This document shows, piece after piece, positions 1 to 64,000 of a stretch of 64,000 nucleotides of DNA. Within the stretch, counting starts at the first letter, position 1. Every line of letters begins with the position of its first letter. Source of the DNA: Gnetum montanum (lineage: Eukaryota; Plantae; Gnetophyta); NCBI GenBank assembly GCA_015680685.1, contig MNCI01003452.1, forward strand, positions 185,142 to 249,141, in the 5' to 3' direction. The notes beneath the pieces were generated by a model, which saw nothing but the letters and a program-made list of their open reading frames with translations, was not told the origin of the DNA and ran no database searches. The position numbers and the translations under genes were made by a program.

Positions 1-1482
1 TATGGGATACTTCATTTAAAACTGTCCCTTTATTTTTGTTTTTCTTGATCACTAAGGTTATTACCTGACTACTGTACCTAATTTTCCAATGAATTGGAAA
101 GCAAGTTGCTTATCTATATGTTGCAAAACCTTACACTTTCTGTATCTTCTGGATTTATGCTTTCTTTGCCTTGTTGTCAATTGGACTTTATGACCTGGTG
201 ATTAAGTGGTAAAAATTTCAGCTTGTTGAACATGTTATGAGTTAAATTCCAACCATAGACATAGTATTCTTTAAAAATACAAGCAAAAATCTCTGTTTTC
301 TAGCAAAATACCTGATCGTGCTTCTCTTATGCACAGCACAATAAGATATTGAAACATTATTCATTTATTTGTATTTTTTGCATTATTTTTTTCTTTTCAT
401 TTTAAAGATTGGTTCTTCTCTAACTTTTCTTGATTTTATGTCATTATTGTTCAACGTCTTTTAGCTTCATTCTTGTTTAAAAGAATTTTGAAAACAATGG
501 AAATGGTTTAAAGTCATAGTTTGTTGCTTTTGTTGTCCAGTCTTTGATTTGCCAGCCTGGCTTTTCTTGGGAGGTTGTTGGTTATACTTGTTTCAATGAA
601 ACAGAGATTCTAATATCAAACAGTTATAAAAAAGGTTCAACACCCTCTGCAAAAGGGGAAGAAAGAAAAACCAAACAATCATTAAATCTTAACCTAAAAT
701 AATTTACAAGACTTTAAAGTTGGCATGTATTATTCTATATTCATCAGGTAAATTATTCCTCTTTTCCCATTGCTTGGAAGATTTAAGCATTCTTACTGAC
801 AAATCATTATATGCCTTGATTGGACACATTTGTAACAGATCATTTTGTTACAGGTTCTTTTCTGTTATGTTTGTTCTGGAAAAACGTTTTTATGTTATTT
901 CTTGAAATCACTGAGAGTCAGACTGGAAACATCGTTTATCTTATTTATCATTTTCGTTTACTATATTGTATAAGATAGCTTCAAGGTGAGTCTGAAAGAA
1001 CAAGTACATTTAATCCAGGTAAAACACTTGAGAACAATACCTGTTTCCTCATGTCCTTTTACAGAGTCTGTTTGAAAAAGAATGGAATATAGTCATTAAT
1101 GATTTGTGCATTTTTACAAATTACTGCGTTGGCCTTGGGCCATTACATTGAGGAAAATTTCAAATTAATTCAATGGTATAATTGATCCTGGGTTCTTTGA
1201 TTACGTGCAACATCAAATTTAGTATCAGGTTCAATTCTAAAAACTATTCAATAAATTTACGAAGGCTGCATTGTCCTTTTTACATAAGTTTAGCTGTAAG
1301 CCTTAAATATAGAGCTTACAGACACTTTTTTCTTCTTATTTTAAGCCCACAAATTGTGTAACAAATTTAAAGAAAGCTTTTATATATTTTTACAAAAAAA
1401 AAAACAGTATTAGGATGAGTTTTCTATGTTTTCTGTACTTAAAAATATAGTAAAATATTTTCTATTATGCATATTTTTGCAG

Positions 1483-1593
1483 GTGTCATTATCTGTGATC
1501 CTTACTGCTGTTGGGGTACTAATTGCAGCTTTAGGAGATTTCTCATTTGACCTTCTTGGATACTGCTTAGCTCTTATCTCTGTATTTTTTCAG
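1483..1593 (+). CDS. UTR7: Internal exon of a nucleotide-sugar transporter (UDP-galactose/UDP-glucose transporter 7-like); upstream exons lie outside the window
   Basis: tttttgcAG acceptor (1481-1482) and CAG|GT donor (1594-1595). 111 nt, phase 0, encodes VSLSVILTAVGVLIAALGDFSFDLLGYCLALISVFFQ, a motif I recognise from plant UTR7-type transporters. Confidence 0.9.
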
Positions 1594-1799
1594 GTGCTTT
1601 ATTTGTTGTCAATTCCAAGCAGATTTATTGGAAAACTTGTCATTAATAACTAATGATTGATGATTAAATTGATGAGGTAGTATCGTAAGCATTGTATATG
1701 CACATATAGTATTCTAGGTAACTGATAGGAAACGCTTTTTCTTCCTGGAATATGACCAATTTGGACTTCTATTAGGCTAATAATTTTTTTTTATGGTAG

Positions 1800-1958
1800 A
1801 CTGCATACTTGGTCCTGGTTGAAAGATCAGCTGCAGAAGATGGACTATCCTCTATTGAGCTGATGCATTATAATGCTATTCTTTCAATTCCATTTTTAGC
1901 CTTTCTCCTCATCATTATGGGTGAATTTTCAGTTGCAACTTCCTTACTTCTACATAAG
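1800..1958 (+). CDS. UTR7: Next exon of the UTR7-like transporter
   Basis: AG at 1798-1799 after a T tract, AAG|GT donor at 1959. 159 nt, encodes TAYLVLVERSAAEDGLSSIELMHYNAILSIPFLAFLLIIMGEFSVATSLLLHK. Confidence 0.9.
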
Positions 1959-2399
1959 GTAATTTCTTTCCTCAAAACCGTAAGCGCCAAGGTTTTTAAT
2001 TTTTTTATTTCGAGATGGTATTCATTTATACATGTTATTTTTGGCAAAGTTTATTATTTCCTAAAGTTGCGAAAAATACTAACCAACTTGGGTCATTGAG
2101 GGCCTGACATTTATTATAGTTTTTTTTAAAAAATATTTTGATATTTGGGTTGGTTAGATCATAGACATTGTATATGCTACAAAGACTGCTCTATCTTTAG
2201 TTCATATACTTAATCTAGTACTTGGATAATTTGTAAAATACTGCTGTAACATCATAATTAAAGTTAACAAGATTATTACTCTAGGTTAGCTTCTGATTAT
2301 AATGCGATATTTCAATTAGTTGAAGTTATAATTTTTTAAAATGTAGATTTCTTGTTTTGTATATAAAGCATTCTGAATAGTTATTGACATTATATTTAA

Positions 2400-3350
2400 G
2401 TTTCTTGAGTGCTAACCCACCCCGTTTCTTGAAGTTTCTTATAGAGGTTCACACCAATTGTCTCTTTCTAAAGTAAGAGTTTTAGGAACCACACTGTATC
2501 CTAGAACCTAACTTTTGTGAAATAAGTGTTAAATTTGTATCCTTCCTAAATATCCACGTGATTATGGCAGCTTTTTCTAAGAGTTAACTAACGCATCAAT
2601 GCAATGTATGTGTGACTTTTTCACAAATTTTGAATTTTAATTTAACAGGCCCTTTTTTCCTTTCCATGTAACTTGTCAGCTTCTGATTAAATTCTTAAAT
2701 TCTTATTTTCAATCCTGTATTTTGGAGAGAAGCACATGCTTTAGACCCTCATAGTTGAGGAAAAAGCCTTATCCTTCCACGCAAGAAGGATGACACCCCC
2801 AACCTCTCCATTGGTATTTACTTATCCATTTATCAGAAATTTCTTATAAGATTTGTTTCTAGCTTTGTTTCCTTGGACATTAAGGATTATTACCTCTTTT
2901 TGTTAAAATTCTTTTTCCATAGATTACTTGTTTCAAATCTTCAACTCCTTGTTTCTTATTTGCATCTTTAATGTCTTCATAGAATAATGTTTTCTGACAT
3001 ATTAAATACGTTAGACCATATCATTAGATAAGTTAATTACATAAGCATTATTATTCATATTCCAAGTTACTTCAACTGGATCAATTCTTCTAGCCTTCAG
3101 CTTACTATGCAATTGATTTCCAATTCTTTTTTTATTTGTATGAATCCACACATATTGTGCAACATTAAAAGTTTTAAAGTTATTTCGTCTATTAGCAAGG
3201 TCGGTATATCCTTGACAATGATTAGCTAATATCCTTTTAACTTGAGTATGTAGACCTTGTATTATTGCACAAATTCCTTAGATAATGCAGCACAATTTAT
3301 GACGTCTCTTGGCTTGATTGGTCATTCAAGCAGCAAAATGATAGTTCACT
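2400..3350 (-). mobile_element. Highly decayed L1-like ORF2 remnant (boundaries approximate)
   Basis: Minus-strand peptide fragments in L1 order: ILAN (~3230), LAWKDKAFS (~2770), KKRGGLALKKL (~2410). Many stops and frameshifts. Confidence 0.3.
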
Positions 3351-4581
3351 TCAAAATGGTGTTTCCCAATGCTTCTGTGTATTGAATTATTATATGAATT
3401 ATTCAGCATAATCAATAAGTTTCTCCTACATTAAGGTTTCCATAACAACGACACCTAAGAACATTACCTATCATTTTATTTACATTTGCAATTTGACTGG
3501 CTATTTATAGATTAAATGTAATACTAAAATTAAGCTTATTGCCCCACAACTTCCATAATGAATATCATAAATGACTTGTATACATTGAATTCCTATTGCT
3601 AACAATGCATAAAAGGTGGTCATACTACCTTACTATCTCATTTTAAAATAAACTTACAACTTGCAATGCATTATTAGTCTTTAATCTTTATGCAAGGAAT
3701 TAAGTGGATTTCAAGTTATTAGCAATCTCAACATGTTACATTTTAAATATTTCAGTGTATAAATGTCTAACTGTGTTAGTGGTTTACTTCAAATAACTAC
3801 AATTGTTAGTTATTAACAATAAGTCATGACTTATGATTGAAGACTACCCTTCCTATGAAAGTATAAAGGAGAGGAACAGCCAATGAGTGTGCATGGTGTG
3901 AAGATCAAAAGGAAAATTTGTGATAACCAACCGTGGTGTTCAGTTCTTTCTTATATCTACTATTGAGTGTTCTTTTGAGTATTTACACTTTTAATTATTA
4001 TGGATTTGTGTTCACAATGCTTTGACATGTTTAGCTACTCATACATTGCACGTTGCTGTTCATATCTATTGGTCATGGCATGTAAATGCTATGGCGGCCA
4101 GATTCATAACTACTGTTGTTTAATTTCTCAACGACTAAAATAATGTTTTACTTGGTAAAGTTGCAAATACAAAACAATTTGGTTTGTTCATTTTTATGGA
4201 TCTCAACTCTTCACATGGTAACAAAGTACGATTGGTAGTTTGGTTAATCACTATCTTTTACTGTAGAGCATGGGAGAATTTTATTATTTATGGGTTAGAG
4301 TTGAAGTTTTGTCAGCACATTTAATGCACATAGTAAAAAAGCTGATAACACTAATTTTTACCATAATAAGCTAGCACAACATTGTTTTAGTCATTTTTAG
4401 CACCTGTAAATTGCAATCTTGTTGCACTTCTGCAACCTGGAAATGTTGGTGTTGAAGTGCAGGGTTTGGTGGGCCTTCAATCTCTTTGCGTTTGAAATAG
4501 ACTTGGACCTTTGGAAGCTTTCTTGTTTATTCAATCTACAATCTGTTTGTGGTAAGGGCGCACCCCCACCAAGTTACTTCC

Positions 4582-6200
4582 ATGATTGGTTCAGCTCTAA
4601 ATCAGGTGCACAGGCAGCAGCAGGCGCAACAACAACAATGGCAGCAGCAAGCGCAGCAATAGCAGGAGCAATAGCAGCAGCAACAACAGCAGGAGTAGCA
4701 ACAACAGCAGCAGGAGCAACAACAGGCGTAGCAACCATAGTAACCATAGCTGTTGGGGATGGCCTTGATGGGTTGGGGGCTGAGAAACCTGTGGGACCGG
4801 TGCCTAGGGGCATCATCGAGGCCCACTCCCGCAGTGACCACACCCTGCGGTTGTGGGTTCACCATCCCCCCTCTGACGTCGTCTGCACTATGCAGAGAAG
4901 CCTCATTGGCCGTTTCATCTCTCGAGGGGCCCGCCTGCGGCTGGACCTTGTTCGTCGGTGGGCGAAGGAATAATGGAAGGTGGGTGATGTCGATGTTCGT
5001 AGCCTTTCCGAGGACCTGCTCCTCTTTATCTTGCCATCCCTGCAGGCCAGGGATTTTGTGTTGCTCTGAGGCCTGTGGTTCTATGGGGCTCGAGGGCTCG
5101 CCCTGACCCCATGGTGCCCCGGGGCCCACCGAGAGGCCGACTTGTTTACCCGGGCCCCGGTCTGGGTGCGGGTGGCTAGCATTCCTTGGGAACTTTGGAA
5201 CCTTGAGTTCTTGATGGAGGTTGCGGGGTTTTTTGGTGACTTCATTGCCTTCGACTGCGTCACACGGTCGATGGAGAGAATGGGTTTCGCCCGCTTCTAC
5301 GTCTGGCGCAGTTTGTCGGAGATGGACCTTGTCTGGGTGATAGTGCTGGAGCTCCTTGGGGGGGGGGGGAGGAAATCCTCCAAGTCACTTTTGAGAACCT
5401 TGGAGTGGATCTTCCCCCAACGTGTGGCATGGAAAGCCAGGCGGGCAGGCTTGACGGTTGTGGGTGTTGCGGGAAACCTAGACACCTAGAAGCAGAATGT
5501 CGATTCTGCAAGACACAGCCGAGAGACCCGGCCAGACAGCTGTTCGAAGGGGGCAACTAGGTCACCATGGGACGCAAAGGACGGTTGCGTCCCCTGTTCG
5601 ACCAACGCCCCTCCCGAAGTAACCCCCCCACCCCACCCCCCCCCCCCCCCAACCCGGGCAGCCCCCTTGCCAGGAAAAGCCAACCCCCTCCACCCGCACA
5701 GCCCCTCCCACACAACAGCCAAACACCCCCTCGCCCCTCCCCCCTTGGCCCCCTCCCCCCGACCCCCCAGTCCAATCTCCCTCCCCCCCACTACCCCATT
5801 GAAGCCCCCCCACTGACCCCCCCTCCCAGGCCACCCGCGCCCCCCTCCCCCCCCGTTACCCAGTTTTCCCCAGCCAAGCCAACCCCCCCACCCACAACCA
5901 ACCCACACCCCCCACGTGGCCCCTCGGTCATCCACAGCCTAGCTGAACACCACGGAACTGAGACCCGAGCTCCCCCGTTTGGGGGAATGGGTTAACATGG
6001 TTTGGGGGAGCACCCGAACTCGACAATGCTAGGCATAGGAGTCCCCCGTCGAGGAGGCTGGTTGCAGCCCAATAGTCTGGGATGACAAGGGCTACCCTAG
6101 ACGACCGAGTGAGACTAGATCCAGAAGCAAACAAGCCCACCAGAATATCGACTTGGGGCAACAACAGACCCTTCGGGAGGTCTACCAACACCACACCTTT
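4582..6200 (+). pseudogene. LINE-A ORF1 (Gln-rich N-terminus, DUF4283-type RNA-binding region, Pro-rich region); end approximate
   Basis: ATG at 4582 opens a poly-Q frame. SLIGRF...VRRWAKE*WKV and APVWVRVASIPWELWNLEFLMEVAGFFG...FARFYV are typical of plant L1 ORF1. Frameshifts, some at homopolymer runs. Confidence 0.8.
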
Positions 6201-6208
6201 GGTCACAC

Positions 6209-9200
6209 ATGAAGGTTTTCAGCTGGAATTGCAGGGGACAGGGTACCCCCTATAAAAGAAATACCATGTGCCGTATTGTTAAAGAGGAAGACTGTGATAT
6301 CGTTTGCCTCCAGGAGACCAAGCTGCAAGCAATGGAATCATACCTTCTCCAATGGGAAGGTTGGGTTACCCAGATGCACCCCTACCAGGGCAGGGCCGAG
6401 GACCTTGCCATGTTGGCACGATATGCCATGCAACTGGTAGACACTTCACAGTGGGCCATCACCATCCAGATTCCCACTCAAGGAATTTGGCTGACCAACT
6501 TCTACGGGGCACAAGCATGGGAGCTGAGGCTGCAGGAGCTGAACCGGGTGGTGATGTTGGTGCCAGACCACCATTCCTGGATGGTGGTGGGCGACTTCAA
6601 CTAGCGCTTGCACCCTTGGGAGAAGTCTAGGGGAGCTGCCCCCTGCCTCCGGGTGCACAGGCTTTCCAGGACTCCCTGGCAACTCACTCCTTGGTGGACT
6701 TACCCATTGAGAATTGCCAGTTCACTTGGAGCAACTGACGAAAAGGATCGGATTGTATCCTCTCCTGCATCGATCGGGTCTGTGTCAGCTCCGACCTCCT
6801 CCTTCGCTCCACCGTGCACGTGACGGGGCAGGAAAGAGTCACCTCCAATCACCGCTCGCTGGTCTGTTCGCTCGGATCGGATAAGCCCTGGGCCCCATGC
6901 CCCTTCTGTTTCGAGGCACATGGCTTTCCAAACTGTGGCTGCGGCCTTTGGTTGAGGATATCTGGGCTGATTATCGACTTGATCGTGATGACCCCCGAAA
7001 TTTCCTCAAAGAGGCCATGCTTCGTCTAAAGTGGGCCATCTGGGCCCTCCCGGTGGAGGAGAAATTTTCCTTCGGATCTGGTCAAAAGGTGGTTTGGGAT
7101 CAGCTCGGTCAACTCCAGGCTCGACAAGAGGCTAGGGAGGACTTGCATCTGGAGGAGCTGCGTCTCCTACGTCAACTCCAGAATCTTGACCTGGAGGAGG
7201 AAACATACTGGCGACAGCGTTGCTGGGTCAGATGGCTTCAGGAAGGGGACAGACAGACAAAATTCTTCTTTGCCATGGCCAAAACTCGAGGTGGGAGCCA
7301 ACCTCGTTGCTTGCGAACCCAGACAGGCGAAGTTATCGACGACCCGCAGGGGATCGCCAATGAGATGTCTCACAATACTGGGAGAAAATTTGGACCAAGC
7401 GGCCTACTTAGCCCATCTCGGTCCACGTGGAGAGGATGCTACACGAAGGAGGCAACAAGTGGCTGATGGCCCCCTTCTCTTGGCTGGAACTCACCACCAC
7501 TATCAACAACATGCCGGGAGAGAAAGCGCCTGGACCTGACAGATGGTCCCTTGAATTCTTCAAGAGTTTTTTGGATATTGTGGAGCCCAATATCTTGGAT
7601 GCGTTCAACCTCATGTTAGCCAGGAGACAAGTGCGGCGAGAAATCAACTGCTCTCGAATTGTGTGCATACCCAAGCAGATTGACACACACCGCCTGGAGC
7701 ACTTTCGTCCCATTGGAGTTTGCAACGTCCTCATCTGGATTTTCTTCAAGCTCCTGGTCAACCAACTCGGGCCTCTTTTGCCCAAGCTGGTGGGAATCAA
7801 TCAGGCTGGCTTTGTGCAGGGTAGGACCCTTCAGGATCAGGTTCTCCTCCTGCAGGAGGTGCTGCACTCCCTCCGGACTACGAGCTTCCCCGACCTATGT
7901 CTCAAGCTTGATATAGCTAAGGCATATGATACGCTTAGTTGGGAAGACTTGCAAGCCATTATGCATCAAAAAAGGTTTGACCAAAGTTTCATCCAACTTT
8001 GTATACACATCCAATCCTTCGCTGGTTTGTCGTTCAATGTGGGGGGGGGGGGGGGGGGGGGGGGNTCCCTTGGCAGGGGTTTGAGATAGGGTGACCCGCT
8101 TTCGCCCTTGCTCTTCATCATTGCTATGGACCTCATGCAGCATTATTGTAGCACGTTCGGGGTGGAGGGCTTGGACATCGTTGGGGTGGCCTGCCGGGCC
8201 GAACACTACGCTAATGACACCATGCTGCTCAGCCGGGCAGCGGCCCCACAAGCACGCTATATTAACACAGCCCTGACCCGACTGGCAGAGGAATTGGGAT
8301 TAGAAATTAACTGCACCAAATCTGCGGTGCATTTTATCAATGTTGATGCGCAAGTAAAAGGCAGGGTGGTGCAAATCCTAGATATCCAGCCTCGGACAAC
8401 TAAAGACACATACATGGGCATACCGCTGTACCAATGGGGCCGAAACAATTCGTGGGGGCCACTCCTGGCAAAGGTTGAAAGGCGGATGAACCATTGGGCC
8501 AATCGCTTCCTAACTCGCAAGGGCCATCTCCTCGTGGCAACCGGGATTCTCATGGCTATCACACAATTTGTGGCGGCCGTTGCCGCCCCCCCCCCTCCCA
8601 AATGCCATCATCCACTAGATTAACAAGATGGTCCGAAGCTTTGTTTGGGGGGGGGGGGGCAGGGGGGCAAGCTCCACCTCGTTAATTGGACCTGCATCAT
8701 GCGCCCCCATAAGGTAGGGGGGCTGGGCATTACGTCCTTCGAGGACGAAATCATGTTACGGCAACAACGGCTCCTGCACCGCCTAACGTGCCCACATGGG
8801 GAACCTAGTCAGTGGGCCCGAATCATCAATGAAAAGTACATGCAGTGGGAGGCTGGGATGCATGCCTCATGGCCTTGGCAGATGCTCTACCAGCACGCAT
8901 GAATGATGCTGACCCAGGGTTGGTTGGACCTTGAGCTGCATGCCCTGCTGTCAGCGAAATATCCATCAGAGAATGGCTGGCAACGGATTTGGTGCGGGTG
9001 GCTCCTTGAAAAAATAAAAATCTTTTTATGGTTGGTACGGTCTGACGCCCTCCCTGTGCGTGCCATTTTGTGCAGGCGCGACATCATGCAGGACGACACC
9101 TGTCCTTGCTGTGGCACCATGCCCGAGACGATTGAACACTTTGCTTATGACTGTGGCTATATGCGCACCACTTGGCGAGAGGTAGTGGTGCCGCCCACCC

Positions 9201-9321
9201 CCCTCCCCCCCCGGGCCGATGCAGCTGACAAGCGACTCTTGGGCATCGATGCTTTATGGGTGGCGTGGCTTGGAAGGTGTGCAACCGCATAGTGTTCCAT
9301 CAAGACAGGCTCCCCCCTTAG
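6209..9321 (+). pseudogene. LINE-A ORF2: AP endonuclease, reverse transcriptase, zf-RVT
   Basis: EN: MKVFSWNCRGQG, CLQETKL, VVGDFN, SNHRSL. RT: KAPGPD, FRPIG, NQAGFVQGR, KLDIAKAYD, GLR*GDPLSP, YAND(YADD). Then KVGGLGI, KIKIFLW...CPCC...ETIEHF..C and WKVCNRIVF. Confidence 0.95.
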
Positions 9322-9369
9322 CGGCTAATTGCTCAAACCTGTCGTGCGTGGAACGAAATCAGAGTGGCC

Positions 9370-10710
9370 ATGGGTGTAACGTCGACGTTTGAGCTTGACT
9401 GCGTCGCCTTCTGGGAAGATGAGGAGCTCTGGCGGCTAGTTACCCGGTGCGGTTGGTCTGCGACCTGGATCTGGCAGATGACGCGTTTTTCACTAATTGG
9501 GACGGTGACAGGACCATCTTTCGAGGACGCGAGATTCGCGTTACCGAATCTACTATCGCCAGCTGTTTGGGGACCCAGGCCGTTGGGGAAGTCATTCTGC
9601 CTACCACCTGTGGCCTATAGGATGCTGAGCTCTTTTTTGATGGACCCGTGTCACGAACGCAAAGTCAACAGGTTTCCAGATCTTCCCTCCCCCGTCTTTG
9701 GGCCCAAGCAGCTGATCTAGTGGACTGTTTTTTCGTCTAGTCTGGCAACGGGTACAAACTTCAGGGTTTACATTTTGTCTTCATGCGTTGTTTGAAGTTA
9801 GGCCTCCAGATTAACCTCCCGCGTTTTTTCTTGGAGGTTCTCCTTCTTAAACGACGCGACCGACATTCGGGGTTGATCCTGGCTCAGTGGAGGGGGGCCT
9901 AGGGGGCGCTAGGCCTGTCGTCTTCTACCCCCCGCGGGGGGTCACCCCTGCTTGCTCCCCTGCTGCCCCCCGACCCCTCGACCTCTCCCAGCCGAGGGAC
10001 TCGCTGGACTCTGCTAGCGACCACCTTCGCGTGGGGACGTCGCTCCCAGCAAGGCCCGTGCCTCCCTGCTAGTCTTATCAGGACGGCTTCCCCCTTGCCA
10101 GACCCCCCCAGCGATCGCTCCAACTGGGTTGAAGAGCTGCAACAAGCCGAACAACGAGCCGCTACCGTTGCACGGGAGGCGGAGCGGCAGGAGTGGGAGG
10201 TCAAGTGGTACGAGACCCTTGCCCAGTCTCGGGTTGACATGGAAGCCCAATTCCACGAGTGGGAATAGGAGCAGATGAGACAACATGAGCTAATGGCAGA
10301 GGTTGCTCGGGCCCAACTCATTGACGAGATCTGGGCCCAGGTGCAGGAGGAGTTGAGACAGGAGGACACAGCTCGTAGAGCTCAAGAGGAGGCAGAGAGG
10401 GCAGAGCATGAATGCTTACAGGAGGAGGAGCAGAGACAAAGATAGCTTGACCAGGCACACGAGCACAATGCCTGACAGTGGCTTAGGGGGTCGATGGCCG
10501 TGCCTCATCCTGGGCATCAGCTGTGAGAGCTCCTGGGGGGAGCTCCGAAGACATATTCGGCGAACCTCAGCGCGTTTCCGTTCGGACGCGGGGGATTCAC
10601 CGGCGGACCGAAGCAGGCGGAAGTCCGCTATGCAGGGTATCCAACAGGCGGCAAACTTCATGGACACCGAGGAGCATCGCAACACCTTGGACTTGCTCCA
10701 TGAGCTTTAA
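9370..10710 (+). pseudogene. LINE-A 3' extension (ORF2 tail or ORF3): Athila-accessory/PF20167-like domain, Pro-rich linker, coiled coil, J-domain-like C-terminus
   Basis: Reconstructed across frameshifts: MGVTSTF...LWRLVTRCGW; FFTNWDGDRTIFRGREIRVTESTIASCLG; LHFVFMRCLKLGLQINLPRFFLEVL; E/Q/R-rich helix at ~10110-10475; PCLILGIS..ELRR..RFRSD..MQGIQQA..RNTLD. Confidence 0.75.
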
Positions 10711-13379
10711 CGCCTGCACTGCGCCTGCCGTCGTGTGTCGACTGGCCCCTAAGGGCCCCTCCCCACCGGCGACACGGGTTCTTTTGCTTCTTCTACCCCC
10801 CATGCTTTTGGTTTTTGCCTCCCCTTCCTTTGTTGCTGGTGGGGGGGGGCACCACCCCCCCACTTTCTTTTTCGAGGGAGCACCCCCCTGGGGAACGTTT
10901 GTCAATTAGGGTGTCGGTGTTTTGCATGGGGGTTTCCACCCCCCCTCCTCTTTTCTCTGTGGGCCATTTCTGATGACCTTCGAATTGTATACTCTTGTAC
11001 TATAATTTTTCAGTAATACAATCCCGAACATTTCTCAAAAAGAAAAAAGAAAAAAAAAGGGTGCATCCTTTGTATTTTTGTTAATTGTAACTTTGTTGAT
11101 AAATCTAGTTTAGGTTCCTTCTCAATCTTTTGACCGTTGCATCATTTCAGTCTGTTTGTAGTTTCAATTTGAAAAATGTCAAGGAGAAAGCATGATACTT
11201 CACTAGAGGTCTCTGTGGCCTGAGGCCCTTGCCATTTGCTTCTAGGTACCGGTTCAGCCTTCAACTTTGAGGTTGAGGACATCTGAGTGCCATTATGAAG
11301 TTATATAACTAGTTATCAAATCATTGTCACATGGTGCTTGCCCTTCTGTGGTCATTAGATATGTCATTAACTAGGCAAGAGGCTAAGTCCTATGTTGTAT
11401 TAGTTTTCAAGGTGCAGTATATGACATTCCATTAACTAAACCATAGTTAGTGGTGAAGTGCACCAAATCCTGGTTGATTCTGGTTTGAAGCCATTCATAC
11501 AGTTTCCTTCATTTGAACTAGATTTTGATGTTATTAATTGCATTCTATGGTCATACGTGGAGGGCTGGTTTCTTTATAAGAGTAGCAATCATTTCATTTT
11601 TTGAAGTTAAAGAAGTAAGATATTGCTTCAAAACTATAGAGGGCAAAACCATGTTTGAAAGGCCTAGGATAGCCAGGATAGATTTTTTTTTTCTTTTGGG
11701 GGTACATGTTTAAAAATCCTAAGAGTTTTGAGAAAGCTGATAGGCCATTAAATAGCCTTGTTCTTATCTTTTCATTGTTGCAAATATGACTTAGCTTAGT
11801 AGAAGTTATAGCTTGCATAATAATTATCCTTGATTGCAAGGTAGATACAAATTGGAAGGCGTTGACTCTTCTTCATGCTAAGGTGTGTCTTGAGATTAAA
11901 ATTGATTGGTTTGAGACTCTGTAGGAAGAGATGTTTAGAGGAAGTCATACGATTTTTCTAGCGCAGTGCATTTCTCTCAAGTTTATTTGATTTTTGCTAT
12001 GGTCTTTACTCTTTTCATGGTGGTGGATCATCTCGTGGTTGTTACCATCCCAAATACTAATAGCTAGGAAGATGTGAATAAGTTGTGGAATGTGATTGTA
12101 GGAGTAGCTGTTGAAGCCTCCACGGTTGAGGTATCCAAGTCTCATGGAGATTGAGATCTTGGTAATAACAATTGATTTCCTTTGCATGAAAAAGTTTAAA
12201 GTTGGGTTCATTGGATTTAGTGTACGCCGAACGAGCTTTGGAGAGCAGGTGCGTTTCTTATAAGGTGACTTGAATTTTGTCAACGTTGCACTTCACAATT
12301 TACAAAGATATTAGTGAGTATGTTTACAACTCAGCTTAGTTGGTAGACTTGGTGAATGCAACTGCAGAGTGGATGACAAAGTTAGAGCCAGAATTTTGTT
12401 TGATCATAACCAGTTGGCAAAGAATAATACACTGTTAGTGGTTAGTTGCCATCTTGTAGTTGTTTAGTTCATCAAGGGCTAGGAAGCTAAAGAAAACGTG
12501 AATAAGCTCTAGAATGCTGAGATGGATATCTTGGCACAGTTGGACTGTGCCAAGTTAAATAAACAGGTTGAAGACCAGACTGCCATAATTTCAAAAGTTT
12601 TTTTTAAGGAAGGTTAGGATTTATTATATAGAGAATGAATAATTAGGCAGTTAGTGTCAGTGTTACAGACATTGCATCAAAAATAAAAAGGTGGTGAGAA
12701 ACCCTTTGAGACTTTGTGGCACAAAGAAGAGGGGAACATTATTGAGCATCTTCTTCATAATTTCAGTACATCCCAAACATTGGTTTCAGGGTTCCCCAAA
12801 GCCATGAAACTAACAACAAAAGCCCCTACAAAAGTGACAAAACAAAAATTGGCCATTGGGCATGCAGAAGAGACAAACAGATACAATTAGACATCTTTTG
12901 CCTATGTAGGTGATTCACAATCCTTATTTACCCTTGGACTTGATCAAGTTGAAGGTCTCATTAATTTCCTTAAGTTCAGCCTGCTTGCTTTCTAGTCATC
13001 TAGGGCTATGACATGCCTCCATTTCCAAATGGTGCTGTTCCGCAACAAATATGGTATCTCTTCATAACAAATGTTGTAATAAGACTTGAAAGGATAAGTT
13101 GTAATCAATACATGAAAGGGCACATTGTAAAAATGGGTATGTCTCTCAAGAGGACCTTTGGGGGTTTGACCTAAGGTATCTATACATAGGCATTAGAGGT
13201 TACATCAACATAGAGTTGCGAAGCTAGTAAAGGTGAGTAACAAGTGCTAGGTGAAGCAGGACATGAAGGTGACTAGCCATCCCTTCTAGCTAGTTACAGG
13301 CCTAACTGTAGTTGTAGTGTTAGATTGCCTCTAAGGGATAGATACCAAAGGAAGATAACCCCTAGGAATCCTTAGAGCA

Positions 13380-14778
13380 TGACCTAGATACATTATTCCA
13401 CATTAATAAAACATTCTGCATTTTCCCTATTATTTTCTTTATGCATAATGTTAAATATTACATATATTTGACATTTACCCCGATATCTAAGAACGGAATG
13501 TCATAGGCTAGGTAGTGGAACCTATCATGGTGAAGGTGGGTCACCCTTAAATTGTGATGTGACATGGACAATGCATTAATTCCCAATACATTATATGGGT
13601 ACTTGTTAGGATAGAACCACTTCTTGCAAATGCTCACTAGGCTTTTAAGGAGGTTTTACTCTATCTCTTTGTGTTCATCCTCCTCCACTTGTTTTTGCAT
13701 TTCTTTCTCTTGTTGATTTTGTTGTTTCTATTTGAACTTCTCCTACTCCTATTGAGCTACCTGATGTTGTCAATGCCTCTTTTCCTGCTCTTGCAGTTAT
13801 ATTTGTCTATCATCCTCTTGTTTTTGCTTCCTAGCTAGTTCTTTTTGCGGGTTCTATTGTTCTTTCTTTTACTTGGCTTTGTCTTGGAACTCTTGCCTAA
13901 TTTTCTTCTACATGATGTGAATGTTGATCTTGCTACATTGTTGCGCCTCCCACTTGAGCCAAACTTCAATGTCTTTCTTAGCCCTAGTGATCTTCTCCCT
14001 GAGATAGCCTTCAGCCTCTTGCCTAACGCAACCTTTGAAGTCCCACATGTAGGCTTCTACAGGATAAGTCTACATCATAGCTTTGCATTAATGGCTGCTC
14101 TATTATGGGCCTCTATCTCTTGTCAAAACACAATTCATAACGTCTAGGAATAACTGGTCATCAACTCATCATAGCCACCTATTTGATGTGATGACTCTTG
14201 TCCAATCCCATCTGTGAGATGGTCCTGAGGTGCAAAGTACTTGGTGTTGGTAGTTTTGTCCATTGATGGCTTCTCACTAGGACATGCATGTGCCCTGTCA
14301 ATGTCTTTTGACATCACATTGGTCCTACTATTGCTTGTCCTATGATAGTAGGGCCTTTGAAATCTGCTACCATCATTGCTTAATGCTCAATGTAACCATC
14401 CCCTAGTCTTGTGCCTGCTTCTTTTTCATTACCTTCCAGAGGGTAGAAATGAGCTTTGAATGCTTAGCATTTTGCATATGCTAGAGGCATGCTAAGATGA
14501 AATGTGGAATATTAACCCACCTTTGAAGCTTTAAACACTTTAGAAATGTAAAGTGAATGCCTTATAGTTTTGAGAGATTACTACTTTGCACCAGAAATCA
14601 CTCTACAACCTTGATGGCCTTTTGCAAAATCAATTACAATCTAGTCCATGGAATTTGGTCGTTGGAAGTGGTTGGAACCCTCAAATGGAAGAAATTAAAA
14701 GTAGTATGTGAGCCCCAATCTAAGGGTAGCATGAGTCTGTTGTCCCAAAGGAACCTCCAAATACCTCATGATGGTCTA
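13380..14778 (-). mobile_element. LINE-B remnant, 3' part (second half of the PF20167-like domain, coiled coil, J-like start)
   Basis: Minus-strand translation FLVQSSNLSKL*GIHFTFLKCLKLQRWVNIPHFILACL..KHSKLISTLWK matches LINE-A. Followed by DIEVWLKWEAQQ, a Q/E/K coiled coil and KWFYPNKYPYNVLGI...RFH. Confidence 0.8.
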
Positions 14779-15667
14779 TGATGAAGTGTCATTAGTCGAT
14801 GCGTCGACTAGGCCGCATATACGCGGCTATGTCGACGCGGCCCCGTTGACGCATCCTTCCATGCATCGACGTGGCCCTGTTTACGTGGAGCCTATTCTAG
14901 CCTATAAATAAGAGGGCTTCTGCCTCACTTAGGTACCTTTTTGTCAGTTGTAGCGAAGTTCTTGCAGTTTGTTCCCACGAGAGTTAGAATATTTTCCAAG
15001 TGCCCGCAGTAGGTGTAAGAAAGGTGTTCGGCTCTTTATTTGAGCGTTGATGTATTTGAGCCCATTAGTGTGAATGGCAATAAAGACGAGCTTTTTAAGC
15101 ATTCCTTGCAGCATTTGGACTTAGTCATTTAATGCATTTAATAGCTTAATATTTTTATGCTTTGATAATTACTTAAGTTTCTCTTGTTATTATTTTAATT
15201 GCTATCGCTCGTTCATAGTTCATAGAAACCATAAGTATGACCATCTTGAACGTAAACCCAACGCTTGGCAACCCAGTGACGCTTAATGTCTAGTAACCCA
15301 GTAGTGGTTAGGGGATGCTTAGGACGTGCATGGAAGATGGGATCGGATACTTATGCTAGGAATAGTTAAGATACAGATTAGGATAATTATAGATTAGATA
15401 ATATTTCATTCCTTACTTTCCATGCCTTAACTAGATGCCAAAAGATAAAGTAAAAAGCCATAAAAATCAGTTGCCTCAATCTCACTTAACTATCGCCACT
15501 AGAACATCACAAGTGAGGTTGGGAAGACAACGACCGTTCTAACCCAAGGTTTTGTTGGTTAGGGTTTGGTGTATGCAAAGTGCTTACAGTCTACAGGATT
15601 CGACCGAGTCGTGTGTGAATGCCCGTGATTCGTATGGTTGGGTGTAGGGGTACCTAGCCACTCATCA
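14779..15667 (+). repeat. Athila-1 5' LTR (889 bp)
   Basis: TGATGAAG...CTCATCA, TATAAATA at ~14903. Direct repeat of 27162-28036 with scattered, mostly transition, differences. Confidence 0.95.
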
Positions 15668-15668
15668 T

Positions 15669-15686
15669 TGGCGTCGTTGCCGAGGA
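15669..15686 (+). promoter_or_regulatory. Primer binding site, tRNA-Asp type
   Basis: TGGCGTCGTTGCCGAGGA immediately after the LTR; resembles the Athila consensus TGGCGCCGTTGCCGGGGA. Confidence 0.85.
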
Positions 15687-16629
15687 CTGTTAGTCTTACA
15701 TGCACTATTTAACCTTAGGAAAATTATTATTCACGTCGTTGGAACGGACCCAGGATAGCAACATTTACGCACACTAGGCAGATTAGAGTAAAAAGTAAGG
15801 TACACCAATTAAATGGCTCATCTAACATCCAACATGTCTTCTTCTCATAGGCGAGATGTATCCAACCCATTGGTGCCACAAGAATGTCAGGTGGTATACA
15901 AGCATCCCAATGAATATGTCCCTGACTTCACATTCATCTTACATTAGGATGAGCATCTACGATGGTGGGACATGAAAGGCAACATCATACTACCACTTGA
16001 TCAATCAGCTCCTGGAATGCTATTTCACAATCTTGCCAGACTAGGCATCTAGGACTGTGGAGTGGAGTATGTCATGGAGGACCATGACTACTGGGACTAT
16101 CGTCCCACTGAGGCCCAACGAGCACGAGCCTAGTAGACCAGCAGCAAGCAGAACGATACGAACACATGAAGGGGAAATAGTTCAGTAACCCCTTATTCTT
16201 GCAAGGGCTGCAGGACGATGGGGAACCTATCTTTCATGATTCCCATTTGGCTGAACTTCCTTTGGGGTAGTAGATCATTTAGTCCATCATCCAGAACAAG
16301 CCTCCAAGTGACCGAGATCCTCAAGGGGATGGAGGGTCACGTAGCAAGGATGGGCAGGATGATCGAGGCCATCATAAGAGCAGAGGGGGAGATTGACACC
16401 GGAGCGGTGTCGACTCCTCTCCTTCTTCTCCATCCTCTCGCTCCCCTCTACCGTCACCCAGTTCAGACTCTAATCACAACCATGGTAGAAAGGAGCGAGG
16501 AGGTGGTGGTCGTAATGATCGAAGGGACTGGTGTGGGGAAATGTGCGACCAATCGCGCGAGGCTTACCATCATGAAAGGAGGGGTAGCCAAAACCATCAT
16601 AGACATCGTGGTCCTTAGCAGGACTATGA

Positions 16630-19600
16630 CTTGGATGAGCCATTGTTGGCTCCTCGGAGCATGCTCCATATCGCCCAGGTAGTTCAAATACCTAGTAGGC
16701 ATGTAAAGGATAGCTGGATCAAATGCATTGACATAAACAACATCCCTAGATTTGAAGGGGGATACAATTGTGATCCGCAAACTCACTTGCAAGCGTTTCA
16801 TGATGCTTGCACCCTGTAGAACATTGACAGTGATTGGCAAAAGCTTAAGCTGTTCCCTCGTACACTCATCAAGGAAGCAGAAAGTTGGTATTAGTCCTTG
16901 GAACCAAAATCAATCAGAAGATGGAGTACGATGCTTGAGATTTTCAATGACAAGTATCAAACCTACTCTAGGGTGGCGAATCTGAGACGTCAAATCCAAG
17001 GCTGGAAGCAAGGGAATCATGAACCCTTAGATGCAGCCATGAGTAGGTACTATTCATTGTTACATCGATGCCCTGGTCATGGCTACTCTCAACGGGCACA
17101 GCTTTGCCATATCATTGATGGGCTCCGCTTTGAAACTAGAAAGACCCTTGGCGTGTACACCCAGGGACGATTATTAGAACTGAGGGCCCATCAACTGTAG
17201 CGCCTCATTAAGCAAGTGGCCAAAGAAGAAGGGGAACTCAGAAAGAAGGAGAGTGCGGAGGAGTTTAATCTGGACCCTTCCATTAGAAAGAGGGAAGTCC
17301 AATTTTGCGAAGATGAGGAGGAATCACCATTGGAACTAGTGGTGAATTGAAAAACCTTGTCCTTACAAAAGTTTGCATTTGAAATATTGGCAAAGGTTGA
17401 TGAGATGTGGGACTCTTTGGACAAAAAATTCCAAGGTGTGCTAAAAATTGCAGAAGAGTCCAGAGAACAAGGTAATGATCATGATCAGCATAGGAAGAAG
17501 GAAGCTGAATGTGCCCAACATAAGGGTAAGGGCAAAGTTGTTGTAGCAGAACAGGTTGCAGACTTTGACACGGAGGAGGATGATGAATGTGGCATATGCC
17601 AATATGGACATCCTAAGGGGTGTTGTCCCGTAGTGTTACATCTCCAAGAGTCTGGGGTGTACACATTGAATCCTTGCTTGGTGAAGAGGCAAACACCCTG
17701 AAGGTTGCCTTACCCACAAGGCAACCCAAGGCAGTTCCATCAGCAGCAAGGGTATTATCTGAGTGGAGCGCTACCGCAACCTTATGAATACTTCCAGCAG
17801 TGGCAGCAACCACAAGCATGAGGAATGCCACCTCCAAGGTAACAGTACCCTTATCGACAGCCAGATCCCTATGGGTACTACGTTTAGCAACCAGTCTCTC
17901 CACGGGACTCGTCCAGTCATGCCACATTTCAGAAATATTACCACCCCCTAGAATATTTCCAACCGCAATCTCCATCACCCAGGGGGGAAAGCCCACATCT
18001 CTACTATCCTCCATCACCTTCTCCTGCCACTCCTTCACAGCATTCCACTCAGCTACCACCTGCTCCACCTATGCAGGGGGAGATACTGCCACAACCACAA
18101 CAACGAAACGCTACGAGGGTTGTCAACCTACAACCAGCACCTTAGCCAAGTCGACCGGAACCCAAATCATGAAAACGTCATTTTTTCCAGCCCAATAATC
18201 TGCACATACCCTCACATACACCTGTGGCCAGTGCCTCTGAACCCCAAAGCGCCTCCACCGTTCCACTGCTCGAGCAGCCTTCAAACCAAACACCCTCCAA
18301 CGTACAAACGATCACGCTCACACATGTCGTGACTGACTGGATAAAGGTAAGGCATCTTCCTTGGAAATTGACTGATCTGGGAAGCCCCCTCATCTATCTT
18401 TAGGTGGTAGGAAATGAGCCCTGTAAAGCTCTTCTAGACTCAGGGTCAGGAGTCAATTTGATCTCACATGACATGTACAAGAATTGGAACCTGCCCCCGT
18501 TAAAGAAGAGCAACATTTGGCTCGAGCTAGCAGACCAATCCATCACCGTCCCCATGGGATTGGTGGAGGACATTGTGACCACTGTTTGTGGGTGGTCTTA
18601 TCTTGCTGATTTCCTTGTCATTTGTGTGGAAAATTGCAAGGGGAACTTCCCAATCATAATGGGAAGAGCCTGGCTGAGCATGGTGGATGCAAGACTAAGA
18701 CTCTGCGATCTTTCCCTTGAAATTTCAAAGGAAAATCCTTTTAGAAAGATTGAGAAGAAACACATTCCATGCATTGTGTACAATGACTCAGGGTGCAACT
18801 GTGTGCAGCAGTTATGGTCCGCTAAGTGGACATCCATTCAAGCATGCAATCGGTGTACCGAAGAGTCGCCAGTTCAATAGTGCCTGTATGCAATAGCCAC
18901 CAACCAAGAGGGCACCCACTGGCTGACAGCTGATCCTGCTAGCAGCACATTGTGCATGGAACCATTTGAGGGGCTTGTACGAGCCTACGTAGAAAGCATG
19001 GATGAAATGGAAGAGGTTCATCAACAAGTCTCCACTATTGATGGCCATGATGATTGGGGAAAGCTGCAAATCCCTGAAAGCTTCAAACACGAGCCCTTAG
19101 AGCTCAAGTCCTTACCGGCCCACTTAGAACATGCATTTTTGCACAATGGGAAGCCGGTAATTATCAATGCCACCCTTGCTCCTGAACAAAAGAAAAAGTT
19201 GCTGAAGGTGGTGAACAAATGGGATGCTGCATTTGCATGGTCATATCTTGAGTTAACTGGAGTTGATCTTAGGGTCTACCAACATCGAATTTATATTGAC
19301 CCTTCCATGAAGCCTCAACGACAACCACAAAGATGATTGAACCCCAAGTTGAAGCAGGTCATAAAAAATGAAATCGAGTAGTTGCTAAAGGCAAGGTTCA
19401 TCTATTCCATTGCCGATAGCGAATGGGTTAGCCCACTCGTTATTGTGCCGAAGAAGGGTGGCAAATGGAGGGTTTGTATAGATTTTCGATTGCTCAACAT
19501 GGCTACCTTTAAAGATTACTTCCCACTCCCATTTGTGGACCAGGTGTTGGATACCATTGCAGGGCACTGTTATTATAGCTTTTTGGATGGTTATAGTGGC

Positions 19601-21910
19601 TATAACCAAATCCAAATTGCACCAGAGGACCAGGCCAAAACAACTTTCACAAGTCCATGGAGGACTTTCGCATACAAGAAGATGTCTTTTGGCCTGTGCA
19701 ATTCGCCTACCACGTTCCAATGCCTTGTCCTCAACATCTTCCAACAGCAAATTGGCAATGGGGTAGAGGTCTTCATGGATGACTTCTCTACCTATGGGGC
19801 CACGTTCGAGCAAGCCTTGGAGTGCCTTGAGCAAGTTCTGAAAAGGTGTGTAGACACTAATCTACGGCTCAATTGGTAGAAAAGTCACTTAATGGTCCAA
19901 GAAGGCATTGTGCTGGGGCATCGTATCTCACAAACAGGGATTAGCGTGGATCCTGAAAAGATTAGGGTCATCCAAGGAATCACACTACAACCAAGCACTG
20001 TAAAAGATGTTTGGTCATTCCTTGGCCACATTGGTTACTGCTGGCGCTTCATTGAAAATTTCTCAAAGATTGCCAAGCCATTGGTAGAACTCACAAAGAA
20101 TGATGCTCCGTTTATCTGGACCAAGGAATGTGAATCTGCGTTCCAATTGCTTAAACAGAAACTCATAGAGACTCCAGTTCTACGGGCACCTGATTGGTCT
20201 AGGCCCTTTCACATCATGATGGATGCATCCAATTATGCCTTGGGAGCCGTGCTTACACAGTGTGATGATAAAAAACGTCCATACTATATCCACTGTGCAA
20301 GTCGTAGCATTGTGGGTGCTCAACTTAACTACACCACCACCGAAAAGGAGTTGATGGCGGTGGTGTTCGCCTTGGAAAAAATTCAACACTATGTGCTCAG
20401 ATACAAGGTGTTTGTGCATATTCACCACAGTGCTATCCGGTTCCTGATGAACAAACTAACGGTAAGCCCCCGCATATTCTGGTGGCTGGTGATTCTCCTG
20501 GAATTTGACCTCACCATGGTAGACCGGAAGGGGACCGAGAATGTGGTTGCTGACCACTTGTCTCGGTTGCGATGGGATGACACAGAAGAGGAGGAGCCCC
20601 TCTCTGACCAATTTCCAGATGAACTCCTCTTCGTGGGTGCAGTTGATTCGCAGGTGCTCAAAGCATCACCTTGGTTCAGCCACATCCTCACCTATCTCAC
20701 AACTCAGGAGTTGCCAAAGGAGTGGGACCATTGGCAGAAACAATAGTTTCTCCATAAGGCCAAGCATTTCATGGAAATCAGTGGCCACCTTTATAAGGTG
20801 TGCATAGATGGCCTGGTTCGATGGTGTGTCCCTGATGATGATACACGGTGCATTCTCCAAGATGCTCATGAGGGTCCTTGTGGGGGCCACTATGCTGGAT
20901 GTCGCACAACCATTAAGATCCTGCTTGCAGAGTATTATTGGCCCACAATTTTCAGGGATGCACAATGGTTCGCCTGCTCCTGCGAACGATGCTAGGGAGA
21001 TGGTGGGATGACTGCATGGATGAAGAGACCTCAACAGTGGATCCAACCACTGGAGCCCTTTGACATTTGAGGCATCGACTTCATGGGGCCCATCACACCC
21101 TTGTCCAACAGAAAGACGTACATCATCATAGCTGTGGACTACTGCACAAAGTGGGCGGAGGTGGCAGTCGTCGTTGATTGTTCTTCAAACATCGCCGCAC
21201 GATTTGTTCAACAACAAATCGTCAACAGGTTTGGAGTGCCCCGTGCACTCATCTCAGATAATGGCACTCATTTCACAGGTTTCACTTTTCAAAAACTCAT
21301 GCAACACTTAGGGGTTACCCATAAATTTACCACACCTTACCACCCCCAAGCCAACGAGTAGGCCGAAGTCACCAATAGGGAGATCACTAGGATCCTTACT
21401 CGAACCATCAGCAAATATAGGAAGGATTGGAGCACCAAACTTAACGACGCTCTCTGGGCCTATTGCTCCACTTGGAAGCTTCCTATAGGCTACTCTCCCT
21501 ATGAGTTAGTGTACGGTAAGCTACCAAAACTACCAATCCAAGCTGAACTTCGGACACTATTCACAGCTAGTGACTTAAGCCTTGACCTACCACTAGCACA
21601 ACGTGAACGACTTATCAACCTAAGTGTTCTAGATGAGAATCAATTAGTGGCCCTATCTTCAAATGAGATCCACAAGGCCTACAACAAAAAACATCATGAT
21701 CTTAGGATTCGGAAGGTCACATTCAGACGTGGAGACAAGGTGTTGTATTGAAACCCCACACATGTATCACAACCGACCAAGTTTCAAACACTGTGGGAGG
21801 GACCTTACATTGTCTCCGAAACCTTCTCATCTGGGGCCTTACTTATCCACAAACCTGAGGACCTTACTAGAATGCAGTTGGTCAACCGGCAACAACTGAA
21901 ACCTTTCCGT
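16630..21910 (+). pseudogene. Athila-1 gag-pol with stops and frameshifts
   Basis: gag (KLKLFP...W..M...F..KY), Zn knuckle CGICQYGHPKGCCP, protease ALLDSGSGVNLI, RT SEWVSP...CIDFR...FLDGYSGYNQI...VFMDDF, RNase H DASNYALGAVL...TTEKEL, integrase H-H-C-C, DFMGP, ISDNGTHF, YHPQAN. Confidence 0.95.
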
Positions 21911-24087
21911 GAACTCCACCTAACCAGTGTTGCCATCTCATCATCACCTAGACAACCTCGCTTCATGTTTCGCGTCTCCTCCTTTCCACCTAGTCGTGGG
22001 GAAGACCATCCTCCATGCTAACCCATTCTACTACACCCCTCACTGTTTTTTGGAATTTTTTGTTTTACACTTTTTTGTTTTTTAACATCGTTCATACATT
22101 TGCCAATTCTTGCTAATTTTTCCTTTCTTAAAATTATTTTTCCATTTCCTTGTTGTTTATTTATGTGTATGTGTGTGTTTCATTTTCAGTTGATTGCTAG
22201 TACGTCGTCTAATTGTCATTAGGTTTGGCGTGGATGGTCTTCGTTGCGATGGGTCACTGGAAATAGTCACTTATTTTACCTTGCTCTTGCCCTCGCATGG
22301 TTGTTCTTGGATTTTGCATCTACTTTCACCTCATAATATTGGTAGCGAGTCCACGTCATCCACCCATTCACCCACTCCATGGTTTTCCTACTCTTGGAAA
22401 TATGCAAACCCCTTTCACTTAAAAACATTATAATTAATGTGTGACTTGTGCAGTTCCTAGACTCAGGGATGACCCAATGGTTTAAATCGGTTGTGACTTC
22501 AAGGGGAATGCATCATTCGTCGTCCTCTTCTACCCCTTGGGTGGCGGGAGTGCCGTTACGAATTTCTTCCCACTCCAAGTCTTCTCTACAAGGAAGCTCC
22601 TTGGTAGTTTGACCTTGCATGGTGTGGTCCTCATAAAAAAAAAAAAAAAGAGAAAAAACAAAAAACAAAAAAAAAAAACACAAAAAAAAGAAAAAAGAAA
22701 ACATGAGGATTCAAAGCACACCCTTGATTGAATGCATGCACACAAGCATGGGTCTTTGCATGGTGTGGTTTCCACAAAATAAAAGAAAACACAAGAATAA
22801 TATCTTAACCATGTGGGAATTCAAAGCACACCCCTTAGACTGCCTCTCATGGGCCACAAGCACTAGTTATGGGACTTCCTTCGTCCCCTCTAACTTAGTC
22901 CCATTTCACTTCCTTCCTCTCACGTCTGTTGGAGTGGTGGTTCTCTGTGGGTGCATTCCTGTCCACTTGGGGGGTGGCTGGGTCTTCGCATGTTGCTGCG
23001 ATGTCACTAGATGTGGATGGGTTTGGGTCTGAACTTGGGATAGGTCCTATCGGGTCACTTAACCACAACTTCACACGGGGTTTCATGTGACCAAAAGTTG
23101 GAATTCCAAACCTCACTCCTCTCTCTTCACCCACTTCTCTCCATGACTCACCTTGCTGCCGGTCTTATGTTTTGGTAGTTGTCATAATTCCTGTGAACTT
23201 CTCATGCCTTGGTAGGTTCTCATGGATGGGAGTCTTAACCTGCGATCGCCATTCCTTAGCCCTGGGGCCCACGGACCCTGGTGTTGGGGATATGCAAGGG
23301 CTACAAAGGCTACCGCCTGCTATGGGGAGGACCTACTTGCATATTCTTGGTGCCGTTTGTTAGTTTCCCATCCTCTTGGTTTGTTGGTGGCTTGCTTCCA
23401 TGTTACTCATCGCCCGATTTCTTTCTCGCGGAGTCCTTTCTCACCACGTTCTCGTACCTTTGACTCGTTTTCTAGCTCGACTTCCCTTCCTCTTGCCTTC
23501 AGCCATGTTCTGGGCCCCTCATGCTCTTCAACTGTCCCAATTTGGCATTTTAAATTCATCTTTTTGGGCTTTTTCTTGGTTGGTCAACGCTGGTCAACGG
23601 GTGCGACCCCCTGCGTATACGGGGCCCCATCGACGTAGCGCCCAACCCCTATATATATGGCTGTTGCACTTTAGATTTTCATCATTTTGCAAACAAATTG
23701 GGGGGAGATTTTGCCATTTTTTCTAACGAACTTATTCCCAAGCACCCACATTCCATCGCGTGTTTGCGTCAACCAATCCTTGCCCTCTTAAGCACCCAGA
23801 GATATGCTCTTAGTCGTGGCCCGGGGGGGGGGGGGGGGAAGCCTATGTGTATTTAATTAATTAATTAGTTAATTAAGACTTTGCACCTCTAAGGGAAGAA
23901 ACGAAAACAACTGTTTAAACTCCAACTCATCCCTTGTTGTTTTTGGCTCTAACCCATGAATTAACACTCTGAGGGATTTAATGGAATGCCCTTGCCAACA
24001 ACATAACTTAGTTGAACTGAGAAAGTGTATAAGGACCATTTTGAGCTACTTATGCACAGTCTAATGGGTGGTTATGTTTGATTGTAG

Positions 24088-26922
24088 ATGGCCCCAAAAC
24101 TAAGGCATCCAAGGGGCGAAGGACCATCCCAACCTAGGGACAAGCGTCCACGAATGGGAAGGGGACAAGGCGTGTAGCAACTAGAGCACGCGGAGGGCTC
24201 TCATGCAACTGGCCCCCTCCGCGAAGGACCTTATGTGGAATCTGTCCATTAGATTCCCGAAGAGGAGATGCCCAGTGAACAATCGCAGGGAGATGAAACT
24301 CTAGGGATAGCCCCACGGCTTGAGGTCACCCTGACCCAAGCTTGTCTTGATGCTATCAAGCCGCAAGAAGTGCAACGGATGGTCCTACAAGAGCTAAACT
24401 TTGGACCATTTCTTGAAAATGCATTAGAAGATGTAAGACTTCAATTGCAAAATTCTCCTATGTGGTTGATCATCACAACCAGTGGTGAATGGTACCTAGG
24501 AGAAACCTATCTCTTCTGGACAAATCGGCAACTGGGGTCCAGAGTAAGGATTAATGACATTTATGTTTCTTACTTTGCAGAGGCAATAGCGCAAGCTCTG
24601 GGGTTGCCAGAGACCGAAGTAGATGTGGCGGAGATCCCAAAACAAGCAGACCTTGAGGTAAAAGGGGAGTGGCTCCGACAGTGCTATTGGGTAGATCGCA
24701 AGGAGTTTGGCACTCTAACCACCGTGGAGAGGGTGTATTCAAAGATCGCGTCTTACCATCTAGACCCAACGGTAAGACCCAACAAAATCATAGCCTTCTC
24801 CGCTCGTGCCTGTGTCGCCTTGAGTGAAAAATTTCCAATGAGTCTTCCACAGTTATTATTCTTGGAAATTGAAAAGAGGTTTGCCAAAAGCGAACGTGGA
24901 AGGCAAGCTCTTCCCTTCCCCTGCTTAATTAGAAAATTATGCAAACGGGCAAGGATAGCACGTTACGCCAATGATACACTCCGACACGCCCCGATTGTCT
25001 CATGGCATGAAATGATGAAGGATAGGACTCCTGCCACTACACATACGGAGGAAGAGCTGCACAAACGACAAGGTCGAGTTCGCAGACTATTGTAGAATAC
25101 ATCCGCGAAATCCGACAATCGCTCTTGAGCCAGCAAGAGTAATCTGGTAGGATTGGTGGAGGGGAAGACCCTTCGGTTTATCGCCCTGCAATGAGCCACC
25201 TGGAGCAAGTGGCTCGATCAGTTAGTTTGTTAGAAAGAGCAGGGCCGATGTTCTCCGCCGCCTGAACACAAGTGCTAGCAAGAACAGATCCTAGCATCCG
25301 AGAGGTAACAGTATCAACCCAACAACTATTTTCTGAAATTTCAGGGAATACTGTTACCTTCTCGGTACGCTTGGAAGATGGTGAAGGGGCGACAATTTTG
25401 GTGATGTAGCACCAGGGATAGGAGATTGCGGCTGAAGTGGTTGTTGATACAATTGCTATGGTTCTCAACGCACCGGCGGCACCTGTACCAAATGTACATG
25501 GACTTCAAGATGTACAGGCATCCGTCGGAACTTCACGTAGCAAAATTGATGCAGCACAACATGAGAAATTGTTGGACCGACTAGTGGGAACCGGGCAACC
25601 GCTTCCGAATATCTTTGACCTTTCGGATAACATCACTGCAACCCAGTTGGAGTTGCTCTCGGCAAGGGGGAAGAGCCTCATTTTAGAAGAGCAACTTGAA
25701 GCTGCTCGAGCCACTTGTCAACATTTGGCAACAGAAGTAGCCCAACTAAGAACCCAACTTGTCGATCCAGCTCTCCTCAATCGTGAGCTCACCAGAGATG
25801 AAGCTTTTCAATAGCTTTAGATCAAACTTCAGATAGTTGAGGATGAGTGAGAGTCGGTGATCTTTGATAAGTCCTTGGCAGATGCTTAGACATATCATTT
25901 AAACAAGGACTTGGAAGAGGTTCGCCAGGAGAACGTCAGGTTGACTGCAGAGGTCCATCGCCTGCGTAATGTTGGTGTTGAAAATGAGCACATGAAAACT
26001 TTTATTCACCAATAGTAGGAAAAGCTGGCCAGGGTGAATGCTGACGTGAGAAGGTTGGCCATTGAGAACTGAAATCTATCCATGGAGGAGGTTCGAACTT
26101 TGTGATAGAAATCTGCCATCGAAATTGCCGCTTGGAAGAACGAGGCCCTAAAATTTGAAAAAGTCAAGAATTAGTATAGGGACCAAGTGGGATTGCAAAA
26201 AGAAGTAAATGAAAAATAGATTCAAGTCGCAAAGGCTAAGATGAACCAAGCGCTCCAACAACTCCGAGAGGGAGGCGAGGTATGGCAACCTATTTTTTAT
26301 GGGTTGAATGCCTACAATCAAGTTGAAATCTGCCTCAGAGTTGCAGATTGAGGAAACCCCAGAATATATGGAGCTTGCCAACTTTCGCTATGCAAACTTG
26401 GCTATGCTCACAGTCGGGAGACCATGGTCTAAATTGGAGAAACAAGTGGCCGCCTCATATTCTCTATATGAGGGCGAGTTCCAAGCACACAAAGCAACAA
26501 AGCAAAAATTGGAAGCAGCAAACGCGGAACTCAAGGTTCTCTGCATGCGATTTGAAGGACAACGTATGGTCGCGGAGAACTTGGCCTGTCGAATGACTGA
26601 CTACCAGAAGTTGCAGACATCAATTCGAGCGTTCGACATCGAACGAAAATAGTTCACAGCTTGGTTTGTCAACTTGAAAGAACTCTTCCCCGCGCTGCCA
26701 TGCCTTTAGGAGGTTCCAGTCCCGGCGCACATTGGTGAAGCTACCTGGACGATGAACGATCCCAGAAGCAAGGAAGAAAAAATGAAGGCCCTTCTGGAGG
26801 CTTTCCGGTTGCCTTTAGAAGTTGTAGTTGCTACGGGGCAACCATCATTCGTGCCACCACTGCAGCATGGGCCAGAGGCTGGTGAAGGTTCGTTAGAACC
26901 ACCGCCACCAGGGACGGTGTGA
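24088..26922 (+). pseudogene. Athila-1 accessory (env-like) ORF: PF20167-like N-terminal domain plus long coiled coil
   Basis: ATG directly after tgtAG. LFWTN...VRIND...AIAQALGLP and LPFPCLIRKLCKRA motifs, E/K/Q-rich C-terminal half, ends EPPPPGTV*. Homologous to 48004-50796. Confidence 0.8.
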
Positions 26923-27148
26923 TCTTTTCGCAATTTTTGCATTCTTCTACATGGCAGAGACTCTAGGACCAGCAAGGTGTTCAATTTTTTCTCTGAACAC
27001 CACCATTTTTGTAATTTGTCCTTTTCTGTACACTCGGGCACTTGGTAAAATTGACGTTGTGTCATGTGTGTTTGTCAAGTCATGTATGTTGTAAATAAAA
27101 GCCCATACCTTCCAAATTGTAGAGTAACTCGAGGACGAGTTTTTACTC

Positions 27149-27161
27149 AGTCGTGGGGGTA
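27149..27161 (+). promoter_or_regulatory. Polypurine tract of Athila-1
   Basis: AGTCGTGGGGGTA directly abutting the 3' LTR; same motif precedes the Athila-2 3' LTR. Confidence 0.75.
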
Positions 27162-28036
27162 TGATGAAGTGTCATTAGTTGATGCATTAACTAGGCCATG
27201 TATACGTGGCCGCGTCGATGCATCCTTCCATGCGTCGATGTGGCCTTGTTTACGTGGAGCCTATCCTGGCCTATAAATAAGAGGGTTTCCGCCTCACTTA
27301 GATACCTTTTTGTCAGTTGTAGCGAAGCTCTTGCAGTTTGTTCCCACGAGAGTTAGAATATTTTCCAAGTGCTCGCAGTAGGTGTAAGAAAGGTGCCTGG
27401 CTCTTTACTTGAGCATTGATGTATCTGAGCCCATTGGTGTGAATGGCAATAAAGACAAGCTTTTCAAGCATTCCTTGCAGCATTTGGACTTAGTCATTTA
27501 ATGCATTTAATAGCTTCATATTTTTATGCTCTACTAATTACTTAAGTTTCTCTTGTTATTATTTTAATCGCTATTGCTCTTTCATAGTTCATAGAAACCA
27601 TAAGTACGACCATCTCGAACGTAAACCCAACGCTTGGCAACCCAGTGATGCTTAACGTTTGGTAACCTAGTAGTGGTTAGGGGATGCTCAGGACGTGCCC
27701 GGAAGATGGGATCAGATACTTATGCTAGGAATAGTTAAGATACAGATTAGGATAATTATAGATTAGATAATATTTCATTTCTTACTTTCCATACCTTAAT
27801 TAGACGCCAAACGATAAAGTAAAAAGCCATAAAAATCAGTTGCCTCAATATCACTTAACCATCGCCACTAGAATATCACAAGTGAGGTTGGGAAAACAAC
27901 GACTGTTCTAACCCAAGGTTTTGCTGGTTAGGGTCTGGTGTATGCAAAGTGCTTATAGTCTACGGAATTCGACTGAGTCGTGTGTGAATGCCCGTGATTC
28001 GTATGGTTGGGTGTAGGGGTACCTAGCTAGCCATCA
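27162..28036 (+). repeat. Athila-1 3' LTR (875 bp)
   Basis: TGATGAAG...CCATCA followed by the TSD; about 14 bp shorter than the 5' LTR in the GTCGAC repeat region. Confidence 0.95.
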
Positions 28037-28310
28037 GTCTATTTAGAGAGCTATATCTTGACTTCCCTAAAGCAGATTCCATCTCCTCTTCAGCGGCTAA
28101 AGAACTATTCGAAATTGACATCTTTTTTCCCCCTTTAACTACAAAAAAATGCATTCTAACCTGTTACAGATAACAATTGCTAGAGCTTAGTGTTGTTTTC
28201 AAATAGGGTGATACTACGCTTGAAAGTTGGAGTGACCCCCATGGTGTATGTTGCCTCCCTATACTTTGCAGCACCCTAGCTACACGGAGCTAAAGAGATG
28301 GGACTAGGTA
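28037..28310 (-). mobile_element. LINE-B remnant, 5' part (on the other side of the Athila-1 insertion)
   Basis: From ATG at 28242: MGVTPTF...KL*QLLSVTG*NAF...FFSR*RGDGICFREVKI*LSK*, continuing in frame through the GTCTA target site into TIMRYLEV at 14773 and below. Confidence 0.8.
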
Positions 28311-29454
28311 GGAACAAAAGATATGGTCGATTTGGGCTTTCTAGATGTTGAAGTATGTGTAGAAGCTTTTGATTTTTTTTGAAATTTTGGCTTTATCATT
28401 GATTTTTGCTAGAATTGATGTAGAGCAATATCTTATGCTGCTTGTCACCTAAGTGTTAGGAAAAATCAATTGTTTTGGGAGGAAACAGATCATATGGCAT
28501 GGTATTAGTTTGATCGATAAACATCAATATCCTTTGGTGAGGGTAGTAGTTTGAATACATCATGCGATATTGAATCACACAATATGGATTGATGTAGTTT
28601 GAACTATCTTGCTTGAAGTCATGTTAGGCAAAGCAAATCGATTAGCGAAGAATATGTTTTTTGAAAGATACGATCTTCTTGATTTCTTGCCTGTTTCACT
28701 TTGAATCTCTCAATTTCTTGCTTGTTTCAATTTGAATTTCTTTCAGATTTGTAGAAAAGCTTCAAAGAATGCAAGATCTCTTAATGAATTAGTCAAAATA
28801 TTAAGATTCAATATAGATCATTGAGAATTTATCCATAACAAGAAAAAAACTAATAAAGATGCATAAGAATGCAACTTTCATATCTAATTTCATAGTTTTG
28901 ATGTACTTGATCAAACTAAAACTTGATTTTGTTGTAAAAGAAACCATATAATCAATCTTTAGAGAGATACTTATCAAATCATTATGAAAATGGAGATCTT
29001 TGATGCAATGAGTGTGATATGTATGACAACTTGTGATAAGATGTGAAATGAGAGATTGTCATTGAGAATTCGAGAGAGAAGTTGTGAAAATTGGAAGAGT
29101 ATGAGAAAGAAAATTGAGAGAAATTGAAACTTCTTCTTCTTCTTGTCCGTCAAACTCTTGATCAAAGAAATTGAGATAGTGACATTGTTGAAATGAGAGT
29201 GCCTACACATGAAGTATGGGGGGCACCTCTATTTAGAGCGTTGGTTGGTCCTTTTATGTCATTTGGGGCATATTTTAGTACCGTTAAACATGATAGGTGC
29301 AATTTTCCATTTTAGGAAAGTTTTAAATGTAGTACATAACCATAGGACTAGCCATGAGATTACAACATGAAAATAAAAGGTCTAAAGACATGAAATGAAA
29401 ATACATGAACATAGAAAAAAAAATGACATGAAATAAAGATTTCATTCACACTAT

Positions 29455-31373
29455 TACTTGATACTAGATTTGAGCTTCCACCCTCTTGTATTATTAAGCC
29501 TTCCATTTCAGGCACACTTCAATGTCCTCTATAACCTTAAGGATCTTAGCTTTAGCATATGCTTCAACATGACTAGTGATCCTACCCTCAAATTCTTGCA
29601 TGGGGCTTCAGTTTGGATCTTCACCTAAGCTTCAACCTGCTTCTTGATTTTCTTCTCCATCTCTTATCAAAGGAACTTCCAGTCTGTGTCAAATGGCCAA
29701 GCTTGTAGAATGGGCATCCCCAGATTCTCTACAAATGGCTTAACCCAGTCTTGTGGATCCGCATCATTGGCTGTAGTGCCCTCCTATTAATGGTTAGAGG
29801 CCCCAATAGATAACTCCATATCCTTCTTTCTTACTTGGTGATGTGCTTTGGTAGGCTTTCCCTCTTGAAGCTCTTCTGGTTGAATAGTTGAAGAGTTAGA
29901 AGCAGGCTTGGTGTCCTGTTGAGTGAAGAATTTGGAAAATGTGTGCCCATCATATGTTGAAGTGGCCTTCTCTTAAGCAATCATGAACCTGATTTTAACT
30001 CACAAGGTATCACCATTTTCTTATATCCTTTCTATTAACTTGCAATGCTTTGCCAAAATGCTATCCTAGGGATTCCTAGTCCCTTGCTTTGTTTCAGCAT
30101 AGCAATTTCTTCCCATTTAACCAAGTGGACATTTGGATCCCCACCCCCTGACCAAACAAAATGTCTAATTATCATATAATCTTGTTAATGATAGTTGCTT
30201 GGAGGAGAGGTAAACAAATGGAGGCAACAGACCTAGTGACAGTTGCAAGCACCATAGGAGCCAAGATGCATCTTCCCTTGCTAGTGAAGAATTGATTGGT
30301 CCATAATTCCAACCTGCTCTAAAAGTTCTAGATTAGGATTCCCCAATTATGTATGTCTCCTGTTCCACTTGAAGGGGAATACCCAAATATGAATCTCCTA
30401 CATCTCCAATATCCACCCTAAACTTTGGACAACAACCCTTTTAGTTTGTAGGCATTATGTAGGAGGTGGGTGTTGGACCTCTAGCAGATAATGGCCAAAC
30501 CCAACTCATCTTCCACCTACTCCAACACTTGTTTAATAGCTTTGCCTTCAAGAGTAGAAGCCTTGGTTATGATCATAGTGCATCTACATAGTAGTTGACT
30601 AGACTCCTATACTATGTGATCTCAAACGTCCCAACCCCACTTTATCAAGTATGTCCACATGGTGTCCATTGTAATGATGAAAAGGTAAAGGGGTAGTGTA
30701 TCAACTTGTCAAAGTCCCCATTAGGGTTGAAAAATTCTCTTAATTTCCATTGATCTCCATGGAGCAAGCCCCAAACTATTGAATATGTAGACATGGTTGG
30801 ACAAATTTACAATGAAATCCTTTTTTGATCATGTTATAGTGAGATGCCTCCTAACTTAAGGAATTATAGGCTTTGATTGTATCTAACTTAAGGAACATGC
30901 TTGGCGATTTGAACTTCTAACTTGAGTGCATAAGCTTCTTGTTAAGGATGATTTGCTCTTGTATGAATCTTCCTTTGACAAACCCCACCTAGTTGCCATC
31001 ACCCATGTTATCCATTAGGGCTGCCACATTGTCATTCTTTGGACAAGGATCTTAGAGAAAACCCTAATAAGAATGTTGCATACACCTATGGGCTTGTAGT
31101 TAGATCAATCAACATGATTCTTTTTTTTGGGTACAAGGACAATCTTGGAACAATTGATCTCATGGCACACTCATCCCCACCACAGCTTCAAGTTAAAGGC
31201 ATCCACCAAACTGACATCCATGTTCTCAAAATATTCTTTGCACAACTCAATTGCCCATTTGTCAGGTCCAAGGACATGATTTGGATGCACGAAAGTAATG
31301 GCCCATCACACTTCCTCGGAAATAGGGTTTGGTAGGTGGGCATTGTTGTGATTATCCAATACCTGTGTGACAT
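29455..31373 (-). mobile_element. LINE-C: truncated, internally deleted L1 copy retaining RT and part of the coiled-coil tail
   Basis: Minus strand: KCDGP (KAPGPD-like), LKLDTIKAYNSLS, IIRHFVWSGGG..VHLVKW..KGLGI. After an apparent deletion: EMEKKIKKQVEA and DIEVCLKWKA, matching LINE-B DIEVWLKWEA. Confidence 0.8.
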
Positions 31374-31615
31374 TAACTAACATTTATCTAGTCTCCCTCC
31401 TATTCCAGATTTCCTTCCAAAGTCATTACATACTTGCTGCAGTTGTGTCCTCAACAACAATTGTTTTGGATTCATTTACTGTACTATATAAACTTTTGTG
31501 TAGTTTGTTTTTTTAGGTTCAAACTATTGAGGTGACTTTAGAAAGAAGTCCATTTTAATAGAGCATAGCCTTGGTCAAATTTCATTCATAGTTGACCTTA
31601 GAGTACATCTAGAGA

Positions 31616-34600
31616 TGATGCTTAGAAAATTGGATTCCACAAACCAAGTTCACTCAAGTGCAAAGAACTAACACAAATTCTCAATAGAACAAGAAAAAGA
31701 AAAGGAGGCTTTATTCTTGCTCAAAAGAAATGTATACAATGCATAACTAGAAGCAAACACGCTCCTAAGAACAAACAATTAATCAGGCAAACCCTTAGTT
31801 CCTCTCACAATACAAGTTGGATAATCAATGGATGATCATTCACTTACAATGCTCAAGAAAATCTTTCTTTTTCTCAAACACTAGAATGGCATTAGATTGG
31901 CTTTAGGCTGACATTAGCCCCCTTCTCTTGAGTTACCTTTGCCTTTTATACCTTTTCAAAGTGTCCCTTATTTTCCTTGACTGTTGGACTACCTTGAAAA
32001 TCAACCTTTTTATAAAAATCAATTTAATTGGGACTCTGCAGCTCATACCTTCCTTGTAGCATCCATCTTGCAATCAGATTGCGACTCGCACCATGTTGCA
32101 CTGGTAAAATCACAATATTTTTGGCCAATATTTATCTACTACATGTGACTTGTTGTGACTAGCAATCTAGAGACCATGGTTCATTGTGACCTGCAGTGGC
32201 TTGGAACTTGTCGCTTGACTTAGAAAATGCACAAAATATACAATTTGGACTCATTGCAGTAGACTGCTACTCATAGCTACCCGCAAGGCTAGACTACAGC
32301 TCACTGAGACCTACAATTACCTTCCCAGGCTACAAAAAACTATGCAAATAACACAAAAAAGATTCAATATCACAAAGATAGACATGTTACTACTCCTAGA
32401 ATACAATGACGATGAGAATTACCTCCAAGAGTGGGTTGATATCTTTATCATTCCCCTCACCATTCAAAAGAGACTTGTCTCATTTGTATGCTACACTTGG
32501 GACAGTATCAAGCTATCAAAAACCCAAATCATTCTCATGAACCCAGATAGTGTTCTCAAGCCCTTCATCACTGTAATGCATCAAGTTCTTGCACATCTTC
32601 TTACCTCTTATGAGTCTAGCCTATCTTTCTTATAACACAATTGGTTTCCTTGATGACTTCCATGGAGTTTGACCTTCAATTGCATCTTTGAGGACTTCAC
32701 AACTACCCTCCAAATTTGATGCAAGAACATTGCCATGATAAGGGCTTAAACCTAAATATGGAAAATACAACAAATAGGGAAATTATTAGGCAAATCAGTC
32801 TCATAGGCATTGGGATTGATCTTGGCCCAAATTCTAAGTGGACTAATTCTGCTTGACTTGAGCTTATAGAAATGCACATTCCTCTGCCTTTCTTTGCTCA
32901 AATAGATCTACACATAGTCACAAATATGAAATTCAATTGTCCTATTTCCCTTAGGGGCCTTGGAAGGCACATTCTTCTCCAAGTGAGATTTGACTTGTCA
33001 ATGCAAGTGCTTCATTTGTTGAACAAAATCAGAACTCAAAGAGGCAGAATAATCAAATTTCTTCAACTCATCAACCATCTTTGGTGAAAAACCATAATTA
33101 GCAACAAACGTACTTTTACCAATACTGGTGTGGAAATCATTGTTATAATATAAGAATTCAGCATGAGCTAACATATTTTCCCATCTTTGTAGCTGATCGT
33201 CACATAAGCATCTTAATATCTTCAACAATGACCTATTTACCACTTTAGTTTACCCATCAGTTTGAGGATTATAGGCAGTAGAAAATGGTAATTTTGTTAC
33301 CAACAATTTCCGAAGTGATCTCCAAAAGTGGTCGGTAAATTTAATATCCTTATCACTCAATATTCAATGGAATGCCAGCAACTTCACAACATGTTAAAAG
33401 GCTAAATGAGTGACATGAGAAGCATCACTACTCCTCTCACATGGAATAAAATGAGCCATCTTAGTAAATCTATCAACCACAAGTATAGAATCATAACTAG
33501 ATCTTGTTTTTGGAATGCCACACAAAGTCCAAAGAAACACTTACCCAAGGAGCATTTAGGATTGGCAAAAGTAAGTATTAGCCATCAATACCCTCTCACC
33601 TTTGAACTTTTAGCAAACATAATACTCTTTCACAAATTTAATAACATTATTATAGATACTTGGCTAAAAGTAGGTTTTTCTCAACAATTCCAAAGCCATG
33701 GTTTTGTCCATATGTGCAGTCATGTGACTAATGTGCTTTTCTTCAAGAATCTTGGATTTGAAATCACATTTGGGAACACAAATTTTGCCATCTTTAAAAA
33801 GAATACCATTCTTGATATGATATACTTTCCAATTGTTAGCCCTTCCTAAGAATGGAGAATTCAACTCTTTCCAAATATCACAAAAATCAGTATCATTAGG
33901 ATACAATTGAGCAAAGCACTCAAAACCTTTAACTTCAACACAAGAATGAAGAAATTGAATTTTAGACAAAGCATCAGCGATAACATTTGACTTGTCACTT
34001 CTATGTTTCAAAACAAAACGAAACTTTTGCAATTGCTTTACCCATTTCATATGCTTAGCACTTAGTTTCTTTTGAGAATTCAAAAATTGAAGTGCTTTAT
34101 GATCAGTTAATAAAAGAAATTCAGATCTTAGCAATTAATGTCTCCAATGCTTGATAGCTTGAAGTATAACATCTAATTCTTTTTCATATACACTATATTT
34201 TTGTCTATATTCATTCAATTTAAAATTCCTTCTCATAAACACTATACTTTTATCTATATTCATTCAGTTTTTCAAAAAAGAATGCAATGCACTTATCCTT
34301 TTTTGAAAACACACCTCCAATAACAAGTCCAGTTTCATCAACCTCTACTTCAAAAAGTTTGGAGAAGTTTGGAATTGCCAAAACTAGAGCACTACAAATC
34401 TTCTCTTTCAATGCTTGGAAAGAACTCTCTTTTGCATCATCTTACACAAAAGCTGAGTTCTTTTTCAAACAAGAGAGCATAGGTTATGCAATAGAACTGA
34501 AATTTCTAATAAATATTTTATAGAAACTAGCCTAACCAAGAAAAGATCTCACCTCTTCCACATCTTTAGCTGAAGGCTACTCCTTAATTGCTTTGGTCTT

Positions 34601-37600
34601 GTTTGGCTCAATTTTGACTTGATTCTTGGAGATAACATGACCTAAGTAGACAATTTCTCTCTTCATAAAATGACATTTATTGGCATCAATCACCAATTAA
34701 GCTTTATGCAACTTAGAGCATACCATCTTCAATTGTTACACATGTCCATCTTCTTTAGAATTATAAACAAGAATATCATTAAAGAAAAGAATGCAACATT
34801 TGTTAATAAGATCTCTCAAAACAGCATGTATAAGCCTCATAAACGTGGCTGGAGCTTTGATTAGCTCAAAAGGTATGACATAGGGGTATCATTGCTGACC
34901 ATATAAAAATGACTTTCTTTTTCCTACCATACTAGTGCCATACCTTCAAGCTTAGTTTTAGCATATAACACCTTTTTGATGATCTTCAACCCTCTTCAAG
35001 CTCAAAATATTTATTCAACATTTTAAGCCAAGAAAGAAAAGATTAAGCACCTTCCATTCCATTGAAGGTTTTAACTTCAACATGAGGCAATCTAGAAGCA
35101 TGCTTAAATGCTTTAGCAAGAGTAAGTTCAATTCCTTCACTTGGATTCCCTTGAGGCTTTGAAGAAAGTTCTTTCTTCCCTTTTTTATTGGAAAGATGAA
35201 CTCTTAAGACTTGTTCTCAACACTTGGAGCATGGGGAATCTCTATATTTTGTTCATCATTCTCTCTGAAGTCTTCATTCTCAAAAGGAATGTCATCTTCA
35301 AGAGGAGACATGGATGAATGTCTTGATGAAACCCATGGTGAAGAAGCTTTTGAGTTATTCTCTTGCATAAATGCCTTTGGTGAAGAAGTTTGCCCTTTAT
35401 TCTCAACTAGTTTTTCAAGTTTTTTCGTAAGGTACTTAAAGCATTCTTCATGTCTTCCATGTCTTTGCTTAAAGCTTAAACTATCTTCTTCTTTGGAGCC
35501 ATGATGAAAATGACCTAAAAGGTTAAACTCATAAAGATGTACAAGAAGGTGTGAAAGATCAAGAATATTCAAAGGTAAAGAAATAAGGATTACACAAAAT
35601 TTAGTAGACATGAGTTCAAGATACTCAAACCCTAGCTAATGCAAGCAAATGAGTATCCAAATCTATAATTACTTTCTAGATTGTTAAAGATATGACCAAA
35701 TTATTGATCAAAGGAGTTTTCCAAGCCCTAAGAAGTATGTGAATGACAACAATTGAGAATTCGAACCAAAATGATGATATGAAGAGTGGTTCCTTGTATT
35801 TGAGATTTGGATTCTTTACTTGAATTGATTTGTCTTCAATTCTTTGTTCTAATACCAATTTGATGAGGAGCTCTCTTGGATTCCACAAATCAAGCTCACC
35901 CAAGTGCAAAGAACCAACACAAATTCTGAATTGAACAAGAAAAGGAAAATTAGACTTTATTCTTGCATAAAAGAAATGGATGCAATGTACAATCAGAAGC
36001 AAACACATTTCCAAGGATAAACAATCAATTAATCAAACCTTCACTCCCTCTCACAATACAAGTGAGATCATCAATGGATAATCACTCACTCATAATGCTC
36101 AAAGAGAATCTCTCTCTCTCTCTCTCAAAAAAGAAAAAAAGAAAAAGGCATTAGACTAGTATTAGGCTAACATTGACCCCCTTCTCTTGAGTCATCTTGG
36201 CCTCTTATATCTCTTAGAAGTGTCCCTTGATCTTCCCCAACTATTAAACTAGCTCAAAAATCACACCTTTTTTTTAAAAAATAAAAATCAAGTTAATTGA
36301 GACTATGAGTGATTGCAACTTGTACCTCCCTTGTAGCAGCCATCTTGCGACTAGACCACGACCTGTACCATGTTGCATTGGTAAAATTACAATATTTTTG
36401 GCTACTATTTGTTTGCCACTTGGGACCCGTTGTGACTAGCAATTTGAAGAATGCGATTCATTGTAACTCATAGTGGCTTGCAACTTGTCGCTCAACTTAA
36501 GAAATGCACAAAACATATAATTTGGAGTCATTGCCATAGACTGTTGATGAGTGGCGAGGTACCCCTACGTCCAACCATACAAATCACAAGCGTTTACACA
36601 CAATCCGATTAAATTTTGTGGATAGGACTAGTTGTGTATCTAAATCATTATGCTTTGATTACAATTTGCTATCTTCCCACTTGGACTAGTGGTAGCTTTG
36701 TCACGTATGGTTTAGTCCAAAGTGAGGCATATGATTGATGTTATCTAGCCCTATGCTGCTCCTAATGACAATAAAGAGGTAAATTAATTAAGCTAATTAA
36801 CAATGGAAAGCAAAATCTAGACTAGCTTATGAACGATGAGTGTCTGTTCCCAGCTTGCTGTACACATTCTGAACCCACGTATCCACTATTGGGATTACCA
36901 AGTGCTATGCTACTAGGCGAACCAAACAATAACGTTGTTGAGATTGCCAAGCGAATACGTATTTACGATTGAAACTGGTTGCACTCATTCCGCCAAGTCA
37001 TTAACATGCATGAAAATGTAAATATTAACTAAGTATATGAAAAGTAAATTGCATGGAAAGTAAATCTAATCTAAGTCAAAGTGCTGCAATGAATAAGAAT
37101 CAATCTCGATCTTATTGCCATTTATGGAATGTGTCTAGGTACATTGCCACTCGAATAAGACTTTGTACAATTGACTCAGATCCACATTTCGGGCACTCAT
37201 TGACGATTCTCTAAGATTACAGAATAAAACTACAAGAGTTCATCTACTCTCTTGAAAAACTTGTTCCCAAACCATGTGCCCAAGCGCTATATTTATAGGC
37301 CGACACAAAACTTGCGATATTGGATATCTAACATGGCATCTTGGGCCCCGATATCGGGTATCGAAGTTTTGATATTAGAGCTGACAAAAATTAACTTTTT
37401 ATTCAAAAAGATGTGACAACATGTGTCAAGGCATCTATGTTGATGCATCTACGTCGACATGGCTACGTCAACGCAGCCAATAGACATGACAACATGCATC
37501 AAGGCATCTGCGTTGAGGCATCTACTTCAACATGGCTGTGTCAACACAACCAACTGATGCTTCATCAATTGTGACTTGAAACTGCCTGCAAGGCTAGACT

Positions 37601-37768
37601 GCGTTTCACGATGACCTGTAGCGGCCTCATAGATGCCTACCCAGGCTAAAAACTATTCAAATGACCCAAAAAATAAATAAATTCAAGATCACAAATACAG
37701 ACATCTTATTACTCCTATAACATAATGAAGATGAGATTAACTCCAAGAGTAGGTTGATGTCCTTATCA
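31616..37768 (-). mobile_element. Internally deleted Ty3/gypsy element, probably CRM-like chromovirus
   Basis: LTR pair 31616-32450 and 35861-37768 (the latter interrupted by a solo LTR). tRNA-iMet-like PBS TGGTATTAGAAC (35857-35846); PPT AATGGTGAGGGGAA next to the left LTR. RH/IN fragments TDHKALQFL..SNVIADALS, VNRSL, YGFSP. Protease and most of RT missing; no TSD found. Confidence 0.8.
36545..37567 (-). mobile_element. Solo LTR of the Athila family (1,023 bp) inserted in the CRM-like LTR
   Basis: Minus-strand 3' end GTATGGTTGGACGTAGGGGTACCTCGCCACTCATCA matches the Athila-1 and -2 LTR ends. TGATGA termini; TSD actgt (36540-36544) / attgt (37568-37572). Confidence 0.88.
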
Positions 37769-39116
37769 TATTACATTGGAAAACACCTTTTTAGTTTTTC
37801 TAGTATTGAGACTTTTGCTTCTTGTTAAATGGTATGTTCGTATCATGTTTTGGCATTAGATCCCAGCTTTTCCACCTTTATTTAGCACGAATGCATAAAA
37901 CCATTATACGTAGAGGCAATTTGTTTATGTATTTTTTTTAATGAAACAGGTCGATTCATATTATATTAAGTACTAAAAATACAAAAATGGAAGGACAAAG
38001 CTCCCAGTTGCTAGGAAGACATAGCTACGCATAGTGTGGGCTGGGGAAGGGCCAGACATACATATGAGGGCATACTGGGAACCAATTTCTATACTCAAGG
38101 GGCTATCTAGTATTCCAAAGACTGATGTTACTTGGGTGGGTCAGCTGTGGTTGCGTTTCAAGGCTAAATGAGTCTCAGCCGGTGCAAGAGTCTTGGCATC
38201 AACTGGCGGAACATGTGCTTTTATTACATGATGTGCCAGTGAAATGTGATGCAATGATCAACTGTTTCTTAATCTTGTGTAGTTGCCTACTTGCCATTTA
38301 AGCAAAAGCTCTCCAACTTCATGATATATATTATTTCTGTTAAACAGATGCTTGGGATCTTTATAAGGATGTTATAAATGCTCGGTTTCGGTTTCAACTT
38401 GGTAGGTTGTCAACAAACTCTTACGGGAAATACAGTGTACTGAGTTGAGCAATTTCCCAAACCCATTTAGCTGTGTATAGTTTTGATTAGATGCCTCCAT
38501 CATAATGATACTGACAAAACGCCTACTAAGGTGTTGATTAGTTTCAGTACCTTATCTGCATGATGAAATAATGTCCTGCATTTAAGCATGGAACGTTGAA
38601 CTCTTTGCTGCAGAATAGTTTGCAGTCTTGTTGCTTCAATCTATGATCATCCGAGAATTTGTATAACTATCGCATATCATAAATTTAAGATAAAATCCCT
38701 TCAAGACTTGAAGCAAGAAAGAGAAATATTTACAAAATGATAAGAAAAGTTGTAAGAACAGTCATCTTATAATTCTAGCTATGTGAGCATCTATACTGTA
38801 TTAGCCTGCAAATTTTCCCTGCTAAAAAAAAGCTGCCTCATTTTTAATATATAGAATTGACTTTGTTTATTGCAGTGTTACTGGTTACTAGATAGGAAAT
38901 TATTTCAAATTTCCAATTATAACGCCAAATAGAAAGTTTGTTTGCCATGATTGTTTGTTAATAATCAGGTTCTTCATGTAGGAATTTTATTTTAATCACT
39001 TCAACTTTATACCGAGTTTCATTATTTCTGTTATTGTATTCATATTTTGAAATACATATATACAGAATTCAACATTATGTTTAGGTCACTGATCCTTAAC
39101 GTTAAATTTTTTGCAG

Positions 39117-39260
39117 ATTGAATCATTCACATTTTTTACACTCTTCATAAGTTCTTTAATAATGGGCATTGTGCTCAACTTTACTATGTTCCTTTGCACA
39201 ATTGTGAATTCTGCTTTGACGACAACAATTGTTGGAGTACTAAAGGGAGTGGGTTCAACG
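39117..39260 (+). CDS. UTR7: Penultimate exon of the UTR7-like transporter (true frame is not in the ORF track)
   Basis: 144 nt encoding IESFTFFTLFISSLIMGIVLNFTMFLCTIVNSALTTTIVGVLKGVGST, followed by a GTAAGT donor. Confidence 0.92.
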
Positions 39261-39394
39261 GTAAGTTAAATATCGTGTATGTTTCCTTTGGATATATTTT
39301 TATTGAAAATTTCAAAAATCCCATTGGCTTAACAATGAAACTGGTTATTTCTTTTGCTTTTTCATTAACATTGACTGAATTTAAAAAAATCCAG

Positions 39395-39580
39395 AGTTTG
39401 GGCTTTGTTTTGTTGGGAGGAGTGGAAGTGCATGCCTTGAACGTAACGGGCTTGATCATAAATACAATTGGTGGCGTTTGGTACTCCTTTGTTAAATACA
39501 GGGAAAAGAAAGACAAATCAAGAAAGCCCACTAAGGAACAGTCACTACTTGTAAGCTGGCATCCATCAATAAAATATTAA
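39395..39580 (+). CDS. UTR7: Last coding exon of the UTR7-like transporter
   Basis: ccAG acceptor at 39393-39394. Encodes SLGFVLLGGVEVHALNVTGLIINTIGGVWYSFVKYREKK...SIKY then TAA. Confidence 0.9.
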   Translation, partial: SLGFVLLGGVEVHALNVTGLIINTIGGVWYSFVKYREKKDKSRKPTKEQSLLVSWHPSIKY

Positions 39581-40472
39581 AATGCAGAGATTTGAATGTC
39601 TTTTTGTAAGCTTGGCATCCTTTACTGGGATAATCATATCATGTTCTCCTTTAAAGACTTCTAATAGCAGATTCAAAAATGAGGATCAGCAGATACAATA
39701 TTCAAAGTCTATATCCTCGATATGGAACATGATTAATGATATTCATGTTCTTTGTTTTAAAAAAAGTTACGGTTCGTTTGAGATCCAATAGTGAAATTGT
39801 ATATTTCGAGATGTTTTCTTTATGTGATTTCAAGAAAATATTTATTTAACACATCATGCTATGTGATTGGTAACAAGGTGTATTTTGTTGGCTGAGGTTT
39901 ATGAATTGCATCCTTCAAGTTACATCTTCAATATTTAATTTTAGTAAGTTACACTGATATAAAAGTATTATGCAAAACATAATGACTCAAATTAAACTTG
40001 ATATAACAGATACTTAATGGTCCATGCATACCCATAATAAATTTTTACTGTCAATGTCATAATGTTTATTAGCATACCCATAAAAATTGACAGTAAAAAT
40101 TTATTAGCATTTGCTTAGCATAATGTTGATTATCCAAATAGTTCAATGTCAATTTTTAGTGTGATGCATGTGGATCCATATCACTCAAGATGGCATTGTT
40201 TATTTCTTATTGCTTTTCACATGGAAAAGGTAGGATTGGACCCTACATATCAAACTTTTAATTCTTGTAACATGTCCAAGTTATCTAAAATGTTCTTCTT
40301 GTAGCTTATCTAAAATTGAGGCTACTCAGCATTTCTTTAATGTGTATTGTGCAATTTATCATGATCTTGGGCAATGCCCAAACTTTGTCTTTGATGCCTT
40401 TTCATTTCTCCATGGCCATTTAGTTGATTGTGCTTTCATGCTCTAAAGTCATGTACCAAAAGAAGGCTAGAA

Positions 40473-41020
40473 TGTAATAACGTTGTCCTTAACATGTTGT
40501 CCGACATCATGTGAGTTTCTCAAATAGGTTTAAAATAGGGATAGAACTCAAGAGGAATATGCCTCAATGCTCAACAATGAAACACATGTCAACAAATAAC
40601 TTGTTAATGTCAACATATAACTTGAGCGGTGCATATAAAACTCACATATGCAAACTAACAATATAAGCTAAATTAGTCACTCCCTTGCTTCACTCATGTG
40701 GACATCACTGGGACTACCAATTGAACCTTCCAAATTCATCAGTGTGCTGGTAGTTGGTGTTGTGCCCTTATGAGCATACACAATGTCCCATGATACATCT
40801 AGCTTAAACCTCAATGTAGAGTTGAACTATGCAACCCTCTTGGCCAAAGTCCTATCAAGTGGAGTATTGAGGAAGTCATAGTCCTCTCTTACTAGTGCAT
40901 AGAACTACCATGTCAGTATGGTTTTGAAGACATAAGGAGCAAATGACTCCTTGCATCCCCACGACTAATGAACCATGGAGGAGGTAGTAGGACTACATCA
41001 ACCCTACTACCTCTCTCACA
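40473..41020 (-). repeat. 3' LTR of the chromovirus (548 bp)
   Basis: Minus strand TGTGAGAGA...GGACAACGTTATTACA directly after the PPT; both termini resemble the LTR at 62924-63444. Confidence 0.7.
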
Positions 41021-41709
41021 ATCCTCCCTTGCTTAAAATGAACGATGACCTCAGAGCATAGCCTAGGTAACTCACGAGGTTGCTACATAATAATTGAATA
41101 AGGATTTCATCAATCCCAAGGTAGTAAATCATGCTACTTAGAATCATATTCAAAGGACCTTAGGTTTTAGAAGATCCAATTGCCAAGGTCAATGATATTA
41201 AAGCTCAATGTTGAACTCAACTTTCTTTCCAAGATTTGAATTTTGTGTAGCATTTGAAACCTAAGCCAAATACTATCATTCATGACTTGGTATGTCCGCC
41301 CTTTAGTGCCTTACCTAGGATGCAAAATTTATAGGAGGTCCATTAAGTAATTTGTTGCAGTGACGCAACAGGACCCATCGACCGATATAGCATAATGAGC
41401 CCAAAGCATCCCTTGAATCATTTTTTTCAAAGGTCTAGAGGTCTCAAGATCATCATAGTCTTATACCTATGTGAAACTCGAGCCCCTTTGCCTTTACAGC
41501 CCTTCCAAAGGCTCCAAGAATTCTCCAACATGAGATGGTCTTCCACAGGAATACATACATTGGCTTTCAAGAGTCAACCACATGTCATGCCTCTTTTGGC
41601 CCAACCAGTCCTCATTCTCTAGAAATTTTTTTGTAGGTACACTGTACAGGTGATTCCCTACCCATCACTAGAGTAGCCATGGTGGGAGATCAACTGCTTT
41701 CTCCCATTA

Positions 41710-41860
41710 AAAGTCTTGGATTAAGTGTTCTTGGAGCCTTAAATGCGCCAACAACTTTCAAATGTCATTTGAGTCAGGATGGTATTTCTAGTAGACCAAA
41801 AATTCCACTTTCATGTTAGAATTGTGTCTAGTGGTCATGAAGTTTCTAATGCAATCTACT
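41710..41860 (-). pseudogene. Chromodomain at the integrase C-terminus
   Basis: KVEFLVY*KYHPDSNDI*KLLAHL...LIQDF; both stops sit at conserved Trp positions (TGG>TAG and TGG>TGA). Confidence 0.75.
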
Positions 41861-44269
41861 CTCTTGCCTTGTATAGATTGGATACTAGGCTACTCTCGAA
41901 TGAAGAGGCTTCTTTTTAAATAAGGAAACCCATTATGTAAGGGCTTCAGTATGCTAACATGAAAAACTAGATGGACCTAGTTCATATTAATAGGTAGCTA
42001 AAGTTTGTAAGTTATAGGGTTAACCTTATCAATGATCTAGAAGGGTCCATCATACTATCACATTACTTTGGATGTGGTTCCTTTGGTTTAAATTGATGAG
42101 GGTTCAATTTCAGAAGGATCCAACCTCCAACCTCAAATTCATGGGGCTGGTACTTATAGTCTAAATACTTTTTATGTGTCACACAATCCTCTTTAGACAA
42201 TCCCTTACAACCTCAACATTTTTCTAATCATACTCTCAAAAACTCATCAACTAAAGGGTGTTGACCTTGTAAGGTGGGGGAAACCATATGCAGGGTAATG
42301 GGCTACCTCCCCATTACTAATTCCACTAGAGAAAACCATGTATCTAAGGACCTTTGGATGTTATAGCTCAATTGTGCAATTCTCAATGGAATAGGATAGT
42401 TCTTTTGGTCATTATGGACATAATGCTGGAGGTACCCCTCAAGTACTTGATTCATATGCTCCATTTGTCCATTTGTTTGTGGGTAGAAATTGGTAGATAG
42501 CTTGAGGGTGGTTCCCATCATGCAAAACAAGGCTTGTCAAAAAGGCACTTGTAACCTTGGGGGTTAAAATCAATACTATGCTCATTGGTAGCCCAAAATA
42601 TCTAACCATCCTATCAAAGAAATATGTTGTCGTGTCCTCTGCTAAACATTGAGCTAGATAGGGGATAAATATGATGAACTTAGAAAACATTTCTAGCACA
42701 ATAGTGATGCTACTTAGTCCTTGCATATTTAGTAGGCCTATGATAAAGTCTATGGCTACTATAGCCCATGGATATGATGGGATTTTAAGAGGGAGTAGAA
42801 GTCCACCAAGACACTCAGTAGGCCTCTTTTCATCTTGGTACACTAAATACTTTTGTGTGTAGGCAATCATATTTTGATATATTTTAGGCGAAAAAAAGGT
42901 TCTCTCGATGAGTGCCAAAGTTCTCTACTAACTAGGGTACCTAGTCGATGATGTATCATGGCACTCATATAATCTTCTTGTTGAGGCCATCCCAATCTAG
43001 AACACAAATTTGATTGTATCAAAACTAGAGTAGTTTCAACCCTCATCTTAAAATGAGGTGCTCATTGATGAATCGTAATTCATCAGGTTGTGATATCAGA
43101 CCCCCGATATTGAAGCCTTGACATCAGGTACACGATATTGTAGCCAGGTCGCAATATCGGATACGTGATATCGTGACTCCTATGTGGACCTATAAATACA
43201 CATGTAGGCACATGGGAAAGGAGTCAGTTTTTTAGCAGTTTTGGATCAGTTTTAGGAGTCAGTTTAGTTATAATCTTTTTGTTATTTTTTTCTCTCAACC
43301 CTTTCTCCCAATGCATGCCTGCAGTGTCATGATTGTAATTGTACGACATCCTTTATTCGAGTGTGATTTACTTGGACATGCACATGACCAAAAATAAAGA
43401 TTGAGATTACTTCATCATTGTAGCATCCACTTAGTTTAATTATTTACTTGTTGTTTTTGTAGTTAATATCTCTTTACCCTAAACTCCTTAAACGCGGAAT
43501 GAGTACAACTTGATCACGAGCATCTACGTGTGACTACTTGGCATCCCAGTAGCATACTTGGGCCATGCGCTTGTTAATCCCAATGGTAGTCGTGCACGAG
43601 GCCTAAGATGTATACGAATGATTAAGGAATGGATGCTTATCGCACTTAGGCTAGCTTAGATTCTCTCTCCCTATCTTTTATTAGTTTAACTCTCTCTCCC
43701 CTTTCCTCCTAGATTAATTAAAGATTACTTTCCATTGTCTCTAGGAGCAGCATTATTTTAGGAACACATCATACACCTCACTCTAGACTAAACCATACGT
43801 GACAAAGCAAATACTAGTCTAGGTGGAAAGACAACAAACTACGATCAATGAGTAACTATCTAGATACGACAACTAGCCCATCAAGGGAGTTCGACCAGAT
43901 TGTGTGTGAAACACTCATATTTGTATGGTTGAGTGTAGGGGTACTTCGCCACTCATCATTGGCGCTGTTGCTAGGGATGGTGCTAGTTATTTAGATTAGT
44001 TACATTATACAAGATCGCTGTAACAAAGTATTCACAATACATCTTTTAGAAACGAAATTAATTTCAATTAAGTCACACACAAATTCACACATAATGTCCC
44101 TCTCACAAGACTATGATAACGCAACAACTAGTAAGGCAATTCATTGGAGAACCAAAGAATTATATGATGAAGAAGATGAAGATTGAAGTACCCAATCTAA
44201 TGTAGGGGTTTCCTATGAACATAAACAAAGACAACATCATCCCAACATATGAATGCATAACCTACCCAG

Positions 44270-45240
44270 TGATGATGAACCCCTATTGGCCACTACAAGA
44301 CTAACGCAAATACAAGAGGCTATTCGGATATCCTGTAGATATCGCAAAGAGAGCCGTCTACCTAGGCTCGATTTAAACAACTTTCCTAAGTTTTCAGGAG
44401 GATATGATTAGATCCGTAACATCATCTACAAGTCTTCCATGATGCTTGTGCATGGAACAACATTGATAATGGATGGAAAAAACTTAAGATCTTTCCTATG
44501 ACACTCATCGGCCATGCAAAAGTATGGTATAGGTCATTAAAACCAAAATCAATCTGACGTTGGCCAACAATGGTAGAACTCTTCAACGAAAGATATCAAA
44601 CTTATGCAAGAGTGTTAGCCTTGAGGAGACAAATCCAAGAATGGAAACAAGAGCAACATGAATCCTTGGGCATGGCCTTAGAAAGATATTATGCATTGTT
44701 AAACAACTGCCTAGGCCATGAGTTCTCTAAGGAAAGGCTAATGTACCATATCATAGATGGGCTCTGTAATGAAACAAGGGAAACCTTAGGGATGTATGCC
44801 CAAGGCAAACTATATCAACTATGGACCCACCAATTTCAAGATCTTATCAAGTAGGTAGCAAAAGAAGAAGGAGAAATAACTAAATGAGAGAATGTTGAAA
44901 AATCTCAATAGGCCCAAAAATCAACAAGGGCCCATGATTATGAAGAGGAGAAATCAATGCACCACAAGGAGGTGGAACCATCTTTGCCAGTACTACAATC
45001 TTTGGATGAAATTGAGGCAAAGATCAATAAGATGATGGAATGGATGCTTAAAAAATGTGGAGAATATGCCAACATTATTGGAGATAGAGTCATGATGAAC
45101 CAAGAAGTAGGACAAAATACCCTTAGACAATCAGAAAGAAGGGTTGAAAAGAATAAGAACTTAACTGTCGATCATATGTATCAATGTAACATTTGCTTGT
45201 ATGATCACCCTAAGGGCCAATGCCCAATCTTGTAACATTT
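44270..45240 (+). pseudogene. Athila-2 gag
   Basis: MVELFNERYQTYARVLALRRQIQEWKQ...HIIDGL...TLGMYAQGKL aligns with Athila-1 gag; knuckle CNICLYDHPKGQCP. Confidence 0.9.
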
Positions 45241-48003
45241 ACATGAGCATTGGGGAAGAATGTTACATCCAGAGTTCATGCAAAAATGCTGTGTTCAATC
45301 ACAGTGGCAACAATCCCAGTCATGGGTAAGGCCATCCCTAAACTGGTTACACCCTTCGTACAATCCGAACCTAGGTGCTTATCAAGTTCAACATCCTATT
45401 TCTCCAACTAGGTCAACATCCTCTATCTCACCATACTATTATTATTCTTCTTAATACTATCAACATGTATCCTCTCTAATAGGACCACCACCTTGTGTAC
45501 ATTACACTTCTCCTCAATTTCAACATTCTGATCCTTCACCTCCTTCTACATCACCACCAAGTGTTCTAGAGGGTTTTGCACCACAACACCAACCCACGAA
45601 TGTTACTTGAGCTACTACTGACAACAACAGTGGGGAATCTCCTCAACACTAAAGACAACCCTTCTTTAGGCATGACCGTAAGAAGGGACAACACAATTCT
45701 GAGCCCACTGTACCTTCCAACCTAGCACAAGTGTAACACTGTGGTGTAGCTCCCTCCTCGAACCTAATGCCTCATGTTACTTTCTCTGGGCCACCAACCA
45801 CCACTCCAACAACCATGGAGCCCAATGAATATAACCATCAAGGGAGAAAGATTGATCCTTGCATACCATCTTACAATCAAGGATGTCATAGTGGGTCAAC
45901 CACTCATCAATTAACTAGATCTTATAAATTACCCCACTATGCTTACTATAATCAAGTGTGTGAAGCCCAATGGGGTAAGTATGATCAAGTCCCAATATTT
46001 CCAACATGCAAGAATCCCAACCTTCCATTTATTAATTCTAGCCATGCTCAACCGTTTAGTTATGGGGGGTATCTCCCATTCTAACAACAACAGAATTAAT
46101 AAATGTTTTCCTTTTCTTTAATTTTACATTTTTCTTTGTTTTCCAGTTTTTCATCTTTTAGTTTATTGTTTTGTCTTTTTGTCTTTTTTCCATTTTATGA
46201 GTAATCTCATCTATGAATAAAACACTCATGTGGCTCATTGGTTGAGGTGTTGTTCTATGCTATCAAGTCTCAGGTGATTAATTATTTGAACAGCAAGCCC
46301 AGAACATTCACTTCCTCATTTTATTAATAAGAGGTTTCACTTTGGGTACAATGATATCCATAATCATTAAAAATTAAAGTAATTTTGTACTCATTATGCC
46401 CAGAGTGAAGAATGATGGACCAAAAAGGAATGACCAGGGTGTGACATCAAGGGGACTTGTGGATTCTCTTTGGTGGCATCTGTAAGAGTTATCATGTAGC
46501 TTGGTCATACTAAGATCCTTGTAGATTTAACAAAAAATGGAAGTAAGAGTAATCAAAAGGCACTCAACCAGAAAAAAAATAATGCTATTCTAGGGGGTCC
46601 CACTGGAAAGACATGCACCCATGCTCGAAGGTAGGTGACTTCTCTGAATTAAGCAATACTTCAAAAAAAAAAAAACATGTGTGCCGCAAAGCAAAAATCA
46701 CTCCTCCCTTGGATGAAATGCCAAGTGATCATACGCCTTGCTGTCATGGTGCTCTTATGGTTGTCCATCATGGGAAGAAGCAATGTGATGTCATTAATCA
46801 AAAGAATGGACTTGGTCTTGATTTTGAAGTGATGGGTAAATGACACACTAATCATGCCTTACACGTATGATTCATTGTACCTTGAGTTAGTTACCTCATG
46901 TCCCAATCTTTGCAATCCCTTCTACGATTTGCCTCACCTCACTGTTCGTGTAATTGTGAATTGTGACTTGGGTAGCATGGGATTCATATCTCATCACGGT
47001 GATATCTACATGTGTGTGTTTTGTGAGATCAGTGTGGATTACATTTAACCCTTCTAGTGCCTATGAACATTTGAAGGTGTGGTTATGCAAGGGCACTATA
47101 GGTTGGAACCTGCTTTGGGGAGGACCCACTTGCGTAACCCTTGTAATTTGCACCTGTAACACATCTCCCACACATTATCTTATACCCTTTAAGTATTACC
47201 AATGTTCTACTTTCCCTTTCATCCTTCTGGTTCAAACGTTCCTATGAGCTAACACATGTCCTTTTTCCTCCTACTCTTCATGATTTTCATTATTAGATTT
47301 TACACCATTATACTCTTTGTGCCTTCAGGACTAGTTTGTATTACCTTGGATCCCTTTACATTGACCTACACGTCCTTAGTTTATACCTTGGAGTTTCAAT
47401 TTTTTTTAAATTTTTCAAGTACCCTATTTTTGATAGGACCCAATATTGGGTCCCTGCTAGTGGGTACGTGATATCGCATCCTTAAAATCTATATATATGG
47501 ACCCCCNNNNNNNNNNNNNGTCAACATCATTTGCAACTATTCATGTGGGGGGAGTTTTTCAAATTTTCTTCTACGACTTGCGATTGTGCATATCTTATTT
47601 CGATAACCATAACTCGCTTGCTAGTACTCCGATTTTCATTTCATTTGAACCTACTTGAACTTGGAGTGTTTAGCTTAGTCGTGGGGGAGGGGTACATGCT
47701 GAATTGCGTATAATTTTTTTTTGAAATTCGTCATCGCTTGAAGGACACTATCAAGGGTAATTAGTTATAAAAATAATATACATGTGTCAAAAACAATTTC
47801 ATCTGCTTATCTATACCAAGAAATTAAAATTTGAAGCCACCTAAGCAAAGTGGACCAAATATTAAACTCTTTTGGGGACATTTCCATAAAAATTCCTAAC
47901 TTTAAAATCACATGGAATCAGAACAAATTCATTAAGCTAGGAAGTAAGGTATAACTTAACTTTGGTAAGAAAACTTACTAATGATTGGCCCGTGTGATTG
48001 CAG

Positions 48004-50796
48004 ATGGTCCCAAAGCGTGGACAACAAGAAGGTCCCTCTCAAGGTGCATCTAAGTGACCCAGGAGAGGTAGAAGATAGGTGCTTGTCAAACAACATGTAG
48101 AGCAGGAGGAGCAATCATTCAATATCCATCAAGAAGCCCCTACCACTATACAATTGGGGCATGTAGAAGGAGGAGCTACTGTAGTGCCTGAACAAGGACA
48201 ACACCTCACATTTCCCCTGGAGTGTGTTCAAGACATCCATGAAAGGTCCACATCAGCTGCAGTGATCGTGAAATTAAAATTTGGACCGTTCACGGAATTT
48301 GCTCCTAAGGCCATTAGGGACTAGCTCAAAGGGTCCCCTTTATGGTCTATCCTCTTCGAAAGCGGTGCTTGGTACTTAGGAGAAACATACCAATTTTGGC
48401 ACAATAAAGAAGAAGGCACCATAGTTGACATTTGTGGTGTGTCTATTGATTTTTCCACCAAAGCCATTTTGGAAGTGTTAAACCTTCCAAACATGGGGCC
48501 AAAGGTTGCTTGTCCACCTACTCACTCTGATGCTAATGCACGAAGGGTTTGGTTAGACAGGGCATACAGTAAGGAAGATAAAATATATGGAGAATTAACG
48601 TTAGAAGATAGAATCTACTTTAAAATTGGAACTTATCACATCTTTTCCACAAAAGGATTAAATAAAATTTCAACATATGTGGTAAGAGGAAGTGAGATAT
48701 TGATGGAAAAGATTAATGCTAACCTACCTCATCTATATCTCATGGAGATCTTAAGGCGGTTTGAAGAACACAAGATAGGGAAGTTTGTGTTGCCCTTCCC
48801 TTGTCTCATTAGGAAGCTATGTAAGCATGTTGGCATTTGGGGATACACCAATGATGTCCTTAGAAGAGCCCAAAATGCTTCGTATGCTAAATTGTTGAAG
48901 CCACCAGCTGCAAGGAAAAGTGCTGGTGAGATGCTGGAGCTAGAACAAGAGCAAGAACAAATGGTGGAGCCCATTGCAACTCAAATTGCAGGGCCTAGCC
49001 AACTTTCAAGCACAGGACCCAGCCAAAAACAAGAAGTAGGGCCCAACACGAGCCAACGAGATCAACCACCACCACCATCGTAGGATTACCAACCATCGAT
49101 GAGCCATCTCAGGGCCATTACTGAGATGGTCAGTTGGGGAAGTTGTGAAGTGCAAATCTCTTCCATGTCATCGACAATACCGTACAACCCATTGTCTCTA
49201 TAGATTGTGCATGGGGTGAGGTGTCCATTCAGATAGGAGGAGGGGAGACTTATTGGTTGCAACAAATTTCAAGGAACACTGCATCCTTTTAGGTGCAACT
49301 GGAGACTGGCATAGGGGCCACAGTGATGGTCGTGCAACACCAAGATGTAGTAGGAGTTGCAGAGGTGATCACATACCATATCAAAGAATCTTTTAATGTC
49401 CTTGTTGTGCCACTGGAAGATTTCATAGGAGCATAGGATGCTCAAACTTTGGTCGGTCCCGCAATAACTCCTATAGAGCATGAGGATGTGCTTGATCAAT
49501 TGTTGCAAATAGGATAGGTGATGATGTCCTTGTTTGACATCCCATAGGATGTTATGGTAGCACAATAAGGCCTCATCTCCACCAAAGGGAAGTTGGTCAT
49601 GATAGAGATAAGGGCTGAGCATGCAGAAGTAGAATTGGAAAGACTGCAAGAAAGGCTTGTAACCCTGCAAGCCACATAGTGGGATCCCTCTCAATTGGTT
49701 CCCACAGACTATCTGGACACCTCAGGATAGAGCAACTTAACAAATTATTGGTAGATAATAAAAGAGTGGCAGAGGAAAAAGAGAAGGCCGACTGGGATGC
49801 CTCCAAGGCACAAGCATAAACCTATGTGCACACCAAGGTACTCAAGGCCTTACAAGAAGAAAATAAATAGCTTGTTGCCAATAATATTTGGTTGACCTCT
49901 ATGAAGAAACAAAAGAACATTCTTGAAGAAAATTTTTACTGTGAGAAAAGTTGATCAGGGTCAACCAGGACATGAACTATTTGGCTAGAGAAAATCGAAC
50001 CCTCTCAATGGAGGAGGTACACGCCATCTATTAGAAGACGACCATCAAAATAAATGCATGGAAAAACAAGGCCAAGTGGCATGAAAAATTAAAGGAGTAT
50101 TTTCGAGACTAGGTGGGAATGTACAAGCAAGTTATCAAAAAAGAGATCCATATGGCCAAGGCCCACATCAACACTTCTAGTGCTTAACACACTAATTGGT
50201 GGGCCATATTAGATACATATGTATTTTTCCACTAGGTGGAACTTAAAAGCTGAGACCTACAAATTCAGGATGTCACAAAGTACATGGAGTTGGCAAATCT
50301 GTGGTATGCCAATATAGCCATGTTGATAGCAGGGCACTTGAGGATAGAGCTCGAGAGGCAGGTAGCTACCACCTACGCCAAGTATGAAACAAAATTTGCA
50401 TAACACAAGAAAACATTGCAGAAGCTAGAAGTTGCAGATTTTGAATTGGAGGTGGCTAAAGCAAGCTACCAAGGATAAAAAGATGTCACAACAGACTTGG
50501 CTTAACAGCTTACAGATTTTTAGGAGTACAAGGACAAAGCCAAAGCCTACGAGGAGGAATGACGATTTTTTGTGGCTTGGTATGTTAAAGTAAACAAAAT
50601 GTTTTTGCAACTATCATGCGCATGGGAGGTGCTAACTCCATCAAACATTGGAGCATTAGTATGGACAACACAGGATCTACGAACAGAAGAGGAGAAGCTC
50701 CAGGCACTACTTCAACATCATCAAATCCCAAAACCTAGAGCACAAGACAAGGGGAAGCCACCCATGGAGGAGCCACCACCTCCTGGAACCACATGA
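48004..50796 (+). pseudogene. Athila-2 accessory (env-like) ORF
   Basis: ttgcAG|ATG start; GAWYLGETYQFW, LPFPCLIRKLCKH and YMELANL motifs; C-terminal EEPPPPGTT*. Collinear with 24088-26922. Confidence 0.82.
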
Positions 50797-53700
50797 GCCA
50801 AATAAAGTTTACAATTTTGTGACTTTGCAATTTTGTAATGCTATAAATTTGTAATTATGTGTTGTGTCTCAATTTTGTCCTATTGAGTTCTCCACTACAG
50901 CATGAATAAATCATTAGTTAGCTAATAATCACATACCTATCCACTATGTAATAAATGAAGCTTATTCTCATTTTTGAATCGAGGATGAGTTGTTATTTAG
51001 TCGTGGGGGTATGATGAATCATAATTCATCAGGTTGCGACATTAGACCCCTGATATGGAAGCCTCGATATCAGGTACACAATATTGCAACCAGGTCACGA
51101 TATCAGATACACGATATCGTGACTCTTGTGCAGACCTATAAATACACATGTAGGCACACGGGAAAGGATTTAGTTTAGTTAGAGTCTTTTTGTTATTTTT
51201 TCCTCTCAACCCTTTCTCCCAGTGCATGCCTATAGTGTGATGATTGTAATTGTGTACATCCTTTATTCAAGTGTGACGTACTTGAACACGAACATGATCG
51301 AAAATAAAGATCGAGATTACTTCATCATTGTAGCATCCACTTAGTTTAATTATTTAATTATTATTTTTGTAGTTAATATCTCTTCACCCTAAACTCCTTA
51401 AACATGGAATGAGTACAACTTGATCACGAGCATCTACGTGTGACTGCTTGGTATCCTAGTAGCGTACTCAGGCCATGCACTTGGTAATTCCAATGGTAGT
51501 CGTGCATGAGGCCTAAGATGTGTACAAATGATTAAGGAACAGATGCTCATCGCACTTAGGATAGCTTAAATACTCTCTCCCTAGCTCCTATTAGTTTAGC
51601 TCTCTCTCCCCTTTCCTCCTAGCTTAATTAAAGATTACTTTCCATCATCTCTAGGAGTAGCATTAGTTTAGGAACACATCATACATCTCACTCTAGACTA
51701 AACCATATGTGACAAAGAAAATACTAGTCTAGGTGGGAAGACAACGAACTAAAATCAATGAGTAACTATCTAGATACCACAATTAGCCTGTATGCGGAGT
51801 TCAATCGGATCGTACGTGAAACACTCATATTCGTATGGTTGAGTGTAGGGGTACCTCACCACTCATCACTCACCTTGAATTTATTAACTTCATTAGGTTA
51901 ATGAATTATGGATCTTTTTTCAAGCCATCTTGAATTCTAGCTAGTAGTACCTCATCACATTGAACATGAGAGGTTTGTGACCCACTAATAGAAAAGAGCT
52001 AGGAGGTAGATTAAGGATAATAGCTAAATACATCTCTCACAACATTCTCCTTCATAGGATGGTAGACTAATTGTAGGTTAAATTTAGAGAGAAGGACCCA
52101 CCATTGAGCTTGCTTAGTTTGAAGCTTCATTTGATTGAGTAGATAGCTAATAGGCAAGTTATGTATCTTCACAAGGATTCAGCTTTGTAGTAGGTAGTGC
52201 CTTCATGATCTTAAGTAATGAATAATGGTGAATGTTTCTTTGTTGTGGATAGGCCATATTTTCTCTTCTTGATTTAGCTTTTAGGATTCATAGGCAACAA
52301 GGTGGTCCTCTTGTAGCAGTATCCCACCAATTGTAGTCTCATTAGTGTTTGTATGAATCTCAAAGGGTTTTGAGAATTATAGCAAGGCTAGCCTAGGATG
52401 AGAGGTTAAGGCCTCTTTGATTTTGTCAAATGCCTATTGGTAGCTAGAGTCCTAGTGTCATGTAACTTCTTTCTTTTGTGAATTTGTGAGAGGGGCAGTA
52501 ATGCTTGAATTTTTTTTTTGAGAAATTTGCAATAAAAGCTAGCTAGTCCCATGAACTATTGTACTTCATGAACATTAGTATGGATAGGTCATTGACATAT
52601 AACCTTAACATTCTTTGGGTTGGGCTTAATTTGGTTGTGCCCCATGAGGTATCCTAGAAACTTTAACTCTATATAGTAGAACTCATACTTCTCTTTCTTC
52701 ACGTAAAAAATTGATTTTGCTATAATTTTTCAAAGGCCATATACAAGTGGAGGACATGATCCTCCATGTTTTGACTATATATTATGATATCATTAAGGTA
52801 GAAAACTAAAAATTTGTTAAGAAATGACATGATGAATATCTCATTCATGATCATACAAAAAGTGGTTGGAGCATTAGAAAGCCCAAGGAACATTATCATC
52901 CATTCAAAAAAACCATATCTAGTCACAGAAGTGGTTTTTTCCTTGTCTTCCTTTGCAATGTGGACCTATTAATATCCTTGTTGGAGGTTTAGCTAGGTAA
53001 AATAGCATGCCCTAGCTAGTTGATCAAATAATTTAGAACTTAGAGGCACTGGATACTTATTCTTTATGGCATGCATGTTTAACAACTTGTACTTGTAATA
53101 AAGATGTAGAGTCCCATCCTCCTTGGTGATAAATAACATTGGTATATCATAAGTTAATTTTGAGGGATGGATGTACCCTTTGGAAATTATACTTTCAAGC
53201 TATTACTTCAGCTCTTCCAACTCTGGCTAGGTGATATGGTCTTTGAATAAGAGGGATTACACTCAGCAAAAAATCTATGTTATGATTTAATGCCCTTTGT
53301 GGTGGTAGACTTATAGGTATCTATGGTGGCATAGCATCATGAAAGTGATCTAGGACCCATGTAATTCATGGGTTGAAATTTGAATGACGCTTACTAGCCT
53401 CTACAAGATCAGCTATCTACACAACCAAAAAGAAATCTATGGGTGGGATTTCTAGCCATGCATTTCATTACCATTGGGGAGATGATTTAAAGAGTAGATT
53501 CTTCATCCTTTCCTACTTGTGCTCCATGACTTTGAATCAAGAAAGGTGAGTTCTCATGAGATAAAGATCATGTCTAAATGTGGAGCTATAAAGACCTTTG
53601 CCTTGCATAGGAGCTCCTATCCCAAAATAACCTCAAAGGAATTCATGTCCAAAATTGAGAAGTCGGGGACCCCATGCCAAGAGCCTACTTAGACTAGAAG

Positions 53701-56001
53701 ATTTTTGTTGATACTAATGCATTGAAAGGGTTAAAATGTTGTAAGTTTATAGAAGGCTTGGATTGGATCCACAACTAGTAAGTTCCTTACCATGGATAGA
53801 ACCATGTAATTGTGACTTGTCTCATTGTTAATCAAGGCATTGACCTATCTCGAATCCATGGTAACTAGGGAAAAATAAACTTGGTGTAATTTATTAGGGC
53901 ATACCTCTTAGGAACCTAAAGATTCTACCTTTTTGAGAATCATATTGGACAACCCCATCATCATAACCAACCTTTGCTACTCGCTAGAGGTGCTACCATC
54001 TATAAGTTATAGGTATAGTTGTGGATGGTACTCCAAGGACATTAGCTGCTTTTGTGGAGCTTGTCGTTGTATATTCTTAATTCTTTCTAAGATAAGAGGA
54101 AAATTTCTTGCTATATGGTTTCCACAACATCAAAAACATTGAATTGATACCTTGAATGATCCTCTTGAGAATTATCGCTTCTTAACCCTAAGTTACCATT
54201 TACTCTTGGTATCTTTCCACTTTTGCTAGTGTTAGCACATTTACACCATATGATGGAGTAGATTGTAATAGATTTATTATTTTCTTGAAATTATTCTAAT
54301 ACATTGAAATAATTTTTATAAGTTAGATACCTAGGTTTCTAAAATTCAAGGATGATGAATTATGAGACTAGTTAATCATCTCATGAGTGAAATGAGTATA
54401 CTATAGATAAGGCTGATAGAAACAATGCAATATACACTGGGATGGATTATTAGTTCTTCTTAATTTGGTTTACTCTTCATAAATTAGTGTATATACAACC
54501 ATGAGTATAATGGAGATTTGTCTTAATGATTGTAATAATGCAAAGGTATTTAACGTGCAAAATTGGGTTATTATGTTGATAAATTAAAGACAAAGTTTAA
54601 CAGAATAAATTATGTAGTAATGTAGTGAGAAACAAGGGGTATGACTTGAGAAAATGAAACTTATATATAGGTTATAGTATGTAAGTAATATGCAAAGTGA
54701 AATCTTGGAAAGCACAAAGTTTATTTCTTTGAAAAATTGCAATAATGGCTATATTTTTTTACAATATATTGATATGAATAGTTACAATGATGATATTAAA
54801 TGCATTCATGAAAATATAACTAGAAGTATCCAATATAAATAATACTATGCAGTAGAATGCATAAAATCTTTGAGAATAAAAAAAATTAAAGTTGTAATGT
54901 TGGATTTTCACAATTATCAATTTCATCCAAAGGGAGAAAAAAATTCATAGTATTATTGCATACATTATGCCTAAAAGAAGAATTTAAAACTTGAGCACTA
55001 CATCTATTAACAATAGATATTGTTAATGTATTCATCAAAATTAATTGTAGAATTCTAGGAATGTTGCTAGACATCCATGTTCTACACTTGCCATTCCCGT
55101 CAAAATCGAGTTCATGTGTGCAGATCCCAAACAAGTAAACAATATGAAAATGTCTTTGCTTGTACAAAGTTGAAACCCTAATCTCCATTGTGCAAAGAAC
55201 CTACAATAGAAACAAAATCACAATGATGATTTGTTGTACTTATGAGTTAGAAAGAGAGCTCATAATATTGAAATGAAAATGAAATAAAAACACCATGGAC
55301 ATTCTCACACTTAGTTTGCGTTTCCAGAATGGTAATCAATAAAATGACATTAGGGCATTGACATCACCAATACCCTCATTGTGACTTCATGGTAGCAGCA
55401 GGAGTAGTTCTATTGACTTGGAGGAGTTTTGTTATTTTGGTCCATTCTCCAAGATTTGATAGGCAAATGCGAAGTAGTGTTTGTTGCTAAGATGCATCAG
55501 AGGAGGTAATCGTGAGAGTAGACTAATGGTATTTTGTGAAGAGCTCATCCACTAGTGGGAAGCAGAGAAACAATAACCTAACTCTTTCTCCATCATCGCA
55601 AGCACAAATTTAGATGGAAATTCCACAATGATTGACATAGAGATAGGGTTGTGAGACTTCGATGGCTTAGGATCCAAGTGTGTGGATAGTAAAAGGGATG
55701 GCAAAAGAGGTAGCCTAGGCAAATAGGTAGTAGCCAATAATAGTGCTAAAGCATAGAGCCAAGAATGCATAGCTTTTGGCATGAAAGCCATGGGGATTGT
55801 GAAGGCCTTTGTAGGATTACACATCAACACAATGTAGCAATACATGAAGCCCAAAGGCCACATAATCTTTTTTTTAAACATTGCTCACATTACCATATAC
55901 ATGGTCATTTTTTTAACATTGAAATGAGGTTTTCTTTAGTTTAAGTGATGAATTTATGAACTACAATTTTATTTTCTAAGGAGATTTAAGAATTAAAAAA
56001 A

Positions 56002-59000
56002 TGTATATTATTCCTTATGGAAGTTACAATATTCCCTTGAAATTTATAAGGTTATAATTACTCATAGGACACTTGCCCACCATGGCATGTATTCCTCAAA
56101 TTTTTGTAACTTCCTATGGTTATTCCCTTGATATTTGTTGCTAATAGAACAATTGGCAATCATAGCTTAAATTTCTAGTAACCTCTTATGGAAGTTATAA
56201 CTTCTAGGGTGGTTATAAATTAATCCCCTAGATATCTGTAATACCCTTAACTTTTCATGATTATTGTAATTACCCAAAACCACTATAAAAAGGCTTCAAA
56301 GGTAGAGTGAAAGGGGGAGAATTGGGTGAAGTAGCTTAAAAGAAGTTTGGAGATTGTAAAAGCATGGCTTGTTAAAGACATCAATTCAACTTCTTTGTTT
56401 TAATCCTATGAGTTCATTTCTTTCCATTTTGTTTTAGTTACTTAGCCAATGGTTTAGATAGTATCGTGCTTGGCATTTGATTTTGATATTTTTCCTAGGT
56501 TGATTTATAGCTTTTTTTATGAAATATTAGACTTCTATTAAGATTTCTCATAGAATATCTTATGTTGTTGAAAAGCATCAAGAGCAATTTAATAGTAACA
56601 TTTTAATGAATTTTCCTATTTTGAGCATAGAGAATCTAGAAAAATCTTTGGTATTTTGAAACAACTAAAATAGCTTCTTTATTTTAAAAGTGTATTGTCT
56701 TGGTATTTCAATCTAGAAATTATCAAATTTTTTGAAAGATCTATTGAATGAAATCTTAGACAACTATTAACTAGCCAAAATAGAGACTCGTACTTTTTTG
56801 TTTACACAACAATTTTTGGTAGTATAATAAGATTTTCTTTATGAAATTGCTTGTTGATCTGAGAAAGTTTGGACAATTCAGAGTTATTAAATTAGGAATA
56901 GCTTTACTGAAAAGTGTTTCCCTTTGTTAATTTATCTTGCTTAAATACTTGAGATTTTACACAATTTTCTTTTCTTCCTCTTTCTAAGTCCATTGAATCT
57001 TGCTTTATTTCTAGTTTTCTTATGGAAACTCTCTCTAGAAAAAATTAGAAGTAGATTGGTAGAATTGTGCTCAAAAGTTTTTTTTAAAATTTTTTTTGTT
57101 ACAAGTAACATACTATAGGGATTGTATAGAATAAGCGATTGAATGAAATAGGAATATCCAACAACTCATAGTATTTGACAAAGATAGCTGAATTTTTTAT
57201 ATGATAGTTGATTATAGTTTTATACACAACCCAACCATTTCAACATTTGCAACAACAAAACACATACTCACATTTAGTACATTTTATAACTATTGAGTCT
57301 AGTTGGAGGTATCTGGGCCTTGGTGTTGCTAGAGACCAGCAAACACCTAAACCCTATTTGAAGAACACCTTCGATCCCTTGACTTCCCATGGTCACAAGA
57401 CCCAGAGGTCACTACACATTGGCCATTTGGTCCCAAATGGTCACCACTTGTTCTTTTGGTGCTAGAAGGATGGTTGAAAATCTGTCCTCTAAGTTTATAG
57501 CCTAATAGTCCTAGGACACCAATAGTTCTTTTTTTGCTAGGAAGGCTTAAAAATTAGATACTATTTTGGGTTCATGACTAAGAAGATTGATAGTTTGAAA
57601 GATTTCAAAGGTTCAAAAGAAATTCTTGATTATAAGACTGATTATTCATTAGAAAAAGAACAGAAAAAGGTTTTTGAGTTTGGAAACATTTGTGGAGTAA
57701 AGACTAGAAAGACAAAAAGATCACCTCTTTTGTCTGGTTTACTAGTTTATAAGAGAAAGTGAAAGAAGTATAAGAGTTTAATGATCAAAAGGAATTCTAA
57801 TAGGATGGAAAATCCTTAACAAAGAGTTACACCATTAGGATTTCAAAACTACAACAATGTTCCTAAGGTAGTTTACAAATATTCGCATGAGCCTTTTATT
57901 CTTGGAAAAGCTTACTTAGTTGAAGAATACATTCACATGTTTGAGTTAGCTTTGGCTCATGCAAATATTTAACATCAAGATTAATCTTGTAGGTTTTTTG
58001 TAGCAAATTTAAAGGATATGACTTAGATTTGGTATTCAAACTTTCCAAGCAATAGTATCATAAATTAGGATGATATGAAAAGTATTTTTTTGGCCTAGTT
58101 TGACAATTAATTGGATCAACAACAACTGTAATATGGGCCAGTACAAGCTAAACAAGAAGTTAATGATCCTATTAGATATTTTAACATTAAATTTCAATGA
58201 ATTTATGGACTCTTTCAAAGGCAATATAGACCATTAGATGAAGTGCTTAGAGATAATTATCTTAAGGTTGTGAATTCCAATATTTCAATTTGGTTGAGAA
58301 GAACTCCAAACTTGCTAACACTAAATGATTACTTTAGTGAGGCTATACAGTTAAAAAAAATAGTTGAACTTGAATTATGAAGATATTATCACAACTCAAA
58401 AAAGAGAAGAGAAAATTATGATTCCTATGCAAGATTTTGCTCAACTTAAAGCATTACTAGTTACATCTCATATTAAAATAGAGTAAGAGTCTAAAAGAAA
58501 AGAACCTAAAAAAGGATAGTTAATGAAAGACTTGTTCAAGAAAGTAGTGAAGCTAGAAAAATCTTTGGCAAATGTTAAAATCAAGAAAGAAAAGAAAAAT
58601 AAAAAAAATAATAAACATAAAGATACTAAGCTAGTAGAAGATGAGGATTAAAGTGATCTTATCATGTCCAAATTCCTTGATATTGAATTTGATGATGAGT
58701 TATCTAGTGTTCATTATGCAAGAAAATCTTCTAACAATGGATTTAGTGATACTTCTTCTCTATCAAGTTTTGAAGAAGATATATAATCAAATAAGAAATG
58801 TAACAACAATGAAGAAAATGGATATAATATTTGATCAAAAGAAAGATTAACAACTTCTAGGCCTCCAAACTTTATTTTTGACCCATCTACTAAGAGAAAG
58901 GTTTTTGAACCAAGTAGAAGAGAGAAAAATAAAAGTAAAAAAGATCAAGTATAATAAAATACTCAAAACCAAACTCTTAATAAATGGATGAAGAAACTAG

Positions 59001-62000
59001 GCTTTTATGGAGATGGAGAATATGCTTTAATTGAAGGTCTTAAACATATTAGGGTAAATTTTAGCATATATCAATTGTTACAGATTGGAGATAATCAAAG
59101 AAAGGCTTTAGAGTTCATTAAAGGTAAAAATAGAGTTGAAGAGTCAGAGTTAACCTATGTGTTCAACAATGACAAGAAAACAAAAGCTAGCTATGATTGT
59201 ACTCCTAACAGGGAAGCCCCTCCTTTTCTTTTGATAATGAAGTTAAAGGACAAGTATCTTCACAATTGTTTAGTTGATTCTAGAGCTACATCCATTATTA
59301 TGCTTTTATCTATATGCAAAAAAACTTGGTTTGATTCCTAAAAAATCAAATAAAATGATCATACAAAAGTAGAGTGAAAATTGTGGGTCAATTACCAAAT
59401 GTTCTATTAGAAATTACTTTAGAACCTTGCATCAAAAGTACAGTAACTATTCAATTAGTAGATATACTAGACATAGTATATCTTTTATTGAGTAGAAGTT
59501 GGAGTAAAAATTTCTGAAGTTACATATCAATAGTACTCACATATGTGGATACCTTGAAAAGGAGAGCTAAATCAAATAGACATTTATAGTGAGCATTTGA
59601 TGAATGAAAACATTACTTCAAATGAAAAGAATAAAGTTGTTGAAAAAAGATCTTTTGAAACTAGAAGTTGATAATTTGAAAAAAGAAGAATCTCAAGATG
59701 AGAGCAAATGGGAACTATACTTTCATGGTTCTTATAATTGCAAAGGTGTAGAAGCTGGAGTAGTTCTAGTAAAAGATGATTTCCTAAAAATACTCAAGGT
59801 AATTCATCTATCTTTTCCTTGTATTAACAACAAGGATGAACATAAAGCTCTAAGTATTGGAATTAAAACAACATTGGAAAAATAAATCAAGGTAATTACC
59901 ATAAAAGAAGACTCAAGATTAGTCTGTGAACAAGTTAAAGGTAATTATGTAGTAAAGAGCTCATTTGTGTGATCTTATAAATAGTTTATCTGCAAAATTC
60001 TGGACTAGTTTCATTACTACCAAATAGAACATATAGGTAAAAGGGATAATAATATAGTAGATGACTTAGCAAAGGTAGCTTCATCATTAGATGCAAAAAA
60101 GATAAAAAGTTATGAAGGTGTAATGATCAAGAATGAACATTAGCCATCAATACCAGATAACATAAAGCATTTACAAGTATTTGAAGATGATGATTAATTT
60201 CTTAGATTCTTAAGGAACAAATACGAATTTTAAGGTCAAATCATACCTAAAATAGTATCAAGGTTTAAGAATAATGCTATTCCTAAAAGGGTGATTGATT
60301 ATGGACATGAGTTAGCAAAAAATTGCTTACCAAAAAGATATATAGAATCTAGATGATCAAGCGTATGAAGTAGTAAATTTTGAATCTACTGAGATGCCAC
60401 AAATCTTAAATTTCACAAAGGAAATACATTCAATTTTCAAGAAAAATCTATTATTACTCTTAAAAATAATTTGGAAAATTTTGCTTGGTCTTATGATGAT
60501 CTTAAGACTTGTAGACAAGATGTGATGACACATAAAATACCTTTAACAGAATGTTGCAAGATAGTTAAATAAAAATAAATGAAATTTAATACATCATTTG
60601 AGCTAGAAATGGAAGCTAAGATCAAGAAGTTATTGCAAACCTAAATTATATATTTAGTTCAATATTTGACATGGCTTGCTAACCTTGTGCTTGTAAGAAA
60701 GAAGAATGGCAATATTAGAGTTTGTGTGGATTTTAGAAATTTGAATGAAGCCTTTGAAAAAGATAAATAGCCACTTCCTAGAATTGATGAAATGTTGATC
60801 AGATTATTAGGTTGTCAAGTATATTCTTTCTTAGATGGTTTTTAGGATATAATCAAATCATGATAGGTAAGGGTGATAGATATAAAATGACATTTATCAC
60901 CAAATGGGGAACTTTCACTTACCAAGGAATGTAATTTGGATTGTTAAATGTTGGAGCTAATTTTTAAACAGCAATGGATTTAGCCTTTAAGGGCTTAATA
61001 GGTGAGTTTGTTGTGGTTTATTTGGATGATATCAATATCTTTTCAAAAAGGAAGGAAGATCATACTAATCATCTTCAATAAGCTTTGATAGATGTCATGG
61101 GTATAGTATTTTATTAAATCCTAAGAAATGTATCTTTGGGGTTAAATATGGAAGTTTACTAGGTCATGTAATATGTCAAGAAGGAATTGCTATAGGTAAC
61201 TTCCAAACTTAAGTAGTACAAAATATCGAACATCCCATTAGTAAAAAGTATCTTAGATCTTTCTTTGGAAAAATAGATTTTGTTAAGAAATTTACTCTAG
61301 ATTTACTGAAATTACTAAACCTTTGATCCATATGCCAAAGAAAAATGTTCTAGAAGAGAAAGCACCAAGATTAAAGAAACCTTTATTAGAAATTAAGAAA
61401 GCCATTCAAGAAGCTCCTTACTTGGTAAAGCCAAAATTGAAGGAATAATTCTAGTTAGATGCTTTTGCTTCAAATGATTCAGTTGCTATTTTAACTCAAA
61501 AAGATTAAAGTCAAGATGAACCAATCAGATTTTTTGGATATCAATTGAAAGGTTTCAAATTAAATTATTCATACTTAGAGAAACAAGCATTCACAACTAT
61601 TAAGAGAATTCAGTATTTCAAGTATTATTTAGAAAGATCATTAGTTCACATTATGCTAATTGAGCCTGTAGTTAAATAATTCTTAGCCAAAAATGAAATT
61701 GGATTGAAGAGAGAAAAGTGGCTCATAAAGCTTCAAGGTTTTAGATTTTCATTAGAAATATGTAGAACCATTAAAGAAATGGGATTAACCAAGTTAATGG
61801 CTAGAGAAGATGAAGTATGTGTGCTAAAGACTCATGAAAGAAATTGGTATGATGAGATTTTAGAATTCCTGAATACACAAGATTTCAAATAACTAAACTA
61901 CAAGTCAAAAGAGAGCTTTCTTTAAAAGAGCGAATAAATTTTTGGTGAAAGATGGAATTTTATACAAAATTGATTTCAAAAGGATTTTGTTGGAATGTGT

Positions 62001-62923
62001 TCAAAATGATCAAATTGGTCCTATTCTAGAACAATTCTATGACCATTCTAATTTATTCTATGAATCTCCTAAGTCCACTATGAAACATATACTTCCTTAT
62101 GGTTTTTATTGGTCTACTATAGATCAAGATAACAGTTTGAAAATTCAAAGATGTTCCAAATGTCAAATTCATGGATCAAAAATCAAAAAAGCTAAAGCCC
62201 AATTAAAATAGGTAATTGCAAATAGACCATTTCAACAATGGGACTTAGATTTTATTGGTACAATTACTCATTTGATAGTAGGACATAAGTTTATTCTCAT
62301 AACTACTAATGAATTTACTAAATGATCCTAAGCAAAGGCTCTAAGGAAAAGTTTAGCATAAAACATGATTAGGTTCTTGGAAGATTAGATTGTAAGTCAT
62401 TTTGGTCTACTTGAGGTGTTGGTATCCAATAATGGACCTACTTTTCAATTTGAAGAGTTTATAACATGGGCATCAAAAAAATCCATCTTTCTTTTTTTCT
62501 CATTAAATTATTATCCTCAAGGAAATGTCTTAGCTAAATCTACAAATAAAAAGCTTATTTCCTACATTAAGAAGTCAATGGATGGAAATCCAAGAAATTG
62601 GATTGATTACTCACAATTTGCATTATGGATTGATCGTATTAGATTTAAGAAGGCTCTTGGAACATCAACGCTCTTGGAATATCAACTTATAACTTAGTCT
62701 ATGGTTTACCTGCAAGAATTATGAACACGATTATAAGTTTGGCCTCAGATTTTATACAAAAGTATAGTGAGAAAACTGATAAAGATAGAAGTTTCATGAC
62801 CTTGCTCATCAAAAGAGAATCTAAAATGGATAAAGCTAAAAAAAATTTACTAAAGAATTCTTCTCAAGTTAAAAGGTCATTTTATATAAAGGCTTTGAAA
62901 AGAACTTTTAAAGTTAGTGACAT
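56002..62923 (+). mobile_element. Decayed Tat-lineage Ty3/gypsy element with an additional RNase H between protease and RT
   Basis: Possible LTR ~56002-56811 (uncertain). gag remnants ~57870-58350; protease CLVDSRAT (~59270); aRH WELYFHGS..FPCINNKDEHKAL..DSRLV..NNIVDDLAK (~59700-60080); RT WLANLVLVRKKNG..CVDFRNLN..VYLDD; RH; integrase PFQQWDLDFIG..VSNNGP..YYPQGN. Confidence 0.85.
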
Positions 62924-64000
62924 TGTGAGAGATGTCCTAGATGGTGGTTCTCTTGGGCTCTCCCCATGGTTCGGGGGACATGGAACACTTTGAGGCATCC
63001 TTGGGTGGCTCTCAAGTGTTACAAAACCCACCTTGGCTTGGTGGTACCAAGCTAGCAATAGGACACCCTCCTGTTGCAACTCTCTTCTCTAAGTCCTCTT
63101 CCTTCCCTCTTCTCTGCGGAGAACTACATGGCCCTGATTCTATGGTGGTCGTAGATATGTAGGCAGCCAAGACTGGATAGTTTTGGTGTGGTGCCATGCC
63201 ACACCTTGTACCAGATCATGAGGGATCTAGGGGTGAGTTACCTTACCTTGTAGGTGCATTGTCTCCCCTTCCATCGATGTGGTCTACAAGGTTGTGTGTG
63301 TGCTTGTTTGTTTGGTTCTCTTCTGCTTGTACTCGTAAGATGCTTGCTTGTTTGAGGCGTATTCCCCAGGTATTCTGCCCCAGATCCATTAGATCTTTGT
63401 GAAATCCTTGGGGTGCTGGGCAACTTCGGGGCAACGTTGTTACAAATGGCATCGAAGTTGTACAGTTTTAGTTATTTGGTAAAAGTTTCTCGCTAAGTGG
63501 GTATCAAGGCTTGTGGTTTGTGAGGTTTCCAATAGAAACTAGCTAACCCCATTCTCAACTTTTGTTAACCACTACCTTGGAGGGTGGTCTTGTGCTAAAG
63601 CTCTCTTTAGCAAACCAAATGTTATGGGATCATGTCAAGGTAGTTGTTAAGGCCTTAGCCCATCCTGGTTTAGAGAAATGATAGCGTCTTGGTGTTGTGC
63701 TCCCCTTGTTTACTTGTGGTTGGACTAGTTGTGAGTGTATGTGATATGGTTGAGAGGAGTTCTACTGGCAACTCAGGAATTTTGTTGCTTAAGGAGCTCC
63801 CATCTCAGGTCTCTAGTGTTTCATCTGGGATGAATTGGACCTAGTCTTCGTTTCAGTTTCCACCCAGATGACATGTTTCGAGATGGCATTTGTTGAATCG
63901 TGTAGGATAGGATATCCTTGACACTCCCACTCACCCTAGATACAGTGAGTATGGGAAAATACAAATGGGAACAAGATGGTTCCCATGTACCTTAGGATGG
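62924..64000 (+). mobile_element. 5' LTR (62924-63444) and start of a chromovirus-like element inserted at the end of the Tat integrase; runs off the window
   Basis: Abrupt shift in base composition at TGTGAGAGA. LTR end GGCAACGTTGTTACA followed by a degenerate Met-type PBS TGGCATCGAAG; termini similar to 40473-41020. Confidence 0.65.

Follow-up and report, generated by a model that had tools for sequence, protein, structure and literature searches.

A decayed plant L1 element whose ORF2 probably runs on, where relatives have RNase H, into a conserved accessory module with a J-domain-like end

A LINE located on the forward strand of the analyzed window, a stretch of 64,000 nucleotides of Gnetum montanum DNA, is dead and probably belongs to a very abundant lineage of plant L1 elements in which ORF2 lacks RNase H and continues instead into a four-part module of about 470 codons. 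In the proposed order, this module would begin with a conserved domain of about 150 to 200 residues, continue with a linker rich in Pro and Ser and a charged stretch of E, Q, A, and R, and end in a J-domain of the DnaJ/Hsp40 type at the C terminus. A LINE lineage with an accessory module instead of RNase H had been proposed from the letters of the DNA, and the present analysis agrees with this, as the module was inside the element and recurred in a second copy, copy B, as well as in several organisms. The features of the element, named LINE-A, are as follows.

4540 to 11058, + strand: LINE-A, decayed L1-type element, with the 5' end at about 4450 to 4560 (GC content, Pfam domains in L1 order, family depth up to the A-tail)
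5142 to 5486, + strand: ORF1 fragment with DUF4283 (Pfam PF14111, E 7.5e-11)
6209 to 6601, + strand: start of ORF2, AP endonuclease (Pfam Exo_endo_phos, E 1.6e-12)
7427 to 8620, + strand: reverse transcriptase (RT; Pfam RVT_1, E 8.1e-10, match at 7427 to 8040; 28 to 41% amino acid identity to the RT of copy B)
8903 to 9291, + strand: zf-RVT domain (Pfam PF13966, E 2.7e-15, 57 bits)
9260 to 9269, + strand: 5-bp tandem duplication GTGGC-GTGGC (read directly from the sequence)
9271 to 9318, + strand: ORF2 end motif WKVCNRIVF (9271 to 9297) and following residues (alignment to ORF2 of the reference element L001)
9319 to 9321, + strand: in-frame TAG between the end of ORF2 and MGVT, within sequence alignable to the body of L001 ORF2
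9370 to 9456, + strand: start of the tail, MGVTSTF and following residues (Met and GVT-TF also in copy B; tblastn of LINE-A 9349 to 9462 against copy B 28263 to 28150, 32% identity)
9459 to 9899, + strand: accessory domain of no recognized family, similar to copy B (TAG at 9618 and 9738, and TAG 9900 just after it)
9903 to 10100, + strand: linker rich in P, S, L, and T, frame uncertain (GC2 0.76)
10101 to 10475, + strand: E/Q/A/R-rich charged stretch, defined by composition (stops at 10266, 10443, and 10473)
10504 to 10707, + strand: J-domain-like segment (J profile, Atlas, Foldseek; R-S-D at the HPD position, 10579 to 10587)
10708 to 10710, + strand: TAA private to this copy, GAA in the family (contigs and RNA reads)
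10750 to 10752, + strand: TAA, probably the true stop of the reading frame (codon-position composition lost downstream)
10753 to 11058, + strand: 3' UTR and A-rich tail, the latter at 11037 to 11058 (sequence, family depth, codon composition)

The assignment of LINE-A to the plant-type L1 elements was based on the Pfam matches to an AP endonuclease, to RVT_1 followed by zf-RVT, and to DUF4283 in ORF1. The GC content of the element was between 0.52 and 0.63 compared to about 0.30 in the AT-rich flanks; it dropped from 0.59 to 0.35 at the A-rich tail, to which the read depth of the family also extended. A Cys-His knuckle was visible by eye in ORF1 at about 5450 to 5530. The RT was interrupted at about 8040 to 8065 by a G-run containing an N. 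The succession of zf-RVT and WKVCNRIVF at 9271 was found as predicted, with a change of frame between the two that is explained by the tandem duplication of GTGGC. At the 3' end, the UTR and the A-rich run were present, but a target site duplication (TSD), which had been listed with them, was not found: a search for exact repeats of at least 9 nt between the 3' flank and positions 3000 to 6300 yielded only one 9-mer inside the 3' UTR.

Plant L1 ORF2 ends in a CCHC motif plus an archaeal-type RNase H in the description by Smyshlyaev et al. (2013, PMC3864347), in the form in which it is cited in PMC5348765. The element L001 from a metagenome is an ordinary plant L1 of this kind, with Pfam matches to DUF4283, zf-CCHC_4, RVT_1, zf-RVT, and RVT_3. 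LINE-A shares with L001 and other plant L1 elements possessing RNase H the DUF4283 of ORF1, the AP endonuclease, RVT_1, zf-RVT with the W-x-x-R-N motif behind it, and the poly(A) end. The difference begins behind the zinc finger: RVT_3/RNase H follows about 120 residues past zf-RVT in L001, whereas LINE-A gave no RNase H signal and contained the domain of no recognized family, the linker, the charged stretch, and the J-like domain instead. The C termini of LINE-A and copy B showed no similarity to that of L001. A decayed RNase H was rejected as the identity of the tail, as Pfam reported no RVT_3 and Smith-Waterman comparison with the C terminus of L001 gave z values of 0.5 (LINE-A) and 1.5 (copy B).

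As predicted, coding-like sequence continued for about 1.4 kb beyond zf-RVT. Over about 1.43 kb (9322 to 10752), the codon-position composition was that of the ORF2 of LINE-A, GC1 > GC2 < GC3, with the Pro-rich linker as the exception, and this pattern was absent downstream of 10752, which makes the TAA at 10750 the likely true end of the reading frame. Reading the tail in its three frames gave 8 in-frame stops compared to 16.9 expected from shuffled sequences (P 0.009). The coding-like sequence was followed by the 3' UTR of the family and the A-rich end, and the family depth reached the A-tail, so that the tail is positioned inside the element, in agreement with the original prediction. An insertion of another, nested element as the source of the tail was discarded, since the GC content was uniform and the same order occurred in copy B. 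The minus strand opposite the tail contains an ORF of 156 codons at 9899 to 10369.

The copy in the window is dead. It contains 8 in-frame stops, not counting that at 10750, and at least three frameshifts in and beside the tail, and its HPD position reads R-S-D. Two of the frameshifts were near 9457 and 10503; the peptide strings quoted in the prediction were all found, but they are spread over three frames as a consequence of these shifts. TAG accounted for six of the eight internal stops. This codon is one transition away from CAG or TGG, as is usual for decaying methylated repeats in plants. The TAA at 10708, directly behind the J-like segment, occurred in this copy only: G replaced the T in the family contigs at depths of 2021/2026, 1532/1532, and 261/261, and in 61 of 62 RNA reads.

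A second, much older, and strongly diverged copy of the lineage was present within the same 64-kb window, split by an LTR element.

30071 to 31377, - strand: RT of copy B, of the same lineage, upstream of and collinear with the B tail (two tblastn matches, E 1.5e-31 and 4.7e-17)
28042 to 28340, - strand: junction of copy B resembling the end of ORF2, MGVTPTF, and first part of the accessory domain, interrupted by the insertion of Athila-1
14779 to 28036: Athila-1, LTR element splitting copy B (TSD GTCTA)
13400 to 14778, - strand: remaining accessory domain of copy B, linker, K/E/Q-rich stretch, and start of the J-like segment (NVLGI followed by RFH)

With Athila-1 removed, the tail of copy B was collinear with that of LINE-A from the junction via MGVTPTF, the accessory domain, the linker, and the K/E/Q-rich stretch to NVLGI. 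Between RT and tail, copy B contained an unexplained AT-rich spacer of 1.2 to 1.4 kb, which counts against the proposed arrangement. The DNA of the two copies can no longer be aligned, and blastn returned only short words within the RT.

Public sequencing runs provided DNA contigs from at least three organisms, A, B, and C, which were compared with the element span 6200 to 11150. About 9,600 to 10,100 contig pieces per DNA run matched this span in organisms A and C; organism B, for which the run was small, contributed 3,349. In run X1, bins of the tail reached, for example, 2,163, 2,096, and 4,943, comparable to the bins of the RT. This coverage of the tail by thousands of contigs and the same order of parts in copy B confirmed that the tail was not a one-off event. 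The depth dropped about 10-fold at the bins of zf-RVT and the junction, to 174 at 9188 to 9353, and one contig joined position 9057 directly to 10503; both indicate that subfamilies without the full tail may exist. The few RNA reads on the family were mostly less than 90% alike and equally distributed to both strands. RNA run X19 was not accepted as evidence for expression because its depth followed the DNA pattern on both strands. A scan of the metagenome with the RT returned 19 distant LINEs, none of them with tail-like sequence, and tblastn against phages yielded only noise.

Similarity between the two copies was highest in the accessory domain. Its core at 9741 to 9893 matched positions 14585 to 14433 of copy B with an E value of 2e-10, and the Smith-Waterman score for the domain was 184 compared to 27 ± 4 for shuffled sequences (z 38). 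In the best 51 codons, the identity amounted to 0.55 at the first, 0.57 at the second, and 0.31 at the third codon position, with a pN of 0.39 and a pS of 0.96, values that need to be read considering that the best-aligning stretch was used and that a GC-rich copy was compared with an AT-rich copy, both of which inflate the differences at the third position. With these restrictions by selection of the stretch and by composition, the identities at the codon positions are signs of protein constraint. Judged from the comparison of the two copies, the first tail domain is real and conserved, comprises about 150 to 200 residues, and is outside any recognized family. Pfam searches at E ≤ 10 with nine tail pieces free of stops returned nothing but zf-RVT, with limited sensitivity due to the short length of the pieces (39 to 121 amino acids), and the nearest neighbors of the accessory piece 9447 to 9617 in the Atlas were unrelated GDI/NAD families.

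The original prediction had assigned this domain to the Athila accessory proteins (PF20167, Transposase_32), and this assignment was not supported. Two ORFs of Athila-like elements in the window (24268 to 25092 and 48439 to 49080) share with the tail domain, by eye, the motifs F-x-T-N ... I-A-x-x-L-G, N-L-P, and P-C-L ... I-R, a likeness that gained statistical support in none of the tests. Smith-Waterman comparisons of the tail with both ORFs gave z values of 0.25, 0.79, -0.62, and 2.07, hhalign a P of 0.2, and a two-sequence profile of the ORFs reached at most -0.7 bits on the tail pieces and -2.4 and -2.7 bits on the X-joined tails. The ORFs used for this purpose were themselves only PF20167-like, with E values of 4.3e-10 and 6.4e-7 below the Pfam cut-off. 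A search of the protein library for homologues of the Athila accessory ORF returned nothing.

Between the accessory domain and the J-like segment, the linker contained C-run indels at 9927 and 9956 in the family contigs. The following charged stretch consisted of 22% E, 14% Q, 14% A, and 11% R and has its counterpart in the K/E/Q-rich stretch at the same place in copy B. A coiled coil, as predicted for this part, was not recovered: the hydrophobic power at a period of 3.5 was below the mean of the shuffles (P 0.54). Due to the missing heptad signal, this part is named a charged, probably helical, spacer.

The J-domain-like segment was evaluated with a profile built from the annotated records of four E. 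coli J-domains (DnaJ, CbpA, DjlA, and HscB), with the filters switched off. Among 1,154 pieces of at least 30 residues from the six frames of the window, the J-like piece was ranked first with 9.8 bits and an E value of 0.062, followed by a piece with 6.1 bits. The 72-residue piece scored 11.4 bits, a value reached by none of 3000 shuffles (maximum 7.1 bits). The alignment covered positions 7 to 70 of the profile and set RFRSD on kyHPD. The HPD loop of this copy reads Arg-Ser-Asp, with the Asp retained and Ser as the middle residue. At position 10580, the family contained A instead of G in 331/350, 218/242, and 60/60 of the depth and in 23 of 23 RNA reads, which changes Arg (CGT) into His (CAT), exactly at the position of the His of HPD. 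Copy B also possesses His at this first position of the loop.

Other comparisons pointed, weakly, in the same direction. The three nearest Atlas clusters of the J-like piece were all DnaJ (0.87 to 0.84). An AF2 model of the piece from the single sequence had a pLDDT of 75 and three helices at residues 15 to 31, 37 to 57, and 60 to 71, a helix-loop-helix-helix arrangement. Foldseek with this model placed J-domains on ranks 1 to 4, 8, 11, 18, and 31, thus at the top of the list, but with non-significant E values between 2 and 6, and a wide structural search was non-specific, with HscB on rank 15 (Z 5.3). PF00226, the J-domain family named in the prediction, was as absent from the Pfam results as PF20167, since Pfam found nothing in the J-like piece of this copy at E ≤ 10. 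A comparison with the PDB sequences at E ≤ 10 and a word-indexed protein search with the J-like ORF gave no match, phmmer against 1.84 billion representative proteins returned a single spurious repeat protein, and a scan of the metagenome contigs with the J piece was without a match. The predicted DnaJ-like domain is thus favored by the E. coli J profile and the His of the family but was not seen in Pfam, the PDB, or the representative proteins. That the tail ends in a J-domain-like segment is supported, modestly so on this copy; the family majority has the His of HPD, and active members may also have the Pro.

Evaluation of the relationship between the module and ORF2 needs to consider the TAG at 9319. 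The original prediction had noted that MGVT at 9370 is in the frame of WKVCNRIVF with only this TAG in between, which is correct, and had left undecided if the module was fused to ORF2 or encoded by a separate ORF3; the alignments lean toward the fusion. ORF2 of L001, an ordinary plant L1, could be aligned through the TAG and for another six residues with a score of 32 compared to 19.2 ± 3.7 (P 0.0075), and the in-frame stops upstream of MGVT in LINE-A and copy B are, as aligned, at different places. Both results favor one continuous ORF2 in which the TAG is a sense codon that has decayed. Alternatively, ORF2 may end soon after WKVCNRIVF, and the module may be a third ORF starting with the Met of MGVT or may be reached by read-through of the TAG. 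The Met and GVT.TF were retained in both diverged copies, each with a TAG in the same frame 12 to 17 codons upstream of the Met, and the 40 places listed of about 1,600 differing ones did not include a majority alternative letter at 9319, all of which would agree with a third ORF. The continuation of the L001 alignment through the stop, the missing correspondence of the TAGs, and the single frame held from WKVCNRIVF into MGVT argue against it, and with TAG as the prevailing internal stop, one more TAG is to be expected from decay. A third ORF or a read-through is consequently judged unlikely, and a module fused to ORF2 is the favored arrangement.

Two other explanations would deprive the tail of its meaning as a part of the LINE protein. 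Since LINEs transduce 3' flanks, the tail could be passenger DNA, a fragment of a host J-protein gene caught in one event of 3' transduction or template switching and copied along since then. The lack of a tail relative in any protein library searched and the heavy decay of both LINE-A and copy B would agree with such an origin. It is nevertheless very improbable because the module is common to two lineages with RTs being only 28 to 41% identical and with DNA that cannot be aligned, and yet the protein order and the similarity of the domain (z 38) were kept, with conserved codon positions 1 and 2 and a third position at the random level. Moreover, the catalytic loop has His in the family majority, which also reads a sense codon at 10708, and the module resides upstream of the 3' UTR and A-tail of the family and not behind them. 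The tail could also be a non-coding 3' UTR, read as peptide by chance. Open stretches are indeed common in GC-rich DNA, as illustrated by the minus-strand ORF mentioned above, and Pfam found nothing in any tail piece. This explanation is hardly tenable against a homology to copy B at the level of the protein without one at the level of the DNA, a codon-position composition that is the one of ORF2 until it changes at 10752, and a J profile that ranked a tail piece first of 1,154.

To understand the possible biological meaning of an ORF2 protein carrying this module, the predicted properties of its parts can be combined. In active members of the family, the HPD loop of the J-domain would dock to the host Hsp70 and trigger its ATPase beside the newly made ORF2 protein, and the Hsp70 recruited in this way may aid the folding, assembly, or remodeling of the LINE ribonucleoprotein. 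The accessory domain at the place of RNase H may bind a nucleic acid or a host partner. The chances appear even that a major lineage of plant L1 elements codes for an Hsp70 co-chaperone of its own in the form of a functional J-domain at the C terminus of the ORF2 protein, behind a new domain that replaces RNase H. If so, the ribonucleoprotein of the element would be built or remodeled with host Hsp70 recruited in cis, and the element would be the retrotransposon counterpart of the J-domain in the polyomavirus T antigen. With a functional J-domain, this abundant family would provide a natural test of the role of Hsp70 in non-LTR retrotransposition and would demonstrate that plant L1 elements can exchange the RNase H part of ORF2 for different modules. 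The family would also supply a conserved domain outside the recognized families that is open to characterization.

The acquisition of protein modules by retroelements has precedents in a helicase acquired by the TRAS LINEs of insects (PMC5563155) and an m6A demethylase domain in Ty3/Gypsy elements of orchids (PMC9289625). Common to these and LINE-A is a foreign module that was fixed in the polyprotein of a retroelement and spread with the family; the module of LINE-A differs from them by the combination of a putative chaperone-recruiting domain with a domain of no recognized family. Full-text literature searches did not find a LINE with a J-domain or a description of the LINE-A layout. LINE proteins are thought to rely on host chaperones, and to our knowledge, no LINE carries a chaperone-recruiting domain. 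Viruses such as the polyomaviruses, with their large T antigen, also carry J-domains.

Compared to the J-domain proteins of the DnaJ/Hsp40 type (PF00226), the segment of LINE-A has a similar length of about 65 residues, an I-L-G-I motif followed after 23 residues by the HPD position, and predicted helices II, III, and IV. It differs from them by the R-S-D of this copy and a score below any reported by Pfam, by its position at the C-terminal end of a LINE protein, and by the lack of a Gly/Phe region and of the zinc-finger and C-terminal domains of DnaJ. Only about 14 residues follow the J-like segment, and three of these are Cys.

Exact 31-mers taken from positions 8900-10760 of LINE-A, the decayed plant L1-type element, were present in sequencing runs labelled as at least seven organisms, with shares ranging from 0.64 to 0.04. 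This would mean either that near-identical copies are common to relatives or that the LINE-A family was recently active. In the depth survey of reads and contigs from public runs, positions 6200-6365 were covered at a depth 5 to 10 times that of the remaining element (19,275 in X1, a public DNA run), and loose ends were numerous at positions 6224 and 6265. A stretch of about 40 nt at the start of the endonuclease of LINE-A is common to many other LINE families of the genomes surveyed.

At 5360-5370, 5600-5900, 8040-8065, and 8585-8660, LINE-A has long homopolymer runs of G or C, one of which includes an N (position 8065), together with a low-complexity block, C/Pro-rich and 300 bp long, between ORF1 and ORF2. 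Some of the frameshifts of LINE-A may be assembly errors at runs of this kind instead of true mutations. At the presumed 5' UTR, an imperfect GCA/GCAACA microsatellite (4600-4745) is open on both strands.

In copy B, the older and diverged second LINE copy, AT-rich DNA of 1.2 to 1.4 kb and non-coding in appearance (28340-29700, minus strand) is located between the zf-RVT region and the start of the tail. This spacer may have arisen by insertion, may be a variant tail that has decayed, or may mark the border of two separate LINE fragments. The accessory domain of copy B is the insertion site of a full-length Athila-like LTR retrotransposon (14779-28036) with LTRs of about 860 bp and a 5-bp target site duplication, GTCTA. 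Another LTR element of the same kind is present at 43066-51881. The features in question are as follows.

19892-20743, RT-RNase H ORF of the Athila-like element 14779-28036
24268-25092, intact accessory ORF of the same element, 275 aa (PF20167, E 4.3e-10, below Pfam's cut-off)
43066-43971 and 51012-51881, LTR pair of element 43066-51881, identity 79-90%
48439-49080, PF20167-like ORF within element 43066-51881 (E 6.4e-7)
31630-32266 and 35876-36543, third direct-repeat pair of the window, 79-83% alike and about 4.25 kb apart

The direct repeats in 31630-36543 may represent a small LTR element adjoining the RT of the old LINE copy.

Follow-up and report, generated by a model that had tools for sequence, protein, structure and literature searches.

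A decayed, Athila-split copy of a plant LINE tail module in Gnetum montanum, and the candidate J-domain of the LINE-A family

Introduction

What is the minus-strand stretch that shares the window (64,000 nucleotides of Gnetum montanum contig MNCI01003452.1) with an insertion that splits it and a forward-strand LINE whose tail it resembles, and what would that tail have encoded? LINE ORF2 proteins are large reverse transcriptases (RTs), and the host factors for their folding and cis-preference are poorly defined. Here, the forward-strand element is denoted LINE-A, the minus-strand stretch B, and a second, diverged LINE upstream of B is denoted C (Table 1). Our main reading, to which we assign a probability of about 0.6, takes B for the decayed remains, split by the Athila-like insertion, of a coding module found behind the RT and zinc knuckle in one family of L1-type plant LINEs; this module is likely to be a C-terminal extension of the ORF2 protein (ORF2p), the HPD J-domain of which would recruit Hsp70.

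Table 1. Features in the window, in window coordinates.
Feature	Position	Strand	Details
LINE-A ORF1, DUF4283	4944..5303	+	PF14111, E 2.7e-21
LINE-A ORF2: endonuclease (APE), RT, zf-RVT	6212..9270	+	decayed
LINE-A ORF2 C-terminal W..RN..F motif and helix	9271..9399	+	single frame through TAG 9319 and Met 9370
LINE-A tail, N-terminal domain	9370..9893	+	private 22-nt deletion at 9460
LINE-A tail, coiled-coil-like stretch behind Pro-rich linker	10122..10481	+	48% EQRK
LINE-A J-domain	10495..10707	+	HPD position 10579-10587
LINE-A A-rich 3' end	11039..11058	+	
B tail, decayed J-like end (positional)	13390..13622	-	helix-I motif 13622-13578, His-Tyr-Leu 13517
B tail, coiled-coil-like E/Q/R/K-rich stretch	13656..14030	-	55% EQRK; score 67, 0/60 shuffles
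B tail, remainder of conserved N-terminal domain, with retained GTCTA copy	14433..14778	-	35/101 gap-free codons identical to LINE-A
GTCTA target-site duplication	left 14774-14778, right 28037-28041	n/a	
Athila-like Ty3/gypsy LTR element splitting B	14779..28036	+	gag, protease, RT, RNase H, integrase
Transposase_32-like 3' ORF within the Athila-like element	~24540-24960		
B tail, codons 1-67, Met to edge of the Athila insertion	28042..28242	-	6 stops
Fragment behind C RT matching start of B coiled coil	29467..29671	-	score 81, 0/60 shuffles; 67% nucleotide identity
C RT region	30071..31419	-	158/445 codons identical to LINE-A

A broken copy of the LINE tail

The Athila-like element that interrupts B is bounded by LTRs at 14779-15667 and 27162-28036, with the termini TGATG...CATCA and 809 identical bases among the 875 aligned. 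When 14779-28041 is excised, 67 codons from ATG 28242 are followed by codon 68, drawn from the GTCTA copy, and then by ac|c. The earlier note had claimed that excision restores a continuous frame from this ATG; the junction is as described there, but what is restored is phase only, given the seven stops in the first 68 codons.

With the element removed, the pieces of B align in register to the LINE-A tail, with 32% amino-acid identity. The frameshift-aware alignment that had been proposed as a check yields a score of 181, far above the shuffled controls (32±3.6 in 200 shuffles, maximum 49), and each half of B is significant alone (49 against a maximum of 40, and 147 against a maximum of 45, with 200 shuffles each). 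A gapless 28-codon block across the junction contains 10 identical codons, and the eight other registers tried all score negatively. The motifs quoted in the earlier note were all located, at 28242, 28104, 14561, 14462, 13622 and 13523. The predicted codon-position bias was found as well: in the 101-codon gap-free block, mismatches pile up at third positions (55, 39 and 73 at positions 1, 2 and 3), and none of 2000 site permutations, taking the best of six frames, reaches this score or this bias. Over the tails, the mismatch rates are 0.53/0.43/0.70, close to the 0.48/0.38/0.63 between LINE-A and the minus-strand RT beside B, and the tail identity compares with 35.5% between the two LINE lineages over their RTs. 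Apart from the alignment, B contains a frameshift near 14745 and 29 stops in the 439 codons over 14777-13461, and is a dead copy. B is an old copy of a LINE tail module, broken and only distantly related, and an insertion later split it.

The J-like end of B is a different matter. The earlier reading of a J-domain start with an HPD-like His holds for the spacing, 22 codons from Gly 13583 to His 13517, but copy B itself has His-Tyr-Leu in place of HPD, and the region is not significant alone: equal scores against LINE-A were reached by 107/200 and 16/200 shuffles, and the match to a J-domain profile is marginal (0.2 bits, matched by 21-23 of 500 shuffles). The J-domain is demonstrated on the family of LINE-A, not on B.

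B is likely to derive from a LINE. The sequence upstream of B gave no alignment to the LINE-A upstream region above shuffles and no match to a profile of ORF2 ends above background; an ORF2-end-like motif, I*KAQIDHIF, occurs there in another frame and is suggestive only. The C RT lies on the strand of B, 1.8 kb upstream, and may be a separate insertion; a search of 36500-40000 did not find the endonuclease region of C.

LINE-A and its family

Judged by its ORF1 with DUF4283, its ORF2 domains, its A-rich 3' end and the lack of LTRs, LINE-A is a plant L1-type LINE. Of the 7985 candidates scored against its ORF2, 622 reach E<=1e-20, the named ones being plant L1 proteins, and no LTR pair was found around it. 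The search for a target-site duplication within 4000-4800 returned just a 7-base A-run match. No RNase H/RVT_3 match came up in the pieces of the tail or across 6210-9373, read in three frames.

Variants of the family were read from contigs of public sequencing runs compared with LINE-A. Runs bearing the labels of four organisms contain the tail in multiple copies. Contig depth is unbroken and multi-copy from ORF2 to the A-rich end, the tail included, and at 9336-9365 the two large runs each contribute 26-41 contigs; no long contig joins ORF2 to the J-domain in a second copy. Both frameshifts in the LINE-A tail are private deletions: relative to LINE-A, loose contig ends show an insertion of 22 bases at 9460, seen in two runs with 10 contigs apiece, and one of 2 bases near 10490. 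Once the 22 bases are restored, the distance from Met to FF in LINE-A is 46 codons, the same as in B. RNA reads on LINE-A are mostly <90% alike and could be intronic.

At the HPD position, LINE-A itself has Arg-Ser-Asp, and most family copies have His-Pro-Asp. In three DNA runs, with 44-49 contigs each, the His letter at 10580 accounts for 96, 94 and 98% of contig depth and the Pro letter at 10582 for 92, 87 and 88%; the Asp codon is unchanged among the variants listed. The HPD falls 22 residues past the helix-I Gly, a spacing shared by 49 of the 61 distinct J-domains from which the profile was built. Against this profile, unaltered LINE-A gives the top one of 4248 windows, albeit weakly (E 1.4, 7-8.5 bits), and with six read-majority letters it reaches 22.8 bits, compared with a maximum of 6.5 among 500 shuffles. 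Pfam gives no DnaJ match for either LINE-A or B. The first match for the region in the ESM Atlas is a DnaJ cluster (0.86), the AF2 model is helical (pLDDT 76), and Foldseek places J-domains at ranks 1, 2, 4 and 6, although with E>0.3; unrelated helical bundles top a wider structure search (best Z 6.2, with HscB at 5.4).

The segregating sites in the J-domain are synonymous in 15 of 15 cases, against 33% expected for transitions (p 6e-8), and the same sites read in the other forward frames are synonymous in 3/15 and 1/15; hence, purifying selection acts on this domain in the LINE-A family. A separate tally of 25 classified tail variants among those listed (7 synonymous, 18 not) consists mostly of decay private to the LINE-A copy and was therefore set aside as uninformative on selection. 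Because the codon bias between A and B is like that of the RT, the tail is multi-copy and the J-domain is selected, the data support an old, selected feature of the family over a chance capture, as the earlier note had proposed.

These observations bear on the notion that the tail is a passively carried captured host gene or nested element, and B an unrelated insertion of it. The tie of B to an RT is indirect, and its boundaries, a clear poly(A) and a target duplication were sought and not found, all of which this notion would accommodate; the exclusively synonymous segregating sites in the J-domain, the continuous multi-copy depth from ORF2 to the A-rich end and the tail fragment behind the second RT in the window, that of C, speak against it, and we regard it as very improbable and already largely refuted.

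An ORF2 extension or a third ORF

The W..RN..F region of LINE-A is the best of 2544 windows against the ORF2-end profile (11.2 bits, E 0.034). The tail shares the frame of ORF2 and, with the private deletions of LINE-A set aside and TAG 9319 excepted, a single reading frame runs from the last ORF2 motif to the J-domain. Since the tail is in the ORF2 frame, it is most likely a ~460-residue extension of ORF2p consisting of an N-terminal domain, a coiled coil and a J-domain.

The same module could also be a separate third ORF, with ORF2 ending at or near 9319 and translation restarting at the Met common to A and B. The TAG lies 17 codons ahead of Met 9370, and A-B conservation begins at this Met, which suits a start codon and goes against a fusion. 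Among the 40 listed rows of 473, none gives the letter of other copies at 9319. However, a stop at 9319 would leave the last helix of ORF2 shorter than in all 73 homologues with the W..RN..F motif, none of which ends within 12 residues of the motif and 72 of which continue for at least 30. Moreover, all six remaining internal stops in the LINE-A tail are likewise TAG or TGA codons that a single transition separates from sense, and in ~99% of contig depth a sense codon stands in place of the stop at 10708. A third ORF thus appears rather unlikely, and the shared Met is probably an internal residue of the extended ORF2p.

Searches for relatives

No LINE with a J-domain tail was found in the literature searched, and none of the 120 ORF2 homologues listed carries PF00226 or matches the LINE-A tail. 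Searches with the tail returned 0/7998 candidates by word search, 0 PDB sequences, 0/597 and 0/592 candidates in metagenome contigs and, by HMMER against 1.84 billion representatives, nothing except two short repeat matches to unrelated proteins. The N-terminal domain has no family match, its Atlas search gave no match and its predicted model is unusable (pLDDT 35). Kinship of this domain with Transposase_32 (PF20167) is not significant (HHalign probability 1%, profile z 1.2-1.3, no Pfam match); a search for further members of that family gave 0/276 candidates. An alignment of the domain to 23239-23611 (score 59) involves another LINE-A frame, is gap-ridden and was judged compositional.

A possible role for Hsp70

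If the codon at TAG 9319 is readable in live copies, the tail would be translated with ORF2p. The coiled coil could then serve as a spacer or an oligomer, and the HPD J-domain would anchor host Hsp70 to the RT-RNA particle of the element itself and activate it there, where Hsp70 might aid the folding or activation of the RT, by analogy with the hepadnaviral RT and the J-domains of viral polyproteins. Alternatively, the selected module might act on the host, the J-domain diverting Hsp70 from the loading of silencing complexes or remodelling a restriction factor bound by the N-terminal domain. A binding domain followed by a spacer and a terminal J-domain is the established layout of client-targeting co-chaperones among J-proteins and would suit such a role. 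Accessory ORFs of other plant elements are described as acting in anti-silencing (Vandal; PMC11728184). A module fused to ORF2p would more readily act in cis, and the putative binding domain has neither a family match nor a confident model, so that we consider action on the host distinctly unlikely.

Under the ORF2p extension reading, a selected HPD J-domain within the element's own protein would single out Hsp70 as a limiting partner, an idea open to a one-residue test, and the tail would be a new kind of accessory domain for plant L1s. We would give even odds to the broader proposal of an ancient, undescribed plant LINE lineage whose ORF2p carries its own Hsp70 co-chaperone, the first retrotransposon J-domain, selected across ~35%-identical RTs, with an N-terminal domain possibly common to Athila 3' ORFs. 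On the practical side, annotation can mistake tail fragments of the LINE-A family for host DnaJ genes.

Comparison with known systems

LINE-A shares the DUF4283 ORF1 and the endonuclease-RT-zf-RVT ORF2 with plant L1-clade LINEs, including the Ta11 type. Plant L1s of this kind are reported to carry an archaea-like RNase H beyond the CCHC motif, at the C-terminal end of ORF2 (PMC5348765); LINE-A also has an extra C-terminal module, but one of ~460 residues that ends in a J-domain and gives no RNase H match. With the 3' ORF of Athila (Transposase_32, PF20167), the LINE-A N-terminal domain is co-linear by eye in the case of both such ORFs in the window, a likeness that is not significant.

Like J-domain proteins (DnaJ/Hsp40, PF00226, class C with a non-N-terminal J), the LINE-A family has the helix-I LG motif, three predicted helices following it and HPD at 22; in contrast to them, its predicted J-domain is divergent (Pfam misses it in the decayed copy), transposon-borne and without G/F or zinc-finger regions. 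An accessory domain at the end of ORF2 is also known from insect R1/Jockey LINEs, for which an SF1 helicase is described (PMC6338049; PMC4686597), although the domain, the host kingdom and the LINE clade all differ. A parallel in kind comes from viruses, where polyomavirus T antigen and the replication polyproteins of RNA viruses (bioRxiv 10.1101/2022.02.15.480533) likewise equip a selfish replicon with a J-domain of its own; LINE-A, a non-LTR element, is likened to them by architecture.

A diverged copy of the LINE-A tail

The minus-strand stretch B, flagged in an earlier note as a diverged copy of the coding tail behind ORF2 of LINE-A (a plus-strand plant L1-type LINE), is a real observation. 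Once 14779-28041, the Athila-like element that splits it together with one GTCTA copy, is excised, the two pieces are exactly in the claimed phase, and a frameshift-aware alignment with the LINE-A tail scores 181 (58 of 181 codon pairs identical), compared with 32±3.6 and a maximum of 49 for 100 nucleotide and 100 triplet shuffles. The sole high score among 176 other window segments is B itself, each half is significant on its own, and an ungapped 28-codon block bridges the junction. The differences also show the anticipated codon-position bias: in an ungapped block of 101 codons (DNA identity 45%), mismatches are distributed 55/39/73, a pattern matched by 0 of 2000 site permutations, even with the best of six frames allowed. 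The RT of LINE-A and that at 31419-30071 in C, a second, diverged LINE on the minus strand, are 35.5% identical, with 0.48/0.38/0.63 by codon position; therefore, the first domain of the tail is almost as well conserved as the RT region. The coiled-coil parts of B and LINE-A align as well (score 67, reached by none of 60 shuffles), with a contribution from composition.

The continuous frame described for B holds in phase but is not open, with 7 stops in 68 codons and 29 in the next 439. At its J-like end, the expected His is present but the HPD (His-Pro-Asp) position reads His-Tyr-Leu; the similarity of this end to LINE-A is not significant, and that to a J-domain profile is marginal. No ORF2 end is recognisable in the sequence upstream, and the simplest reading of B is a copy truncated at its 5' end. 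Behind the RT of C, the coiled-coil fragment shares 67% nucleotide identity with that of B and links a B-type tail to the RT of a second lineage; the 400 bases between match neither LINE-A nor B, and C looks internally deleted or rearranged.

Genomic setting

The window DNA is eukaryotic and plant-type, with ~37 kb of stacked transposons between two exon-like pieces of what we take to be a nucleotide-sugar-transporter-type gene, one ~37 kb intron of which appears to house all the elements. GTCTA flanks the B-splitting Athila-like element on either side. The second such element, with a gag match and a 3' ORF but neither RT nor integrase found in 44000-51001, is probably non-autonomous. ORF1 of LINE-A starts with a poly-Gln (CAG/CAA) tract (4610-4740, plus strand).

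Features of the window
Feature	Position	Strand	Remarks
LINE-A		+	DUF4283 ORF1; ORF2 with endonuclease, RT, zf-RVT
LINE-A tail	9370-10750	+	
LINE-A A-rich end	11039-11058	+	
Exon-like pieces, transporter gene	1483-1958 and 39119-39580	+	GT-AG ends; weak TPT match, E 0.0077
Athila-like element splitting B	LTRs 14779-15667 and 27162-28036		809/875 LTR bases identical; gag-pol domains internal
Second Athila-like element	43066-51868	+	LTRs 85% identical; gag match and 3' ORF
PF20167 Transposase_32-like 3' ORFs	24540-24960 and about 48410-48840	+	One per Athila-like element; below curated cut-off
LINE piece C	31419-29467	-	RT region, 400 bases, B-type coiled-coil fragment
LTR element	31617-37769	-	One LTR broken at about 36545-37636 by opposite-orientation Athila-type LTR
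Imperfect palindrome	40035-40106		72 bases

For the N-terminal domain of the tail, family and homologue searches, including PDB sequences, gave no match, and modelling yielded no usable fold. Its motifs suggest a resemblance to PF20167, and it is co-linear, not significantly, with the two PF20167-like ORFs. These share 73 of 177 residues, and a coiled-coil-like stretch comes after each of them; no further relatives of these ORFs passed in a homologue search. The PF20167 kinship is a lead.

The tail in other copies

Words of 8600-11060 are present in 12 of the 24 sequencing runs listed. Contigs were compared from four runs over 8600-11100 (40 of 473 rows listed) and four over 10470-10770, six distinct runs altogether. 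The end of ORF2, the tail and the 3' end are covered by thousands of short contigs, mostly 80–95% alike, from runs with the organism labels A, B, C and E; contig depth does not equal copy number, and the richest run may be from the window's own source. None of the contigs in these runs spans the whole of LINE-A; one diverged contig (9304-9460) crosses the Met at 9370. Other copies hold 22 additional bases at 9460 and 2 near 10490 (loose-end consensus, counted by hand), so that both frameshifts in the LINE-A tail are private; with the 22 bases, Met-to-FF spans 46 codons, the same as in B.

The J-domain

LINE-A itself reads Phe-Arg-Ser-Asp, with Arg 22 codons past the helix-I Gly. Across three DNA runs, the share of depth in other copies is 96, 94 and 98% for the His letter and 92, 87 and 88% for the Pro letter, and the Asp codon has no listed change; at 10708, where LINE-A has a stop, about 99% of depth reads a sense codon. 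Selection was counted on the 28 of 36 rows inside 10497-10707. Fifteen segregate (20–85% mean share), all synonymous vs 33% expected for transitions (p 6e-8), with the sites not fully independent and changes listed only if reaching 45% in some run; 6 are private to LINE-A (5 replacements), and 7 are rare in DNA (4 replacements). The other eight lie before the frame or past helix IV, and two intermediate-share changes there are replacements.

On a profile of 61 distinct J-domains, the LINE-A stretch as it stands ranks first of 4248 windows, weakly; with read-majority letters, it scores 22.8 bits vs at most 6.5 for 500 shuffles. Supporting leads are a single-pair BLASTP match to Escherichia coli DnaJ (E 1e-4), an Atlas match to a DnaJ cluster (0.86) and a helical AF2 model with J-domains as top Foldseek hits (E>0.3). 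Pfam and PDB sequences gave no match, and a wide structure search with the model was uninformative, which counts against a J-domain. At 80% likeness, depth over helices I and III (10503-10545, 10635-10700) is 10–40 times that of the HPD loop; these helices may be common to many more diverged families than were sampled at HPD.

ORF2p extension or third ORF

W..RN..F, the last motif of ORF2 (from 9271), and Met 9370 are in one frame, with a single TAG between them (9319). The motif is present in 73 of the 120 homologues listed (of 622), none of which ends within 12 residues past it, and 72 extend 30 or more; an ORF2-end profile matches 9271-9399 through TAG and Met (11.2 bits, E 0.034; runner-up, 4.7). 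The TAG is accordingly read as decay and the tail, on sequence grounds, as a likely ORF2p extension. The similarity between LINE-A and B begins at the Met, as expected if the tail were expressed as a separate ORF3, which we consider unlikely given the homologue ends and the profile match. In other plant L1s, as described in PMC5348765, RNase H is located where LINE-A has its tail.

Possible function and precedents

Searches of the open full-text literature listed no LINE with a J-domain; Repbase, Dfam, subscription plant-LINE papers and bioRxiv supplements could describe one. This scope includes passages of PMC5348765, PMC11728184, PMC6338049 and PMC7264820, and of PMC5203782, where 'DnaJ' was not found. 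None of the 120 ORF2 homologues listed (of 622) matches PF00226 or the tail.

J-domains act through HPD to stimulate Hsp70 (10.1101/2022.02.15.480533). The coiled coil of an ORF2p extension would tether the J-domain to ORF2p, and Hsp70 would thus be brought to the element's own RT-RNA particle. The main functional rival, an anti-host role of the module, seems quite improbable. For the proposed delivery of Hsp70 to the RT-RNA particle, the precedents would be the hepadnaviral RT, whose template binding requires the Hsp70 system (PMC2094093), and the viral J-domains: 11 RNA-virus families encode them within polyproteins, and polyomavirus T antigen also has one (10.1101/2022.02.15.480533).
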